Source: Scenedesmus sp. PABB004
Lineage: Eukaryota
Direction of reading: 5' to 3'
DNA length: 64,000 nt
Assembly: GCA_014905635.1 (NCBI GenBank)
Contig: CM026547.1
Coordinates: 3,472,001 to 3,536,000 of the forward strand
Shown: piece by piece, positions 1-64,000 of the stretch
Layout of the letters: each line of letters begins with the position of its first letter
How positions within the stretch are numbered: position 1 is the stretch's first letter
Notes under the pieces: model-generated
Told to the model about the DNA's origin: nothing
The model's database searches: none
Seen by the model: the letters and a program-made list of their open reading frames with translations, nothing else
Translations under genes and position numbers: made by a program

Positions 1-1135
1 GGCCTGGGCAAGCTGCAGCAGCGCAGCACGGCCCTCTTCGTGTGCGACCTGCAGGTGCGGCGGCGCCGGGGAGCGGCGGCGTCGGCAGCAGCAGCGGCGG
101 CGGCAGCAGCAGCGGCAGCGGCGCACGCGCACCCGCACCCGCGCGTTGCGCCAGGAGCGCTTCCGGCCGGTGATCAGCGGCTTCCCCGCGGTCGTGGACA
201 CCGCCCGGCGCATGATTCGGGGCGCCAACGTGCTGGGCCTGCCTATCATCACGACCGAGCAATACCCCAAGGCGCTCGGCAGCACGGTGCAGGAGGTGCG
301 CCCCGGCCCGCCCCGCGCGCGCGCTGGCACCAGGGGCGGCCCGCCGGCGAGGTGAGGGCCACCCACACACCCACACACACACACACCCACGCACACACAC
401 CCGCCGCGCAGCTCAAGGACGTGATGCAGCCCGGCAGCCCGCTGCTCGCCAAGACGCGTTTCTCGATGGTCACGCCCGAAGTCAGCCAGCTGCTGAAGCA
501 GAAGCCCAGCATCTCGCAGGCGCGCCGCCGCCGCTGCTGCTGCTGCCGCCGCCGCCGCCGCTGCTGCTGCTCGCGGCGGCGGCGCCGCCGCCGGGCCGGC
601 CGTGCCCGCGGCGCCGACGGGCGTGGCGCGCCGCGCGGGCGCAGGTGCTGCTGTGTGGCATTGAGACGCACGTGTGCGTGCTGCAGACGACGCTGGACCT
701 GCTCGAGGGCGGGTACGGCCCGCCGACGGCCGCGCGTGGCTGTGCCAGCCGCGCAGCAGCCGCCCATTCGCACGCGCCTACGCGCCGCCGCCGCGGCGCA
801 GGTACGAGGTCCACATCCTCGTCGACGGCGTGAGCAGCCAGCGCCTGCCCGACCGCGCGGTCGGCCTGCAGCGCGCCGCGCAGTCGGGCGCCTTCCTCGT
901 CACCAGGTGCGGCCGTGCGCGGGCCACCAGCGCCGCGCGACCCGTGCGCCGCGCGCCGCTCGACGCGCGCCGCCGCCGCCGCCGCCGCCTGACGAGCGCG
1001 GCGCGCGTCGCGCGGCGCAGCGAGATGGCCCTGTTCCAGCTGATGGAGGACGCCAAGGCGGAGCACTTCAAGGAGATCAGCAAGCTGGTGCAGGAGCCGC
1101 GCATGGACTCGCTCGGCCTGCCCTCGGCGCTGTGA
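1..1135 (+). CDS. Isochorismatase-domain protein (ISOC1/2-like), 5' end outside window, >=6 exons
   Basis: Spliced peptide: ALFVCDLQ|ERFRPVI...TEQYPKALGSTVQE|LK...KTRFSM...|VLLCGIETHVCVLQTTLDLL|YEVHILVDGVSSQR...|SEMALFQLMEDAK; TGA ends at 1135. Confidence 0.92.
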
Positions 1136-1369
1136 GCGGGGGGGGGGGGGGGGCGCGGCCACGCCCAGCGGCCCCCGGCAGGCGGCCGCCTGTGCCCGGG
1201 GGCCCAAGGGGCAGAGGGGGGAGCGAGGGTCCAGCATCCTGTACATCAATCCCAGAGGCGCCGCGCCGCAGCCGCCGCCGCGCGCCTGTGCACCGCCATT
1301 GTGGTGCGTGTCGCGTATGCACGGCGCGGGGCCCCTCAGCCGCGGTTGTTAACATGCCGCGCCCCGCTC

Positions 1370-3031
1370 TCAGCGCGCGCCCTGCTTTGCCTTGCCCGGG
1401 GGCCTGGCCGGCCTGGCGGCGGCCGCGCGGTTGGCCGCCATCAGCGCGCACAGCTGAGCCACGACCTCCGCGCTCAGGTGGCTTGTGAGCTTGACGAGGA
1501 CCAGGCTCGGCCTCGCCGGCAGCAGCTCCAGGAAGAGCGAGGCCAGGCGGTCGCCTGGCGGGGGCGCGCACAGGCGCAGCGGCGGGCAGCCGGCGGCGCT
1601 CAGCGCGCCAGGCTGCCGCCGCTGCCGCCGCGTCGGCTGGCTGGGCGCGGACCCCCCCCCCCCCTTCCAATCACGCGCACCAATGAGGTTGAGCTCAAAA
1701 TCTATCTCCGCCAGCCCCGGGGCTGCAGCTGGCGGCCCCTCGGCCAGTGCGCTGACCAGGTCCCCCACCCCGTCCGCGTCGACGTCGGTGACGCCCAAGT
1801 CAGCGAGCGCCAGCACCTGCAGCGCGGGCATGCCCCGCAGCGCCGCGGCCAGCGCCTGCAGGCCCGCACTGCGCAGCGGGTTGCCGCTCAGCCGCAGCTG
1901 CTCCAGGACCGCGGCGCAGCTGTCGGGGCGACATGCTGCAGCTGGCGCCGCGCCGCCGCCGAGCCGGGACGCCGCCGCGCCGCCAACGCTGGGCCTACGC
2001 GCGAGGGCGCTGGCGCCGGCGACGGCGCCGCAGCCGCTGGGCACCAGCGCGCCCGCCAGCTGCTCGGCGCCGGCAGGCCCGATGCCACAGTGGCAGAGGC
2101 TGAGGCAGCGGAGGGCACCGCACCGCGCCAGCCCCGGCGCCAGAACCGCCACGCCGCCGCAGCCGAGCAGCGTGTGGTCCAGCACGAGCCGGGTCAGCGC
2201 GCCGGCAGCGCCCAGCGCGAGCGACAGCTCGTGCAGTGCGGCCTCGCCAAAGCACGGGCAGCGCTCGACCTCAGGCCGCGGCGGCGGCGACTGCTGCTGC
2301 TCCGCGGGCGCCGCCCCGGCTGCCAGGAGCGGGTGTGGCGGCTGCGTGCGGAGGCGCGCGCCGCACTCTGGCCGCAGGCGGTCTGCCAGCGCCTGCTGCG
2401 CCAGCTGCATGCGGGTTGACGAGGCCAGCTGCAGGTGCGCCGGCACGGGCGGGCACACGCCCGCAGGCGGCGACGGCGGCTGGGCTGGCTGTGCGCGCAC
2501 GCGCTGAGCCGCTGTCAACAGCGCCGTGCCTGCGGCGGCCTCCCCCGCCGGCGGCTGGCACGGCGGCTGGCGGCCGTCCGCGCAGCACTCGAGGCTGGCG
2601 AGCCTGCAGCCCCGCCACCACCTGTCGGCCGTGCTGCTGCGACGCAGCAGCGCGGCCAGCGCGCTCAGCCCCTGCGCAGCGTGCAGCACGGCAGCGGCGG
2701 CTGGTCGGCGGCGCCGGCGCGGCGAGGGCGGCGCCGGTGCGGCGGCGCGCACCTCGTCGCCAATGCTGCAGCCCCAGCATGCCAGGCCGCTGGCGCCAGA
2801 GTACGCAGCCAGGGCCTCGCACACCGCGGCGAGTGCCGCTCCGGTCACCCCGCAGAGCAGCAGCTCGCCGAGGCCAGCGCCGCCGTCCCGCGCGGTCTGT
2901 ATCTGCGCCAGCAGCGGCCGGTGCGGCGGCACGCCGCGTGCCCTGCACGCCACCCGGTAGGTGGTCTCAAGCGCGCCGAGCGCAGCGGCCGCCTCGCCGC
3001 TCTTGCGCGCCGGCTTTTCCCGCGGCGGCAT
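1370..3031 (-). CDS. RNI-like leucine-rich repeat protein (about 3 exons)
   Basis: LRR units LTRLVLDHTLLG, LRCLSLCHCGIGPAGA, LEQLRLSGNPLRSAG, LQVLALADLGV, LAEIDFELNLIG; ATG of MPPREKP at 3031. Confidence 0.75.
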   Translation of the reverse strand: MPPREKPARKSGEAAAALGALETTYRVACRARGVPPHRPLLAQIQTARDGGAGLGELLLCGVTGAALAAVCEALAAYSGASGLACWGCSIGDEVRAAAPAPPSPRRRRRPAAAAVLHAAQGLSALAALLRRSSTADRWWRGCRLASLECCADGRQPPCQPPAGEAAAGTALLTAAQRVRAQPAQPPSPPAGVCPPVPAHLQLASSTRMQLAQQALADRLRPECGARLRTQPPHPLLAAGAAPAEQQQSPPPRPEVERCPCFGEAALHELSLALGAAGALTRLVLDHTLLGCGGVAVLAPGLARCGALRCLSLCHCGIGPAGAEQLAGALVPSGCGAVAGASALARRPSVGGAAASRLGGGAAPAAACRPDSCAAVLEQLRLSGNPLRSAGLQALAAALRGMPALQVLALADLGVTDVDADGVGDLVSALAEGPPAAAPGLAEIDFELNLIGARDWKGGGGSAPSQPTRRQRRQPGALSAAGCPPLRLCAPPPGDRLASLFLELLPARPSLVLVKLTSHLSAEVVAQLCALMAANRAAAARPARPPGKAKQGAR

Positions 3032-3287
3032 CGCAGTGAAGGGCCCTGCGCGCGCGCTAGTAGGACTATAATGCGCGCCCTCCGACAGTGGGGGCCTCGA
3101 GCCAGCTTGCCACGGGCCGCAGCCGGCGGCGCTGCGCCGGTCAGCGCCGCGGAAAAATAACAGGCAGCCCTTCACGCACCCTGCGGCCCGCCGCGCAGTC
3201 GTCTTATGTCGTAGCCGAGCGGCCGGTGCATAGAGGCGCAGACAGCGGCGTTGCCGCGCGAGCCCGCTGGACGCAGCAGCGCTCCAA

Positions 3288-4076
3288 ATGGCGGTGGACG
3301 GCCTCTTGCCGCCGCCGCCGCCGCCGAACAACCGCAGCTCGCGGCTGAACAAGACGCTCTACTCCCTGCCCGTGCACTGCCTGACGAACGCCGACCTCGA
3401 CGCTGAGAGCGCGCGAACGGTGCGCGGCGCGTTCCACCGGCCGGAGAATGCGCACGACCGCTTCCTGGCCAGCCTCACGCAGCGCGACCGCGCCATCCTG
3501 CGCACCATCGAGCGCCCGGCGGCGTTCTCAAGCAGGGCCCAGCAGCCAGCAGGTGGGGGCCCCGCCGCGCGCGCGGCTGCGCTGCCAGCTGCGGCGGCGC
3601 CAGGCAGGCACGCGGCGCCCGCCGCGGGGGCTCAAGGGCGCGCGCCGAGCCCGCGTGCCGCTACGGCGCGGGCTGACCGGCACTGGCGCCCCGCGCGTTG
3701 CGCAGGCGCCGGCAGCGCCCAGCAGCGGCGCCCGGCGTCCGCGTCGGCGGGCGGGCGCTTGGGTGGCGGCGCCGCGGGGCGCGCCGCGCAGTTTGCCGCG
3801 GTGGTGCAGCAGGCGCGGAGCACGGCCACCGCCACCGGCGCGCCCTGCTACAGCGTGGCGGCTGTGGTCGACGCCGACCTGGAGAGCGGCCAGCCCGCGC
3901 GCCGTGGCGCCCGCGGCGCGCCCGCAGCGCGCGTGGCGCACGTGCAGGCGCACGCCGTGGCGCCGAGCGCCTACGGGCACGGCGAGGCGGGCGCGCTCGC
4001 CTGGACGGCGCGCTACAGCTGGTACAAGTACCGCGGATTTGCAGGCAAGGGCGCCAAGACGTCGTGGGCCGCGTAA
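3288..4076 (+). CDS. Hypothetical protein (probable in-frame intron ~3553-3705)
   Basis: ATG-initiated ORF with G/C-ending codons and non-repetitive segments (RLNKTLYSLPVHCLTNADLD; WTARYSWYKYRGF); head-to-head with the LRR gene. Confidence 0.6.
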   Translation: MAVDGLLPPPPPPNNRSSRLNKTLYSLPVHCLTNADLDAESARTVRGAFHRPENAHDRFLASLTQRDRAILRTIERPAAFSSRAQQPAGGGPAARAAALPAAAAPGRHAAPAAGAQGRAPSPRAATARADRHWRPARCAGAGSAQQRRPASASAGGRLGGGAAGRAAQFAAVVQQARSTATATGAPCYSVAAVVDADLESGQPARRGARGAPAARVAHVQAHAVAPSAYGHGEAGALAWTARYSWYKYRGFAGKGAKTSWAA

Positions 4077-4528
4077 GCGCCACTGCTGAGCGGCCGGCGG
4101 CACGGCGGCCGGGTGCACGGCAGCATCGCTGGCGGCGGTGGCGGCCGTGGTTCAGCGCTGAAGCGCGCGTGACGCAGCGCCCGGCCGCCTTCCGGCCGCC
4201 GCGCCTTCATATCCGCCGCCACGGCCCAGGACGCTCACCCTCCCCTCTAGAGACTAGACCCACGCGCGGGGGCCCCCTCGCGACAGCACGCGCGCCGCCT
4301 GGGGCCAGACACGTTCAAACTGCGACCGCACGCGCGCGACAGCTGCCGCCGTTGGCGCCGCCCGCGCGCCCTCCGGCCGCTTCCTCGCGCTATCAGGCCT
4401 CTGTGGTGCGACCGCGCACGCGCCGCACGGCCCGCCCGGGCCGCCCGGGCCGCCGCCGCCGCTCGCCGCGCCGAGGGCCGCCGCCCACCCCCCCCCCCCC
4501 GCCCGCCCTGTCGCAGGCGCGTTCCGCC

Positions 4529-7133
4529 ATGGCTCCCCGACGCCTGATGCGCGCGCTGCCGCTGATGGCGCTCGCCGCGAGCCTCCTCGCGGCCGCCTCC
4601 TGCTGCGCGGCCGACGCCCCCGCCGCTGCGCCGCCCACGCCGGCCGCCGAGGCGCCCTGCACCAACTACTCCTTCATGGGTGAGGCTCCGCCGGCGGGGC
4701 GGGGCTGTTGCGGCCGCGGCGCGCGCGCGCGCGCCGCGCTGACCGCGCGCCGCCGGCCGCGCGCAGACAAGTTCAACGCCCCCTTCCCCACCATCAGTGG
4801 CGCCGCCGGGACGGAGGTTGCCGCGACGGTGTCGCTGCTCTACCACGGCGACTGGGACGTCACCTACCTCGTGCGCCGCGCACGCCGCGCCGCGTCCTGC
4901 AGGGCGCCGGCCGCCGCGCGCGCTGCTGACCGAACCGCCTCCCTGCCCCCGCGCGCGCGCGCTGCTGTCCGACCCCAGGGCACCGCGACCGACGACTGGG
5001 GCTCCAAGTGCATCGACATGGTCAACCGCGCTGTAGAGATCAAGTCCAAGGCCGTCAACTGTGGGCGCCGCGCCTGCACCCGGGCACGCGCCGCCTGATG
5101 ATGATGCCCCGCGCGCGCACCGACGCGACGCGCGCCCCCGCCGGGCCCGCCGCAGTCATGGTCACACAATACTGGCTTGACGCAAACCACGACGGCGTTG
5201 TGGACGCCTATTGCCACAAGGTCGGCGCGTGCTGGCGCCGCGCGCTTTTGCTCCCGCCCCGCCCCGCCCTGCCCGGCGGGCGGGCCCCTGAGCCGCCGCC
5301 GGTCGCCCGCTCCGCACAGGTCCGCTGGGGCGAGGGCTGCCCGCGCTTCAACAAGCTCGCCATCGACCGCTTCCGCTTCGGTCTTCAGTGGTGCCTGGCC
5401 AAGGCGGTCGACCTGGGGCTGGACATCGCCATCACGCCGCACCTCGACGACGGCCTCGAGCAGGGTGCGCACGCGGGCGGGGCGGGCGCCGCCGCCGCCG
5501 CCCCGCGCCGCGCCGCTTGCAGGACAGCCGCCGCCGCAACGCCGCCGCCCTCGCCGCAGGCGGCTGGCGCAACGCGCTCAACTTTGACCCGCTCGCCAGC
5601 TACGCCGGCTTCACCTACTACGACATCATGCTCCGCCCCATCGCGCAGGCGCTCAACGCGGTCATCACGCCCACCACCCAGGCGCGGCGGCCGCAGCGCG
5701 GCGGCGGCCCGTCGCGCCGGCCGCGGCGGCCGCTGCCCGCCGCTCAGCCTCCCTGTCCCGCGCGTGGCGTGGCGGCCGCCCCTGCCCGCGCGCGCGCGCC
5801 AGGTGTGGTTTGCGATGCAGGGCGAGATGTCGGCAACGGTCGTGCGCCATCCTCGCAGCTGGACGCAGCTCGTGGGCCAGCTCAAGGCCGACATCGTGCG
5901 CGGCCGCGACGACGCGGCGCAGCTGCAGCCCAACCTCAAGGTCGGCGTCTCGCTCAACTTCAACAAGTGCGCGTCACCGCGCGCGACCGCGGGCAGCCGG
6001 GGGCAAGCCAGGCAGCGCGGGCGCGCTCAGCGCGCGCGCAGCCTCCCTGACCGGGCGCCCCTGCCGCCTCTGCCGCCGCGGCCGCCGCCGGGCGCAGGCT
6101 GTGCGCGTGCGTGCTCATGGACCTCGTCGACCCGAGCCAGTACCTCACGCTGCTGCCGGCGGCGATGAAGCCGCTGATGCCGCAGTTCAACACGACCGCC
6201 ATCATCGAGCTGTTTGACACCGTGGACCTCATCGGCATCTCCTCCTACGCGGGTGCGCCGCGGACCGGCCGGCCGCGCGCGCCGGCTGCGTGGCAGGCCG
6301 CGCGCGCCGGCCGCGCCGGCCGCGCCGGCCGCGCCGGCCGCGCCGGCCGCGCCGGCCGCGCCGGCCGCGCTTGCCGCGACGCTGGCCGCGACGCTGGCTG
6401 CCGCCCCGCCGCCCCGCGCGCGCGCAGCGCTCAAGCCCGACTTCAAGCTCGACGACCTTGAGGACGCCATCTGGCAGGTGCGCGGCTGCCAGCCGGCCTG
6501 GTCACGCGCACACGCCGCGCCGCGCCGCGCCGCGCCCGCCGACCGCGCGCGCCGCGCCGCGCCGCGCCGCGCGCCCGCGCAGTTTGACGCGGAGCTCAAG
6601 GTCTTTGGCCCCGACCTCAAAACGCTCACCCTCAACAAGGGCAAGGCGCTGGTGCTGTCCGAGTACGGCGTCGGCGGCGGCGTCCACCAGAACGGCTCGG
6701 TGCCTGCCCGCACCGCCGCAGACGCGGCGTCGACGCCCTTCTTTGGCATATTTGGCTCCTTCTCGGACGCGATCGACCCCTGGTGCACGAGCGCGCCCGA
6801 GACGCAGCACGTCGAAGTGCGCGACTGGCGGCGCCGCTTCTACAAGGAGGTGCGCTCGCCGCCGCGCTGGCTGCAGCAGCGCTGGCTGCGCCGCCCGCGC
6901 ACGCGCCGCCGCGCGCTCTCGCACAGACCTCTCGCTGGCTCATGGACGGCGGCGGCAGCCGCTACCGCGTGGACGCCATGTACCTCTGGGGCCTCGCTTC
7001 CTGGGACGTCCTGGGCGTTCACTACGCCTCGCGCGGCGCGAGCGGCTCGTACCGCGACGCGCACGTCATTGACACTCTGCGAGCTCACAACGAGTATGTG
7101 CACGCGCCGTACCGCCGCCGCGCGGCGCGCTGA
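4529..7133 (+). CDS. Secreted protein, putative (beta/alpha)8 glycoside-hydrolase-like, multi-exon; paralog of 31698-33608
   Basis: Signal-peptide-like MAPRRLMRALPLMALAASLLAAASCCA; motifs VNFMVTQYW, ITPHLDDG, WRNALNFDP, WFAMQGEM, VGVSLNFNK, DLIGISSY, LSEYGVGGG, WGLASWDVLGVH. Confidence 0.75.
6296..6370 (+). repeat. 9-bp tandem repeat (GGCCGCGCC)n inside an intron
   Basis: Directly visible repeat of about 8 units. Confidence 0.8.
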
Positions 7134-7305
7134 CGGCTCCCGTGAGCCCCTGCACACTGTGAGCACAACCACCGCAGCGGCTCGCTTCCTGCACCGGAAT
7201 AATTGCGCGCGCGCTCTCGCACTCTCGAATCGGTCTCCCTGCATTCGCGCGCACTCTCAAATCGGTCCCCTGTATTCCATCCTTGCACGCTGAATCGGTC
7301 CAAGC

Positions 7306-7310
7306 TGTAA
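7306..7310 (+). terminator. TGTAA green-algal polyadenylation signal
   Basis: TGTAA about 170 nt after the stop at 7133. Confidence 0.6.
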
Positions 7311-7665
7311 CAAGAACACTCGCCCAACCCGGCGCGCGGTCCGCGCGGGGGCCGCGCGCGCGGCGGCGGTTGTGCTGAACCGCGCGCCGCCGCTCGGCCG
7401 TGCGCCCGCCACAGCCTGCGCCCAGCGTGAAAGCAGAGTCAGCGGCCCAGCAGCAGCCCGGTCTGCTCCCTCGCGCCGCCGCTCCTCGCCGCCGACACAG
7501 CAGCAGCGCGACCGGCGCCGCGGCTCGCCGGGCGCTCGGCTCGCGCCTGCGGCAACGCTCGACAGCGAGATCGGCGTGCGTGCATCTCTCGGGGCGGCGT
7601 GACAGCGAGGGGACGCAAACAGGAGCGCTCGCGACCATCGGCCCCTGCATCCGAGCCCCCTCGCC

Positions 7666-9480
7666 ATGGCGCCGTGCCTGGCAGCCTCGCGTGGCACGGC
7701 CCTGGGCATCAGCAGGCTCTCCCACCACGCACGGCCGCGTCCGGGCGCCACCGCGGCGCTGCGCCGGCCGGCGGCGGCGCTGTCGGGCCAGCGCAGCCAG
7801 CTCGCTGCCGCTGCCCGCCTGGCGGCCCAGCTGCTGCCCCAGATGACGGCTGCGCGCTGCGTGGTGGCTCGGGTGCGGCGGGGCGGCCGGCGCGGCCCGC
7901 GCGGCGCCAACCGCCGGCGCTGCTGCCGCCGTTGCTGCTGCCGCCGCCTGACCGGGCCACCGCCTGACCGGGCTGCCGCCCGGGCCGCGCGCAGGTGGCC
8001 AAGCCCAGCGGCGCAGGGGGCGCGGGTGATGGCGGCGACGCCAGCAGCCGCGGCGAGGCCGACGCCGGTGCCAGCGGCGCCGAGCCGGCGCCGCGCGCAG
8101 AGCCGGCGCCGGGCGGCGGCGGCGTGCCGTCGGCGGCCTCCGTCGGCGGCGACGGCGGCGGCGGCGGCCTCGGCCCGGCAGCCGGCGGCGGCGGCGGCGG
8201 GGGCGGCGGCGGCCAGACGGTGCGGCGCGCTGTGTGTGCGCGGGCCCGCGCGCCGCGGCGCCCGCGCGGCGCCGCCGCCGCCCACACGCGCCGCGCCGTC
8301 GCCGCAGGTCGCGCTGCTGCGCCGCTACAACGGCGTGGGCTACACCTTTGTGCTGGCGGGGTTCCTCAAGATCGTGACCGTGGGCGGGCTCGCGATGTCG
8401 GCGCCCGTCGACACCGCGCGCACCGCGTTTGGCAAGGCCTCGCCGTACCTCATGGTCCCCGTCGGCCTCGCGATGTGCTGGTTTGCGCAGCAGGTGCGCG
8501 GCGCCGCGCGCCGCCGCGCGCCCGCGCCGCGCCGCGCGCTGGCCGGCCCCGCCGCGCGCTGGCCGGCACCGCGCGCCGCGCGCCGACGCGCCCCGCCCTC
8601 CTCCCCGCCCCGCCCTCTTCCTCGCCGCGCCGCGCCGCGCCGCGTCGCGCCGGGGTCAGGTCGTTGAGACGGGGCTGCACGAGAACGGCAAGTTCCTGCG
8701 CTACCTGGTCGGCACGCTGGTGCTGCTGTACCTCGGCCTCGTGAAGCTCATGTTCAAGTGAGAGGCCCGCGCCCCTGCCGCGGCCCAAGACAGGGCGCGG
8801 CGCGCGCCCGGGCGCGGGGCGCGGGACGGCCGCGGCGCCAGCGGAGCGCGCGCGGCGGCGGCGCCGCGCCGCGCGCCTGCCCACGCGCCCGCGCGCCGCG
8901 CCGGGGCAGGTACGAGCCGGACAGCGAGTGGGTGCGCCGCCCGCGGCCGCGCCTGCCGGGGCCCATGGCGGAGCTGCGCGCGGAGCTGGGGGACAAGGAC
9001 CTGCTCGCGGGTGCGCCGGCGCGCACGCGCGGGGCGGCCAGCTGGTGCTGCCGCTGGCGGCCGCGCCGCTGACGTGTGGCCCCCGCCCGCCCGCTGCGCG
9101 TCAGGCGCGGGCAGCCTGGCGGACAGTCGCTCCTACCTGCCGGAGCGCCCCAGCAGGGACATGTACGACGACGTCGCCTGGTACGAGGGACGCTACCCGA
9201 GCCAGGCCGCGCCGCGCGAGGCCGCGCGCGGGCGCGGCTCGGGCGCGGCGCGCCTGAGCGCGCGCGCGGCGGCGGCAGCCGCCGCCAGCGAGACGGGTGC
9301 GGCGCACGCGCGGCGCGCGCGGGGCTCGCGCAGGGCGCGCGGGCCGCCGCCGCCGCCCCTGACGCCAGCGCCGCCGCAGACGACTACGGCGCGGCGGTGG
9401 GGGAGATCCTGAGCGCCCGGCGCGGGGGCGATGGCGGCGCGTCCGGCCGGCGCAGCTTCCTGTCGGACAACACGCGCTGA
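7666..9480 (+). CDS. Hypothetical membrane protein with probable organellar transit peptide (about 7 exons)
   Basis: A/R/S-rich N-terminus; hydrophobic segments YTFVLAGFLKIVTVGGLAM, YLMVPVGLAMCWF, YLVGTLVLLYLGLVKLMF; consistent GT-AG junctions; TGTAA at 9537-9541. Confidence 0.7.
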
Positions 9481-9745
9481 GCAGGGTTCCGCGGCTTTAG
9501 CGCGACACGACCTGACGCCGGCGCGCCGGCGCCCTGTGTAACATCACGCGGCACCTGCAGTGCACTCGCCGGCCTTGTTGCACCAGCCGGCAGCCAGCCG
9601 CCACATCGCGCCCGCAGCAGCAGCAGCAGCAGCAGCAGCAGCGGCGGCCGCCGGCCGGCCCGCGCCGCGGCCGTCGCGGACCTTCGCTCGCCGCGCCTGC
9701 GCCCAGAGCGGGCGGGGATCGCCGCGACCCGGACCGGACGCCGCC

Positions 9746-10294
9746 ATGGGGGGCGCGCGGTTCGTGGGGCGCGTGGTGAGCAATCGGATGCAGAAGACGG
9801 TCGTGGTGGCCGTGGACTACGTCGTGTGGCGGCCCAAGCTCAAGGTGTACGAGAAGCGCACGGCAAAGCACTTCGCGCACGATGAGCGCCAGGCGTGCGA
9901 CATCGGCGACACGGTGCGCATCCGCTGGACGCGGCGGCGCAGCAAGCACAAGAGCTACGCCGTGGAGGAGATCCTGCGCAAGGTGGACGTCTACACGCCC
10001 GCCCTGGGCGAGCGGGAGGCCGCAAAGGCCGCCGCCGCCGCGGCCGGCGAGCGGCCGAGCCAGGTCGCGCAGGCGGAGGCGGCGCACGCGGCGGCGGTGC
10101 AGCGGCTGCAGCGGCTGCAGGCGCTCATGGACGCCCGGATCGCCCACGAGCAGGACGCCGCGGCGGTGGCGCTGCAGGCGACTGGCAGCGGCGGCAGCGG
10201 TGGCAGCAATCGCGGCAGCGGCGGCGCCAGCGGCGGCGCCAGCGGCGGCAGCAGCGGCGGCAGCGGCGGCAGCAGCCCACCGGCGGGGAGCTGA
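9746..10294 (+). CDS. rps17: Bacterial-type (organellar) ribosomal protein uS17, intronless, with C-terminal extension
   Basis: FVGRVVSNRMQKTVVVAVD...KHFAHDERQACDIGDTVRIRWTRRRSKHK matches the S17 signature. Confidence 0.9.
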   Translation: MGGARFVGRVVSNRMQKTVVVAVDYVVWRPKLKVYEKRTAKHFAHDERQACDIGDTVRIRWTRRRSKHKSYAVEEILRKVDVYTPALGEREAAKAAAAAAGERPSQVAQAEAAHAAAVQRLQRLQALMDARIAHEQDAAAVALQATGSGGSGGSNRGSGGASGGASGGSSGGSGGSSPPAGS

Positions 10295-10554
10295 GGAAGC
10301 TGAGGGGCGCGGCGGCCGCTGGCAGCGGCGCGGGCGGGCCTGCAGCAGCAGGCGGCGGACGCCCGCGCCCGACGCCACGCGGCGGCTGGCGCGCCCCGTG
10401 GGACCCGGCGCGGCCGTGCAGCGACTCGGACCTGCCCTGCGCCGGTGAGCGACGGTGTGCGGCGCTGCAAAGTGCTGCTGCGGGCACGCGCGCCGGGCAA
10501 CTCGGGCTCAGCCGGTCCTCGGTCAGCTCGTGAGCATGTGCGCAGGTTGCAGGG

Positions 10555-12132
10555 TTAGAGCACCGGCATGCGCGCGTCGACCTCCACCGCCCACGCCTCA
10601 TAGCCGCCGACCACGTCCACCGCCGCGACGCCCGCCGCGCGCAGCCGCTGCACCGCCAGCTGCGAGTGGTTGCCGCGCCGGCACATCACAAACACGCGCC
10701 GGCCGCCGCCGCCGCCGCTGCCGCTGGGCGCTGCGCCTGCGGGGGCGGCCTGCTGCTCCTGCTGCGTCTGCTGCTCCTGCTCCGCTCCGCAGAGGCGCAG
10801 CGCCTCGTCGAAGCGCCGCTCCCACGCGGCGTACGGCAGGTTGACCGCGCCCGGCAGCGCCATGACCGCAAACTGCTCCGCCGGCCGCACGTCCAGCAGC
10901 AGCGGCTGCTGCTGCGGCCCCTGCTGCCCCTGCTGCTGCGCCTGCTGCGGCTGCGCAGCCAGCGCGCCGGCGAGCTCGCGCGCGCCGACGCGCTGCTCCG
11001 GCGGCAGCACGCGCAGCGGCGGCGGCGCGCCGTCGCTCGCGGCCTGGCCGCCGGTGAAGGCAGCGTAGTCGTAGGCCGCGATGGCCTCGCCGGTGATGCT
11101 CGGCGCGTCGCCGCACGCGGCGCAGCCGGGCGACCGGCCGCGCAGCTTGATCGTCGTGAAGTGCCCGGCGAGGCCGTCGAAGAGCAGCAGCCGCCCCGCC
11201 AGCGGCTCGCCGCGCCGCGTGAGCAGCTTGACCGCCTCGAGCGCCTGCAGCACGCCCATCACGCCGGGGACGGGCCCCAGCACGCCCGCGTCGGCGCAGC
11301 GCGCGCACGCCGCCGGCGCGGGGCAGGCGGGGAAGAGGCAGCGGTAGCAGGGCCCGCCGCCGCCGGGGGCGCAGTACACGGTGAGCTGGCCCTCGCACCC
11401 CACCGCCGCGGCGCTCACGAGCGGCACGCGCGCCGCGGCGCACGCGTCGTTGATGAGGTAGCGCGTGGGCGCGTTGTCGCTCGCGTCGAGCACGACGTCG
11501 TGCGCGCGCACCAGCGCGAGCGCGTTGGCGGGCGTGAGCCCGCCCCGGTGCACCGACACGCGCACGCCGCTGTTCAGCGCCGCGACCGCCGCCGCCGCGC
11601 TGTCGGCCTTGTGCGCGCCGACGCGCGCCTCGGTGTGGATGACCTGGCGGTGCATGTTGCTGAGCTCCACGACGTCGTGGTCCACCAGGCCCAGCGCGCC
11701 CACGCCCGCGGCCGCGAGGTAGAGCGCGGCCGGCGAGCCGAGGCCGCCGCAGCCCACGATCAGCACGCGCCCGCCGCACAGCGCCGCCTGCGCCGCGACG
11801 CCAAAGGAGGGCAGCAGCAGCTGCCGGCTGTAGCGCTCCACCTGCGCCTTGCTGAGGCCGTGGTCGCCGACGGCCTGAGCGCCCGGCTGCTGCCGCTGCT
11901 CCGGCGCGCCGCCCGCTGCCGCCGCCGCCTCCGCTGCTGCCGCCGCCGCTGCGGTGCCGTGGAAGTCACACGCTGCGGCGTTCGCGCCCGGCGCAGGCGC
12001 GCCCTGGGGCCCGACGATGCCGTTTTGCCGCCGCTGCTGCTGGCCCGCCGCGCCGCCGCCGCGGGCCCGCAGCGCCTCCAGCTCGGCGCGGAGCACCGCG
12101 TTCTCGGCACGCAGCGCTTCCAGCTCCGCCAT
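10555..12132 (-). CDS. MOCS3: Adenylyltransferase/sulfurtransferase MOCS3/UBA4/CNX5, intronless
   Basis: RYSRQLLL, GCGGLG, SNMHRQVIH, DASDN, CYRC, CxxC, and C-terminal rhodanese LLDVRP...CRRGNHSQ...VDARMPVL. Confidence 0.95.
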   Translation of the reverse strand: MAELEALRAENAVLRAELEALRARGGGAAGQQQRRQNGIVGPQGAPAPGANAAACDFHGTAAAAAAAEAAAAAGGAPEQRQQPGAQAVGDHGLSKAQVERYSRQLLLPSFGVAAQAALCGGRVLIVGCGGLGSPAALYLAAAGVGALGLVDHDVVELSNMHRQVIHTEARVGAHKADSAAAAVAALNSGVRVSVHRGGLTPANALALVRAHDVVLDASDNAPTRYLINDACAAARVPLVSAAAVGCEGQLTVYCAPGGGGPCYRCLFPACPAPAACARCADAGVLGPVPGVMGVLQALEAVKLLTRRGEPLAGRLLLFDGLAGHFTTIKLRGRSPGCAACGDAPSITGEAIAAYDYAAFTGGQAASDGAPPPLRVLPPEQRVGARELAGALAAQPQQAQQQGQQGPQQQPLLLDVRPAEQFAVMALPGAVNLPYAAWERRFDEALRLCGAEQEQQTQQEQQAAPAGAAPSGSGGGGGRRVFVMCRRGNHSQLAVQRLRAAGVAAVDVVGGYEAWAVEVDARMPVL

Positions 12133-12317
12133 GGCACGGCGGACGCGGCTGTGGCGGCGGCGAGCGCGGCGCTGTGTGCGGTCGGGCGACACGCCTGCCG
12201 CCGTGCGCACCGCGAGCGTTCGCGCACGTTGCAAGCGGCGCACGCCGCCACTCACAGGCACACCTGCCACACCAGACCGCCGCGCTGCGCTGCAAAACCG
12301 CGGGGGCTCAAGCGCGG

Positions 12318-12752
12318 TCACGCCGCGCTGCGCACGGCGCGCGCACCGCCCCCACTCGCGCAGCCCGCGGCGAGGCTGCCGCAGTGCGTGGAGGCGCCCT
12401 CGGGCGTTGCGCCGCCGCCAGTCTCTGGCGTTGCCGCGTCGCCGCTGGCGCCGTCGCCGCCGACGCCGCCGGCTCCGCCATCGTCGCCGCAGCCCGCGCC
12501 CGCGCCCGGCAGCTGCTCGTCCGCGCCCGCGCCCGCGCCCGGCGGCGCGCCGCCGCCCGGCGCCGCGCCCCCGGCGGCGGCGCGCCGTGCAGCTCCACCA
12601 GCTTGAGGATGGCGTCCGCCGCCTGGCGCGCGATGTCCAGCACGCTGGGCAGGTCCCACAGCCCCGCCTCAAACCCGACCGCGAGGATGAGCTGCCCCAC
12701 GCGGTGCGCCGCCGCGAGCGCCGCCGCGCCGACGCCGCCGGCGCCCGCGCCG

Positions 12753-12787
<35 letters not shown>

Positions 12788-13133
12788 GCGCCGCGGGGCC
12801 GCCGCTGGAGCCGCCGCTGGACCCGGCCGCGCCGTCGCCGCCGCCGCCGCCGCCGCGCGCCGCCGCGGCCTCGGCGGCCGCCTCTGCGGCGGCGGCAGCG
12901 GCGGCCGCGCGGCCCGTCTTGGCGAGGTACGCCTCGTTGGCCTCTGCCACGCCCGCCCAGTGGTCGGTGAGGGACAGGTACGCGGCCACGCCGTCGGCGA
13001 GGTCGGCGCGGTCGCCCGAGCGGCCGCTGCCCTCCGCGAGCGGCAGCAGCTCGACCGCGGAGCTCGCCGAATTCTGCGTCCCGCTCTCGCCCGGCGACGG
13101 CCCGCCAAACGCGCCGCCGCCGCGCGCGCGCGC

Positions 13134-13168
<35 letters not shown>

Positions 13169-16100
13169 TCCGCCGCCGCCCGGCGCGCGCGCGGCGGGCG
13201 CTGCCATCGAACCCGCCGCCTGCCCTCCGCCGCCGCCGCCGCCGCCGCCGGCCTCGGCCGCGGCGGCCGCCGCGCCGCCGGGCGAGGCGCCGCTCGCGAG
13301 GTTGCGCAGCGTGGTGTTGAAGCCCTGCGTCTTGACGAACAGCAGGTTGCTGCTCGCGACGGCGTCGAGCTTGTCCGCGAGCAGGCGCACGCCGGCGTAA
13401 GCGTAGTCGAGCGCCGTCATCGCGGCGCGGCGCTGCCCCGCGCGCTGCACGATCTGGGCCTTGGCGAGCTTCGCGCACGCGCGCACGGTGTTGGCGGCCT
13501 CGGTCAGGTGCGCCTTGTAGGCCTGCTGCTTGCTCACGCTCGCGACGCTCACGCCGCCGCTGCCCGCAAAGGAGTGCGCCCACTCGAGGCACTTCATGCC
13601 GGAGGAGAGGTGCAGCAGCAGCGCGCGCACGTCCCAGCCACGGCTCGCCGCGACCTTGGCCGCCGCCGACTTGAGGTTGTACGACTCGAGCTCCAGCGTC
13701 GCCGACGACCTGCGGCGCGCGGGCAGAGCGTGGGCAGGTGCACGGGCGCGCGGGCGGGCGGCGGCGCGCGTGGGTGACGTGGGGCCCGCGGGGCGCGGCC
13801 CGCGCGGGGCGCGGCGCAGCGTGGAGCCCGCCCCAGCCGCGGCGCCGCCGCACTTGAACGAGGGCGTGTCCAGGCTCGAGAGGCTGTGCTGCAGCGCCTC
13901 CAGCGCGACCAGCTGGTACTCGGCCGCGCACTGCCCCGCCTCGACCAGGCTCGCGCGCAGCGACCCGCCCACGCCGCCGGGCGGCGACGCGGGCGCGCCG
14001 CCGCCGCCGCTGGCCGCCGGCGATGCCAGCGGGACCGCGGTGGGCGTGAGGCTGCCCTTGTCAGCGCCGCCCTTGCCGCCCTCGCCGCCCACCAGCAGCG
14101 CGGGCGGGCGGCGCGCGCCCGCCGCGCCGGGCTCGCCGCCGCCGCCGCTGCCGCGGCCGGCCGCCGGCGTCGAGCCCTGGCGGCTGCCGCCGCCGCCGCC
14201 GCCGCCGCCGCCGCGCTGCTGGCTGCCCGCGGAGCCGGCCCGGCTCGCCTCGCCCTGGCGCCGCGCGCCCGGCAGCTGCGGCGCGATGGGCTGCTGCCGC
14301 GCCTGCTCCTGCAGCTCCGCCTCGACCTCGTCGCCGAGCGCGGCGCTGCCGCGCGGCGCGTCCTGCGGCGTGAGCGCCGCGCCGCCGCCGTCGGGCGTGA
14401 CGGCCGCGCCGGAGCGCTCGACGCCGCTGAGCGGGCGGCTCGCGCCGCGGCCGGGCGCCGCCTGGCTGCCCGCGCGCTTGGGGTCGGCGCTGCTGCGCCG
14501 CGCCGCGTCGCCGCCGGTGTCGCCGCTGTCGCGCGGCTCCGAGTCGCGCCGCGCGCGCTTGCCGGCGCGCTCAGGGCTGGCCGAGCCCGCCAGCCCGCCG
14601 CCGCGGCCGGGCTCCGCCGTCTCCCCGCTGCCGGCCTGCAGCAGCAGCTTGGTCTTTGCGTCCCAGCGGTTGCCGTGCCGGTCGTGCACAAAGCCGTCGC
14701 GGCCGCGCCAGTAGAAGAGCGTGGGGTCGGCCGGCGGCGGGTTGGGGCAGTACATGGGGTTGGTGAAGCTGCCCACGCGCACGCCCTCGCCGCCGGGCGC
14801 GCCCGCCGCCGGCGCCGGCGCCGGCGCCGCCGGCGCGCCGCGGCTGTGGTCGCGGCTGCGGCTGCGGCCGCGGCTGCGGCCGCGCGGGCTCTCCCTGCTC
14901 CAGCCCCTGCTGCGCTCGCGGCTGCGGTCGCGGGGCCGCTCGCGGCTGCGCGCGCGGTCGGGGCTCCTGCCGCGCTTGCCGCCCGCCCGCTGCTGCCGGT
15001 CCGCGCTGCTGCTGCTGACGGCGCGCAGCGAAGTGCTGCCGGTCGGCTGCAGCCGCCGCTTGTCGCTCGCGCCGGCGGCGCCGGGCTTCCCCGCCCGGCT
15101 GCCTTCGCCGCCGCCGTCGGCGGCCGCCAGGGCTGCGGCGTCGCCCGAGCTGCTGGCGCGCTTGAGCCGGCTCGGTGGGCGCTGCGACCCCAGCCCATGC
15201 GACGCCTCCTGCGACGGCTGCAGCTGCAGCTTGGCCGCGCTGCTGCTGCGCCCGAGCGGCGGCTTGCCGGCCGGCTCGGGCGTGCGCTCCCGGCCCGCCG
15301 CGCGCTCGCCGGCCCTGCTGCGCTCGCGGCTCCTGCTGCGGGTTCTGCTCCGCTCCCGGCCCCTGCTGCGCTGCCTTGACCGCGCCCGGTCTGCGCTGCG
15401 GCCGCGGCTGGGGCTCCGGCTGTGCCGCCGCCCGCCGCGCCGGGCGCCGCCGCTGCGGTCGCGGCTCACACTGCGGCTGCGCCCCCTGCCGCGCTCGCCG
15501 CGGTCGCGCCGGTTGCTGCCCCGGGGGCTGCGGCTCCTGCTGCGCCGCGGCGGGGTGCGGCTCCTGCTGCGCCGCGGCGGGGTGCGGCTCCTGCTGCGCC
15601 GCGGCGGGGTGCGGCTGCGGCGCTGGCGGCCGTAGCGGCCCCTGGGGCTGCCCGAGCGCGAGCGCGAGCGGTGGCCGCTCCCCGCGCCCCGGAGCCGCCC
15701 GCTCGAGTACTGCCGGCTGCTGCGGTCGGGCTCGGCGCCCCGGCTGCCGCTGCGCCGCCGCGCCCGGCGCTGCCCCGACCTGCTGCGCGACCGAGGCGTG
15801 GCGGAGCGGCTCATGCTCCGGCCGCGTCCCCTGCTCCTGCTCCTGCTCCTGGTCCCGCTGCGCCGCCTGCCCCGGCCCGGCGAGCTGCTGCGCCGCTGGT
15901 CCTGGTGGGCGGGCAGCTGCGACGGCTGCTTTGACAGCTGCCCCTGCAGCTGACCCGACACCGCGGCCGCCAGGGCCGCCGCCGCCGCGGCGGCCAGCGC
16001 CGCTGCGCCCGGCGCCAGCGTCTGCACGGCCGGCACCACCAGCGTCTGCACGGCCGGCACCACCAGCGGCGGCGCTGCCGCGTGCAGCACGGGCGCGCCG

Positions 16101-16720
16101 CCGGCGTCGCCCATCGACAGCATGCTCGGGATCAGCTTGGGCGCGGCCGGCGACGGCAGCGGCTGCTGCTCCGCGCCCGCGTCGCCGACCGGCGACGGCA
16201 GCACCAGCGGCGCCTGCGCGCTCGCCGGCAGCAGCGCCTGCTGCTGCGTCGCCTCGGCGGCGTCAAACTCTGGGCTGCCCGCCTCGTCAAAGGCCGCCGC
16301 GGCGGCCGCCGACAGCTGCTGCGCCTTGCCCGGCGCCGCGATCTTGAACCCAGGCACACCCAGCCGCCCGCCGCGCCCGAGGCGCGACGCGCCCGCGCCC
16401 AGCCGCGGCTGGGCGCCGCCCGCCGCCAGCGACGCGCTGCGCAGCTCGCCCGGCTCCAGCGAGGCCCCCACGCCCCGGCCGATCTCGCCGCTTTCCAGCG
16501 TGGCGCCGCGCCGCGCCGCGAGCTGGACGGCCGCGGCCGCGACGCCCGCGCCGGCGCCGCCGGCGGGGGGCGGGCCGTCCTTGAGCGCCGCAAACGGCGA
16601 CGCCGCTGGCGTCGCGTCGGCGCCGGCGTGCGCCGCGACGGCGCGCAGCTCGCCCTCCTCGAAGGACGGCGCGCCGAGCAGCGCGCCGTCGGGCCGCCCC
16701 GCGCCGCCCGCGCCGCTCAT
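12318..16720 (-). CDS. Large RS/low-complexity nuclear-type protein with a C-terminal helical domain resembling the AF4/FMR2 CHD (plant CWZF THD); apparent frameshifts near the 3' end
   Basis: RSRSRS and RSRTPPR repeats; helical region ESYNLKSAAAKV...LLHLSSGMKCLEWAHSF...AMTALDYAYAGVRLL...GFEAGLWDLPSVLDIARQAADAI; intron ~13711-13851. Confidence 0.65.
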
Positions 16721-17072
16721 GGCGCCGGGGCGGCGGCGCTCCCGGCTGTGGGATCCAGGCCACCTGCCCGCGGGCCCGACCCCCCCTGCGGCGAGCGGCG
16801 CAGCGCGGTCGAGCGGCGCCGCGGCAACAGCAGCGGCCGCAACTGCCGCGCCCGCCGCCGCGCAGCGGCGCGGAGCGCCGCCAGCGCGGCCTCGCGGGGC
16901 CGTGCTTGCGCTGGGGCCACGGGAGGGGGGGGGGGCGCCGGCGCAACAGCAGCCCGCGTGGCGCGGACGGGGGCCGGCGAGCGCGAGCGGCCCCCCTCCC
17001 GCCCCGCCGCGGGCCCGCGGCCCCCCGAGGCTGTCACCGGAGGGCGAGGCACTCACCCACTGCGTTTCCGGC

Positions 17073-18079
17073 CGGCGAGGCGCTGGGCCTCGAGCCGGGC
17101 GCTGCGCCGCGATCGCCGCCTCTCGCCGCTGCCGCCGCCCGACGGCGCACGCACGCGCGGCGGCGGCCCGCTGCTGCCTGCTCTGCGTGGCGGTCTGGCC
17201 GTGCCGAACACAGGCCAGCAGCGCGCCGCGTGGCGGCGCGGTGAACCCCGCGCTTGAGCGCACGCCCCGCTTGCCTCGGCGTGCCCGCCCGCGAGTGCTT
17301 CTGCCCGCCCGCGGGTGCTTCTGCAGCACCGCCGTCAACGCCGCCACAGCCAGCACCACCATCACCACCGCGCCGCCACCAAACCGCGGCGCACACCTTT
17401 CGCTCGCTCGCTCGCCCGAGGACCGGGCCCCGCCGCCGCGTGCCCCCCGCCCGGCGGCGCGGCCAATTGTACACACGCCCAAACCAAAGCCCTCGCTAGC
17501 TGCTGCCGCCCAGCACAAACTTGACGACGCGCGCGGCGAAGCGCTGCGCCAGCTGCTGCGACACCTCGCGGACCAGCTGCGCCGCGCCGGGCTGCGCGGC
17601 GAGCTGCTGCAGCTGCGGCATCGACTGCGCCAGCGAGCCCTGCACCGACGCGAGCAGCGGCTGCACGTCCTGCGCCGTCAGCAGCCCAAACGGCCCCGAG
17701 CCCGGCGGCAGCTGCAGCTGCAGCGGCGGCGGCGCCGGCGCACCGTCCGCGCCCGCCGGCGCGAGCCGCGCCGCGACCGTGCTCGCCAGCAGCGCGGCGC
17801 GCGCGGCCGCCTCCTCCTCGCGCGGCTGCACCGGCACCAGCCTGTTGGCCAGCTCCACGTTGTTGAAGCTGCGGCACCGCGGCGGCGGTGGGCGCGCGTC
17901 AGCGGCGGCGGCACCCGTCAGCAGCAGCGCGCGGCGCGGCGGCGCGGCGGCGCGGCGTTGCGGCGGCGCGGCGGAGCCCCCGCGCGTCGCGCCTGGCGGC
18001 GATGCGGTCACGCGCGTTGACGGCCGCGGCGGCGTCGATCATGCGCGCGGCCTCGACCGCGAGGCGGCTGCATATGGCC
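17073..18079 (-). repeat. Direct-repeat copy A: duplicated last exons and 3' flank of the ABC1 kinase gene (5'-truncated fragment)
   Basis: Near-identical to 26411-27381 with scattered substitutions and small indels; encodes [13 protein letters not shown]...[13 protein letters not shown]...[10 protein letters not shown]. Confidence 0.95.
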
Positions 18080-18108
18080 TGCGAGGCCGTGTGTGTGGGG
18101 CGTGACTT

Positions 18109-18313
18109 TGTTACAAGCGCATGTGGCGTGCGGAGGCTTTTTAGGACTCGCGGCAGACTCTTCATGTTCATCCAGTCAGCGAGAACAGCTCACGCATCGC
18201 AGCACGCGCGCAACAGCTTGCGCGGGCAGGTGCCGTGCGCAGCAGGCAGCAGGTATTTGCCAGGTGCAGGGGAGCAGGGCAACAGTCAGCCAGAGTGCTG
18301 ACCTGCAACACGC
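18109..18313 (-). repeat. Inverted-repeat arm 1 (3' UTR of the AUX1/LAX-like gene, with TGTAA at 18111-18115 on the minus strand)
   Basis: Reverse complement matches 22846-23067 (gcgtgttgcaggtcagcactctggctgactgttgccctgctcccctgcacctg...). Confidence 0.85.
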
Positions 18314-18334
18314 GGCCTCCCGGCACCGCCTCCG

Positions 18335-20777
18335 TCAGCAGTTGTAGCACTTGGCGAATACGCCGAAAGACCCGATGCTCTCCACCAGGGCGAGCACAGA
18401 GGCGTAGCCGCCAAAGCCAAAGCCGCAAACGGCCGTGACGGCGATCACCAAGTAATTGATCGCAAACACACCCTTCCATCCGATGAACCTGCGGCGGCAG
18501 ACGGAAGGGGGGGTGGGAGTGCAGCAGGGGAGGTTGTGTTAAGGAGCAGTGGCGAGCGAAGACAGGTGGAGTGCCGGACCGGCACGGCGAGAGCGAGGAG
18601 GTTGGCAGCGGCGGCAGCGCCCGCTAGCTCACTTCAGCGGCTTGAAGAGCGCGCGCGCCTGGCGCTCCGGCTTGCCCTGGTAGTACATGTTGAAGGCCAC
18701 AGCAGGAATGATGTACGTCTGTGTGAAGGGGGCGGTAGATTGAGGAGCGGGGCAGGGGCACACGACGTGCAGGAGCAAGTGAGCGCAAGGTTTAAAGCAC
18801 CGCTCCGCTCCCCCCAGGCTGGCAAAGCTCTAACACTTGGAAGCAGCAGCGCACCTCAAAGGTCACGGCAAAGGCGCCCAGCAGGTCGTTGATCACGCCG
18901 AAGAACGGGACAAGCAGCGCAATGAACCAGACAAACAAGGCGACGGGCAGGCGCGACGGCAGCCTGATCCACAGCGGCTTGGTGTGGGTGCGGCACAGCT
19001 TCTCCCACATGATGCACACTGCAGCGGGAGCAGCGTGGGGTGCGGCAGGCAGGTGTGTCGTGCATAGGGAGCATGGCAGCAGTTGATGACAGCAGCAGGG
19101 CAAAACGGGCAAAGTGAGAGGCCGGGCAGCAGCGCCAGCGCGCTCACCCGGCAGGATGAAGAGCCCGTAGGCCACCAGCTGGTGAGCAACCATCATCACG
19201 ATGCCAACGACCTGCAGGCCGGGTAAAGGCGGCAGAGCAGCAGGCAGCGGCGGGAGGGCGGCCATGAGCACCAGAGGGAGGGCCGCACCGTAGCAGCAAG
19301 CACCCGCGTCATGTCTGCCAGCAGCCGCCCGTGCAAGCGCCCAGCAAGCCCTGCCCGCACCTTGGCCGGCGACTGTGGGAAGATGGCAAAGGCGTTGCCG
19401 TACTTGGCGGCCTCGTCGGGGAAGGCGAGGAATGTGAAGATTGCATTTGGCAACGTGAGGGTGGCGGTCACGTAGAGCAGGGCGAAGGTGAAGGCCTTGG
19501 GGAACTTGCTGGGCCGGAACTGCGCGAGGGGGAGGGAGCAGGTACGTGTCAGCAGCAGGCAAGGCAGGGCAGAGCAGGCAGGGGAGGGCAGGGCAGGGCA
19601 GGGCGAGCAGCCGCAAGGGCAAAGGACAGCGCCAGCGGCGGCGCACACCTGGCTGTCGAGCACCTCCAGGAGCATGCAGTGGCCGCCGAAGCAGAACAGA
19701 ATGTTGGAGAGCCCTGCGTAAGGGCACCAGCGGGGGCAGGAGCAAAAGTCAGTTGGGCTCAGCCACCAGCACGCTCGCGCTCAGCCAGCGCTTCGCCCTG
19801 CCTGCGCTTCCTCTCCGCCTCCCCACACGCCCCCCCCCCCTCCCAACAGTCCCCTTCACCTGCAAACAGAGGCTCCAAGCCCATTGGCGGCCTGGAGGCG
19901 GCGCTGCGGTCGAGCCCGTGGGTCCACGACACCGCCATCATGTACCTATGCAGGGGAGGAGCAGGTCAGGGCGCGGGGGAGAGGAGGGTCAGGGCGCGGC
20001 ACCTGACACGTGCACCCCCAACCAGCCCATGCGCAACGCAGTGTCAAGGCCGACGCCTCATCCGGCCGCGCATGCGCCCCGCGAGGAGGTGAGCGCGTGC
20101 GCACCAGGAGGTGTAGGTGGTGCCCACCAGCGCGAGGAAGGCGAAGATGCGCATGTTCCTGAAGCTCGGCACGAAGACCATGAGGGTCGCGATCGCGCCG
20201 AAGATGAAGGTGAAGTCCCTCTTGTTGAGCCCCGTGCCCAGGGAGTAGAAGTTGGAGGCGGACGCGATGATCTGCGCCACCGCCAGGCCGAGCAGCTCGA
20301 TGATGTTGAAGAAGCGAGCCGTCTCGCCCAGCCAGCGGCGGCCGGTGGTCTCGCGGATGACGTTGTGGTACTGCGTGACGTGCGTGCGCCTGGCGGCCTC
20401 CTTGTCATTGTACCAGGCGCCGTTCTTGAGCTGCAAGCGTGAGTGGGAGATGGGTGGGCGTTGGAGGGCGTGTGGGTGTGAGAGGGCCGTCGGCAGCGAC
20501 AGGTGCAGAAAAGGCGCGGGCTGGGCTGGGGCGGCGCCCCAGCCAGCAGCCGGGGGCCGCGCGGGAGGCGCGGGAGGAGAACCTGCGCGCAGCCCTGTTG
20601 AGCTCTTGGCCCACCCCCGAGCGCCCGCTCACCGCCGTGCGCTTGAACTCGTGGTACAGGGCGGAGAGCAGCCAGAGGGTGTACACGGCGGCGGACGCGG
20701 CCGTGATCTGGAACAGCGTGCCCAGGCCCAGGCCGCACTTGGCCATCGAGTTGGGGAGGTTGAGGATGACTTGGCCG

Positions 20778-20856
<79 letters not shown>

Positions 20857-21322
20857 GGGGGGGGGCAGGCCGCGGTGCCGAGCGCGCAGCAAGAGCAGGT
20901 GGGAAGTGTTGGGGGGAGACAGGCGGCGGCGCCGAGAACGCAGCAAAAAGCAGTGAGAAGAGCGAAGGGCGGCGGCGCACCTGGGCTGACGCGGCCGTGA
21001 GGAAGGCGTCGGCGGGCGAGCCACCCTCCCACAGCAGCTTCTTCCACGCCGGGACCTTGATCAGGCTCTTGGCGGGTGTGCCAGCGGCAGGCACCTCATC
21101 CAGCTCGCGCTTGTCCTCGTACTCGACCAACACGTGTGCTGCGCGGCGACAAGCGACGGGGGCAGGCGTGAGCCTGGGAGCTGCCCCGCGATGCCTGAGG
21201 CTGGCCTGATCTACCACTAGAGCGCACTGGAGCGCCTGCCGCTCCCACAGGGCCCGCCCTGCGCCCGCCGGCATACCGTCAGCATCGTGCACATGTTTGG
21301 AGAAGCTCGTGTCTCGCGCCAT
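18335..21322 (-). CDS. AUX1/LAX-like amino acid/auxin permease (AAAP family), full length, about 11 exons
   Basis: LWEGGSPADAFLTAASAQVGQVILNLP, QIIASASNFY, KRDFTFIFGA, FVPSFRNMRI, TTYTSWY, NILFCFGGH, NAFAIFP, HQLVAYG, RLPVALFVWFIALLVPFFGVIN, GFGFGGYAS, FGVFAKCYNC*; collinear with plant AUX1 motifs. Confidence 0.92.
20781..20852 (+). repeat. (TG)n microsatellite in an AUX1-like intron
   Basis: Direct observation. Confidence 0.95.
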
Positions 21323-21489
21323 GACTCCTGCTTGGATGCCAGCTGCTTGACGAGGAGGCAAGGGTGGGGAGGGAGTTGTTGAAGGCGCCGTTGTGGTCGC
21401 GGGGTGGCAGGACGGAAAGGCGGCCGGAAGGCACGGCCGGCGTTCCTGTATGGAACGCGGACTCGGGCGGCGGCAGGCATCGCCGATGG

Positions 21490-22860
21490 GCGACTGGGAC
21501 TGGGACCAATCACTCTGACCAGCGCGGTGGCGGCGCCGATGCCGCCGCGGCCAGAATGAACCTGACATCAGCACCACCGGCACCCTCACTCCTCACCGCG
21601 CCCCCTTTTTTTCTTGCCTGCGCGCTGCTCCCAGGGTGCGTCGGTACCGCAGACCTGCATCAGGCGCAGCGCCGTGCCCGGCTAGCGCCAGCGCCGGCAG
21701 CGGCAGCAGCGGCGGCCGCGGCGGCAGCGGCGGCAGCGGCGGCAGCAGCCGCGCTCAGGGTGCTGGAGGACAGGGAGGAGCAACAGCAGTCTCGGGGCGG
21801 CCAGGCGGCGGCCAGGCGGCGGGCGGCGGCGCGCACGGCAGCGCAGCAGCGGCGGCACCGGCGCCGGCGGCAGCGGGCGGCGCGCCGATCGCTGCGCGTG
21901 CCCGCCCGCGCACCGCGGGGGCCCCCACCCCGGCCAGCCTCGCTGCGCTGGAGGCGCGCACACGGCCATGAACCAGGTGATGGTCGACGCCGGCGTGCTC
22001 AAGGGTGAGCGCCGGCGCCCCGCGCCCGGCCGTGCCCAGCCGACTGCCCACCGCCGCCGCCGCCGTTCCGCGCAGGCCCGACGCACGCCGACCTCGCCGC
22101 CGCGGCCGCGCCGATTGAGCTGCGACCGGCGCGGCGCACGTGCTCGCCGCCGCGGCGGCGGCCGGGCTGCGCACCGCGGTGCTGTCAATTGATTGGAGCA
22201 CGACGCTGGTGCAGGAGGTGCAGGCCGTGCGTCCCGAGCGGCGCGTGCGGCCCGCTGGCCGCCGCCCTGACCGCGGCCGCTCCCGCGCTGACCGTGGTCA
22301 GGCAGCACCTGGGCCTGCGGGGGCCCGCGCGCGGCATCTCCTCGATCGGCAGCAGCGGCGCGCCAACGAGCTCGTCTGGGACGCCGACAGCGTGAGCGGC
22401 GGCGTCATCGAGCGCCGCGTGCAGTGCGCGCGGGACGAGGGTGCCGCGATGCGGGAGCTGCTGGCCGAGCACCACGGCGGCGGCGCCGGCGCCGGCGCGT
22501 GGTCTACGTCGGCGACTCCGCGTCCGACATCCCCACGCTGCTCGAGGTGCGGCGGTGCCGGCGGTGCGAGGCTGCCGCGCGGCTGCCCGCCGCTGCGCCG
22601 GCAGCCCGGGCCCTGACCAGCCTCTGCCGCGCGCGCCGCGCGCCGCGTGCCGCATGCGCGCCGCCAGGCTGACTGTGGCATCGTCATCGGGGCCAGCGCC
22701 CACATGCGTCGCGTGCTCGCGGCGTTTGGCGTGCCGCTCCGACCGCTCGCCGCGCCGCTCGAGCCACCGGCGGGCGGCGACGAGCGGGCCCGTGGAGGGC
22801 GCGGCGAGCCGCAGCGGCGGCGCCGCGTCGTTGCCTGGCGGCGCGGCGTGTTGCAGGTCA
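21490..22860 (+). pseudogene. HAD-like phosphatase (TH2/thiamine-monophosphate-phosphatase-like) pseudogene
   Basis: Fragments MNQVMVDAGVLKG, IELRP/GAAHVL...VLSIDWS, RANEL, VYVGDSASDIPTLLEADCGIVIG lie in different frames; at least 3 frameshifts (~21960, ~22125, ~22498) not explained by introns. Confidence 0.7.
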
Positions 22861-23222
22861 GCACTCTGGCTGACTGTTGCCCTGCTCCCCTGCACCTGTT
22901 GCCTGCTGCGCACGGCACCAGCCCGCGCGCGTGCTGCGCGCGTGCTGCGATGCGTGAGCTATTCCCGCTGAGCTTTGCCACAAAGCCGCGGGGGCACAAG
23001 AGCTTCAGCATGAAGTTCCCAGTCTGCCGCGAGTCCTATAAAGCCTCCGCACGCCGTAAGCGCTTGCAGGCAGCCCGCTGCAGCAGCGGCGGCGCCCTCG
23101 CGCGCCGCTGCGTGCGCGCGTGCGCTGCCTGAGCTGTTTCAGCGCTGTAAGCGGCAGGGTGAACAAGACGTTCCCAGCCGCGTGCCCTATACGGGCTCCG
23201 CGCGCCACCGGCGCTTGTAACG
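22846..23222 (+). repeat. Inverted-repeat arm 2 plus a degenerate tandem sub-copy, with TGTAA at 23146 and 23216
   Basis: Homologous to the reverse complement of 18109-18313. Confidence 0.8.
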
Positions 23223-23313
23223 AAGCACTCTGCCGCACCCAACCAATCAGCGCTCTCGCGATCGCAACACCACCGCGCAACACTCCGCTCCGCGTCTGGC
23301 CCAGGGCTGCTGC

Positions 23314-24127
23314 CTAGGTCAGCAGCTTGTTGCCAACCTCGGCCTCCAGGGGGATTGTGTCCTGGAAGCCCTCAACGTAGATGCCTCCCCTGGCTCCGGG
23401 CTCAATAGAGTGCCAGAGGTCCTCAAACGAAGGATGCAGGGGGTAGGCGCCGTCCTCGACCGAGGGCGCGATCCACAGGCGCAGCAGGTGGCGGCGCTCG
23501 TCAAAGTCCTGCATAGGCAGGCGGGCGGGCAGGTGGGGCGAGCGGGGCGGTGAGCGAAAGGGAGAAGTGCAGCGCCGCCGGCGGCGGCACTGTTTGCAGG
23601 GCCAAGGGCACTGGAGGGCAGCGGGTGCCGCAGCGCTCGCGTTGCCACACTCACATCGTGGTCCTCGTAGGCCGTGCGGGCGTGCACCTGCGTGTGGTTG
23701 TGCACGAGCTGCAGATCGCCGGGCTGCAGCCAGAAGTCCAGCCTGACCTCATCAGCCACCTCACGGAAGAGCTGCAGCGCTCGGAGCTGCGGTGCGTGGG
23801 GCAAGGGAGGGGATGCAAGGGGGTGATGGTCAGCGTGGGTCCGTTTTGGCAGCACAAGCCAACCGGCGTGGATCCATTTTGGCAGCACAAGCCAACCGGC
23901 GCTCACCTGCTCGTCGGTCAGCCGAGGCACCTCGGGGAAGCGCTCGGCCAGCTGGTAGTATGTGTCGTTGAAGGTCACGGCCAGGTAGCCCTGCAGGGGG
24001 AAGGGAGGAGTTGAGAAGTTGAGTTAGCTTGGCAGAGAGGTGGTCGGGTGGCAGCAGTGCAGCCATGCCCCTGCTCTCCCCTCTTCTCTGCACTTTCCCC
24101 AAGCACAGCCCCCAAAATGCAGACCCT

Positions 24128-24196
<69 letters not shown>

Positions 24197-26177
24197 TGTA
24201 GTAGTGGATGATAGGGAGCACGTTGTAGGGCAGCTTGCCCTCAGGGACCTCGTTCTTGCGGTCCAGGTACCAGGTCGATGCCAGCGTGCGGATGACAGAC
24301 GGGTCGCGCTTGAGCAACTCGTTGTGGATGGTGACGCTGCTGGCGACGCGGCTGAGGCCGCCGCTCTTGGCCGTCTTGAGGCACAGCAGGCCTGGCGGTA
24401 GGGGGGAGAGCAGCAGGGCACGGTCAGTTTACACCATAGGCTCGCGCCCATTGGTCGGGCGCGGGCCAGTGCGGCTGGCGCGGGGGAGAGGATAGCGAGC
24501 AGCACTGCCTTTCAACCTGCGGCGCCGGCAGAGCTGAACGCGGCGAGCGCAGCGCGTGCCAGCAGCCAGCAGCGGCAGCGCCAGCAGGCGGGCAGCAGTA
24601 CGCACCCACGACGTCGGAGCCGTCCACGTGCCAGGGCTGGGCAACGGGCGTGAGGTAGATGCGCGTGGTGGGGTTGCTGTGTGTGGGGTCGACATCGACG
24701 TCCTTGACATGGCTGAGGGAAGGAGGGGGGGTGTGAAGAAAAGGAGTGATGAAAGGGGCAGGGCAAGGGGTGGGCCAAGGAGGGAGCGTATCAGCAGCCA
24801 GCCTGCCCGCAGCACAGCGCAGGAGCGCAAGAGCAGCGAAGCGCAAGCACGAGGAGCTGCAGCTGTAGCAGTGGCACAGCCTAGCAGCTCACCCGATCAG
24901 GTGCGCCTTCTCGTTCTGGCGGCGCGGAGCGCCCCTGCAAGAGCAGCAGTTGGGCAGGCAACCGATCGTACAGCTGAGCCAAGGAGCAGCAAAGGGCAGC
25001 AGCAAACGTGGCGCGCGCGCGCAGCTGGGCAGGATATCCGCCCCAGCTGCCCCCACCCCACTCACGCACACCCACCACGCACCAGTGCAGGCCAATGCCA
25101 TAATAGGCGATGAGCGTCTCCTTGCGGCTCCACCTGTCAACCGGCAGGCCGCGCAGTAGCGCAAAGCCCCTGCCGCGAAGCACCTCTTGCTGCATGCGCC
25201 GCAGCACCGGGCCCAGGGTTGGCAGCTCAAAGTCGTCCTTTGACACAGAGCCCTGCTATTGGGCGTGGTCGGCGTCAGGCGGAGCACGGCGGTGAGAAAG
25301 GCTCCAAACAGGTGTCGGTGGAGGCGAGGCAGCTGCCGGACAGGCACGCGCACGCGCACGCGCATCCTTCCGCTCTGCCCTGCACCCTGGCGCCCGCCTG
25401 AGCTCCCCCACCGAGCTTTACCCACCAGGCTGAGGTAGTTTCCCTCCTGAGTGATGCTCATGCTGGCGAGGATCCTCTGCACGGCGACGTCGAGCTCCGC
25501 CACCTGCTCGGGCGTCACCCGCTCCGCCCACGCGTCAAAGTTGTCCTGGTAGTCCTTGCCGACCCATGCGCTGGGGTCATCCACGATCGTGTAGGGTTCC
25601 ACGGAGCCCTGCCTGCAAGGGCAGGGGGGGGGGGCAGGGGAGGCAAGAGCAGGGCGAGTGAGAGAAGAGAGAGAGAGAGGCCGCGGCGCCGCCGCGCGCT
25701 TGCGCGGCGGCAAGAGAGAGGCCGCGGCGCCGCCGCGCGTGCGCGCGGCGGCAGGCCTGATGCACGCTGCAGCTTGCGGCGAGCTCTCACTTGCTCGTCC
25801 TCAGCTCCACGGGGGCCTTGCCGGGCAGTGGCGGCGGCACCACGCCGGGCAGCGGGCCTGCGAGCGCGGCAACGGCAACATATCGGCTCACTCAAAACTG
25901 CCTGGCGCGCGCGCCGGTCACGGCTCCAGCGCGCTGCCTGATCCTCTGCCGGCCTTTCACGAAAGGCGCAGGGACCCCTGCTTCGCCGTTACCCATCCGC
26001 CAGGGCTCGCGCACCTCCACTCTGGTCGAACGGGAGCGGCGGGAGTGTCTGCCCCTCAGCAGGCGCCATGATGGCCGGCCGGGCGAACAGCGGCCGCCTG
26101 CCGACCCGGCGAGAGCTGGGAATGCACGTGGCAGGGACGCGGAGGGCGCTCGGGGCTGCCCGGGACAGGGCGCGCAT
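23314..26177 (-). CDS. TauD/TfdA-family Fe(II)/2-oxoglutarate dioxygenase, about 10 exons, probable transit peptide (5' exons uncertain)
   Basis: GRGFALLRGLPV, QNEKAHLIGHVKD, QPWHVDGSDVVGLLCLKTAKSGG (HxD), LQPGDLQLVHNHTQVHARTAYED (distal H, R), RHLLRLWI. Confidence 0.9.
24131..24193 (+). repeat. (CA)n microsatellite in a dioxygenase intron
   Basis: Direct observation. Confidence 0.95.
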
Positions 26178-26410
26178 GGCGAGGCTGGGGCGAGGCTCGG
26201 GGGCCCGCTGCCAGCGCAGCGACCAGCGGCGCGTCGAGGGGTGTGCGGCGGAAGGCTTGTGGGGGTGGCGTGGCACGGCCGCGGGCAGAGTGGAGGCCGG
26301 GGCTACGCGTGCCGCGGTGGTGGAACGCGAGGGAACGGCGAAACTTCTCCCTCTGCCCGCGAAACGACCACCTGGGACTTTTTTCAGACGCGGACGCGCC
26401 CTCTAGATTG

Positions 26411-27381
26411 CGGCGCGGCGCTGGGCCTCGAGCCGGGCGCTGCGCCGCGATCGCCGCCTCTCGCCGCTGCCGCCGCCCGACGGCGCACGCACGCGCGGCG
26501 GCGGCCCGCTGCTGCCTGCTCTGCGTGGCGGTCTGGCCGTGCCGAACGCAGGCCAGCGGCGCGCCGCGTGGCGGCGCGGTGAACCCCGCGCTTGAGCGCA
26601 CGCCCCGCTTGCCTCGGCGTGCCCGCCCGCGGGTGCTTCTGCAGCACCGCCGTCAACGCCGCCACAGCCAGCACCACCATCACCACCGCGCCGCCACCAA
26701 ACCGCGGCGCACACCTTTCGCTCGCTCGCTCGCCCGAGGACCGGGCCCCGCCGCCGCGTGCCCCCCGCCCGGCGGCGCGGCCAATTGTACACACGCCCAA
26801 ACCAAAGCCCTCGCTAGCTGCTGCCGCCCAGCACAAACTTGACGACGCGCGCGGCGAAGCGCTGCGCCAGCTGCTGCGACACCTCGCGGACCAGCTGCGC
26901 CGCGCCGGGCTGCGCGGCGAGCTGCTGCAGCTGCGGCATCGACTGCGCCAGCGAGCCCTGCACCGACGCGAGCAGCGGCTGCACGTCCTGCGCCGTCAGC
27001 AGCCCAAACGGCCCCGAGCCCGGCGGCAGCTGCAGCTGCAGCGGCGGCGGCGCCGGCGCGCCGTCCGCGCTCGCCGGCGCGAGCCGCGCCGTGACCGTGC
27101 TCGCCAGCAGCGCAGCGCGCGCGGCCGCCTCCTCCTCGCGCGGCTGCACCGGCACCAGCCTGTTGGCCAGCTCCACGTTGTTGAAGCTGCGGCGCCGCGG
27201 CGGCGGTGGGCACGCGTCAGCGGCGGCGGCACCCGTCAGCAGCAGCGCGCGGCGCGGCGTTGCGGCGGCGCGGCGGAGCCCCCGCGCGTCGTGCCTGGCG
27301 GCGATGCGGTCGCGCGCGTTGGCGGCCGCGGCGGCGTCGATCATGCGCGCGGCCTCGACCGCGAGGCGGCTGCGTATGGCC
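26411..27381 (-). repeat. Direct-repeat copy B (3' end and flank of the intact ABC1 kinase gene)
   Basis: Near-identical to 17073-18079. Confidence 0.95.
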
Positions 27382-28506
27382 GCTGCATTGTCGCTGAGCA
27401 GCCAGGCGCCGAGCAGCCAGAGCTGGCCCGCGTCGAAGTCGGACGACTTGCTGCCCTCGCGCACCAGGTTCTCCAGCCGCGACCACCGCAGCGCGCCGTC
27501 CTGTGCGGGTGTGCGCGTGGGTGTGTGTGGGTGGGGGGCGCGGCGCACACCGGTCGTCGGCACGAGCGCGCGCGCCGCGGCGGCCGCGCCGTGCGAGGGC
27601 TCGCGCCGCCCCCACCGGACCCCACACTGTTTCCTCTCCCCCCCCCCCCTCCCACCCTCGACACCCACCCACACCCTCCACACCCACCCTCCACACCCGC
27701 CCGCCCACACGCACCTGCATGACCAGGTCCTCAAAGCTCGCGCGCAGCTCGGGCGCTGGGTCGGTGAGCAGGCGGCGCGCGATGTAGGGGTACGCCCGCC
27801 CCAGCAGCTTGTACCGCGGGTCAGCCTGGCCGTGTCAAAGCAGGCGCGGGCGGGGGAGGGAGGGAGGGAGGGAGGGGGGGGGGCATGAGCGGCGCGGCGG
27901 GGGAGCGCCGGCGCGGCGCCGCGGCGTGCGCGCGCGGCGGCGCGCGCGGCGGCGCGCGTGCGGCGCGTGCGCGGTGGCGCGTGCGCGGTGGCGCGTGCGC
28001 GGTGGCGCGTGCGCGTGCGCGCGCGCCTGCAGCGCGAGGCCCTCCAGCACGGTGAGGCTGCGCAGGATGAGGGCATAGTAGGCGGGCACCCTGCGGGGGG
28101 CGGGGGGGGGGGGCAGGGGTGGGGCTTAGGGCATAGGCGGCCCGCGCGCGGGGGCGTGGGGGCCTGACGACGCGCCGCCTCCCCTCCCTCCGTCCCTCCT
28201 TCCCTCCCTCCTTCCCTCCCTCCTTCCCTCCCTCCCTCATCACCCCCCCTCATCTCTCCCCCGCGCGGGCGCCCGCCCCGCGCGCCCCACCTGAAGGGGT
28301 ATGCAAAGAGCACCGCGCCGAGGCCGTCCACGATGGCCTTAAAGTTGAGCTCCGCCACGCTCGCGTCGAGCACGTCGTCAAAAAAGGCGCGCAGCGCGGG
28401 CGCGATCGGCGCGGTGTCGATGGCGGGGTCCATGAACTGCAGCGTGTAGTAGTCGCGGCACATCGCCTCATAGTCCCTGCGCGCGCGCGTGCGTGCGTGT
28501 GCGTGC

Positions 28507-28602
<96 letters not shown>

Positions 28603-31261
28603 TGGTGGGGGGGGGGGGGGGGGGGGGGGGGGCGGCGGTGGTGTGACGAGCGCGTGTGACGAGAGGGGGGCCGCGGGCGGCGGGCGCGTGGGGGTGGCGG
28701 CCCGCCCACCTGTTGACCAGGTGCACCACGTGGGCCATGATCGCGTAGCGCGCGTACTCGGGCGCAGACGACATCATGCTGCACAGCACACAGCACGCAG
28801 CACGGCGGGCGGGCCAGGCGGTGGGGTCAGGCGGGGCCGGGCGGGGCCGGGCGGTGCGGCTGGCGGCGCGAGTGCGCGCGGCGGGCGGGCATGTGTCCCC
28901 CCTCCACACGCATGCACGCACAAGCACGCACACGCACACGCGCGCACACACACACAGCTGCAGACACGCACACAGGCCCACACCCCGCGCCCCCGCCCAC
29001 ACCCCGCCGCCGCACCCAAAGTCCAGGTAGACCAGGCTGCCGTCCGGGGAGGCGAGCAGGTTGCCGGGGTGCGGGTCGGCGTGAAAGTAGCCGTGCTCGA
29101 GCAGCTGGCGGGCGCGGGGGCAGCGCGGGCGCGCGCGAGCGGCGGCGGCGTGCGGGCGGCGTGGGCGCCGCGGCAGCGCGCGCGCGGGGTGCGCGCGCGG
29201 TGCGGCGCGCGCGCGGCGGCGCGCGCGCGGGGTGCGCGCGCGGTGCGCCGGTGCGCGGCGCGCGCCTGGCGCAGTGTGCACTCAATGCCAACGTCCACAA
29301 AGTCGATGATGTCCAGCCCCGCCGCGTCCATCGCCTCCTGCGCGACCACACGCGCACACGCACACACAGCGAGAGAGAGAGCTTAGCAAGGCTGCGTGCG
29401 CGGCGCGGCGGTGCGGCGCTGCGCGGCGGTGCAGCGGTCGTCCGTCGCGGCGGCCCAATCCCCGCCCCGCGGCGCGGGTCGCGGGTCGCGCCTTGTTGGT
29501 GAGCTTGACGCCGTCGATCCACTCCATGGTAAGGACGCGGCGCCGCGTGGCCCCCCAGTAGATGCCCGGCGTGCGCACGCGGGCCATGCCGCCGTACAGC
29601 TCCTGCGCGGCGGCGGCGGGGCGCGGGGCGACCCCGGCAGGGGCGGCTGGCCGCCGCGCCGCCGCGGTCGCAGCCGCGCGCGCCGCGCGCGCGCACGCCC
29701 CCCGCGCCTCCCTGCTCGCGCGCGCGCGCCTGGAAGCGCTCCGCGTTGCGCCCCTCCGCGCAGTAGTCGAGCTCCGCGAACAGGCGGCCCGCAAACTCGT
29801 CGACGAGCGGGACGAGCGGCTGGCTGATCTGGGGCAGGCTGCGGTCGACCGCGGCCATGAGGCGGCGCAGGAGCAGCATGTCGACGGCGATGCTCTCCCC
29901 GATGCCGGGGCGCTGCACCTTGACCGCGACGACGTCCCCCGTCTCGCGCAGGACGCCCTTGTACACCTGCTTGAGCGGGCGGGCGCAGCGGGCGGTGAGC
30001 GAGCGCAGGGAGCAGCCTCGTCGTGTGCAGGCCTGGCGCGCGCAGGCCTGGCGCGCGCCTGCGGCACGGCCGCCGCGACGCCGGGCCCGCGCGCGTGCGC
30101 GCGCGCGCGCGTGCGCGCGCCTGTCCGAGGCTGGCCGCCGCGACGGGCTGCTCGCTGAGCTGGTCGTACACGGAGGCCACGGGCACGCCGAGCTCTTCCT
30201 CGATGACCGCGTACGCGATCTCGTTCGGGAAGCTGGGCAGGCGGTCCTGCAGCTCGCTGAGCGCGTCGAGGTACTCCTTGGGCAGCAGGTCGGGCCGCGA
30301 CGACAGCGCCTGCCCGATCTTGGTGAACGACGGGCCCAGCCCCGACAGCAGCCGGCGCAGCTCGGCCGCGCTGCGCGCGCCGCGGCGGCGGCGCCGGCGG
30401 CGGGTGAGCGCGCGGCAGGGCGCGCGCGGGCGCGCGCGCGGGAGAGCAGCGCCGGCGCGCGCGGGAGAGCAGCGCGCACCGCTTGGCCGCGTTGGCGTCG
30501 AGCTGCCCCAGCGCAAAGTCGCGGCCCACGCGCGCGATGAAGCCGCCCAGGCTCGCGGCAATGCGCACGGCGCGGCCGTACACCTGCGGCGCGCGGCGGC
30601 AGCGGCGGCGCTCGGCGCAGTGCGCTCTGCGCTGGCCGCGCCTGGCGCGGCCGGCGCTGCCGGCGCCCCGACCGGCCGGGCCCCGCCGGGCCCCCACCTG
30701 CGGCCACTTGCTGGCGAGCTGCGCGGCGAGCTTGTCTGGGTCGTAGCTCACGCCCATCTCTATGAGCAGCTGGGGCAGGTCGGGCGTGAGCGTGTCGAGC
30801 TCCATCGCCTCCACCCAGTCCCGCTGGCCTGCGCGCCGGCGGGGACGGGCAGCAGGGGGCCGGCAGCAGGGGCGGCGGCGGCAGGGCGGGGCGTGAGGGG
30901 CCGCCACGGCGGCCCCAGCGGGCTGCTCCACAGGCTGCTGCGCGCCCGCCCGGCGCGGCTGCAGCGGCGGCGGCGCAGTCGCCGTGGCCCGCGCGCGCGC
31001 ACCGCTCTCCGTGAAGAACCAGTCGGCGGCCCGGTACTCGGGCGAGACCATCAGGCTGTCCACGCTCTGCAGCGGGCTGTCCGCGACCACGCGCGAGGGC
31101 GTGCGCACGCGGGCCGCGACCGCGCCGCGCCGCTGCTGCTGCCGCGCGCCGCCGCCGCTGCCGCCACAGCGCCGCCCCGGCGCGCCGGCCATGGGCGTGC
31201 CGGGCGCTGATGCACGCCCACGGCCCACCCGCGCGGCCTGCGGGGGCCTGGTGAGCAGCAT
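26814..31261 (-). CDS. ABC1/UbiB atypical kinase (ABC1K family, probably plastid), multi-exon
   Basis: [95 protein letters not shown]. Confidence 0.95.
28511..28632 (+). repeat. (TG)n microsatellite followed by poly-G in an ABC1K intron
   Basis: Direct observation. Confidence 0.95.
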
Positions 31262-31697
31262 GGCGCCTTCTGTGGTGCTGCTGCTCTCGCGGGCGCTGCC
31301 ACCCGCGGCGCAGCGAGGCGGGCTGGCACAGACGGCCGTGCAGGTGCGCGTGCGCAGCAACGAATGAGCCGCGGGGCGCCCCATGCAGCGAGTTCTGTCA
31401 TCGCAGCCTAGGGTGCAGGGCGCGGCAGCGGGCGGCGCGTGCCCGGTGCTGCCAGTCCTTTGAGCGCAGGCCGCGACCGACGCGCAGCTCGCTGCGGCCG
31501 CGCGGCGTCACACCAGCGGTCGCCAAGCACATCACCAGCGCCGCCGCCGCCGCCGCAATCCAGCCAGCCGCCGCGGCCGCCAGTGCGCCAGGCGTGAGTG
31601 TGGCTCAGCAGGTGATCAACGCGACCGACCGCAGCGGCGCGCGGTCTCGCCGGCAGCGGTGGCGGGCACCAACCGAAAGCAGCGCCCGCCGCGCGCG

Positions 31698-33608
31698 ATG
31701 CGCGGCGCCCTGGCTGCGGCGCTGCTGTTGGTGCTCTCGACCGCTGCTGGAGCGGCGGCGCGGCAGACGGGCGGCACCAGTGGCAGCCCCAGCCCCGCTC
31801 CGGCCGCCGCGCCTGCCGGCGGCGGCGGCAGCCCCGATCCGGCCGCCGCGCCTGCCGGCGGCAGCCCCAGCCCCGCGCCTGGCGGCGGGAGCGGCGCTGC
31901 CAGCCCGGGCCCTGCCAGCCCGTCACCAGGGCTAGGCGGCCCGGCCGGCGGCAGCCCCAGCCCCAGACCCCCGAGCTCCCAGAGCCCCCCGAGCTCCCCC
32001 AGCCCGGCCCCCGCCGCCAGCCCTCCGCCGGCGCCGGCGCCCGCGCCCCAGCGCGGGCCGCTGCCCCTCAGCAGCAGCGTGATCTTGTTTGACCTCGGCG
32101 ACGTGACCGAAACCGTCCGGCAGAACGGGCGCGCGGCCAACTGGTGCGTGCGGGCGCGCGCCGCACGCCGCCTGCGCGCTCGCGCGCGGCTCACCGCCCC
32201 GCCGCGCGCCCGCCCCGCGTGCGCTCTCGCCGCCAGGTGCGCTCTCGTCGCCAACAACGCCCGGCAGCAGGGCTCCGACGCGGTGAACATTGTCATGACG
32301 CAGTACTGGCTCCCCTCGGGCAACACCTCGGCGCAGCAATTCGTGCCGTTGGGCTTTTGCTTCAAGGAGCGCGGCGGCGGGCCGTGCAAGCCCTTCACGC
32401 GCGACGCAGTGTCGCGCTTCCAGGCGCAGATGACGGCCTGCCTCGCCACCGCCATCGCCCAGGGTGGGCCGCGCTGGCGCCGCAGCCGGCACTCGCGCCG
32501 CGCCGCGGGCGCCGCGCCGGCGCGCGCCAGGCCCCCGCGCCGCGCTCATCGCCGCCGCCGCCGTGTCGTCCGCCGCGTCGTGTTCCGCCGGCTCAGGGTT
32601 TAAGACCATCATGCTCACGCCGCACATGGACCACGCGCGCGACCCCTTCCAGTGGCGCAACCGGCTGGCCCTGGACCCGACGGCCAAGCTGGGCGGGCTG
32701 AGCTACTACGACATACAGCTCGCGCCGCTCGCCGCCGCGGTGGCCGCCAACCTGGGCCGCGGCGCGCGCTTCCTGCTGAACTTGTCCGGCGAGATGGGCA
32801 CCAGCACGTTTGGCTGGCCGGCCGCGTGGGCGCAGCTGCTCGGCCGTGTGGGCGCGGACACGCGCCGCGCGGCGCCGGGGGAGGTGTCGCTGGGGGTGAA
32901 GCTCAACTTTGACCAGGTCGCCGGCGACGCCGACGCGCTGCCGGGCGACCGGCGCGCGCGTGACGCGGCGGCGCGCGCGCTGCTCGACGCGCTGGACTTC
33001 ATCGCCATAAGCGCGTACGCGCCGCAGCCCGCCAAGCCGACGCCGGCGGGCATGCAGGTGCGGCGCCCGCGCGCCCGCGCGGCCGCAGCGCCGCCGGCCG
33101 GTGCGGGCGCGCCCGCCGTGCCCGCCCGTCCCCGCTCACGCGCGCGGCGCCGCCCGCGGCCGCGCAGGCGAGCGCGGTCATCGCCGACGCGGAGCTGCGC
33201 GGCCGCGGCATCACGTTGCGCAACCGCACGCTCTATTACGGCGAATTTGGCGTGGGAGGGGGCACGAGCCTTCACTGCGACAGCCCGGCCAAGACGCCGG
33301 CCGCAGCCGGCGCGACGCCGCAGTACGGCACCTGCTGGCAATACAACGTTCACCTGGACCCGTGGTCAAACAAGGTGGTGCGGGAGTACCGCCATGAATA
33401 CTACGCCGCCGCGCTCGCGTGGCTGCGCGAACCCGGCCGCTATGGCGGCGACCTGCCCGTGCGGGGCGTGTTCGGCTGGAGTCTCGTCAGCTGGGACGTC
33501 CAGGGCGTCCACCCGCTGAGCTACGCCGGCGACGGCGCGAGCTTCAAGGACGACCAGGTGGCCGCGGCCATTGCCGACCACAACAAGGCGTCGGCCGGGG
33601 CGGCGTGA
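31698..33608 (+). CDS. Secreted protein with Ser/Pro-rich linker and putative glycoside-hydrolase-like barrel; paralog of 4529-7133 (about 4 exons)
   Basis: Signal-peptide-like MRGALAAALLLVLSTAAGA; SP/AP repeats; VNIVMTQYW, LTPHMD, WRNRLALDP, NLSGEM, GVKLNFDQ, DFIAISAY, YGEFGVGGG, WSLVSWDVQGVH. Confidence 0.75.
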
Positions 33609-33933
33609 CCCGTGCGCGCGGCGGCACTCTGCGTGCGCGCGGCTGCTGCGATTATGCAGCCCCGCGACAGAACTGTGATGCGGGGGTGGTGTGTGCGTGA
33701 ATCTCGTCCTCTCTCTGCGTTCGCACGGCGGCGGCGCCCGGCGGCGGCCGGCGCGCCGAGCCCTGGCGGTGCAACGCGCGCTCGACGCTGCCGCCGCAGC
33801 CAACGCAGCCGCCGCGCCCGCCCCCGCCGCGCCACAGCGCTGCAGCCGCGGTGTGCGCTCGCCTCCGCCGCACCGTCGCCGCGAGGGCAGGCCGCACGGG
33901 GGCGCCGTGCCCGCGCTCGCCGCGCCTGTGCTC

Positions 33934-34695
33934 ATGGCAGCAGCAGCGGAGCCGACCAGCCCTGGCGGACGCGCGAACACGACGAGCAAGACCATCACCG
34001 ACACCATCGTCGGTGAGGCGCGGCCCGGCGCGCGCCGGGGGGCGCGTGGGGCGGCCCCCGACCCCGCCGCGACCCCGCCCGGCCGCAGGCGAGCACACAC
34101 ACACCATCGTGGGCTACAGCCTCATCAAGGGCATCGGGGATGGCGAGCCCATCGCCAGCGAGCGCTTCACCGTGGGCGGGCACGAGTGGGTGAGCGATGC
34201 GGGCGCCCCCCGGCGCCCACGCGCCCTCCCGGGCCTGCCCGGCGCGCGTCACGCGTGCGGAACGGAGCTGCCTACCTGTCAGCGCGGGCGCAGCGCGCCA
34301 GCTGCCCGGGGAGGGCCGGGAGGGGCGACCTTGGCACGGCATGCCCAGCGACAGCAGCAGCAGGCGCCGCGGCGCGCTCCGGGCCGCCACTGCAGCGCCC
34401 CCGAGGCGGCCCCGCCCCTCTGACACCGCCCGGCGCGCCGCCACCCTCGCAGGTGCTGCTGTTCTACCCCGACGGCAAGCGCAGCAGCAGCAGCGACCCG
34501 CAGCTCGGCCCCGGCGACGCCGTGGCGATGCACCACGCAGCCGCGGCGGTCCCGCAGGCGGGCCTGGTGGTAGGCCAGGCAGCGCCGGGCGCGGCGGGCC
34601 TGCCGGTCGTGCAGCAGCACGGCGGCGGCGCGGGCGGCGCGGCGGCGGGCGCGGCGGCGGCGGCGGCGGGCGGCGGCGGCGGCGGCGGTGGCGGC

Positions 34696-34734
<39 letters not shown>

Positions 34735-36356
34735 GCTGGCGGCGGCGGCGGCGGCGGCGGCGACGGCGAGCCGCCCGGCGGGCCGCCGGGCCTGCCGGCG
34801 GGCATGGTGCAGCACCACGCGCACGCGGCGGGCCTGCCCGCTGCGGCGGCGATGCAGCTGGCGCGCATGGCGCCGCCGGGGCGGCGCGACACGACCAACG
34901 AGTACGCCGCGCTCTTTGTTGCGCTCATCGGCGAGGGCCCCAACCCGCAGGGCGTGGTCAACACGAACGAGGGCAAGGTCGTGCGCGCGTTCCACCGCTT
35001 CACGCTCGTCGACCAGACGGGCCAGGGCCGCGACCTCACCAAGGGCCGCACGCGCGAGGCGGGCGCGGTCAAGATCAGCTGCGCGCGGCAGGACCCCAAC
35101 GCGCGCAACTGCCACGGCTACCGCAAGTTTGTCAAGGTGGCTCGCGCGGCGCGCCGCCGCAGCGCTGCGCTGCACAGCGCAGCGCCACGCCGCGCGCGCC
35201 GTGCCTCACCCCCGCCGCCGCCACCTCGCCCCCTCGCAGCGCAACATCCTGGAGGACCCGGCGCGTGGCTTCCTGATGAACGACACGATCATCATCAAGT
35301 ACACCATCGAGCTCGTCGTCTCCAGCGGCGGCGCGCTCAGCCGCAGCAGCGGGCCGAGCAAGGCGGAGCTCATCAAGGTCCCGCCGCCCTCCATCGGCAA
35401 GGACCTCGGCGAGCTCTTCTACTCGGGTGCGCGCGGCAGCGGGCTGGCAGCAGGGCGCAAGCGCGCAGCGGGCTGGGCGCGGCGCGCGGGGCGCAGCGGC
35501 GGGCAGCGCGCCCGCGCCCCCCGCGCGCCCACGCGCCCGCGCGCCGCGCGCGCCCTCGCGCGACAGGCCAGAACAGCGACTACGTGGTGGTGGTGGAGCA
35601 GGAGGGCGAGCAGGAGGAGATTCACGTGCACCGCATGCTGCTCGAGGCGCGCAGCCCCTTTTTCCGCGGCATGCTCGAGTCCAACATGGCCGAGGCGCAG
35701 CAGGGGCGCTACGTCGTGCGCGACATGCTGCCGCCGGTCGTGCGCGCGGTGCTGTACTTCATTTACACCGGTGCGTGTGGGTGTGGGCGGGCGGGTGGGG
35801 AGCGGGGCTGGGGTGCTGCCGGGGCCGCGCGGTGCCGGCCGCGCCGCCGCGCCGCCGCCCGACGCCCGACGCCCGCGCCGCGCCGCCGCCGCCCGCTGCC
35901 GCGGGGCGCGCAGACCAGCTGCCGGAGGAGCTGGAGGGCGCCAACCTGGAGGTCGCGATGGCGCAGCACCTGCTCGCCGCGGCCGACATGTACCAGCTCA
36001 CACGCCTGCGCCGCATCTGCGAGCGCCGGCTGTGCGAGAGCGTGGACGTGGAGACCGCGGCGACGACGCTCGCGCTCGCGGAGCAGAACCACGCGGAGGA
36101 GCTGAAGCGCGTGTGCCTCGACTTTGTGTCCCGCAACCTCGCGGCGGTCATGCAAACGGACGGCTACCGCCACATGACGCGCAGCTGCCCCAGCCTGCAG
36201 GCGGAGCTGCTGCAGGTCATCGCCTCCACCGGCGCCGCGGCGGGGCACGACCGCGCGCACGGCGGCGCGCACCGCAGCCACGGCGGCCACGTGCGGCGCC
36301 TCGGCGACGTCGAGGCGGCCGAGGAGCGCCGCGTGCGGCAGCGCCGCAACGAGTAG
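33934..36356 (+). CDS. BPM: BTB/POZ-MATH protein (BPM/SPOP-like CUL3 adaptor)
   Basis: GYSLIKGIGDGEPIASERFTVGGHEW, FYPDGK, FTLVDQTG, GYRKFVKR, LEARSPFF, HLLAAADMYQL, TTLALAEQNH. Confidence 0.93.
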
Positions 36357-37163
36357 CGCGGCGCGCACGCCCGGGCGCGGGCTCTCGCCGCCTGGCACGG
36401 GCCCTGCGGCCACGGCTCCCCGCTGCTGTGTGGCGCTGCTGCGCGCGCCGGGCGCCCGCGCGGGCGCGCTGCCCAGCGCCGCATTTGGCGCGGCGCCGCG
36501 CGCGCGCGGGCGCCCGCCCGGCCGCCGCGGCGGCCGAGGGTGTCCCTGCTGCAGTGGTCGTGCTCCCAGGGACGCCCTTCCTGCACACACCCTGCGCGCG
36601 TCGTGCAGCGGCTGCGAAACGCATGCACGGCGAGCGGCGCGTTTTGAGCGGCGGTGTCTCTGTCTGTTGGACGCGGCCAATGGCGCGGCAGCGCTGGCCC
36701 GCCGCGGGCCGCCTGACTGTTCCTTGTTGACGGGAGCTGGCCGCTGGGATACACTCAACGGGGCTCGGACTGTTCCTTGTTCGCGGCCCTCGGGACGACG
36801 ACGAGTGCAACGCCAGCGCTGCAGTCGCCGCTGCGGCGGTTCTTGGTTTGCCGTGCGCCCCCGCCCGCGCCATCGCGAGCTCAATCGTCAGCGCTCCCGC
36901 CCGCGCCGCCCAGCCCAACGCCGCGCCTGCACGCGGCACCGCAGCCCTGCGCGGCGGCGCAGCCCTACTCGCGGCGGCGCAGCCCTACTTTCCAGGGCGG
37001 CGCGGCCCCCATCGCCGAGCTCGGCGACGTCCTCTGCGGTCACTCATCCGGCCCACGCGGGCTCGGCGGGCGGAGGCGCGGCCGCGCGGCAACGCAGCAG
37101 CGGCGGCGACCGTTGCGAGCGGCGCGCCCCGCAGCCGGCGCGCTTACGTCACATGCCGGCGTC

Positions 37164-38468
37164 ATGGACCAGGCGCTAGCCGGCGCGAGCAGCGACAGCG
37201 GCGGCGGGACGTGGCTCGGCGCGCTCGCACGCAACGTGTCGGGCACGCTGCTCGCCGGGGGAAGCGGCCACAAGGGGCCGGCGTCGCCGGGCCTGGAGCT
37301 GGCGGCGATGGCGGAGGACGGCACCCGTGCTGACGGCGGCGCGGCGCCCGTCGCGATCCCGCGCAGCGGCGTCGGCGCGCCGCCGGCGCCGCCCGCGCCG
37401 GCGGGGCGCGCACCCGCCGTGGAGCACCCGCTCGCGGAGGCTCCCCTGCCCACGACGCGGTGCGCGAGCAGCGGCAGCGGGCTCCCCAGCGCGCTGACGG
37501 TGCCCAGCCCGGTCGCAAAGCCGGCGGCGCTGCGGCGCGTGCCGAGCGCGGACGAGCAGGACCCGGGCCCCGCGAGCGCGGAGCAGCGGCGCGTGCGCTG
37601 GGGCGGCGCCAGCGACGCGGTGCCGGCGCAGCCGCCGCCGGAGCGCCGGGGCGCCGCCGCGCCGCGCGACGGCGTCGCCAGCGCGGCGAGCGCGTGCCCG
37701 CCCACGCCGCCGCGGCGGCCCGGCGCGGCGTCGTCGCGGCTGCCGCCGTCCGGCGACGCTGCTCTCGACAAGTACCTGGTGGGCGGCCGGCCGCCGCCGC
37801 GCCGCCGCGCCGCCGCGCCGCCGCGCCGCCGCGCCGCCTCCGCCGCGCCGCCGCCGCCGCGCCCGGCGCGCGCGCGCACGACACCGCTGACGCCGGCGCC
37901 TGCGCCGCCGCGCCGCGTGGGGCAGGCCTACCTGCTGCGCGACCGCGCGCACACGTTCATGCACTTTGCGGCGTGGGGCCTCACCGAGGACGGGTGCGCC
38001 GCGGTCGGCGAGTTCCTGCGCCGCGACCGGCGCGTGCGCGTGATGGCGCTCTCGGGCAACGGCGTGCGCGACGAGGGCGCCGAGCTGCTCGCCGAGGGCC
38101 TTGCGAGCAACGCCACGCTCACGGCGCTGGACCTCGGCAGCAACAAGATCGGATCGATGGGAGCGATCGCGCTCGCAGAGGCGATCAGCGCCAACACGAC
38201 GCTCAAGGCGCGCTGCCGGCTGCGCGGCCACGCCGCGCCGGAGGTCCGCCCACGCGCCCGCGCCCATGCGGCCGCGCCGCGCCTCCTCGCGCAGGAGCTC
38301 AACCTGGCGGGCAACCGCATCGGCGACGACGGCGCCGAGGCGCTCGCCGCGGCGATTGCGGCGGGCAGCGGCGTGCGCAAGCTGCACCTGGGCGGCAATC
38401 CGAGCATCAGCGCGGCGCAGCTGCAGGTGGTGCAGCACGTGCTCAAGACGCGGGAGCTCAAGACGTGA
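37164..38468 (+). CDS. RNI-like LRR protein (NLRC3-type repeats) with disordered N-terminus
   Basis: MALSGNGVRDEGAELLAEGLASNATLTALDLGSNKIGSMGAIALAEAISANTTLK|ELNLAGNRIGDDGA. Confidence 0.8.
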   Translation: MDQALAGASSDSGGGTWLGALARNVSGTLLAGGSGHKGPASPGLELAAMAEDGTRADGGAAPVAIPRSGVGAPPAPPAPAGRAPAVEHPLAEAPLPTTRCASSGSGLPSALTVPSPVAKPAALRRVPSADEQDPGPASAEQRRVRWGGASDAVPAQPPPERRGAAAPRDGVASAASACPPTPPRRPGAASSRLPPSGDAALDKYLVGGRPPPRRRAAAPPRRRAASAAPPPPRPARARTTPLTPAPAPPRRVGQAYLLRDRAHTFMHFAAWGLTEDGCAAVGEFLRRDRRVRVMALSGNGVRDEGAELLAEGLASNATLTALDLGSNKIGSMGAIALAEAISANTTLKARCRLRGHAAPEVRPRARAHAAAPRLLAQELNLAGNRIGDDGAEALAAAIAAGSGVRKLHLGGNPSISAAQLQVVQHVLKTRELKT

Positions 38469-38594
38469 GGGCGGCGCGGCGCGGCGCCAGCCCGCCCGCC
38501 GCGCCCTGCCGCCCACGCCGCCGCCCCCACCGCGGCGCCGCGCGGCCGCAGGCGCCCCGCGAAGCAGTCGAGCAGCGGCAGCCTGCGCGCGCAC

Positions 38595-39461
38595 ATGCGC
38601 AAGAGTAGCAGCCTGCAGTTCCACATCGAGCTCGAGCTCACCGACGCGGACGAGGTGCAGCGCAGCGCCGCGCGGCACCGCCACGAGCTGCCGCCGGCGG
38701 TCGCGGTCGCCGCGCTGTCGGAGCCGCTGGACACGCTCGAGGAGAGCCTCGCGCGCCTGGTGGCGCAGCTGCTGCCGGAGGTCGAGGAGGACGCCGCGGC
38801 GGCGGCGGCGGCGCGGCGCGCGCAGGCGGAGGGCGGCGGCGCGGCCGGCGGCGCGGCGGCGCCGCCGGACGTCGTGCTGCTGCTCGCGCAGCGCCTCGCG
38901 CAGCGCGGCTACGACGCCACGCTGCGCACGAGCTGCCGCGCGGCAGAGGCGGCGGGCAGCGAGGGCGGCGCGCCCGCGCCCGGCGCGGGGCTGCGGCACA
39001 CGTTTGTGCGCGTGCTGCAGCCGGGCATGGAGGAGACGAGCGCGCCGGTCATCGTGGACCCGACCGTGCGCACGCCGCAGCGCGCGCGGCGGCGCAGCGG
39101 GCTGCACGCGCGCCGGCCGGCGGCCGCGCCCGCCCGCCCCCCGCCCACGCGCCGGCGCGCCGCGCCGCAGGTGCGGGACGAGCTGGAGATCGCCCACGCC
39201 ACGGAGCGGTATCGCTCGGTGCTGGGCGCGCTGCCGCGCTGCCTCGTGCTGGCCGAGCCGCGCCTGTTCCACCTGGTCGAGGCGCTCGCTTCCGAAATGG
39301 CCGCCGCGTTCGCCGCGGCCGGCATGCCCTGCCCGCCCTGGCGCGACGCGGGCGCGATGCTCGCCAAGTGGCTCGCGCCCGCGCCGGCGGACGTGGCCGT
39401 CGACGGCGAGGCGCCGCTGGCGGCGCTGCGCGCGGCGGTGGTCGCCGCCGCCCGGCGTTGA
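38595..39461 (+). CDS. DUF506 (plant PDDEXK-like) family protein, 1 intron ~39066-39170
   Basis: RHTFVRV, VIVDP, ELEIAHATERY, GMPCPPWR...MLAKW are typical of DUF506. Confidence 0.85.
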   Translation: MRKSSSLQFHIELELTDADEVQRSAARHRHELPPAVAVAALSEPLDTLEESLARLVAQLLPEVEEDAAAAAAARRAQAEGGGAAGGAAAPPDVVLLLAQRLAQRGYDATLRTSCRAAEAAGSEGGAPAPGAGLRHTFVRVLQPGMEETSAPVIVDPTVRTPQRARRRSGLHARRPAAAPARPPPTRRRAAPQVRDELEIAHATERYRSVLGALPRCLVLAEPRLFHLVEALASEMAAAFAAAGMPCPPWRDAGAMLAKWLAPAPADVAVDGEAPLAALRAAVVAAARR

Positions 39462-39962
39462 CGGCGAGGCCTGCCTCGCAGGCTGCCGGCACCGGGAGGC
39501 GGGCGTGCGCTCGGCCGGCGGCGGGATTTTTGTGCGTCGCAACCCAATCGCAGGATGGGTGGGTGGGCTTCCTCATCCGGCTGCTCGGTCCGGAGCTCTC
39601 TCTCCAAGCAGTGAGGCCAACACGGGCTGCGGCGGTTGCGACTACTGACGGCGCCGCCCCGCCCGCTCGGCTGCTCCCCCGTGACCTCCCCACGAGTCGG
39701 TGTGGGCGCCACCGCCACGTGACAGCAACCCCCCGTCTGCGGCCTGCGCCACCCGGTGGTCAGCTCGCATCTCGCCGCGCAGCCCAGGCGCGCGCTCCCG
39801 GCCCCGCACCGCCCCGCGCGCAGCTTCTCGTGCCGGACGCCGACCATGGATCGTTCCAGCTAGCTCCCGCGCCGCCAGCCCCCGCGAGCAGGCGGCGCGC
39901 GCGAACAGCGGGCGCGCGGCGCCGCCCTCAACAACGCGAGCCGCTCGCCGCCGGGGGCCGCC

Positions 39963-42900
39963 ATGCCGCCCGTGGCCGAGCTCGTGGGCGCCGTGGGCCG
40001 CCTGGCGGGCCCGCACCCGCCCGACGCGGAGGGGCTCACGCTCGCCGTGCGCGTGCTGCCGCCGACGGGCCGCGGCCGCGGCGGCGGCGCGCTGCCCGGC
40101 GCCGGCCGCGTCGCGGCGGCGGCGCTCACCGCCGACGCGCTCGGCCTGGTCACGGCCGCGGGCGACGTGTACGCGGTGCACCTCGCGCGCCGGCGCTACG
40201 TGTGCCTCGACAGCCTGGGCTGCGCGGGCAGCGCGGCGGCGTTCATGGCGCGCGCGAGCCGGCGCCTGTTTGTGGGCGCCGCCGACGGCGCCATCCATGC
40301 CTACGACATCGCCGTGAGCGGCCGCCTCGCCAAGCTGCCGGGCCACCGCGCGCCCGTGGCGAGCCTGTCGACCAAGCCCGACACCGAGCAGCTGCTCTCG
40401 GCCGCCCCCGACGCGGTGCTGCTCTGGGACGTCGCCAGCTTCCGGCAGCGCCGCATGCTCGGCGGTGTGCCGCACGGCACGACGCAGGCCGCCTTCTCGC
40501 CGGCCGGCAACCTCATCGCCGCGGCGGCGGGGCCCGAGCTCGTGCTGTGGAGCGCCAAGACGCTCGCGGAGCTGGGGCGGCTGCCGCTGCCGCTCGACCG
40601 CGCGCAGCGGCCCTTCGCGGCGGCGACGCTGGCGCTCAGCGCCGACGAGCGCCGGCTCGTCGTCGGCGCGCGCGCGCCCGCGCTGCTGCTGGTCTACGGC
40701 GTCGCCTCGCTGCGCCTCGAGCACGCGCTGCGCCTGCCGGACGAGCTCTTCGGGGTCACCCAGGTCGCGGTGCTGCCCGACAGCGCCACCGCGGCGGGTG
40801 AGGCGCGCGCCCCGGCCGGCACCCGGCGCGGCGCGGCGCCCCGCGCGGCGGCCGGCCGCGCCGCCGCCGCCCTGACGCCCGCCCCCGCCGTCGGCGCCTG
40901 TCCCGCGCCCCGTCACTCCCCGCCCGCGCCCCGCAGTCCTGGGCAGCAACGGCAGCGTGGTCTTCGTGGACCTGCAGCACGGCACGCTGACCGCGCAGCT
41001 GCCGCTGGCGCTGCCGCTCTGCCGCGCGGCCACGTTCAGCCTGGAGCCGCGCGCCAACAGCATCGCCGTCGTGTGCAGCGATGGCCTGGTCCGGCTCTAC
41101 GACCTGGCGGTCGTGCGGCGCGCTGCCGCCGCGGCGCCGGCGATGGCGGTCGCCAAGCTGCAGGAGGGCGAGCTGCAGCTGCTGGACGCGGGCGTCGCGG
41201 CGCCGCGCGGCGGCCGGGCGCTCGCCGCGCCGGCCGGCGCCGGTGCAGGCGAGGCGGTGCTGGCTGACATTGGCAACCTGCCGGGCAGGGCCGCGCGCGC
41301 CGGCGCCGCCGCCAAGCAGCTGGGCAAGGGCGCCGCCGGCCTGCGCACGCGGCCGGTCGACGCGGCGGCGGCGGCGCTGAACCGGCGCAAGCTGCAGGAC
41401 ATGCTCGCGGCGTACGGCGAGTTCCCGGCGCAATATCGCGCCCTCATATGGTGAGCGGGGGCGGGCGCCGACGAGCCACCGTGCCGGCGAGCCTCCGCGC
41501 CGCCCACGCCGCCGGCCGCCGGCCGCCGTGCCGCTGGCCGCTGCGCCGCCCACCTCGCGCCGCGCCGCGCCCCCGCGCAGGGACCACCTGCTGCAGCTCC
41601 CGCACAACTCCGCGTCGTTCGCGCTGCTGCAGGACAAGGGCGTGCACGCCGCGCACGCGGGCCTGGTCGCGGCGATGCAGCCGCCCGGCGCCAAGCGCAG
41701 CGCGGCGGCCGTGCGCCTGCAGGCCTGCCTCTCGCAGCTCGCGCACTGGTGCCCGCTCTTTGCCGAGGCGGGCTTCCTGCCGCGCTTCGCGTTCCCCTTC
41801 GTGCAGCTGTTTGGGCCGGCGGCCGAGGCGTCGTTCGAGGCGGTCGCGACGCTGCTGCTCAACTGGGCCAAGGGCTGGTTCGAGCTCTTCCCAAACCCGC
41901 CGCTGCCGCTGCTGCGCCGCTTCCTGGTGCGCGCTCCGCGCCGCGCCCGCGGCGGGCCGCGCGCCGGGGGGCTGACCGCCGGCTGGCCCGCTGACCCCCG
42001 CCGCCGCCGCCGTGCGCGCAGCTGCTGGTGGGCCAGCACGACCCCCAGCTCGGCGCGCACCTGACGGCGCTCGGGCTGCCGCTGCTGACGGCGCTCTGGC
42101 ACCACCTCAGCGGCGCGCTGTCCGAGCTGCTGCCCGACCCGCGCGACTGGCTGGTGCTGTGGGACCACGCGCTCGCGGCGGCAGAGGGGCCGGGCTTCCT
42201 GTACAGCCTGCTGGCGGCCTACCTCATCGCGCAGCGCCCGCTGCTGCTCGCGGCGCGCGACGCGGCCGCGCTCACGCGCGTGTTCGACGCCCGCCCGCCC
42301 GTCGACGTCCAGCAGGCGCGGCGCGCGGCGGCGCGGCGCGCGCCGCCGCGGCGCGGGAGCACCGCACCGCGCCGGCGCCGAGCACCGCGCCGCGCCGCGC
42401 AGGTCGTCAAGCGCGCGTACGCGCTGCACGCGGCCACGCCCGACTACGCGCGCCTCGGCCTCGCGGCCTTCACGCCGCTGCCGGGCGCGCCCGCGCCGAC
42501 GCCTGGCGCCGCGGCGGCGGCCGACACAGACGCCACCGCGGCTGGCGCGGCCGCGGGGCCGGGGCCGGCGCCGCGCCTGAGAGCGCCGCGCCGTACCCGG
42601 TGTTTACCGAGTTCCCGGTGGGCTCGGTGGAGCTGCAGGCCCTCGAGCGCCGCCGCATCCAGGAGGCCGAGGACGCGCTCGTCCGTCGACGCCAGGCGCG
42701 CGCCGCCGCGCCGCGTCCGCGCGAGCCGCGTGTGGGGGGCAGCCCGCCCGCGCACGCGCGCGGCGCCGACCGCACTCGCCCGCCGCCGCCGCACGCGCCG
42801 TTGCCGCAGGTCGTCGCCGAGCTGGAGCAGCGCAGCAAGGCGGTGTCGTTTGACGCGTCCGCGCTCGCGGCGCAGCGGCAGCAGCTCGCGGCGCTCGACG

Positions 42901-45900
42901 CGCAGCGGCGCGCCGCGATGCGGGCGATCGACAACTCCCTGGCCGCCGCGGGCGCGCGGCTGGACGACCGGGCCAAGGAGGAGAAGCTCAAGCAGATCCG
43001 CCTGGTCGAGGAGGCGCACGCGGTGCGGGGCACACGTGGGCCTCGCATCCGGGGGGGGGGGGTGCACGGGCGCGCTGCACTGCGCGGGCGAGCGAGCCGG
43101 CGCCGCGCCCACGCCGCGCACCGCCGCTCCGCGCGCGCAGTCGAGCGTGGCGGCGCTGCGCGCCGAGTGGTCGTCGGAGCTGGCGGCGCTGAAGGCGGAG
43201 GTGGAGCACAAGCGCCGCCAGGCGGCGGCGGCGCTCAAGGCGCGGCAGGAGGAGGAGGACATAAAGGTGGGGCTGGCGAGTGGTGTTGTCACTGCTCGCG
43301 CGTGCTGGGGGCTTGGCGCGGCCTGCTCGTCGCCGGCCGTGCCGCCGCCGGCTGACGGGCGCCCCGCCCGCCCGCCGCCCCTGCCCCCTCGGGGCGCAAG
43401 GCGCTGGAGTTCCATGCCCAGCAGAAGATGTGGGCGCTGCAGCAGGAGGAGCTGGCCGCGGCGGGCACGTCGGCGCTGCAGGACGCGGCCGCCGCGCAGG
43501 CGGCGGCGCTCGCGGCGGAGCGCGCGCGCAAGGCCGCCGAGTGGGCCGCGCAGGACGAGGCGCGCGCGCTGCGCCAGAAGCACGAGGCGGCGCGCCAGGC
43601 GCGCCTGCTGGCCGCGGCGGAGCAGGAGGCCGCGCGCCAGGCGGCCAAGGGGCTGCTGCTGGCGCAGGAGCTGGGCGAGCAGCAGGAGCTGGCGGCGGTG
43701 GAGCACGCGCGCCAGCTGCGCCAGCTGGCCGAGGAGGAGGCGGAGCTGACGGCGCAGCAGACGCAGCTGGCGGTCGAGCGCCAGGCGGTCGTGGAGGCGG
43801 CCGGCGAGCAGCTGCGCGAGCAGGCGGCGCAGCGCAAGACCAGGTGGGCGCCCGCGGCGGGGGCGGCGCGCACGACCGGCCGGCGGGCGCCTGGCCTCTC
43901 CGCCCTCGCCGAGCACGCCGAGCGCGCCGACCCTGCGTGTGCCGCGCCGCAGTTTCACCGAGCAGCAGCAGCGCCGCATGGAGGCCCTGGCGGCTGCGCG
44001 CGCCGCGCTGCAGCAGCGCCAGACCGAGCTTCAAGCCACGGCGGCCGACATCGGCGCGGCGGCGCGGCTGTCCAGCGCGGAGGAGCAGCTGGGCGCGCTG
44101 GAGGCGGCGCTCAAGGCGGCGGACGCCGAGCACGCGGCGCGCGTGGAGGCGATCGTCCAGCGCCTGGGCGCGGTGCGTGGGGCGAGTGGCGGGGCGGCCG
44201 CGCCGGGCGGCGGCAAGCAGTGGCTGCGCCGTGCCGCGCCCGCCGCCTGAGCCGTCCAGCCCTGCCCCGTGCCGCACCGCCCCTGCAGGACGAGGCGGCG
44301 CACGAGCAGCTGCTCGGCAAGCTCAGGCAGCGGGCGGCGGCGGCGGCCGGCTCGCCCGGCAGGCCCAGCCCCGCCGCGAGCCTCGAGGCGCGGCTGGCCG
44401 CGCTCGCCGCTGCCGCGCAGGCCGCTGGCGCCTCTGGCACGCCTGGAGGCCAGCCGGCGGCGCAGGGCGGGGGCAGCCCGGACCGCGCCCGTGCCATCTG
44501 GCAGGAGGGCAGCAGCTATGAGGGCCTGGTGGAGCAGCTGCAGGACCTGGTCCGCCGGCGCGCGGCGGCGGCGGAGGCGTCTGCGGCGGCCTCCGCGGCG
44601 GCGGACGCCGAGGCGGCGGCGGCCGAGGGCGCCCTGCGCTCCGCGCGCGCCAGGGCCGCCGCCTCGGTGCCGCCCGCGGCGTCCAGCGCCACGCCCAGCG
44701 GCACCAGCGTGGACGTGTCGCAGGAGCTGGAGCAGCTGCTGGCCGACACGCAGGCGGAGGTGGAGCTGGAGATGGCTTACAAGGCCGCGCTGAGCGCGGC
44801 GCACACGCGCGGCGGCAGCCCAGCGGCTGCGGCGGCAGCCGCGGCGGCGGCAGGGGCGGCAGCGTCACCAGCAGCCCGCCGCAGCGCCCCAGGCCGCCCA
44901 GCAGCGCGAGCAGCCCCGCGCGCCGGCCGCCGCTGGGCGCGCGGGGCAAGGCCTCTCCGCGCCCCGGCGACAGCGCGGCGCAGCGGCCGGGCAGCGCGGC
45001 GAGCTCGCGCAGCCCTCCGCGGGCTGAGCTTGCGGCGGCGGGGCTGGAGCCGCTGACTGAGCAGGGCAGGGCTCTGCAGGGGCTGTCGCCGGTGAGCGCG
45101 CGCCGGCCCGCGCGCGCCGGCGGCCTGCCGCGCCGCCGCTCTGCCGCGCCCCGCCACGCCCCGCCGCCGCTCTGCACGCTCGCAGGGCAAGCCCGCCAGC
45201 GATGGTGGCAGCAGCACCGGCGGCGGCGTGCACGACTGGCGGCGGCGGCAGCGGCAGCTCGAGGCCCTGCTGGCGCCGGGCGGGCTCGGCGGCGTCGGCA
45301 GCCCCAGCAGCCCCTCGTCCGCGTCCCTCCTGACCGCCTCGTCCACGGGCGGCGCCCTCACCAGCTCGCCCGACCGCCCCGGCGGCGAGCTGTACCGGCC
45401 GGTGCTGCTTGGCGTGGCGGACGAGGCCGGCGGGCGCGCGCGCGTGGCGCTGGGCCGCACCACGCCCTCGTCCAGCAGCGGCGGAGGGAGCTCCGGGTCC
45501 AAGTCGCTCTCGTTCGACGCGCCGGCCTCCTCGGGCGGCGCCCTGGCTGGGGGCGAGGGCGAGGGCGTGACGCCCGTGCTGGGCGCGCGCGCGCGCACGC
45601 GCACGGGCACCGAGGGCAGCGCGCCGGCGTCGGCCTACGCGTCGGCGCAGGGCTCCGAGGGCGGGCTGGGCGAGGCGTGGGCGGCGAGCAGCGGCGGCGG
45701 CGCGGGCACGCGGCCCGGCGGCCGGCGCCGCTCCGCGGGCCTGGACGCCAGCGGCCGCGTGTCGGCGGAGCTGCGCCAGTCCTCGTCAGGTGTGGCGCCG
45801 GCGCCGCGCGCGGCGGCAGCTGGCTGCGGCGCTGCGCGCGGCCGCCACCCCAAGCGGCAACGCCCCCGCGTGCCTCGCAGCCACGAGCGAGGAGCTCGAG

Positions 45901-46107
45901 TCGCTGCTGGCCAAGCTGGCGGTCTACGAGGAGCGCCTGCTGCAGGGCGACGACGACGCAGCAGCGGCGGGGCCGCCGCCGCGCGGCGGCGCGCCGAGCG
46001 AGGTCGGCAGCAGCGTGAGCTGGTCGCAGACGCTCGCGGGTCTGGCGCAGCTGCTGCCTTACAAGGGCGGCGGTGGCGGTGGCGGCGGCGATGAGGATGA
46101 GAGCTAG
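39963..46107 (+). CDS. TBC1D31: TBC1 domain family member 31-like (WD40 + Rab-GAP TBC + coiled coil), multi-exon
   Basis: WD40 motifs (LPGHRAPVASL, VLLWDV, VRLYDL); LAAYGEFPAQYRALIW, LAHWCPLF, FPFVQLF, NWAKGWFELFPNPP, WLVLWDH; long E/Q/A coiled coil. Confidence 0.85.
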
Positions 46108-46544
46108 TGGCGGGCCTGGGCCAGGCCTGGGCGAAGCCTGGGGGGCCCGCGCGCTGGCAGTGCTGGCCAGGCACGGCGGTCCTGCAAAGCGAAACCTCGT
46201 GCGTGCCACGCAGCGCCCCCCCCCCACTTCCGACAGCCTCGGCCGTCCTGTCACTGGCCACCGCGGCCACCGCGCCTCCTCAGGGCAGCAGCAGCACGCG
46301 CCGCCATCACCGCGCCGCCGTGCGCACGGCCTGCCCGCCCGGTCGCGTTGGCCGCGGCCACGCGGCGTGTTGCATCTGCTGCCGTGCCTGCCGGTCGCTG
46401 GAGCCTGCGGTCTCGCGCGCAGCCCATGCGCCGTTCGCCGCGCGCAGCGGCGGCGGCCGGCGGCCCTGCAAGCCACCTGGCGGCATGCGGCTGCTGAAAC
46501 CTGGCGGCCCGCGCCACCACGTCTGCATGTCGGTGGCTGCTGCC

Positions 46545-48888
46545 ATGGCGGGTGACGGCGCCGCCGCGGGCGGCCCGCGGCGCATCGTGCTGTGGCTGCG
46601 CAACGACCTGCGCCTGCGCGACAGCGCGGTCGTCGCGGCGGCGGTGGCCAAGGTCAAGGCGCGGCATGCGGACGAGGTGCTGCCGGTGTACTGCTACGAC
46701 CCGCGCTTCTTCGCGCTGAGCCCCTGGGGCAACACCAAGACCGGGCCCCACCGCGCGGCGTTCCTGCAGCAGTGCGTGGCCGACCTGCGCGGCAGCCTGC
46801 GCGCGGTGGGCAGCGACCTGCTGGTGGCCGTCGGGCGGCCGGAGGAGGTGCTGCCGGCGGCGCTGGAGGGCGCGGCGCCGGGCGGCGGCCTGGTGCTGAC
46901 GCAGCAGGAGGTGACGTCGGAGGAGGCGGCGGTGGACGCCAAGGTGGCGCGCGCGCTCAAGGGCCGCGCGCAGCTCGTGCGGCTGTGGGGGCCGTCGCTG
47001 TTCCACGTTGACGACCTGCCCTTTGGCGAGGGCCTGGCGACCATGCCCAGCGTGTTCACGCCGTTCCGGGAGAAGGTGGAGAAGCAGTGCAGCGTGCGTG
47101 CGGAGCTGCCCGCGCCGGCGGCGGGCGAGCTGCCGCTGCCGGCGGCGCTGGCGCCCGCGCTGGCGGCGCAGCTGCGCGAGGAGCTGCCGGGCTGGGAGCA
47201 GCTGCCCTGGCCGGCGGGCCACGCGCCGCAGCGGCCGGCGCCTCACCCGCAGGCGGCGCTGCAGTTCAAGGTGCGCGGCGCGGCGCCGCGGCTCGCTGGC
47301 CAGACCGCACGCACCCCTCTGCCAGAACAGCAGCCAGGCAGCGCGGGCCTTAAGATCACACCTCCCAGCCGCGTGCGGCTGTGCCCATGAGGTGGCATTG
47401 AGTCATACCCGCGCGACAGCGAGCAGCCTGGCCCCCGCCTGCTGCAGGCGGGGTGCCCAGCGTCCCCGTGGTACAGCCGCCGGCGCAGCTGAGCCGCCCG
47501 GCTGGCCTCAAAGCCGGGGAGACACGCACTGCTGCCAGCGGCGGCGCGCTGACGCGCGCTAACGCGTGCTGCCGCCGCTGCCGCGGACTGCGCCCGCCCG
47601 CGCAGGGCGGCGAGTCCGAGGCGCTCGCGCGGCTGCGCTACTACCTGTGGGACACCGACCTGGTGGCCGAGTACTTCAACGTGCGCAACGGCATGCGCGG
47701 CGGCGACTACTCAACAAAGGTGCGCGCATGGCGCCGCAGTCAGCGCAGCTCGTGCCGGCGTGCCTCGCCCCTGACGTCTCACCCCGAACCCGCGCCCCGC
47801 CCCGCCGCGCCGCGTGGTCAGTTTGCGCCGTGGCTGGCGGCGGGGTGCCTGTCGCCGCGCAGCGTGTACCACGAGCTCAAGCGCTACGAGGCGCAGCGCA
47901 CCGCCAACAAGAGCACCTACTGGGTCGTCTTTGAGCTGCTGGTGCGAGACTTTTACAGGTGCGCAGGACGTTCACACAGATGCGGCGCGGTTGCTGTGTT
48001 GGGGACAGACAGGCAGAGCTGGCTGTGCGCAGGGCGTGCGCTGGCCCTCGGCACCCCTCAGACGCGCGCCGCTGCCGTCCCGACCGCGCGCCGCCGCCCC
48101 GCCGCCGCCTCCGGTCGTGCGTGCTTTGACAGGTTTTACGCGATGCGCCAGGGCTCCCGCATCTTCAAGCCGGGCGGCCCCGCCGGGCTGCGGCTGCCCT
48201 GGAGCGCCGACCCGGAGCTCTGGGAGCGCTGGGTGAGCGGAACCACCGGCATCCCGCTGGTGGACGCCAACATGCGCGAGCTGGCCGCCACGGGTGAGCG
48301 TGCGCTTGCACGCCGCAGCAAGGGCCGCCGCCGCGGGGCAGCGCGGCGTGTCGCGCTCGGGCAGCGGCCGAGCGTCGACCTGCCTCCCCCTCGCCCCGCG
48401 CCCCGCGCGCCTGGGCAGGCTGGATGTCCAACCGCGGGCGCCAGAACGTTGCCAGCTACCTCGCGCTGGACCTGGGCGTCGACTGGCGGCGCGGCGCGGA
48501 CTGGTTTGAGCACGCGCTGCTGGACTATGACGTCGCGTCCAACTGGGGCAACTGGGTCGCCGCGGCGGGGCTGACGGGCGGGCGCGTCAACCACTTCAAC
48601 ATGGCCAAGCAGTCCAAGGACTACGACCCGGACGGCGACTACGTGCGCGCGTGGCTGCCGGAGCTGAGGAACGTGCCCGCGCCGCGCGTGCACGAGCCCT
48701 GGCTCATGTCCAAGGACGAGCAGGCGCGCTACGGGTGTGCCGTCGGCACCGACTACCCCGCGCCCATCCCCGCGGCGCGCTTCGGGCGCCCGCACGGCGG
48801 CAGCGGCCGCGTCGGCGGCGACCCCTCCGCCAGCGTCGACCGGGAGAAAGCAGCGTCCAAGCGCATGCCGAGCTCAGAGCGCTCGTGA
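46545..48888 (+). CDS. CRY-DASH: Cryptochrome DASH copy 1 (variant motif ELLVRDFY; upstream in-frame ATGs at 46485 and 46527)
   Basis: [80 protein letters not shown]; 5 exons. Confidence 0.92.
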
Positions 48889-49443
48889 CGACGCTGGCCG
48901 CACCTGGTGCCCTGTGCCCTTGCAGCGCAGCCCGCCTGTGCCCTGCGGGCCGGCTGGCAGGCGTTCGTGTGCGCGGCGCCAAGTGGTCTGTCTCACGGAC
49001 GTGCTCGCAGCTGGAGCTGCACCGCGCCTGCGTCGCGCACCAGCAGGCATCGCGCGCAGCCACTCGCGGTGCTGTGCCGCGCCTGGCGACCCCGGGATCT
49101 CCGCGCGCGCTCGACTACTCTCTGACTGGCCTGACGGAGCCCCCAGATTGTCATCCTGGCGCTGGCGTCGATAGTGCGACCGGCGGGCGCGGCGGCTGCC
49201 AGCCTCACGTGCTCGGTGCGGCGGCTGCGGCGCCGGGGCCGCGCGGCCGCCCAGCGCGGCTGGTGGGCTTCTGCCACGGCTCGGAGCACCGCCTGACCAC
49301 CGCTGGCGCCGCGCCCGCTGCCGCCGCCGGTGCCGCAGGCGCCGCACGCGGGTCGCACCGCCCGCGCAGCAGCGCGGCGCTACAGCAGCCCAGCCCGGCT
49401 GAGGGCCGGCGGCCCGCGCCACGTCTGCGTGTCGGCAACGGCC

Positions 49444-51848
49444 ATGGCGGGTGACGGCGCCGCCGCGGGCGGCCCGCGGCGCATCGTGCTGTGGCTGCGC
49501 AACGACCTGCGCCTGCGCGACAGCGCGGTCGTCGCGGCGGCGGTGGCCAAGGTCAAGGCGCGGCATGCGGACGAGGTGCTGCCGGTGTACTGCTACGACC
49601 CGCGCTTCTTCGCGCTGAGCCCCTGGGGCAACACCAAGACCGGGCCCCACCGCGCGGCGTTCCTGCAGCAGTGCGTGGCCGACCTGCGCGGCAGCCTGCG
49701 CGCGGTGGGCAGCGACCTGCTGGTGGCCGTCGGGCGGCCGGAGGAGGTGCTGCCGGCGGCGCTGGAGGGCGCGGCGCCGGGCGGCGGCCTGGTGCTGACG
49801 CAGCAGGAGGTGACGTCGGAGGAGGCGGCGGTGGACGCCAAGGTGGCGCGCGCGCTCAAGGGCCGCGCGCAGCTCGTGCGGCTGTGGGGGCCGTCGCTGT
49901 TCCACGTTGACGATCTGCCCTTTGGCGAGGGCCTGGCGACCATGCCCAGCGTGTTCACGCCGTTCCGGGAGAAGGTGGAGAAGCAGTGCAGCGTGCGTGC
50001 GGAGCTGCCCGCGCCGGCGGCGGGCGAGCTGCCGCTGCCGGCGGCGCTGGCGCCCGCGCTGGCGGCGCAGCTGCGCGAGGAGCTGCCGGGCTGGGAGCAG
50101 CTGCCCTGGCCGGCGGGCCACGCGCCGCAGCGGCCGGCGCCTCACCCGCAGGCGGCGCTGCAGTTCAAGGTGCGCGGCGCGGCGCCGCGGCTCGCTGGCC
50201 AGACCGCACGCACCCCTCTGCCAGAACAGCAGCCAGGCAGCGCGGGCCTTAAGATCACACCTCCCAGCCGCGTGCGGCTGTGCCCATGAGGTGGCATTGA
50301 GTCATACCCGCGCGACAGCGAGCAGCCTGGCCCCCGCCTGCTGCAGGCGGGGTGCCCAGCGTCCCCGTGGTACAGCCGCCGGCGCAGCTGAGCCGCCCGG
50401 CTGGCCTCAAAGCCGGGGAGACACGCACTGCTGCCAGCGGCGGCGCGCTAACGCGTGCTGCCGCCGCTGCCGCGGACTGCGCCCGCCCGCGCAGGGCGGC
50501 GAGTCCGAGGCGCTCGCGCGGCTGCGCTACTACCTGTGGGACACCGACCTGGTGGCCGAGTACTTCAACGTGCGCAACGGCATGCTCGGCGGCGACTACT
50601 CAACAAAGGTGCGCGCATGGCGCCGCAGTCAGCGCAGCTCGTGCCGGCGTGCCTCGCCCCTGACGTCTCACCCCGAACCCGCGCCCCGCCCCGCCGCGCC
50701 GCGTGGTCAGTTTGCGCCGTGGCTGGCGGCGGGGTGCCTGTCGCCGCGCAGCGTGTACCACGAGCTCAAGCGCTACGAGGCGCAGCGCACCGCCAACAAG
50801 AGCACCTACTGGGTCGTCTTTGAGCTCATCTGGCGCGACTTCTTCAGGTGCGATCCGGCCGCAGCTGCAGGCTCGGCCGCTGCGACAGCTCCGTGCCGTC
50901 AGAGCACAGCTGGACTGGCGCACGGTATGTGCCCGCGCTGGCCGTGTCCTCCCCTCTCTGGCCGCCGCCGACCGCGCGCCGCCGCCCCGCCGCCGCCTCC
51001 GGTCGTGCGTGCTTTGACAGGTTTTACGCGATGCGCCAGGGCTCCCGCATCTTCAAGCCGGGCGGCCCCGCCGGGCTGCGGCTGCCCTGGAGCGCCGACC
51101 CGGAGCTCTGGGAGCGCTGGGTGAGCGGAACCACCGGCATCCCGCTGGTGGACGCCAACATGCGCGAGCTGGCCGCCACGGGTGAGCGTGCGCTTGCACG
51201 CCGCAGCAAGGGCCGCCGCCGCGGGGCAGCGCGGCGTGTCGCGCTCGGGCAGCGGCCGAGCGTCGACCTGCCTCCCCCGCGCCCCGCGCCCCGCGCGCCT
51301 GGGCAGGCTGGATGTCCAACCGCGGGCGCCAGAACGTTGCCAGCTACCTCGCGCTGGACCTGGGCGTCGACTGGCGGCGCGGCGCGGACTGGTTTGAGCA
51401 CGCGCTGCTGGACTATGACGTCGCGTCCAACTGGGGCAACTGGGTCGCCGCGGCGGGGCTGACGGGCGGGCGCGTCAACCACTTCAACATGGCCAAGCAG
51501 TCCAAGGACTACGACCCGGACGGCGACTACGTGCGCGCGTGGCTGCCGGAGCTGAGGAACGTGCCCGCGCCGCGCGTGCACGAGCCCTGGCTCATGTCCA
51601 AGGACGAGCAGGCGCGCTACGGGTGTGCCGTCGGCACCGACTACCCCGCGCCCATCCCCGCGGCGCGCTTCGGGCGCCCGCACGCCGCCGGCGGGCCGCA
51701 CCGCAGCGGCGGCGGCGGCGACGCGCGGGGCTACCGCGCGGGCACGGGCGACCGCGCGAGCCGCGGCGGCGGGCGCAGCGGGCGCGGCGGCGGGCGCGGC
51801 GGCGGGCGCGGCAGCAGGCCGCGCAGCGAGTTTGACCGCTACGGCTGA
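49444..51848 (+). CDS. CRY-DASH: Cryptochrome DASH copy 2 (canonical [11 protein letters not shown]-rich tail)
   Basis: Same motifs and exon structure as copy 1; ends ...[29 protein letters not shown]. Confidence 0.93.
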
Positions 51849-52358
51849 GCGCCGGCGGGCGGGCGGGAGAGTTGCCGCGGGCGCTCCGTTGTTGTGACTG
51901 CCTGACTGGCCGGGGACGGTCGACGCTCGGCGCGCGCGCAAACAGGGAGGACCGCGCGAGCGCAGTCGGTTGCACAACCGCGCCTCGGGCCGCGCCCGCC
52001 CGCAGCAGCGCTCGCTCTCTCAGGCGCGCGGCCGCCAATGCTGCTGCCGCCGCCCGCCCGCGCCGCCGCGGGGCGGGCCCGATCAGGCCGGCGCCCGACG
52101 CGCGGCGCGCCGCCCGCGCCGCCCGGCCGGGCGCCGGCAATCCATCGCAAAAGCCACAACAGGCCGGCCTGCACCCCCGCCGCTCCCGACCCCGCGCGCG
52201 CCAACGCGCGCCCCGCCCCGCGCGCTGCCCGCGCCGCCCCCCCTCCCAGCGGCTCGCCGCCGCCGCGGGCCTCACGCGCCACGCCGCGCGCCGCCGCGCC
52301 GCGCACCGCCGCGCACCGCGCGCCGCCGCGCCGCGTGCCGCGTGCTGCGCCGCGCTCG

Positions 52359-55300
52359 TCAGTCGTCGCCGATGTAGTAGTACGTCCCCGCGTCCTTCTG
52401 CTCGCGGTCCTTGGTGCTGTTGAGCTTGTTGATGCGGGGGCGGTAGTTGGTGGGGTCGCGGCGGAACGTGATGTCGAGGTTGGCCAGGAACGAGTTCATG
52501 CCCGTGAGCAGGCTCTGCGGCGTGCGCGCGGTCGCGTCGCGCGAGGGCGTGCCCTCGTACACGATCACGCGGTCGGCGAGGTAGGTGGCCATGATGAAGT
52601 CGTGCTCCACGATGAACGCCGTCTTCTTGCTGTGCATGATGAAGCGCTTGATGACCTGGCGGGCGGCAGCGGCAGCAGCATGGAGCCAGCCAGCCAGGGA
52701 GGGCAGGTGAGTGTGTGTGTAGGGGGCACATGGCGGGTGAGCGGGCGAGAGGGGGAGAGAGCGGGAGAGAGCGGGAGAGGCAGCGGCGCGGCGCGGCGTG
52801 TGTGCTGAGTGCGCGCGCGGCGGCGCGCGCCTTTGAGGCCATGATGCGCTGCTCGCTGTCGAGGTAGGCGCTGGGCTCGTCGATGAGGTAGATGTCGGCC
52901 GGCTGCCCCAGGCACAGCGCGAGCGCGACGCGCTGCAGCTCGCCGCCCGACAGGTTTTGCACCTCCAGGTCCATCAGCGGCTCGATCGTCATCGGCTTCA
53001 TGACGTCGCTCACAAACTGCGGCGGCGCACGCACGCGCACGCGGCGCGGGCGGCGGGCGGCGGGCCGCAGCGGCGGCGTGGGCGTGGGCGGCAGCGCGCG
53101 CGCGAGTCCGGGCGCGCGGCGCGGCGCTGCACAGCACGCGCGGCGCGCGGCGCGCGCGCGCGGCAGGCGGCGCGCGCCTGCGGGTGGAGGTAGCTGTCGC
53201 GGATCTTCTTGTGCAGCAGCTGCCGCACGGAGCCCTCGAACTTGGGGCTGATCTTCTGCGGCTTGTAGCTCACGTTGAAGGTCGGCATGTCGGCGTCGCC
53301 CTGCGCGCGCGCATTCGCGCGCGCGCGCACGACACGTCAGCGCGCCGCCGCGGCCGCTGCACACCCGCACGCCCCAGCCACCACTTGCCCTGCCCCCCCC
53401 CCCCTCCCTCTCCCTCTGTGCGCGCTGCGCGCCTCGTCGGGCGTGAGCATGCCGGCGAGCATGCGGATGAAGGTCGTCTTGCCCGTCCCGTTCTCGCCGA
53501 GCATGACCAGGATCTCGCTGTCAGTGAACTCGCCCTCCTCCACGCGCATCGTGAAGTTGCCCTGAACACACACGCGCGTCACGCGTCGCGCGGCGGGCGC
53601 GGGCGCGCGCGCGAGCGCGGCGCTGCCGTTGTCACTGGCGGCGGCGGCGGCGGCGAGCCCGCGCGCGGCGAGGGGCGGGCGCGCGGCGCGGCCGGCGCGC
53701 GCGCGGCGGCGGGCGCGCGCACGAGCGTCTTGGTCATGGCCGGGTACTGGTAGCGCAGGAACTTCTTGACCTCCTCCTCCTTGGTGTCCGTCTCGGCGAC
53801 CTTGAATGTCAGCCCCTCCTCGCGGAAGCGCAGGTTCTCGGTCGGCACAAAGCCTGGCGCGGCGGCGGCGGCGCGTGAGCGGCGGTGCGGCGCGTGAGCG
53901 GCGGCGCGGCGGGCGCCGGCCACTGCCTCGGACCTGCCCCACCGCGCGGGCTGGCAGGCCCTGCCGGCGCGCCGCGCGGAGCTGGCTGCAGGCCGCGCCC
54001 GCCCGCCGTGCTGGCCCCCCCGCAGGCGGGGCGGCGGCTGCGGCGGCGGGTCACCGGCGAGGAAAATGTTGATGCCCTCGCGCACGCTGAAGGGCAGCGT
54101 GACGACGCCGTAGGCGCCGGGCTTGCCGTAGAGGCAGCAGATGAAGTCGCTGAGGTAGTCGAGCACGCTGAGGTCGTGCTCCACCACGATCACGTAGCGC
54201 TGCTGGTGGCCCTCGCCCTCCGTGCCCAGCAGCTCGCGGATTACCTGGCGCGGGGCGCGGCGCGGCGCGGGGCGGCGCGGCGGCGCGGTCGGTGGTCGGC
54301 GCGGGCGGCGGGCGCCGGCCGAGCTGCGTGCGGCGGCCGCGCCGGCGCCGGTGCCGCGGCGCCGCACCTTTGCGGCGTGGAGGCGCTGGCGCACGTCGAG
54401 GTAGCTGCTGGGCTCGTCGATCATGTACACGTCCGCCGCCTGCGCCGCGACGACCGCGATCGCAAAGCGCTGCAGCTCGCCGCCCGACAGGTGCTCCACG
54501 TTGCGGTCCAGCACCTGCGCGCCCGCGCGCGCGGCGCGCGCGCGGCGTCGGCGCGCCGCCCGCCGCCCCCGCGCGCGCCGCCCCCGCCCCCGCCCCTATG
54601 TCTGCCCCTGCCCCCGCCCCTGCCCCTGCCCCCGCCCCTCCGCCATGCCCCGGTGTGTCGTGCGCCGCCGCGGCGCGCCTGCTCGAGGTCGAGCTTCTTG
54701 AGCAGGTAGGGCTTGATGCCGCGCTGGTCCTTGCCGGTGAGCACCTCGTCCACGTTGCCGCGCACGGCCTTGGGGATGTGGTCCACGTACTGCGGCTTGA
54801 TGACCGCCTTGATGTCGTCCTCGAGCACGCGCGTAAAGTAGTTCTGCGCGCGCGCCGCCGCGAGGCAGAGGGCGGGCGACGCGGCGGCGGCGGCTGCGTG
54901 AGGTGCGCGCGCGGGCGGGCGGGCGGGCAAGACGGCGGGCGGGCGGGCGGGCGGGCGGGCGGCCGCGGCGCCGGCGCCGGCGCCGCCCGGCCCCGCGCCG
55001 CGCCCTGCCGCCGCGCTGCGGCTGCGGCTGCGCCGCTGCGCCGCGCCGCTGCGCCGCGCGGCGCGCCGCTGGCCGCGCCTGGAGCTCGCTGCCCCTGAAG
55101 TATGCCAGGATCTCCTCCCAGTCGGGCGGCGAGGCGAAGCGGCCGAGGTTGGGCTTCAGCTTGCCCGCCAGGATCTTCAGCGCCGTGGACTTGCCGATGC
55201 CGTTGGTGCCCACCAGGCCCAGCACCTGCCCGGGGCGCGGCATCGGCATGCTGCGCGCGGGGCAGGCGGCGGCGGCGGCGGCGGCGGTGGGCGCGGCGCG

Positions 55301-56156
55301 GGGCCTGGGCGCTGCGCAGCCGTCGCCGGCGCGGCCTCGCACGGGCGCCCCCGCCGCCGGCTGCCGCCGCCTCCATCGCTGCGCCGGGCGCACCGGTGGA
55401 GCTTGAAGCTGTTGGGCCCGTATCGGTGCGACGTGTGGCCCTCCAGGTTCTTGGGCAGGTTGATGATCATGATCGCGTCAAAGGGGCACTTCTGCGCAGG
55501 CAGCGCGGCGGCGCCGCGTCGGCCGCTGCCGCAGCTCCGCGCGCCGGCGCGCGCGGCGCGGGCGGTTGCGCGGGCGGACGCCGCGCGGCTGCCCGCGCGC
55601 CTTGACGCAGATGCCGCAGCCAATGCAGAGCTCCTCCGAGATCCATGCCAGCTTGCTGTTGCTGGTCACCTCGATGCAGAGCTTGCCTGCGCGCCGGCGG
55701 CGGGCGGCGCGTCGGCCGGCCGGCCGGCGGCTGCGGGGCCCGCGCCCGCCGCCCCCGCCTGCCCGCGCGCCGGCCGCTGCCGCCGGCGCCGCCACGCGCC
55801 GACTTTGACGACGGGGCAGCTCTTCTTGCACTCCTGCCGGCACTTCTTCGGCTTGCACCTGCGCGCAGCAGCGACGGCCGCCGCCGCTGCGTCGGCGCGG
55901 CGCCCCCGCTGCGCGCGCCTGGTCGCCCGGCGTGCCCTGCGCCGGCATGGAGCGGGCTGCGCGGCGCGGGCCCGCCCGGCGGGCCCGCCCGGGGGCAAGG
56001 GCGCGGCAGTGCTGCAGCCATCACTGCCGGCCGCTGCTGCCGCCGCGCCGGCGGCCCCCGCCGCGCCGTGCGGCGTCCGCACCGGTCCTCGTTGACGATG
56101 GCAATGCGCGTCAGCGTCTCCTCCGGCTCCTGCTGCTTTTTGGCCTTCGGCGCCAT
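52359..56156 (-). CDS. ABCE1: ABCE1/RLI1 ribosome-recycling ATPase, 13 exons
   Basis: [26 protein letters not shown] and [13 protein letters not shown] (Fe-S domain), [17 protein letters not shown] twice, [24 protein letters not shown]. Confidence 0.98.
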
Positions 56157-56814
56157 GCCGGCCGGCGCGTGGGCTCGCCCGCGAGGAGGGCGCCCAGGTG
56201 CCGGTGTCGCCGGAGCGGCGGCGGGAAAGGGGCGCGGCGGCGGGCGCGGCGCGGCCCAGGCGCGGCGGCGGCGGGCGCGCGGCGGCGGCTCCGGCGGCGC
56301 TGCGCCCCGACGCGCGGAGCGGTTGTGCCGGCGCACGGCAGCAGGATTGCCACGAGCACGCCAGTGCTGCTGGCGCCAACGCAGTGCCACGGTGACGGCG
56401 GCTGGCCCCCACCCTTGCGTTCCGAGTCCCCCGTAAAGGTTGCGGCGCCGCCGCCCGGCGGGCGCGCCCGAGCATGCATGCGCCGCGCCCCCGCATGAGT
56501 GGTGCGCGCGTCCACGCGACGACGGAACCAAGCCCAAGGCCCTCCCAGCCACCGGCACCCGCCACAAAAGCCCTCCCAGCCACCCACGAGCAGGTCAACC
56601 AGGGGACACGCACGCGAGGTGTGCGGCGCACGCACGCGCGAGCGTGCACGGGGCGCTCATTGCGCCCAGAAGCGTGGGGACGCGAGCGCCAGCCGGCGGG
56701 CGCCTATGTACACTACCGGGGGCGCGCCGAGGCAGCGCCACGCATTCATCGCGCGCGCCGCCGCGGCGGGCCGGGGGCTGCAGGCCGCGCGCCCGCCGGC
56801 GGGCCGCGCGGCGC

Positions 56815-58438
56815 TCAGCCGCCGAACCGGAACTTGAGCACGACGCAGCTGATGTTGTCGTTGCTGCCGCGCGTGAAGGCCTCCTGCACCAGGCGGTGTG
56901 CCGCCCGGTCGGCCTCGTGGATGTCCTTCACCAGCATGACCGCGTCCTGCGACCGACCACACCCAGCACCACCGCGGCGCGGCGCGTGAGCCGCGCGGCG
57001 CTGGGGCGGGCCCTGCCGCGGGCGCCGCCGCCGCCGCCGCCGGCACCGCCCGCGCCGGCGCCGCACCTGGTTGCTGACCACGTCCCACAGGCCGTCGCTG
57101 GCGAGTATCAAGCAGTCGTCCGCGGGCCCGAGGCGCTCCTCGCGCACGTCGGGCGTGGCGATGACGTACTTTTTGAGCGGCCGGTCGCCAAACGCGCGGC
57201 TGACGGCGAGCACGCCGCCCACGCGCCACGTGCCCGCCCACACGACCACGCCGCCCGCGTCCTCGATGCGCGCGCGCTCCTCGCGCGTGTTGGGCTTGTG
57301 GTCCATCGACAGCGGCACCGCTGCGCGTCGGCAGGCGGGCGGGCGGCGCGGGGCGCGCGTGGGCGGCGGCCGCCGGGCGTGCGCGCCGGGCGGGCGCGGC
57401 GGCGCGCCGCCGCTCGCCCGCGCCGCACCTTTGCCGCCGCGCGACAGCACCGCTCGCGAGTCCCCCACGTTTGCCACCAGCACGCGCTCCCCCACCACCA
57501 CAGCGGTCACAGCTGTGCACCCGTCGTCTCTGCTGTTGTTGTCCGACGTGCGCTGCAGGTACTGCTGGTCAGTGTGCTCAAACGCCTCCACTGCGGGGGC
57601 GGCGGGGGCGGCGGCGCGCACGCGTCGGCTGCGCGCGCGGCGGCCACGCCCCCGCCGCCCGCCGCGCACCGCGGCCGCGCGGCCGCCGCGCGCCCAGCGC
57701 GCCGCGCGCGCCGCACCTAGCGCGCTCGTGGTGTCGGTGTTGAACTTGGAGTGCTGCAGGAGGTTGATGAACAGGTTGGTGCGCACAAAGTCCGCCGCGT
57801 TGGGGCCGCCGTGCCCTGCGTGCCGTGGCGCGCGGGGCGCGCGCGTCGCGGCGCGGCGCGGCCTGACGCGCGCCGCTGCGCCGCTGGCCTGCTGCCGCGA
57901 CTGCGGCAGCCGCCGCCGGTGCGGCCGTCGCCGCCGCTGCCGCCGCTGCCGCCGCCGCTGCCGCTACGGCTGGCGCTCGGCCGCTGCCGCGGGGGCGCCG
58001 CACCGTCAAACACGCCGAAGAGGCCCACCACCTCGCCGCTCGACGGCGCGGTCTTGAACTGCGCGGCGGGGGCGGCGGCGGCGCTCGCTCGCTCGCGCCA
58101 CACGCGCGGCCGCGGCGCGCGGGCCGGTGCGGCGCTGGGCGCGCCGCCGCCGCTGCTGCTGCTGCCGCCGCCGCCGCCGCGCCCAACGGCGCACCTGCGC
58201 GTGGTGAAAGTCCTCCATGTTGGAGCGCTTGCCCCGCAGCAGCGAGTAGCCGAACGCCACCTTGCCGTCGGGCCTGTTGTTGCATCGCGGCGCGCGCGGC
58301 GGGCGGATTGCGGCGCCGATTCGGGTGCCGCGGCGGGCGCTGCTGCCGCCGTCCCGGCCTGCCGGCGCACCGCATGTCGCCGCCGTGGTGCGGCGTGTTG
58401 GCCGAGACGTAGCTGGGCCTCTTTTCGGTCGCCAGCAT
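56815..58438 (-). CDS. Protein phosphatase 2C
   Basis: GKRSNMEDF, FGVFDGHGG, DGCTAVTAV, VANVGDSRAV, DHKPN, LAVSRAFGD, LILASDGLWDV, GSNDNISC. Confidence 0.95.
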
Positions 58439-58976
58439 CGCGCCCGGCGCCGCGCGGGGCCCGGCAGCAGCAGCGGAGGCCGCTGCCCGTGGCCGCCCCC
58501 CGCCCGGCGCCCGACTGGGACTGACTAGCGCCGCGGCCGATCAGCACGCATCGGCGTGCCCGGAGCCGTCCGCGCGTGCTTGCAGGGGCCAGGCGCGGCG
58601 CGCGGCGAGGGCCGGCCGGCGGAGGGCGTGCCGCTGCGTCTCGCGGCCGGTGCTGGCGGTGCGGATGGGCCCGTGGGCGCGCGGTGTGCGCGGGCTGGCC
58701 CGCCTGGCGCGGCGCGGCGCGCACGACCCCTAAAAACCAACGCGCTGCGCCCTCGCCGCGCCGCGCCGGCGCCCCGCGCCGCGCCAGCCCGCCCACCGCC
58801 GCAGAGCGGCGCGGTCGTGACGCAGGAAGCCCGGCCGAGCCCGCTACGCGGCCAGGGCGCGCCAGATCAGGGGCGCATGCGCGCCGCGCCCGCCGAGCCA
58901 CAGCCCTGCGCGCGCCTGGGCGCCTGATCGGCCCCACACCGTCAGCCCGGGCGGCGCCGCTGCCGAGGCGGGCGCC

Positions 58977-60023
58977 ATGGAGCGCACGCTGCTCAACCCG
59001 GGCTTCTTCCTGCTCGCGCCGCTGGCGGTGGCAACCTGCTGCTTCGCCGTGAGCGTGGGCTCGCCGGACCGCTTCATCGACTGGCCCTACCTCTGGCTGC
59101 TCTTCAGGAACATCAGCCCCTACTTCTGGGCCGTGACGGGCGTGGCGCTCTGCGTGGGCACCTCGATCCTCGGCGCCGCGTGGTGCGCACGCAGCGCCGC
59201 GCCGCGGCGGCGGCCGCGCGACCGACCGCGCCAGTGGCGGCGCGGCTGCGGTGGCGGCCGTCCGCTGGCGCACCCGGCGCGGGGGCCCACGCCGCCTGCC
59301 GCCCACCGCGCGCCGCGCCCGGGCGCCGCCGCAGGGGCATCTTTGTGACGGGCAGCAGCCTGGTGGGCGCGGCCATCCGCGTGCCGCGCATCACGTCCAA
59401 GAACCTCATCAGGCGCGCCACCGCAGCGCGGCCCGCGTGGCGCTTTTTTGGGCGCGCGGCGCTTCCGGCGCTCCCGGCGCGCGCCGCGACGCGCCGCGCG
59501 CGCCCCTCCGCGACGCGCCGCGCCGCGCCGCCGCCCCCCACGCGCGCAGCATCATCTTCTGCGAGGCTGTGGCCATCTATGGCGTCATCGTGGCCATCAT
59601 CCTGCAGACCAAGCTCGAGGCGGTCAGCCGCGAGCAGGGGCTCTTCACCAAGGGCAACATGGCCGCCGGCTACGCCATCTTTGGCGCGGGGCTCACCTGC
59701 GGCTTCAGCAACCTCGTGTGCGGGTGCGTCGCCGCGGCGCCCGGCGCGGCGCGGCGCGGCGCGGCGATGCGGTGGCAGAGCCGGCGGCGGCCGCGCGGCG
59801 CGCGCGCCGACGCCGCGCGTCCGCGCGTCCGCGCCCGCCCGGCGCCGCGCGCAGCATGTGCGTCGGCATCGTGGGCAGCAGCTGCGCGCTGAGCGACGCG
59901 CAGAACTCGACGCTGTTCGTGAAGATCCTGGTCGTCGAGATCTTTGGCTCCGCGCTCGGCCTCTTTGGGGTGATCGTGGGCATCATCATGGCCGGCAGCC
60001 AGGGCTTCGCGCGCGTCACCTGA
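58977..60023 (+). CDS. VMA16: V-type ATPase proteolipid subunit c'' (21 kDa), 4 exons
   Basis: [62 protein letters not shown]. Confidence 0.95.
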
Positions 60024-60490
60024 CGCCGCCGCGCGGGGGCGCGCCTCGCCGGCGGGGGACGCGGGCGGCGGCAGCGGGGCCGGGCTGGGGCTTTGCTTGG
60101 GGGCTTGCTTGGGGGCGGCGCGGCGCGGGGACGGCGCGGCGCAGCGGGCCCGGGGTGCGAGCGGGTGCGTGCCGCGCGTGCCGCGCGTCGACGTGCAACC
60201 ACGGGGCCCTGCGACCGCCCCTGCGACCGCCCAGCCCGCAGTGACAGCTGCGAGCGCGCGCGTCGGAGAACCACCGCCGGCCGTCCGCTCGCGCGCCGGC
60301 GCCGGCGCCGCCGCTGCCGTGCCCCTAGCCCGCTCCCGGCGCCCGGCTCGCCCACAGACCCTGAGGTCGCCCCTCTCTCACGCGCGCCGCGCCGCGCGGC
60401 CAATCGCGCGCGTCCTCGCTGGCAGCAGCACCCGCATCGAGCACCTTCTTCGCCTCGCCGTCCGCGCCGGCCGGCGGCGCTCTCCGCGCC

Positions 60491-63400
60491 ATGCTGCCTC
60501 ACGACCTGCTCCACGGCGGCGCCGTGGGGCAGGGCAGCGCCCATGGCGCGCGCGGCCTCGCCCCGCGCGGCTTCCTGGGCTCCAGCGGTGCCCGCCTGGC
60601 GCCGCCCGGGCGCTGGGCGGGTGGCGAGCCCGGCCGGCCGGCCTGGGGCGGCGCGGCGGGCGCGCCCGGCGGCGCCAGCGCGCCGCGGCCCATCCCAACG
60701 CGCGCCCAGGCGCTGGCGAGCGCGGTGGAGGCGCCCCCCGGCCCCGCGGGCGGGCCGTCCGCGGTGGTGGACTTCGGCTACGCCCGGGACATCGAGGCCA
60801 AGTATGACTGGGGCGCGGAGCTGGGCAAGGGCGGCAACGGGCTCGTGCGCGTCGTGGTCGACCGCGCCAGCGGCGCCGAGTTCGCGTGCAAGGCCATCGG
60901 CAAGACGCTGAAGGGCGACTACAGCGCCCAGAAGCGCGCCGGCCACGCGGACAGCATCCGGCGCGAGGTCGAGGTGCTGCGCCGCCTCGCGGGCAGCCTC
61001 AACATCGTGCGCCTCGTCGACGTGTACGAGGACGCCGACAACGTCTACATCGTGCAGGAGCTCTGCAAGGGCGGCGAGCTGTGGCACCGCATCGGCGAGC
61101 GCCACTACAGCGAGCGCACGGTGCGCGCCGCCGCCGGCGCGTGCGCCGCTGCGCGCTGCTGCTGCTGCGGCGCCCAGAGAGCGGGCGCGCCGCATGCATG
61201 CGCGCGGCGCCTTGGGCAGCAGCAGCGTCAGCGCTAGCTAGCAGCAGCGGCAGCAGCGGCGGCAGCGCTGACAGCAGCAGCGGCGGCAGCAGCAGCTCAC
61301 CCCCGCCCCGCCCCGCCGCGCCGCGCCCCGCCGCGCCGCGCAGGTCGCGTCGTTCATGCGCGCGGTGCTGCGCACGGTCGCGCAGTGCCACTCGCACCGC
61401 ATCCTGCACCGCGACATCAAGCCCGGCAACTTCATGCTGCTCGACAGCAGCGAGCGCGCGCCGCTCAAGGCCATCGACTTTGGCCTCGCCACGCCGTTTG
61501 AGCCCGACGAGCTCCCGCGCCGCGACCTGGGCCTGGAGGGCACGCCCTGGTGAGCGGCGGCGCCGCGGCGGGCGGGGGACGGCGGGCACTCGCCGGCGCA
61601 GCGCGGCGGCGGGGCGGGGGCGGCGGCGCGCCGCGCCGGCCGGCCGGCCGCCGACGCCGAGCCCGGGGGCCGCCCGCCGCCGCAGGTACATGGCGCCCGA
61701 GGTGCTGAGCTCCGCGGTCACGCCCGCCAGCGACGTGTGGTCGGCGGGCGTGATGGCGTTCCAGCTGCTCACGGGGCGGCTGCCGTTTGACGACCACCGC
61801 AACCCCTTTGCGCCGAGCATCAGCGCGGTCTGGCGCAGCGTGCTCACCGACAAGGTCGACTTCAACATGCCCTGGTGGCAGGGCATCAGCGACGAGGCCA
61901 AGGACTTTGTCAACTCCCTGCTCAACAGGTGCGCCCGCGGCAGCGGACCGCAGCGGTGGCGGCGGCGGCAGCGCGAGCCGCGTGCCGCGAGCCGCGTGCC
62001 GCCTGCGGCGGCGGCGCCGCGTCCGACGCGCCCGCGCCGCCGCCGGCGCGCCGCAGGGACCCGCACCAGCGCCCGACCGCCAAGGAGGCGCTGAAGCACC
62101 CCTGGCTGCAGGGCAACAGCAGCGAGCGCAGCATCGGCAAGCAGATCGACGTGAGCGTCGTCGCGCGCATCCAGCGCTTTGCTCAGAACAACCGCTTCAA
62201 GCGCGGCGTGCTGCGCCTCATTGCGGAGGAGCTGCTCGCGCGCCCCGGCGCGCTCGCTGCCGAGTCGGCGCTCGCCGCCGAGGCGGCGGCCGCCGGCGGC
62301 GGCGCCGCCGCGGGCTGGCCCGCCGCGAGCCCGAGCAGCGGCAACCCGATCATCCACGACCCGCACGGCAAGGCGATGCAGGAGATTTTCCGCAGCCTGG
62401 AGCTCACGGGCGACGCGGTCGACCGCGAGCGCGCGGCGGTCGCGCTGAGCCGGTCGGGGTACAAGCTTGACCCGAGCGAGGTCGGGCGCCTGCTGGAGCA
62501 GGTCGACACGAGCAACAGCGGCAAGGTCCGCCGCGGCGCGCTCGCGGCGAGCCAGATCGACTGGCGCTACCTGCAGCAGAACCAGATGAGCGACTGGCTC
62601 GACATCGCGCGCCGCGCGTTTGCCTGCCTCGACAAGGACGCCGACGGCGCGCTGAGCGTGGCCGAGATCATGGACAGCCTGCGCGCCAAGCTGCCGCCCG
62701 ACGAGCTGCGCCTCACTGTGCAGCAGGCCATGCTCGACGCGGGGCACGAGGGTGAGCGAGCGGCGCCGCGCGGCGGGCGGCGGCGCCGGCAGCCCGCGCC
62801 GGCGGCTGGCTGGCTGCGGCAGCGCCGCCGCCCCGCTCGCGCGCGCGCCCACACCGTGCCCCCGCGCCGCGCCCGCGCCGCAGAGGACGCGGAGCACATG
62901 GACTTTGAGGGCTTCCTGCGCATGCTCAAGGTCGGCAGCGTGGACAGCCTCGACCAGTACGACGCGCGCTGGGACCGCCCGCTCGCGTCGTCGTCGATCG
63001 GGTCCATCGACCGCCTGCAGTCGCTGCTCGACGTCTCGCAGCACGGCAGCGACGCCGGCAGCACGCGCGGGCAGGGGCTCTACGCGGGCGTGGCGCCCGC
63101 GGGCGTCGGCGCCGCCGCGCCGGGCGCCGCGCCGGGCGCCGGGGCCGCCGACTACAGCGACAAGTCGTGGCACAAGCCGATGGTCAACTTTAAGTTTGAC
63201 TTTGGGCACGAGTTCATCGGCCGCAAGCTCAACGACGCGCCCGCGGCGGCGGCGCAGGGCCCGCCGCAGACGCGCGGCGCGCCCGACGCGGCGCCCGAGC
63301 TGCCGCCGGCCGCGCCCGCGCCCGCGCCCGCGGGCGGCATCAGCGCGAGCAGCTACTTCAACAACGGCGCCGTGCGCGGCGGCGGGCACTTTGACAAGCG

Positions 63401-63512
63401 CATGCACGGCGCGTCGCTCTACCGCAACCAGGTCGTCGCGCCCGGCCCCGCCGCCAAGCACGCGGGCGCGCCCCTGCTCGCGTCGCACGCGCTGCCGACG
63501 GTCAAGGAGTGA
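60491..63512 (+). CDS. Calcium-dependent protein kinase-like (kinase domain plus partly degenerate EF hands), 5 exons
   Basis: LGKGGNG, FACK, QELCKGGEL, HRDIKPGN, IDFG, GTPWYMAPE, DVWSAG; EF-like DTSNSGKV and DKDADGALSVAE. Confidence 0.92.
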
Positions 63513-64000
63513 GCGGGGGGAGGGGGAGGGGAGGGGCAGGGCAGCCCTCGGCTGCCCCTTTTTTGCGGCCCGCGGCGTGTGCCGCGCCGCCAGAACCTCA
63601 TACACGCGGCTCTGAGCCGCCGCCCGCCTGGCCTGTACACGAGGCTTGATTGATTGGCGCGCAACCGCTCACCCACCGAGCGTGCTGCGGCGCCGCTAGC
63701 GAGTGGCTCGACTGTGTCTGGCAGCGGGCGCTGGGGCGCGAGCGCGCGGGCGGCAAGGCCCTTGTGGCTGTGCCGACCCGCTGGTGATGCGTGGACTGTC
63801 TTGTTGCGTGCGTGGGCTGTTTTGTGCTGCCGGCACTTGAAGCTGGCAGCGGCCCTTCACACGGCGTAGTAAAGTGGGGCGCTTGTGGCCTGCCTTGTGT
63901 GGCCGAGCGCGCCGCGGAGGAGGAGCGTGGGAGGTGAGGGTCCGGCGTGTAGCACAACGCGGCGGCACAACGCGTCAGTTCAGCACGCACACCTCGGGCC

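Follow-up and report, generated by a model that had tools for sequence, protein, structure and literature searches.

How did about 1 kb from the 3′ end of a kinase gene come to stand twice in direct orientation, with a permease gene and a dioxygenase gene between the two copies? The question arises within the 64 kb window, that is, the whole stretch of DNA analysed here, for which the initial annotation had reported near-identical copies at 17073-18079 and 26411-27381 and had taken them for the very long target duplication of a recently inserted multi-gene cassette. The copies themselves were borne out by self-BLAST of the 64 kb window, which aligned them at 95.1% identity over 1007 columns with 13 mismatches and 2 gap openings (E = 0), and a repeat search of the window returned the same pair as three in-register blocks at offsets of 9338, 9318 and 9302. 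The 971 aligned bases are 98.66% identical; both indels (20 nt and 16 nt) fall within local tandem repeats. With only 1.3% mismatches the direct repeat is young. The mismatches are clustered rather than evenly spread, and one stretch of 522 nt within the repeat is free of them (permutation P = 0.0008), which fits copies that interact and so agrees with the earlier suggestion of recombination between them. The borders of both copies are sharp and free of N, and no convincing microhomology beyond the chance expectation at 80% GC was seen at the junctions. The segment bracketed by the copies (18080-26410), called the island in the following, comprises 8,331 bases.

What is repeated is the 3′ end of an ABC1-kinase gene together with its downstream flank. 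This gene, of the chloroplast aarF/ABC1K type, occupies 26814-31051 on the minus strand, where 11 exon blocks match proteins of Tetradesmus obliquus and Hariotina reticulata; the blocks are 72-94% identical to T. obliquus OEZ85_008638 except for two end blocks at 51% and 55%, and four ORF pieces matched the ABC1K domain PF03109 in the Pfam search. On the basis of PF03109 and its collinearity with named orthologues, the encoded protein is assigned to the ABC1/UbiB atypical kinases. The right repeat copy (26411-27381, minus strand, 971 nt) is contiguous with the upstream exons and forms the live 3′ end of the gene. The left copy (17073-18079, minus strand, 1007 nt), delimited by self-BLAST and orthologue alignment, is a detached 3′ end made up of the end of the penultimate exon (25 codons), 108 nt that orthologues lack, the last exon, whose stop is at 17496-17498, and a downstream flank of 423 nt, and all upstream ABC1K exons are missing from it. 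In addition, the left copy has Cys in place of a conserved Arg and Val in place of a conserved Ala, both non-conservative replacements at positions conserved in all five aligned orthologues, and the right copy keeps the orthologues' residues. Since it lacks the upstream exons and carries these two replacements at conserved positions, the left copy looks unconstrained and is probably a dead gene fragment, which in an annotation should not be called as a gene. A frameshift of the left copy by its 16-nt insertion was also considered; this argument is weakened because the stretch concerned is absent from orthologues and may be an intron.

At its other end the left copy leads into the 5′ side of a gene for an Arg/Ser-rich (RS) protein, the left neighbour, located by translation at 12308-16720 on the minus strand with the first Met of the long ORF at 16720. 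None of the Pfam families matched the RS protein; a representative search gave 24 matches, and all 10 of those looked up are fragments (Logan, JGI or ENA). The left copy is joined to the RS flank, and the right copy adjoins the kinase exons; removing one copy together with the island therefore leaves the RS-protein and ABC1K genes both intact and 776 nt apart, the simple gene order that had been predicted for the uninterrupted site.

Both transport and dioxygenase functions that the initial annotation had placed in the island turned out to belong to intact genes. The mapped coding part of the permease gene, which excludes the 5′ end, extends over 18335-21139 on the minus strand with at least 6 exon blocks and a TGA stop at 18337-18335. 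Four minus-strand ORF pieces matched Aa_trans (PF01490), two of them at or above the gathering score of 25.6 (36.8 and 25.7 bits, profile positions 11-162) and two more weakly (22.2 and 15.3 bits, profile positions 198-219 and 311-359). A permease exon had as its only PDB matches LAX3 (E 1.9e-19) and AUX1 (E 1.9e-18), and the same two were the sole PDB sequences matched by the Monoraphidium minutum homologue P0002, which is full-length, 69% identical and aligns to AUX1 residues 43-490 (E 7e-91). Judged by PDB matches rather than a subfamily tree, the permease is thus nearer to AUX1/LAX than to the family's other members. It resembles in sequence the auxin influx carriers of plants, whose import of auxin (IAA) it may or may not share. 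Exon identity is 79% to Hariotina reticulata and 69% to M. minutum, and AUX1/LAX homologues are described from throughout the green lineages (PMC10015382).

The second island gene, also on the minus strand, was mapped by six exon blocks to 23314-25240, coordinates that exclude the 5′ end. Two ORF pieces reached PF02668 with 31.9 and 31.2 bits (cut-off 27) and a third gave 17.1 bits; scoring above the gathering threshold, the product is a predicted member of the TauD/TfdA Fe(II)/2-oxoglutarate family. The six blocks align to P0007, which itself matches FrbJ (E 2.8e-36), and the exons are 73-79% identical to an intron-free protein. Their translations contain WHVDGSD and HNHTQVHARTAYED, both aligning with homologues, and these motifs presumably hold the His-x-Asp ... 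His iron-binding residues known from the family. Both genes are of green-algal type, and no relatives of the permease or the dioxygenase were found in the viral contigs searched.

In base composition the two genes stand apart from their surroundings. Outside the island, 1-kb windows have a mean GC of 0.783 ± 0.026 and never fall under 0.714. The introns of the two island genes have a GC content of 0.684 and 0.667, compared with 0.82 pooled over 10 ABC1K introns, and their GC3 is 0.91 and 0.86, compared with 0.93-0.98 in five other genes; in non-coding and third-codon composition they are unlike anything else in the 64 kb window. As compositional outliers, the two genes must at some time have reached this neighbourhood, and the contrast of 0.67 against 0.82 in introns offers a handle on the speed of GC enrichment in such genomes. 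The left GC step coincides exactly with the junction between repeat and island, whereas the change at the right border is gradual. The region upstream of the dioxygenase gene (25251-26410) is intermediate with a GC of 0.715; it contains a 41-nt tandem pair as well as a G run. The island is moreover compositionally composite, as a core of ~1.2 kb (21600-22828, plus strand) has a flank-like GC of 0.80. A HAD remnant had been proposed for the island. Faint traces do occur in the core, namely LSIDWSTTLV (22182) and VVYVGDSASD (22499), but they lie in different frames, the motif-I-like stretch reads DWSTT where DxDxT is expected, and the best profile matches stay below threshold (PF12710 with E 0.069 and 14 bits against a cut-off of 27; TIGR01488 with E 0.14), so the traces may at best be a remnant. 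For a loose end at 21528, the 30-nt consensus seen in the relatives had no match in the window with up to 3 mismatches allowed.

A further duplication lies inside the island. The permease 3′UTR (18092-18316, minus strand) includes the sole nearby minus-strand TGTAA, at 18115-18111, 31 nt from the 18079/18080 junction, in keeping with the distance of about 30 nt given in the initial annotation. It forms the left arm of an inverted duplication, whose right arm, a sense-oriented copy of the 3′UTR, spans 22843-23241 of the plus strand and has TGTAA at 23146 and 23216. The copies are identical at 170 of 182 aligned bases (~6.6% mismatches), the score of the terminal block of the pair was reached in only 4 of 2000 shuffles, and a block of 51 nt is identical at 50 positions. 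The left arm ends only 12 nt from the left repeat, these 12 unassigned bases being 18080-18091. With ~6.6% mismatches in the inverted pair against 1.3% in the direct repeat, the internal structure of the island predates the direct repeat, and a second duplication ending 12 nt from the left repeat indicates that local DNA was pasted at or near this point more than once. The locus has been rearranged more than once. We also considered that the left repeat had been inserted into a longer inverted repeat, and this idea was rejected: the sequence left of 17073 shows no homology beyond chance to what follows the right 3′UTR copy (61/500 shuffles).

Is the island then a mobile element? The earlier statement that no transposase is visible held up: none of the 61 stop-to-stop ORFs of at least 90 aa overlapping 18080-26410 matched transposase, integrase, recombinase or reverse transcriptase (RT) Pfam families at E ≤ 0.01, a search that could miss shorter or intron-split genes. 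Neither terminal inverted nor long terminal repeats were found, as 401-nt pieces from the island ends were unmatched at the opposite end and the left end matched only the internal inverted 3′UTR copy; there were no further copies of the island or its ends within the 64 kb window and no tRNA gene between 12 and 32 kb. The layout is nevertheless comparable to several known arrangements. Target-site duplications of transposons or foreign DNA are likewise direct repeats of host sequence, copies of a would-be uninterrupted target around a gene-carrying segment, but they comprise a few bases rather than ~1 kb, and unlike a transposon the island is without transposase, terminal repeats or other copies in the window and is composite in composition. 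Inversions with inverted breakpoint duplications, for which a staggered-break model has been described for Drosophila, resemble the permease and high-GC core lying between inverted 3′UTR copies; here, however, only one breakpoint region is duplicated, and the model accounts for the inverted 3′UTR pair but leaves the direct pair of 1 kb unexplained. Templated insertions and dispersed segmental duplications, which arise by break repair or template switching (SDSA, FoSTeS/MMBIR), likewise place nearby DNA in direct orientation at a second site a few kb off, with sharp borders, no element-encoded enzyme and an extra small duplicated piece at the same point. They differ in that 1 kb is at the long end for filler, that convincing microhomology is lacking here and that the direction of copying is only presumed. 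Overall, the locus resembles the product of ordinary break repair more than it does a mobile element of a new kind.

The reading that we prefer, tentatively and with slightly less than even confidence, is that the 1 kb ABC1K tail was copied as repair filler into a break beside the permease gene. The permease and dioxygenase genes would already have been situated between the RS-protein and ABC1K genes when a break occurred just past the permease poly(A) signal, and the break would have been patched with a copy of ~1 kb taken from the ABC1K 3′ end, which lies 9.3 kb away. Such an event would be a templated insertion or dispersed duplication. The outcome would be a dead fragment on the left and a working kinase end on the right, followed by gene conversion between the two copies, as suggested by the 522-nt mismatch-free run and its P value, and the repeats could in principle delete or amplify the intervening DNA. 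Which way the event ran, how the break was repaired and that gene conversion took place are inferred, the polarity of copying resting on priors about which event is commoner. The locus is read here as a nuclear one, in a sphaeroplealean green alga of very high GC content, that break or template-switch repair would have reshaped. Local duplication is common in the window (the photolyase pair mentioned below is a case), and this was counted in favour of repair; counted against it were the composition contrast, the missing adjacency of permease and ABC1K in relatives and the lack of homology supporting the paste. If correct, the locus would add one more young structural rearrangement to an algal genome that is dense in genes and extremely rich in GC, comprising a dead gene tail and 1 kb repeats able to delete or amplify two intact genes, and it could be used as a natural marker of strain differences.

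The main competitor, which we regard as rather unlikely, holds that the 8.3 kb were inserted between the neighbouring ABC1K and RS genes at a 1 kb-staggered break or by template switching, duplicating the target. Flank continuity, with two intact genes 776 nt apart after removal, the outlier composition of the two genes, the coincidence of the left GC step with the repeat border and the separation of the AUX1-like gene from the ABC1K homologue in Hariotina and M. minutum all speak for it. Yet the island is not one unit given its flank-like core, the GC change at the right border is gradual, composition shows no more than that the genes are not residents of long standing, and the inverted copies are older than the repeat; kilobase target duplications at transposase-free multi-gene inserts are not known to be common, and the synteny evidence has the limits detailed below. 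The same A-B-A layout results from copying a 1 kb kinase tail, so movement of the 8.3 kb is not implied. What stands of the originally proposed recent insertion with a long target duplication includes the youth of the repeat and the presence of two genes of odd composition; the 8.3 kb as the moving part is not supported. Its stronger form, in which the permease and dioxygenase genes are a recently acquired transposase-less cassette from a less GC-rich genome or compartment that produced a kilobase target duplication and can loop out, we consider decidedly improbable; if true, it would reveal a route by which algae move small sets of metabolic genes, and an empty site in relatives, if found, would document a transposase-free multi-gene insertion and give the locus higher importance.

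An assembly artefact, in which the two copies would represent a single 1 kb stretch in two allelic or strain-specific versions with the island threaded between them, is improbable too. A divergence of 1.3% is within the allelic or strain range and the public data containing this DNA are only low-depth metagenome contigs of a 95-99% relative, but each copy is bordered sharply and without N by unique gene-bearing sequence at either end, the mismatches are clustered, and a collapsed or duplicated haplotype alone would not separate the copies by 8.3 kb of unique sequence. Least probable of all, and very much so, is a reversible Campbell-type integration, in which a circle with the island and one 1 kb copy recombined into the chromosomal 1 kb. 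A single crossover would give exactly A-B-A, and the 522-nt identical core marks copies able to interact; however, no source of a circle is seen, no replication or recombinase gene was matched, the window has no other island copy, and the island would already have had to lie beside the 1 kb, which is the premise of the repair-filler reading.

The comparison with relatives, which the initial annotation had proposed, separates the permease from the kinase. In Hariotina the AUX1-like model has the number 5826 and the ABC1K model 10322, and in M. minutum the two homologues are on different contigs, a comparison across genera that takes model numbers as genome order and in which the 75% hit in M. 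minutum is possibly a paralogue. The Hariotina AUX1-like model is fused to HEAT and LPMO_10 parts, both missing from the window. Non-adjacency in these two named relatives fits a relocation of the permease in the Scenedesmus lineage.

This DNA was present in two public runs, both from one freshwater-metagenome study (shares of 0.25 and 0.16) and neither of them RNA. The metagenome contigs are short, low-depth pieces of a 90-99% relative, and those listed lie almost only in low-GC genes and stop short of 17073, 18080, 26410 and 27382, with reads fitting both repeat copies excluded. Among the joints listed none skips ~9.3 kb, and the sides of the long skips listed have only 20-23 letters of low-complexity, GC-rich sequence; no conclusion on the locus is drawn from these gaps. 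A metagenome scan with the ABC1K tail peptide encoded by the repeat gave 599 pattern matches and no relatives; a scan with the permease alignment gave three loci at 36% identity on contigs of ~50% GC, with no TauD or ABC1K nearby. On one metagenome contig of the relative, the last permease exon is joined to the right-hand 3′UTR copy in opposite orientation, which suggests an inversion of the permease segment but could be a chimeric path through the 51-nt block. Finally, the window contains a second young local duplication, two photolyase genes that are 96% alike.

Two direct copies of a ~1 kb segment, at 17073-18079 and 26411-27381, enclose an island of 8,331 nt (18080-26410) that carries a permease and a dioxygenase gene. 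The initial annotation had called the copies near-identical, and self-comparison of the window agreed, giving 95.1% identity (1007 columns, 13 mismatches, two gap openings), or 98.66% when counted on the 971 aligned bases; this similarity is far beyond chance. A repeat search of the window returned three in-register blocks (offsets 9338, 9318 and 9302), the two indels of 20 and 16 nt being unit changes in short tandem repeats. The repeat has sharp borders on both sides, the window contains zero N, and 12 of the 13 mismatches are transitions. The mismatches are clustered: the first 150 nt hold 2 and the last 340 nt hold 10, with a clean stretch of 522 nt between them. A mismatch-free run that long occurred in 0.08% of permutations. 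Such clustering fits gene conversion between the copies and could also stem from uneven mutation. Recombination between them would plausibly remove both island genes and leave the neighbouring kinase gene intact.

The genes at this locus are encoded on the minus strand. To the right of the right copy, PF03109 matched four ORF pieces, exons of an ABC1 atypical kinase gene (ABC1K). From 31051 to 26826, eleven exon blocks of this gene could be aligned both to Tetradesmus obliquus OEZ85_008638 and to model 10322 of Hariotina reticulata. The repeat starts within the penultimate ABC1K exon, 25 codons upstream of the exon end, and continues through a 108-nt stretch, the last exon and then 403-423 nt beyond the stop codon. 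The 108-nt stretch has no counterpart in the ABC1K orthologues; it may represent either an insert specific to the lineage or an intron of the GC-AG type, with CTGAC motifs resembling branch sites. The left copy is without any upstream kinase exon and has Cys in place of Arg and Val in place of Ala, positions at both of which the right copy matches 5/5 aligned orthologues; we read the left copy as a dead fragment. To its left is a large gene for an Arg/Ser-rich protein, with its 5′ side facing the copy (RS gene; 12308-16720, minus strand, first Met at 16720); a profile search found no Pfam family for it, and conserved blocks of this protein, e.g., around FTNPMYCPNPPP...FYWRGRDG, also occur in algal fragments. 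In ABC1K (27504-30436) GC is higher in the ten introns (0.82 when pooled, with a maximum of 0.945) than in the exons (0.64-0.78), the opposite of the usual pattern. At 27582-28215, summed contig depth reached 116-139 in both of two freshwater-metagenome runs that contain contigs of a related strain, compared with 0.2-9 in other bins, probably reflecting low-complexity GC-rich repeats that other organisms also have.

Within the island, the mapped coding part of the AUX1/LAX-like permease gene runs from 21139 to 18335 on the minus strand and ends in TGA; its TGTAA (18115-18111) lies 31 nt off the left repeat copy, matching the initial estimate of about 30 nt. A search with one exon gave as best relatives a model from Hariotina reticulata, at 79% identity, and a protein of Monoraphidium minutum, at 69%. 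Among solved structures, LAX3 and AUX1 were the only matches to the permease exon of the window, and the M. minutum homologue matches AUX1 end to end (E 7e-91). AUX1/LAX homologues are reported to be present throughout green lineages (PMC10015382), so that the permease gene itself is not unusual. The TauD/TfdA-family dioxygenase gene (25240-23314, minus strand) was mapped as six exon blocks; the four without intron read-through share 73-79% identity with an intron-free protein, which in turn matches FrbJ (E 2.8e-36), and the predicted iron-binding motifs are kept. The gene calls of the initial annotation were largely right for permease and dioxygenase, while the HAD remnant it had listed amounts to faint HAD-like traces under every threshold at 21600-22828, between the two genes. 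Long (GT)n/(CA)n microsatellites occupy introns of the permease (20781-20943), the dioxygenase (24131-24194) and ABC1K (28480-28712), and account for most "inverted repeat" pairs in the repeat listing of the window. None of the 61 island ORFs of at least 90 aa matched a transposase, integrase or RT family; the initial annotation had likewise remarked that no transposase was visible. No terminal repeats were found at the island ends, no further copies of these ends within the window, and no tRNA gene in a scan of 12-32 kb.

Outside the island, 1-kb windows have a mean GC of 0.783 (SD 0.026, minimum 0.714), compared with 0.662 for the permease body and 0.655 for the dioxygenase gene. Amino-acid content explains some of this contrast, since the conserved kinase exons also fall at 0.64-0.78. 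Neutral classes likewise differ: GC3 is 0.91 in the permease and 0.86 in the dioxygenase, against 0.95 in ABC1K and the RS gene, 0.96-0.98 in two photolyase genes and 0.93 in a BTB gene, and pooled intron GC is 0.684 and 0.667, respectively, against 0.82 for the ten ABC1K introns. The permease and dioxygenase genes therefore do not share the history of the genes around them. Even so, the island does not form a single compositional unit, as 21600-22828 has a flank-like GC of 0.80; GC steps are sharp at about 18080, 21600 and 22830, and the rise from 25600 to 26410 is gradual.

The island also holds an inverted second copy of the permease 3′UTR (22843-23241). The segment 18316-18115 matches 22843-23065 (170/182 aligned bases identical), and 18120-18092, TGTAA included, matches 23210-23241 with a score reached in 4/2000 shuffles, so that 12 nt separate the left arm of the inverted duplication from the left 1 kb repeat. 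The two 3′UTR copies differ by ~6.6%, several times the divergence of the direct repeat, and the locus has therefore probably been rearranged at least twice. The right-hand copy contains two ~145-nt units (23030-23215), each ending in GCGCTTG; the left copy has a single such unit, as if it were the right copy with one unit missing. In one metagenome contig of the related strain, 22846 is joined to 18316 on the opposite strand, the short side measuring 202 letters, which connects the last exon of the permease with the right-hand 3′UTR copy; at face value, 18.3-22.8 kb would be inverted in that strain, and its permease would be inverted and convergent with the dioxygenase, with the two low-GC blocks contiguous. 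The 3′UTR copies have in common a 51-nt block with 50 identities, so this low-depth contig could be a chimeric path and the inversion is a lead only. At 21528, one contig in each of the two runs matches rightwards and continues leftwards with ~255 unrelated letters, whose 30-nt consensus had no match within the window; other metagenome contigs cross this position collinearly.

The layout, repeat-island-repeat, can arise by two routes: insertion of the island with duplication of its target, or copying of the repeat into a break beyond the island. We tentatively favour copying, with the ABC1K tail as the source of the 1 kb, because the small pasted 3′UTR piece abuts the same point, because the internal structure of the island predates the direct repeat, and because the window has another young local duplication, that of the photolyase genes. 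Small templated insertions are also the commoner event. Homology across the left repeat was tested with a negative result, and junction microhomology was indistinguishable from chance in 80% GC DNA.

The initial annotation had proposed that a multi-gene cassette was inserted, with duplication of a very long target; this has a lower probability than copying and is not the best-supported reading. In favour of insertion, the island genes stand out in composition and the left GC step coincides with the repeat border. In Hariotina, moreover, the AUX1-like gene (model 5826, fused to HEAT and LPMO parts that the window lacks) is not adjacent to the ABC1K homologue (model 10322), and in M. minutum the two lie on different contigs. 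However, these synteny points are weak, as the relatives belong to other genera, the Hariotina comparison assumes that genome order follows model numbers, and the M. minutum match may be a paralogue. Two metagenome scans and look-ups of protein context yielded no synteny from close relatives. That the arrangement is an assembly artefact seems unlikely, and that a circle integrated here very improbable; the metagenome contigs, of low depth, do not extend across the repeat junctions. The rearrangement is structurally of an ordinary type, and what makes it instructive is its contrast in composition.

Elsewhere in the window, the photolyase/cryptochrome gene is present in two complete, near-tandem copies (46503-48810 and 49408-51699; 96.2% identity over 2319 columns), each with DNA_photolyase and FAD_binding_7 domains. 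The plus strand carries a BTB/POZ-domain ORF at 33679-36102, the minus strand an ABC_tran ORF piece at 51595-53520.

What the first reader, a model, noticed from the sequence alone, without database searches (positions are those of the whole stretch)
46545..51848. CRY-DASH tandem pair homogenised except at the lesion-binding motif (W to V)
Seen: exons and most introns are nearly identical, but a patch at ~47937-48075 versus ~50827-50965 is strongly diverged, including synonymous sites and much of the intron. Copy 1 reads ELLVRDFY (GTG at 47942) and copy 2 reads ELIWRDFF (TGG at 50831). Copy 1 also has NGMRGG for NGMLGG. Established: this Trp aligns with the CPD-stacking Trp (E. coli photolyase W277). 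The FAD-binding motifs and putative Trp triad are retained in both. Inference: gene conversion homogenises the pair while selection protects a functional switch from repair-capable to signalling-only or altered substrate.
Basis: partly seen in the sequence, partly recalled or inferred. Interest (0 to 1): 0.78.

Follow-up and report, generated by a model that had tools for sequence, protein, structure and literature searches.

The report
Tryptophan-less algal DASH cryptochrome paralogue
A green alga carries two neighbouring copies of a light-sensing DNA-repair-family gene that keep overwriting each other except at one DNA-pocket residue, and related algae show the same split, which points to an undescribed second form of the protein.

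Summary
Observation confirmed. Two tandem CRY-DASH1 genes differ by 3 substitutions and one 10-nt indel over about 2.1 kb, except for a 142-nt patch (47938-48079) that begins one base before the codon preceding the Trp/Val codon, and for both gene ends. The Trp is AtCRY3 W328 / E. coli W277. New here: the pattern crosses species. Tetradesmus obliquus (3 assemblies) has the same tandem order with Cys upstream and Trp downstream; Scenedesmus sp. NREL 46B-D3 and metagenomic algae also hold Cys and Trp types. Trees group copies by species over most of the protein but by copy type in the protected patches, which is concerted evolution with divergence islands. Trp loss recurs in other algal lineages, always to C/V/T/A/I, and was not found in prokaryotes (0 versus at least 117). 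Copy 1 also lacks the RGG tail. Not supported: 'repair-capable to signalling-only'. Both copies already lack the second pocket aromatic (Y434 to Ala), and no repair is listed for Chlamydomonas CRY-DASH1. Best reading: a selected paralogue that keeps its flavin photochemistry but binds nucleic acid weakly or differently. Expression is untested; orthology of the Val copy to the Cys type is favoured, not proven.

The parts
46545..48888 (+). Copy 1 CRY-DASH1 gene (Trp-less, short tail). Exons 46545-47270, 47606-47719, 47822-47958, 48133-48293, 48419-48888; 535 aa from ATG 46545; in-frame ATGs also at 46485 and 46527
49444..51848 (+). Copy 2 CRY-DASH1 gene (Trp type, RGG tail). Exons 49444-50169, 50495-50608, 50711-50847, 51021-51181, 51307-51848; 559 aa
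46542..47937 (+). Homogenised tract A (partner 49441-50826): exon 1 to most of exon 3, with introns 1 and 2; 2 substitutions and one 10-nt indel
47938..48079 (+). Divergence island in copy 1: last 21 nt of exon 3 and first 121 nt of intron 3
50827..50967 (+). Divergence island in copy 2
47942..47944 (+). Val codon (GTG) at the position of AtCRY3 W328 / E. coli W277
   Evidence: PMC5812317 passage
50831..50833 (+). Trp codon (TGG), family consensus
47696..47698 (+). Leu-to-Arg codon of copy 1 (one base, 47697); Arg in 1 of 225 aligned rows; a recent mutation or a sequence error
48080..48796 (+). Homogenised tract B (partner 50968-51684): last 53 nt of intron 3 to most of exon 5; 1 substitution
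48797..48888 (+). Copy 1 tail: short, no RG repeats, lacks the conserved terminal motif of chlorophyte DASH1
51685..51848 (+). Copy 2 tail: Arg/Gly-rich (3 RGG) ending in the motif shared with Tetradesmus, Chlamydomonas and Monoraphidium DASH1
49297..49443 (+). Open frame upstream of copy 2 that reads like a transit peptide; no ATG between 48889 and 49443; in-frame CTG at 49303 (inference only)

Best explanation
An old tandem duplication of the chlorophyte CRY-DASH1 gene in Scenedesmaceae-like algae gave a canonical downstream copy (Trp at the pocket, RGG tail) and an upstream copy that lost the pocket Trp (Cys in relatives, Val here) and the RGG tail. Repeated interlocus gene conversion, in this genome mainly from copy 2 into copy 1, keeps most of the two genes alike. 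Tracts that would restore the Trp are not fixed, so the site survives as a divergence island; the intron-3 mismatch next to it helps to stop tracts. Shown: near-identity with an island, residue identity, the same split in other algae, region-dependent trees. Inferred: selection at the site; direction of conversion; and function. Copy 1 should still bind FAD and MTHF and be photoreducible (those residues are unchanged), but with both aromatic pocket walls and the basic tail gone it should bind a flipped-out base, ssDNA or RNA weakly or differently. It would then act as a light-responsive regulator or competitor beside the nucleic-acid-binding copy, probably in the chloroplast as Chlamydomonas CRY-DASH1 does. 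I put the history at about 0.75 and the function, given the history, at about 0.7.
For: (1) T. obliquus fused gene models from 3 assemblies have ELLC in the first half and ELIW in the second, the same order as here. NREL 46B-D3 has both types under consecutive accessions on a contig of the same length. A C-type and a W-type metagenomic ORF share a longest-contig length of 181,957. (2) Partition trees: over 346 columns the T. obliquus copies join each other against the NREL C-type (98/94) and the window copies join each other (100/98); over the 67 patch columns, with the Trp site left out, the C-types join across species (100/99) and both window copies sit with the W-types (81/83). (3) A second alga repeats the window's breakpoint: P0251 (Cys) and P0289 (Trp) are identical for 85 residues, intron-1 tail included, and then differ at the same two codons; P0251 shares Leu320 and Tyr325 with copy 1 and its group is sister to the window pair in a short-fragment tree (SH 83). 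(4) Replacements are confined to C, V, T, A, I (16 of 225 rows; 13 of 69 rows with the motif among 98 hits); R, G, S and L, also one step from TGG, were not seen. (5) In the island 4 third positions differ while the 6 first and second positions of Arg-Asp-Phe do not. (6) Prokaryote control: 0 matches with a pyrimidine-ending codon at the site, at least 117 with TGG; Tyr at the Y434 position in 73 of 73 loci that reach it. (7) In Tetradesmus the other protected patch covers the loop that PMC5812317 lists as DNA-contacting (AtCRY3 194-205) and loses basic residues, including Asp at the K205 position. (8) Plant CRY1 replaces the same Trp by Leu (PMC6378743). (9) The genome has a separate class II CPD photolyase-like gene.
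Against: Orthology of copy 1 to the Cys type is not proven: the AU test does not reject a Tetradesmus-only duplication (p 0.20) and only 1 site is cleanly polarised in favour. All 14 C-type genomic ORFs picked read through the intron-3 site while 16 W-type ORFs stop there, yet copy 1 has an intron at that site and Val, not Cys. In relatives that intron difference is itself a conversion barrier, so the island's position need not reflect selection. Copy 1 carries Leu-to-Arg at a hydrophobic column (1 of 225 rows), which could be damage. No transcript of the Scenedesmaceae Trp-less type turned up: the two intron-free full-length Logan members of the T. obliquus cluster are both W-type. Some Trp-less proteins of other lineages keep an RG-rich tail (P0039, P0197, P0205), so the two losses are not always coupled. 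No biochemistry exists for either copy.
Confidence: 0.55

Rival explanations
1. Parallel origin: the window's pair is a separate duplication (or copy 1 was once overwritten completely, Trp and intron 3 included), and Trp was lost again, to Val, under the same kind of selection. Function as in the best explanation, history different.
For: Val instead of Cys; intron 3 present in copy 1 but absent in 14 of 14 C-type ORFs; whole-protein tree puts the window pair outside the Tetradesmus group; AU p 0.20; Trp loss shows 8 state changes on a 74-row tree, so it arises readily.
Against: Same gene order and tail loss as T. obliquus; Leu320 and Tyr325 shared with the Cys-type P0251, whose breakpoint is the same; patch tree leans to the W-types (81/83).
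Confidence: 0.2
2. Neutral shielding and decay: conversion tracts simply stall at the intron-3 mismatch, and copy 1 is a redundant or decaying gene in which Trp-to-Val and Leu-to-Arg are tolerated damage.
For: The island is mostly intron and its exon part lies within 21 nt of the donor site; large indels are a known barrier to conversion (PMC3924837); a random 142-nt gap would cover the codon with p 0.066; Arg at a hydrophobic column; rare codon CGA in the patch (0 of 54 Arg codons of copy 2).
Against: Frame, splice sites and invariant Arg-Asp-Phe are kept while third positions changed; Cys is conserved across several algal sub-clades rather than drifting; introns 1, 2 and 4 were homogenised, so introns do not by themselves stop tracts here.
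Confidence: 0.13
3. The pair differs mainly in targeting or expression (different N-terminal extensions and promoters); the Trp change is a secondary tuning of substrate preference and both copies still repair or bind single-stranded nucleic acid.
For: Sequences upstream of the shared start differ; copy 1 has in-frame upstream ATGs and copy 2 none; W277 changes leave quantum yield intact according to the title of Li and Sancar 1990; E325, N391, Q395, R392 and R446 equivalents are kept in both.
Against: It does not explain why conversion spares this codon in at least two lineages, nor the loss of basic residues in the DNA-contact loop of the Tetradesmus Cys type.
Confidence: 0.08
4. Assembly artefact: the tandem pair or its near-identity comes from collapse or polishing.
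For: No reads could be laid on the locus; near-identical 1.4-kb and 0.7-kb tracts are prone to such errors, and the single-base Leu-to-Arg change could be one.
Against: Unique flanks and tails, no N in the window; the copy 1 patch occurs once in the genome, other hits being low-complexity GC runs; the same architecture in independent assemblies of other algae.
Confidence: 0.04

Closest known systems
Chlamydomonas reinhardtii CRY-DASH1 (chloroplast UV-A receptor; Rredhi et al. 2021, 2024, seen only through PMC8591175 and PMC11711948)
   Same: Same clade (chlorophyte DASH1 group, SH 99); its Chlamydomonas incerta relative has Trp at the site, Ser at the Y434 position and an RG-rich tail, like copy 2.
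   Different: Single-type gene in the volvocine rows seen; copy 1 lacks the Trp and the tail. CRY-DASH2 of Chlamydomonas is described as a separate protein; I did not compare its sequence.
Arabidopsis CRY3 (CRY-DASH, PDB 2VTB/2IJG) and Synechocystis CRY-DASH (1NP7)
   Same: Best solved relatives; E325, N391, Q395, N428 and the W356/W409/W432 positions are kept in both copies.
   Different: Y434 is Ala in both copies; W328 is Val in copy 1.
Plant cryptochromes CRY1/CRY2
   Same: Replace the same pocket Trp (L296 in CRY1) and the second aromatic position in the move from repair to signalling (PMC6378743 passage).
   Different: Different subfamily (TIGR02766 scores far below TIGR02765); the resemblance is a parallel change, not membership.
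Human red/green opsin pair (divergence peak under gene conversion; Teshima and Innan model, as reviewed in PMC3924837)
   Same: Tandem paralogues homogenised by conversion with a peak of divergence at a functional site, shared across species.
   Different: There the functional effect is measured; here it is inferred, and an intron mismatch sits beside the site.

Membership tests
CRY-DASH subfamily | Best match to the DASH profile TIGR02765 above its cut-off of 317 bits | tested here: met
   each window exon tested scores best on TIGR02765 (146.5, 115.9, 134.6 and 134.1 bits; single exons are below the whole-protein cut-off); full-length relatives P0127 (Trp) 522.7 and P0003 (Cys) 450.2 pass. 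The spliced window proteins themselves were not scanned.
CRY-DASH subfamily | Gln at substrate position 1 (AtCRY3 Q395) | tested here: met
   Gln in both copies; feature from PMC7560933 Table 1
CRY-DASH subfamily | Tyr at substrate position 2 (AtCRY3 Y434) | tested here: not met
   Ala in both copies and Ala/Ser in the chlorophyte rows printed (column: A115, Y61, S28 of 225); a trait of the algal DASH1 group, not of this locus alone
CRY-DASH subfamily | Pocket Trp (AtCRY3 W328, E. coli W277) | tested here: not met
   Copy 2 has it, copy 1 has Val
CRY-DASH subfamily | Trp electron-transfer residues, including the DASH-type W320 (Synechocystis) position | tested here: met
   Columns for AtCRY3 W356, W409, W432 are Trp in both copies
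CRY-DASH subfamily | Binds FAD and MTHF; repairs CPD in single-stranded DNA | not testable with these tools
   Needs purified protein
Paralogues under concerted evolution with a selected divergence island | Paralogues closer within than between species over most of the gene | tested here: met
   346-column partition, 3 substitutions and 1 indel in about 2.1 kb, introns included
Paralogues under concerted evolution with a selected divergence island | Island groups by copy type across species | tested here: inconclusive
   Met for the Cys types (100/99); for the window's Val copy only the Trp site, Leu320, Tyr325 and the tail remain, and AU p is 0.20
Paralogues under concerted evolution with a selected divergence island | Island not explained by a neighbouring indel barrier | tested here: inconclusive
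   Intron 3 lies 15 nt after the codon; absent in 14 C-type and present in 16 W-type ORFs; other introns were converted
Plant cryptochrome (CRY1/2) | Best match to TIGR02766 | tested here: not met
   21.7-60.2 bits against 115.9-146.5 for TIGR02765 on the same exons

The most novel reading that the evidence does not exclude
Algal DASH1 proteins, having lost the Tyr434 wall, repeatedly spawn a selected Trp-less class (Cys, Val, Thr, Ala, Ile) whose opened pocket no longer reads a flipped base but a small ligand or partner peptide: a further, independent photolyase-to-photoreceptor shift parallel to plant CRY1. In Scenedesmaceae it is kept beside the nucleic-acid-binding copy as its light-dependent antagonist, and conversion has reduced the two proteins in this genome to four core residues plus the tail, a natural minimal-difference pair.
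Probability: 0.3. Interest if true: 0.78.

Novelty: new variant of a known kind. Interest (0 to 1): 0.62.

Why it matters
What DASH cryptochromes do in vivo, repair of single-stranded DNA or signalling, is a long-standing open question. Here gene conversion has removed almost all background differences between two natural DASH1 proteins, leaving four core residues (Leu/Arg 273, Ile/Leu 320, Trp/Val 321, Phe/Tyr 325) and the RGG tail. That makes the role of the pocket Trp and of the tail directly testable. The Trp-less type recurs in several algal lineages and is hidden in databases by fused gene models, so a whole paralogue class may have been overlooked. The ten literature searches run here found no description of it; most subscription papers are outside the library searched.

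Tried and rejected
No RNA holder was listed for 46200-52000, so no reads were laid and expression is untested. A metagenome scan with a chlorophyte-type pattern gave 7 loci, none with a tandem pair: 6 Trp type and 1 interrupted by an intron before the site. Import of the copy 1 patch from a third gene: rejected, other genome hits are low-complexity GC runs, and only two strong DASH loci were found. Homology of the two intron-3 5' parts: suggested by shuffles, withdrawn after a null of real intron-like segments. The argument that relatives keep the island without intron help: withdrawn, because presence versus absence of intron 3 between their copies is itself a barrier. A shared contig length of 10,483 for P0350 and P0256 was dropped as evidence of a pair: P0350 does not include the Trp site and may be the downstream exon of the Trp gene. 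A real read-through fusion protein, as in the T. obliquus models: not favoured, copy 1 ends in a stop and separate intron-free W-type ORFs exist. The link between Trp loss and a non-aromatic Y434 position (15 of 16 versus 129 of 197, Fisher p 0.024) is not phylogenetically independent and is given as a lead only. Earlier findings of this scan: nothing returned. Pokorny 2008 and Li and Sancar 1990 were not held. No structure prediction or complex job was run; the pocket mapping rests on sequence alignment to solved structures.
Full report
Observation. The window (no N; about 75-80% GC) holds two head-to-tail genes on the + strand, 46545-48888 and 49444-51848, each with four GT-AG introns and an open spliced frame of 535 and 559 residues. 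Alignment shows two almost identical tracts: 46542-47937, with one synonymous change, one missense change and a 10-nt intron indel, and 48080-48796, with one intron change. Between them lies a 142-nt island, 47938-48079 against 50827-50967. Its exon part has 8 differences in 21 nt: ELLVRDFY against [11 protein letters not shown] at 47942 and TGG at 50831. It missed that the copies also differ upstream of the start codon and in the tail: copy 2 ends in an Arg/Gly-rich tail with 3 RGG and the terminal motif shared by chlorophyte DASH1 proteins, copy 1 in a shorter tail without RG. The 5' parts of intron 3 cannot be shown to be homologous: they beat shuffles (2 of 1000) but not real intron-like segments (7 and 31 of 128 reach the score).

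Identity of the protein and the residue. The exons tested score best on the DASH profile TIGR02765, and full-length relatives of both types pass its cut-off. The closest solved structures are Arabidopsis CRY3 and cyanobacterial DASH proteins. The changed residue aligns with E. coli photolyase 277 and AtCRY3 329 in chain numbering. PMC5812317 (passages read) lists the five active-site residues as E274, W277, N341, M345, W384 in E. coli and E325, W328, N391, Q395, Y434 in AtCRY3; PMC8476157 (passages) gives the same E. coli set. Both copies keep E325, N391, Q395, N428 and the three Trp positions (W356/W409/W432 numbering is recalled and matched to the alignment). Both have Ala at Y434, as do, with Ala or Ser, the chlorophyte rows printed; prokaryotic DASH loci have Tyr in 73 of 73 that reach the position, out of 117 examined. 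So copy 2 already lacks one aromatic wall of the pocket and copy 1 lacks both.

The pattern crosses species. Tetradesmus obliquus has 1106-1107-residue models in three assemblies that fuse two DASH genes, the first with ELLCRDFF and the second with ELIWRDFF, the same order as in the window. A search for short genomic ORFs returned 98 proteins: 56 Trp, 10 Cys, 2 Val, 1 Ile and 29 without the motif. In a short-fragment tree most Cys types fall in one Scenedesmaceae-like group (SH 91) with the window pair (few columns, quick search). One Cys and one Trp ORF share a longest-contig length of 181,957. P0251 (Cys) and P0289 (Trp), from different sources, are identical for 85 residues including an intron tail and then differ at the same two codons as the window copies; that they come from one species is inferred from this identity.

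Concerted evolution. Tetradesmus copies differ in patches: the N-terminus, residues 141-182, residues 295-321 and the C-terminus (window copy 2 numbering). Over 346 columns outside these patches the tree is by species: the T. obliquus copies join against the NREL Cys type (98/94) and the window copies join (100/98); a clade of window plus Tetradesmus Trp types is rejected there (AU p 1.4e-5). Over 67 patch columns, with residues 320-321 left out, the Cys types join across species (100/99) and both window copies sit with the Trp types (81/83); the alternative is not rejected (AU p 0.20) and only one site is cleanly polarised (the patches were chosen from the Tetradesmus differences). The simplest reading is that in this genome copy 2 has overwritten copy 1 in every protected patch except Leu320, the Trp site, Tyr325 and the two ends. 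A random 142-nt gap would cover the codon with p 0.066, and would start within 4 nt before it with p 0.002 (post hoc). This matches the divergence-peak signature reviewed in PMC3924837 (passages), which also names large indels as barriers to conversion.

Selection or shielding. For selection: replacements seen are only C, V, T, A and I (16 of 225 rows, redundant cluster members included; 13 of 69), while R, G, S and L are also one step from TGG; four third positions in the island changed while the six first and second positions of Arg-Asp-Phe did not (small numbers); introns 1, 2 and 4 were converted. For shielding: 14 Cys-type genomic ORFs read through the intron-3 site and 16 Trp-type ORFs stop there (picked by eye, not independent), so in relatives an intron difference sits 15 nt after the codon. 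Copy 1 is the exception, with Val and with an intron at that site, which I cannot explain; it leaves open a separate origin or a complete overwrite followed by a second loss of Trp. The Leu-to-Arg change is unique among 225 rows and is one base in a freshly homogenised tract: recent mutation or error.

Wider recurrence. Trp-less DASH1 proteins also occur in Tetraselmis sp. GSL018 (Thr, with a transcriptome member), a pedinophyte (Val), a dinoflagellate cluster (Ala) and unnamed eukaryote contigs, one with ELLVRDFF in a 32-member cluster. On a chosen 74-row tree the state changes at least 8 times. Whether those other lineages also keep a Trp copy in the same genome was not tested.

How it most likely works. 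Chlamydomonas CRY-DASH1 is described as a chloroplast UV-A receptor that represses D1, CP43 and CHLI1 after transcription, and a review table lists no CPD repair for it (PMC8591175 and PMC11711948, passages; the primary papers of Rredhi et al. were not read). The title of Li and Sancar 1990 says that W277 mutations alter selectivity without affecting quantum yield (reference list of PMC10512686); I recall, without a call, that W277R and W277E lower substrate affinity some hundred-fold. Plant CRY1 has Leu at this position (PMC6378743, one passage). In Tetradesmus the second protected patch spans the loop that PMC5812317 lists among DNA contacts (AtCRY3 194-205) and the Cys type loses basic residues there. 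RGG tails commonly bind RNA (general knowledge). Together these point to a copy 1 protein with intact flavin chemistry and weakened or changed nucleic-acid binding, acting as a regulator or competitor beside copy 2. This is inference; nothing biochemical was tested. The genome has a separate class II photolyase-like gene and other family members, so nuclear CPD repair does not obviously depend on this pair.

Novelty. CRY-DASH and divergence islands under conversion are both known. A conserved Trp-less DASH1 paralogue in tandem with the canonical gene was not found in ten full-text searches (listings and abstracts starts seen for all, passages as cited); two Scenedesmaceae genome papers contain none of the words cryptochrome, photolyase or DASH in their main text (supplements not searched). 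PMC7560933 (passages and section 9) treats Tyr434 as typical of DASH; PMC4564169 was seen as a listing only; bioRxiv 10.1101/2025.08.21.671244 (passages) added nothing on the pocket. Subscription literature is largely outside the library. Verdict: a real, cross-species, new variant of a known kind; history fairly well supported, function inferred, expression unknown. Interest 0.62.

Noticed in passing
window 48889-49443: No ATG between the stop of copy 1 and the start of copy 2, although 49297-49443 is an open frame that reads like a transit peptide, with an in-frame CTG at 49303. Several database models of algal DASH1 also start at the domain. A non-AUG start is a possibility.
   Followed up: partly
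window 46426-46544: Upstream of copy 1 an out-of-frame ATG at 46426 opens a short Arg/Ala-rich frame; in-frame ATGs follow at 46485 and 46527. The true N-terminus of copy 1 is unclear.
   Followed up: partly
window 47959-48132: Intron 3 of copy 1 is 174 nt and open in frame, so retention would insert 58 residues without a stop; intron 3 of copy 2 is 173 nt.
   Followed up: no
window 47720-47821 and 50609-50710: Intron 2 is identical in both copies, but most related genomic ORFs of both types read through this site, so it may be a lineage-specific gain spread by conversion.
   Followed up: partly
P0001, P0122, P0123 (Tetradesmus obliquus): Three annotations fuse the two tandem genes into one protein of about 1107 residues, which hides the Cys-type paralogue.
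   Followed up: yes
P0248, P0249, P0252, P0254, P0269: A sub-clade of Cys types (SH 99) gains a new Trp three residues downstream, and most also gain one four residues upstream, of the lost Trp: possibly a rebuilt pocket.
   Followed up: no
window 52365-52655 (- strand) and upstream to about 54500: The next gene's C-terminus looks like ABCE1/RLI1 (recalled; this short piece had no Pfam hit; a 159-nt internal repeat at 52826/54363 would fit two ABC domains).
   Followed up: partly
G000:C29:179749-183285: Identical matches 3.4 kb apart suggest another tandem duplication on contig C29.
   Followed up: no
G000 C2, C6, C13, C76: Other photolyase/cryptochrome family loci: plant-CRY-like on C2, (6-4)/animal-like motif on C6, class II photolyase-like on C13, two unclassified on C76 and a weak DASH-like one on C13 near 1.96 Mb.
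   Followed up: partly
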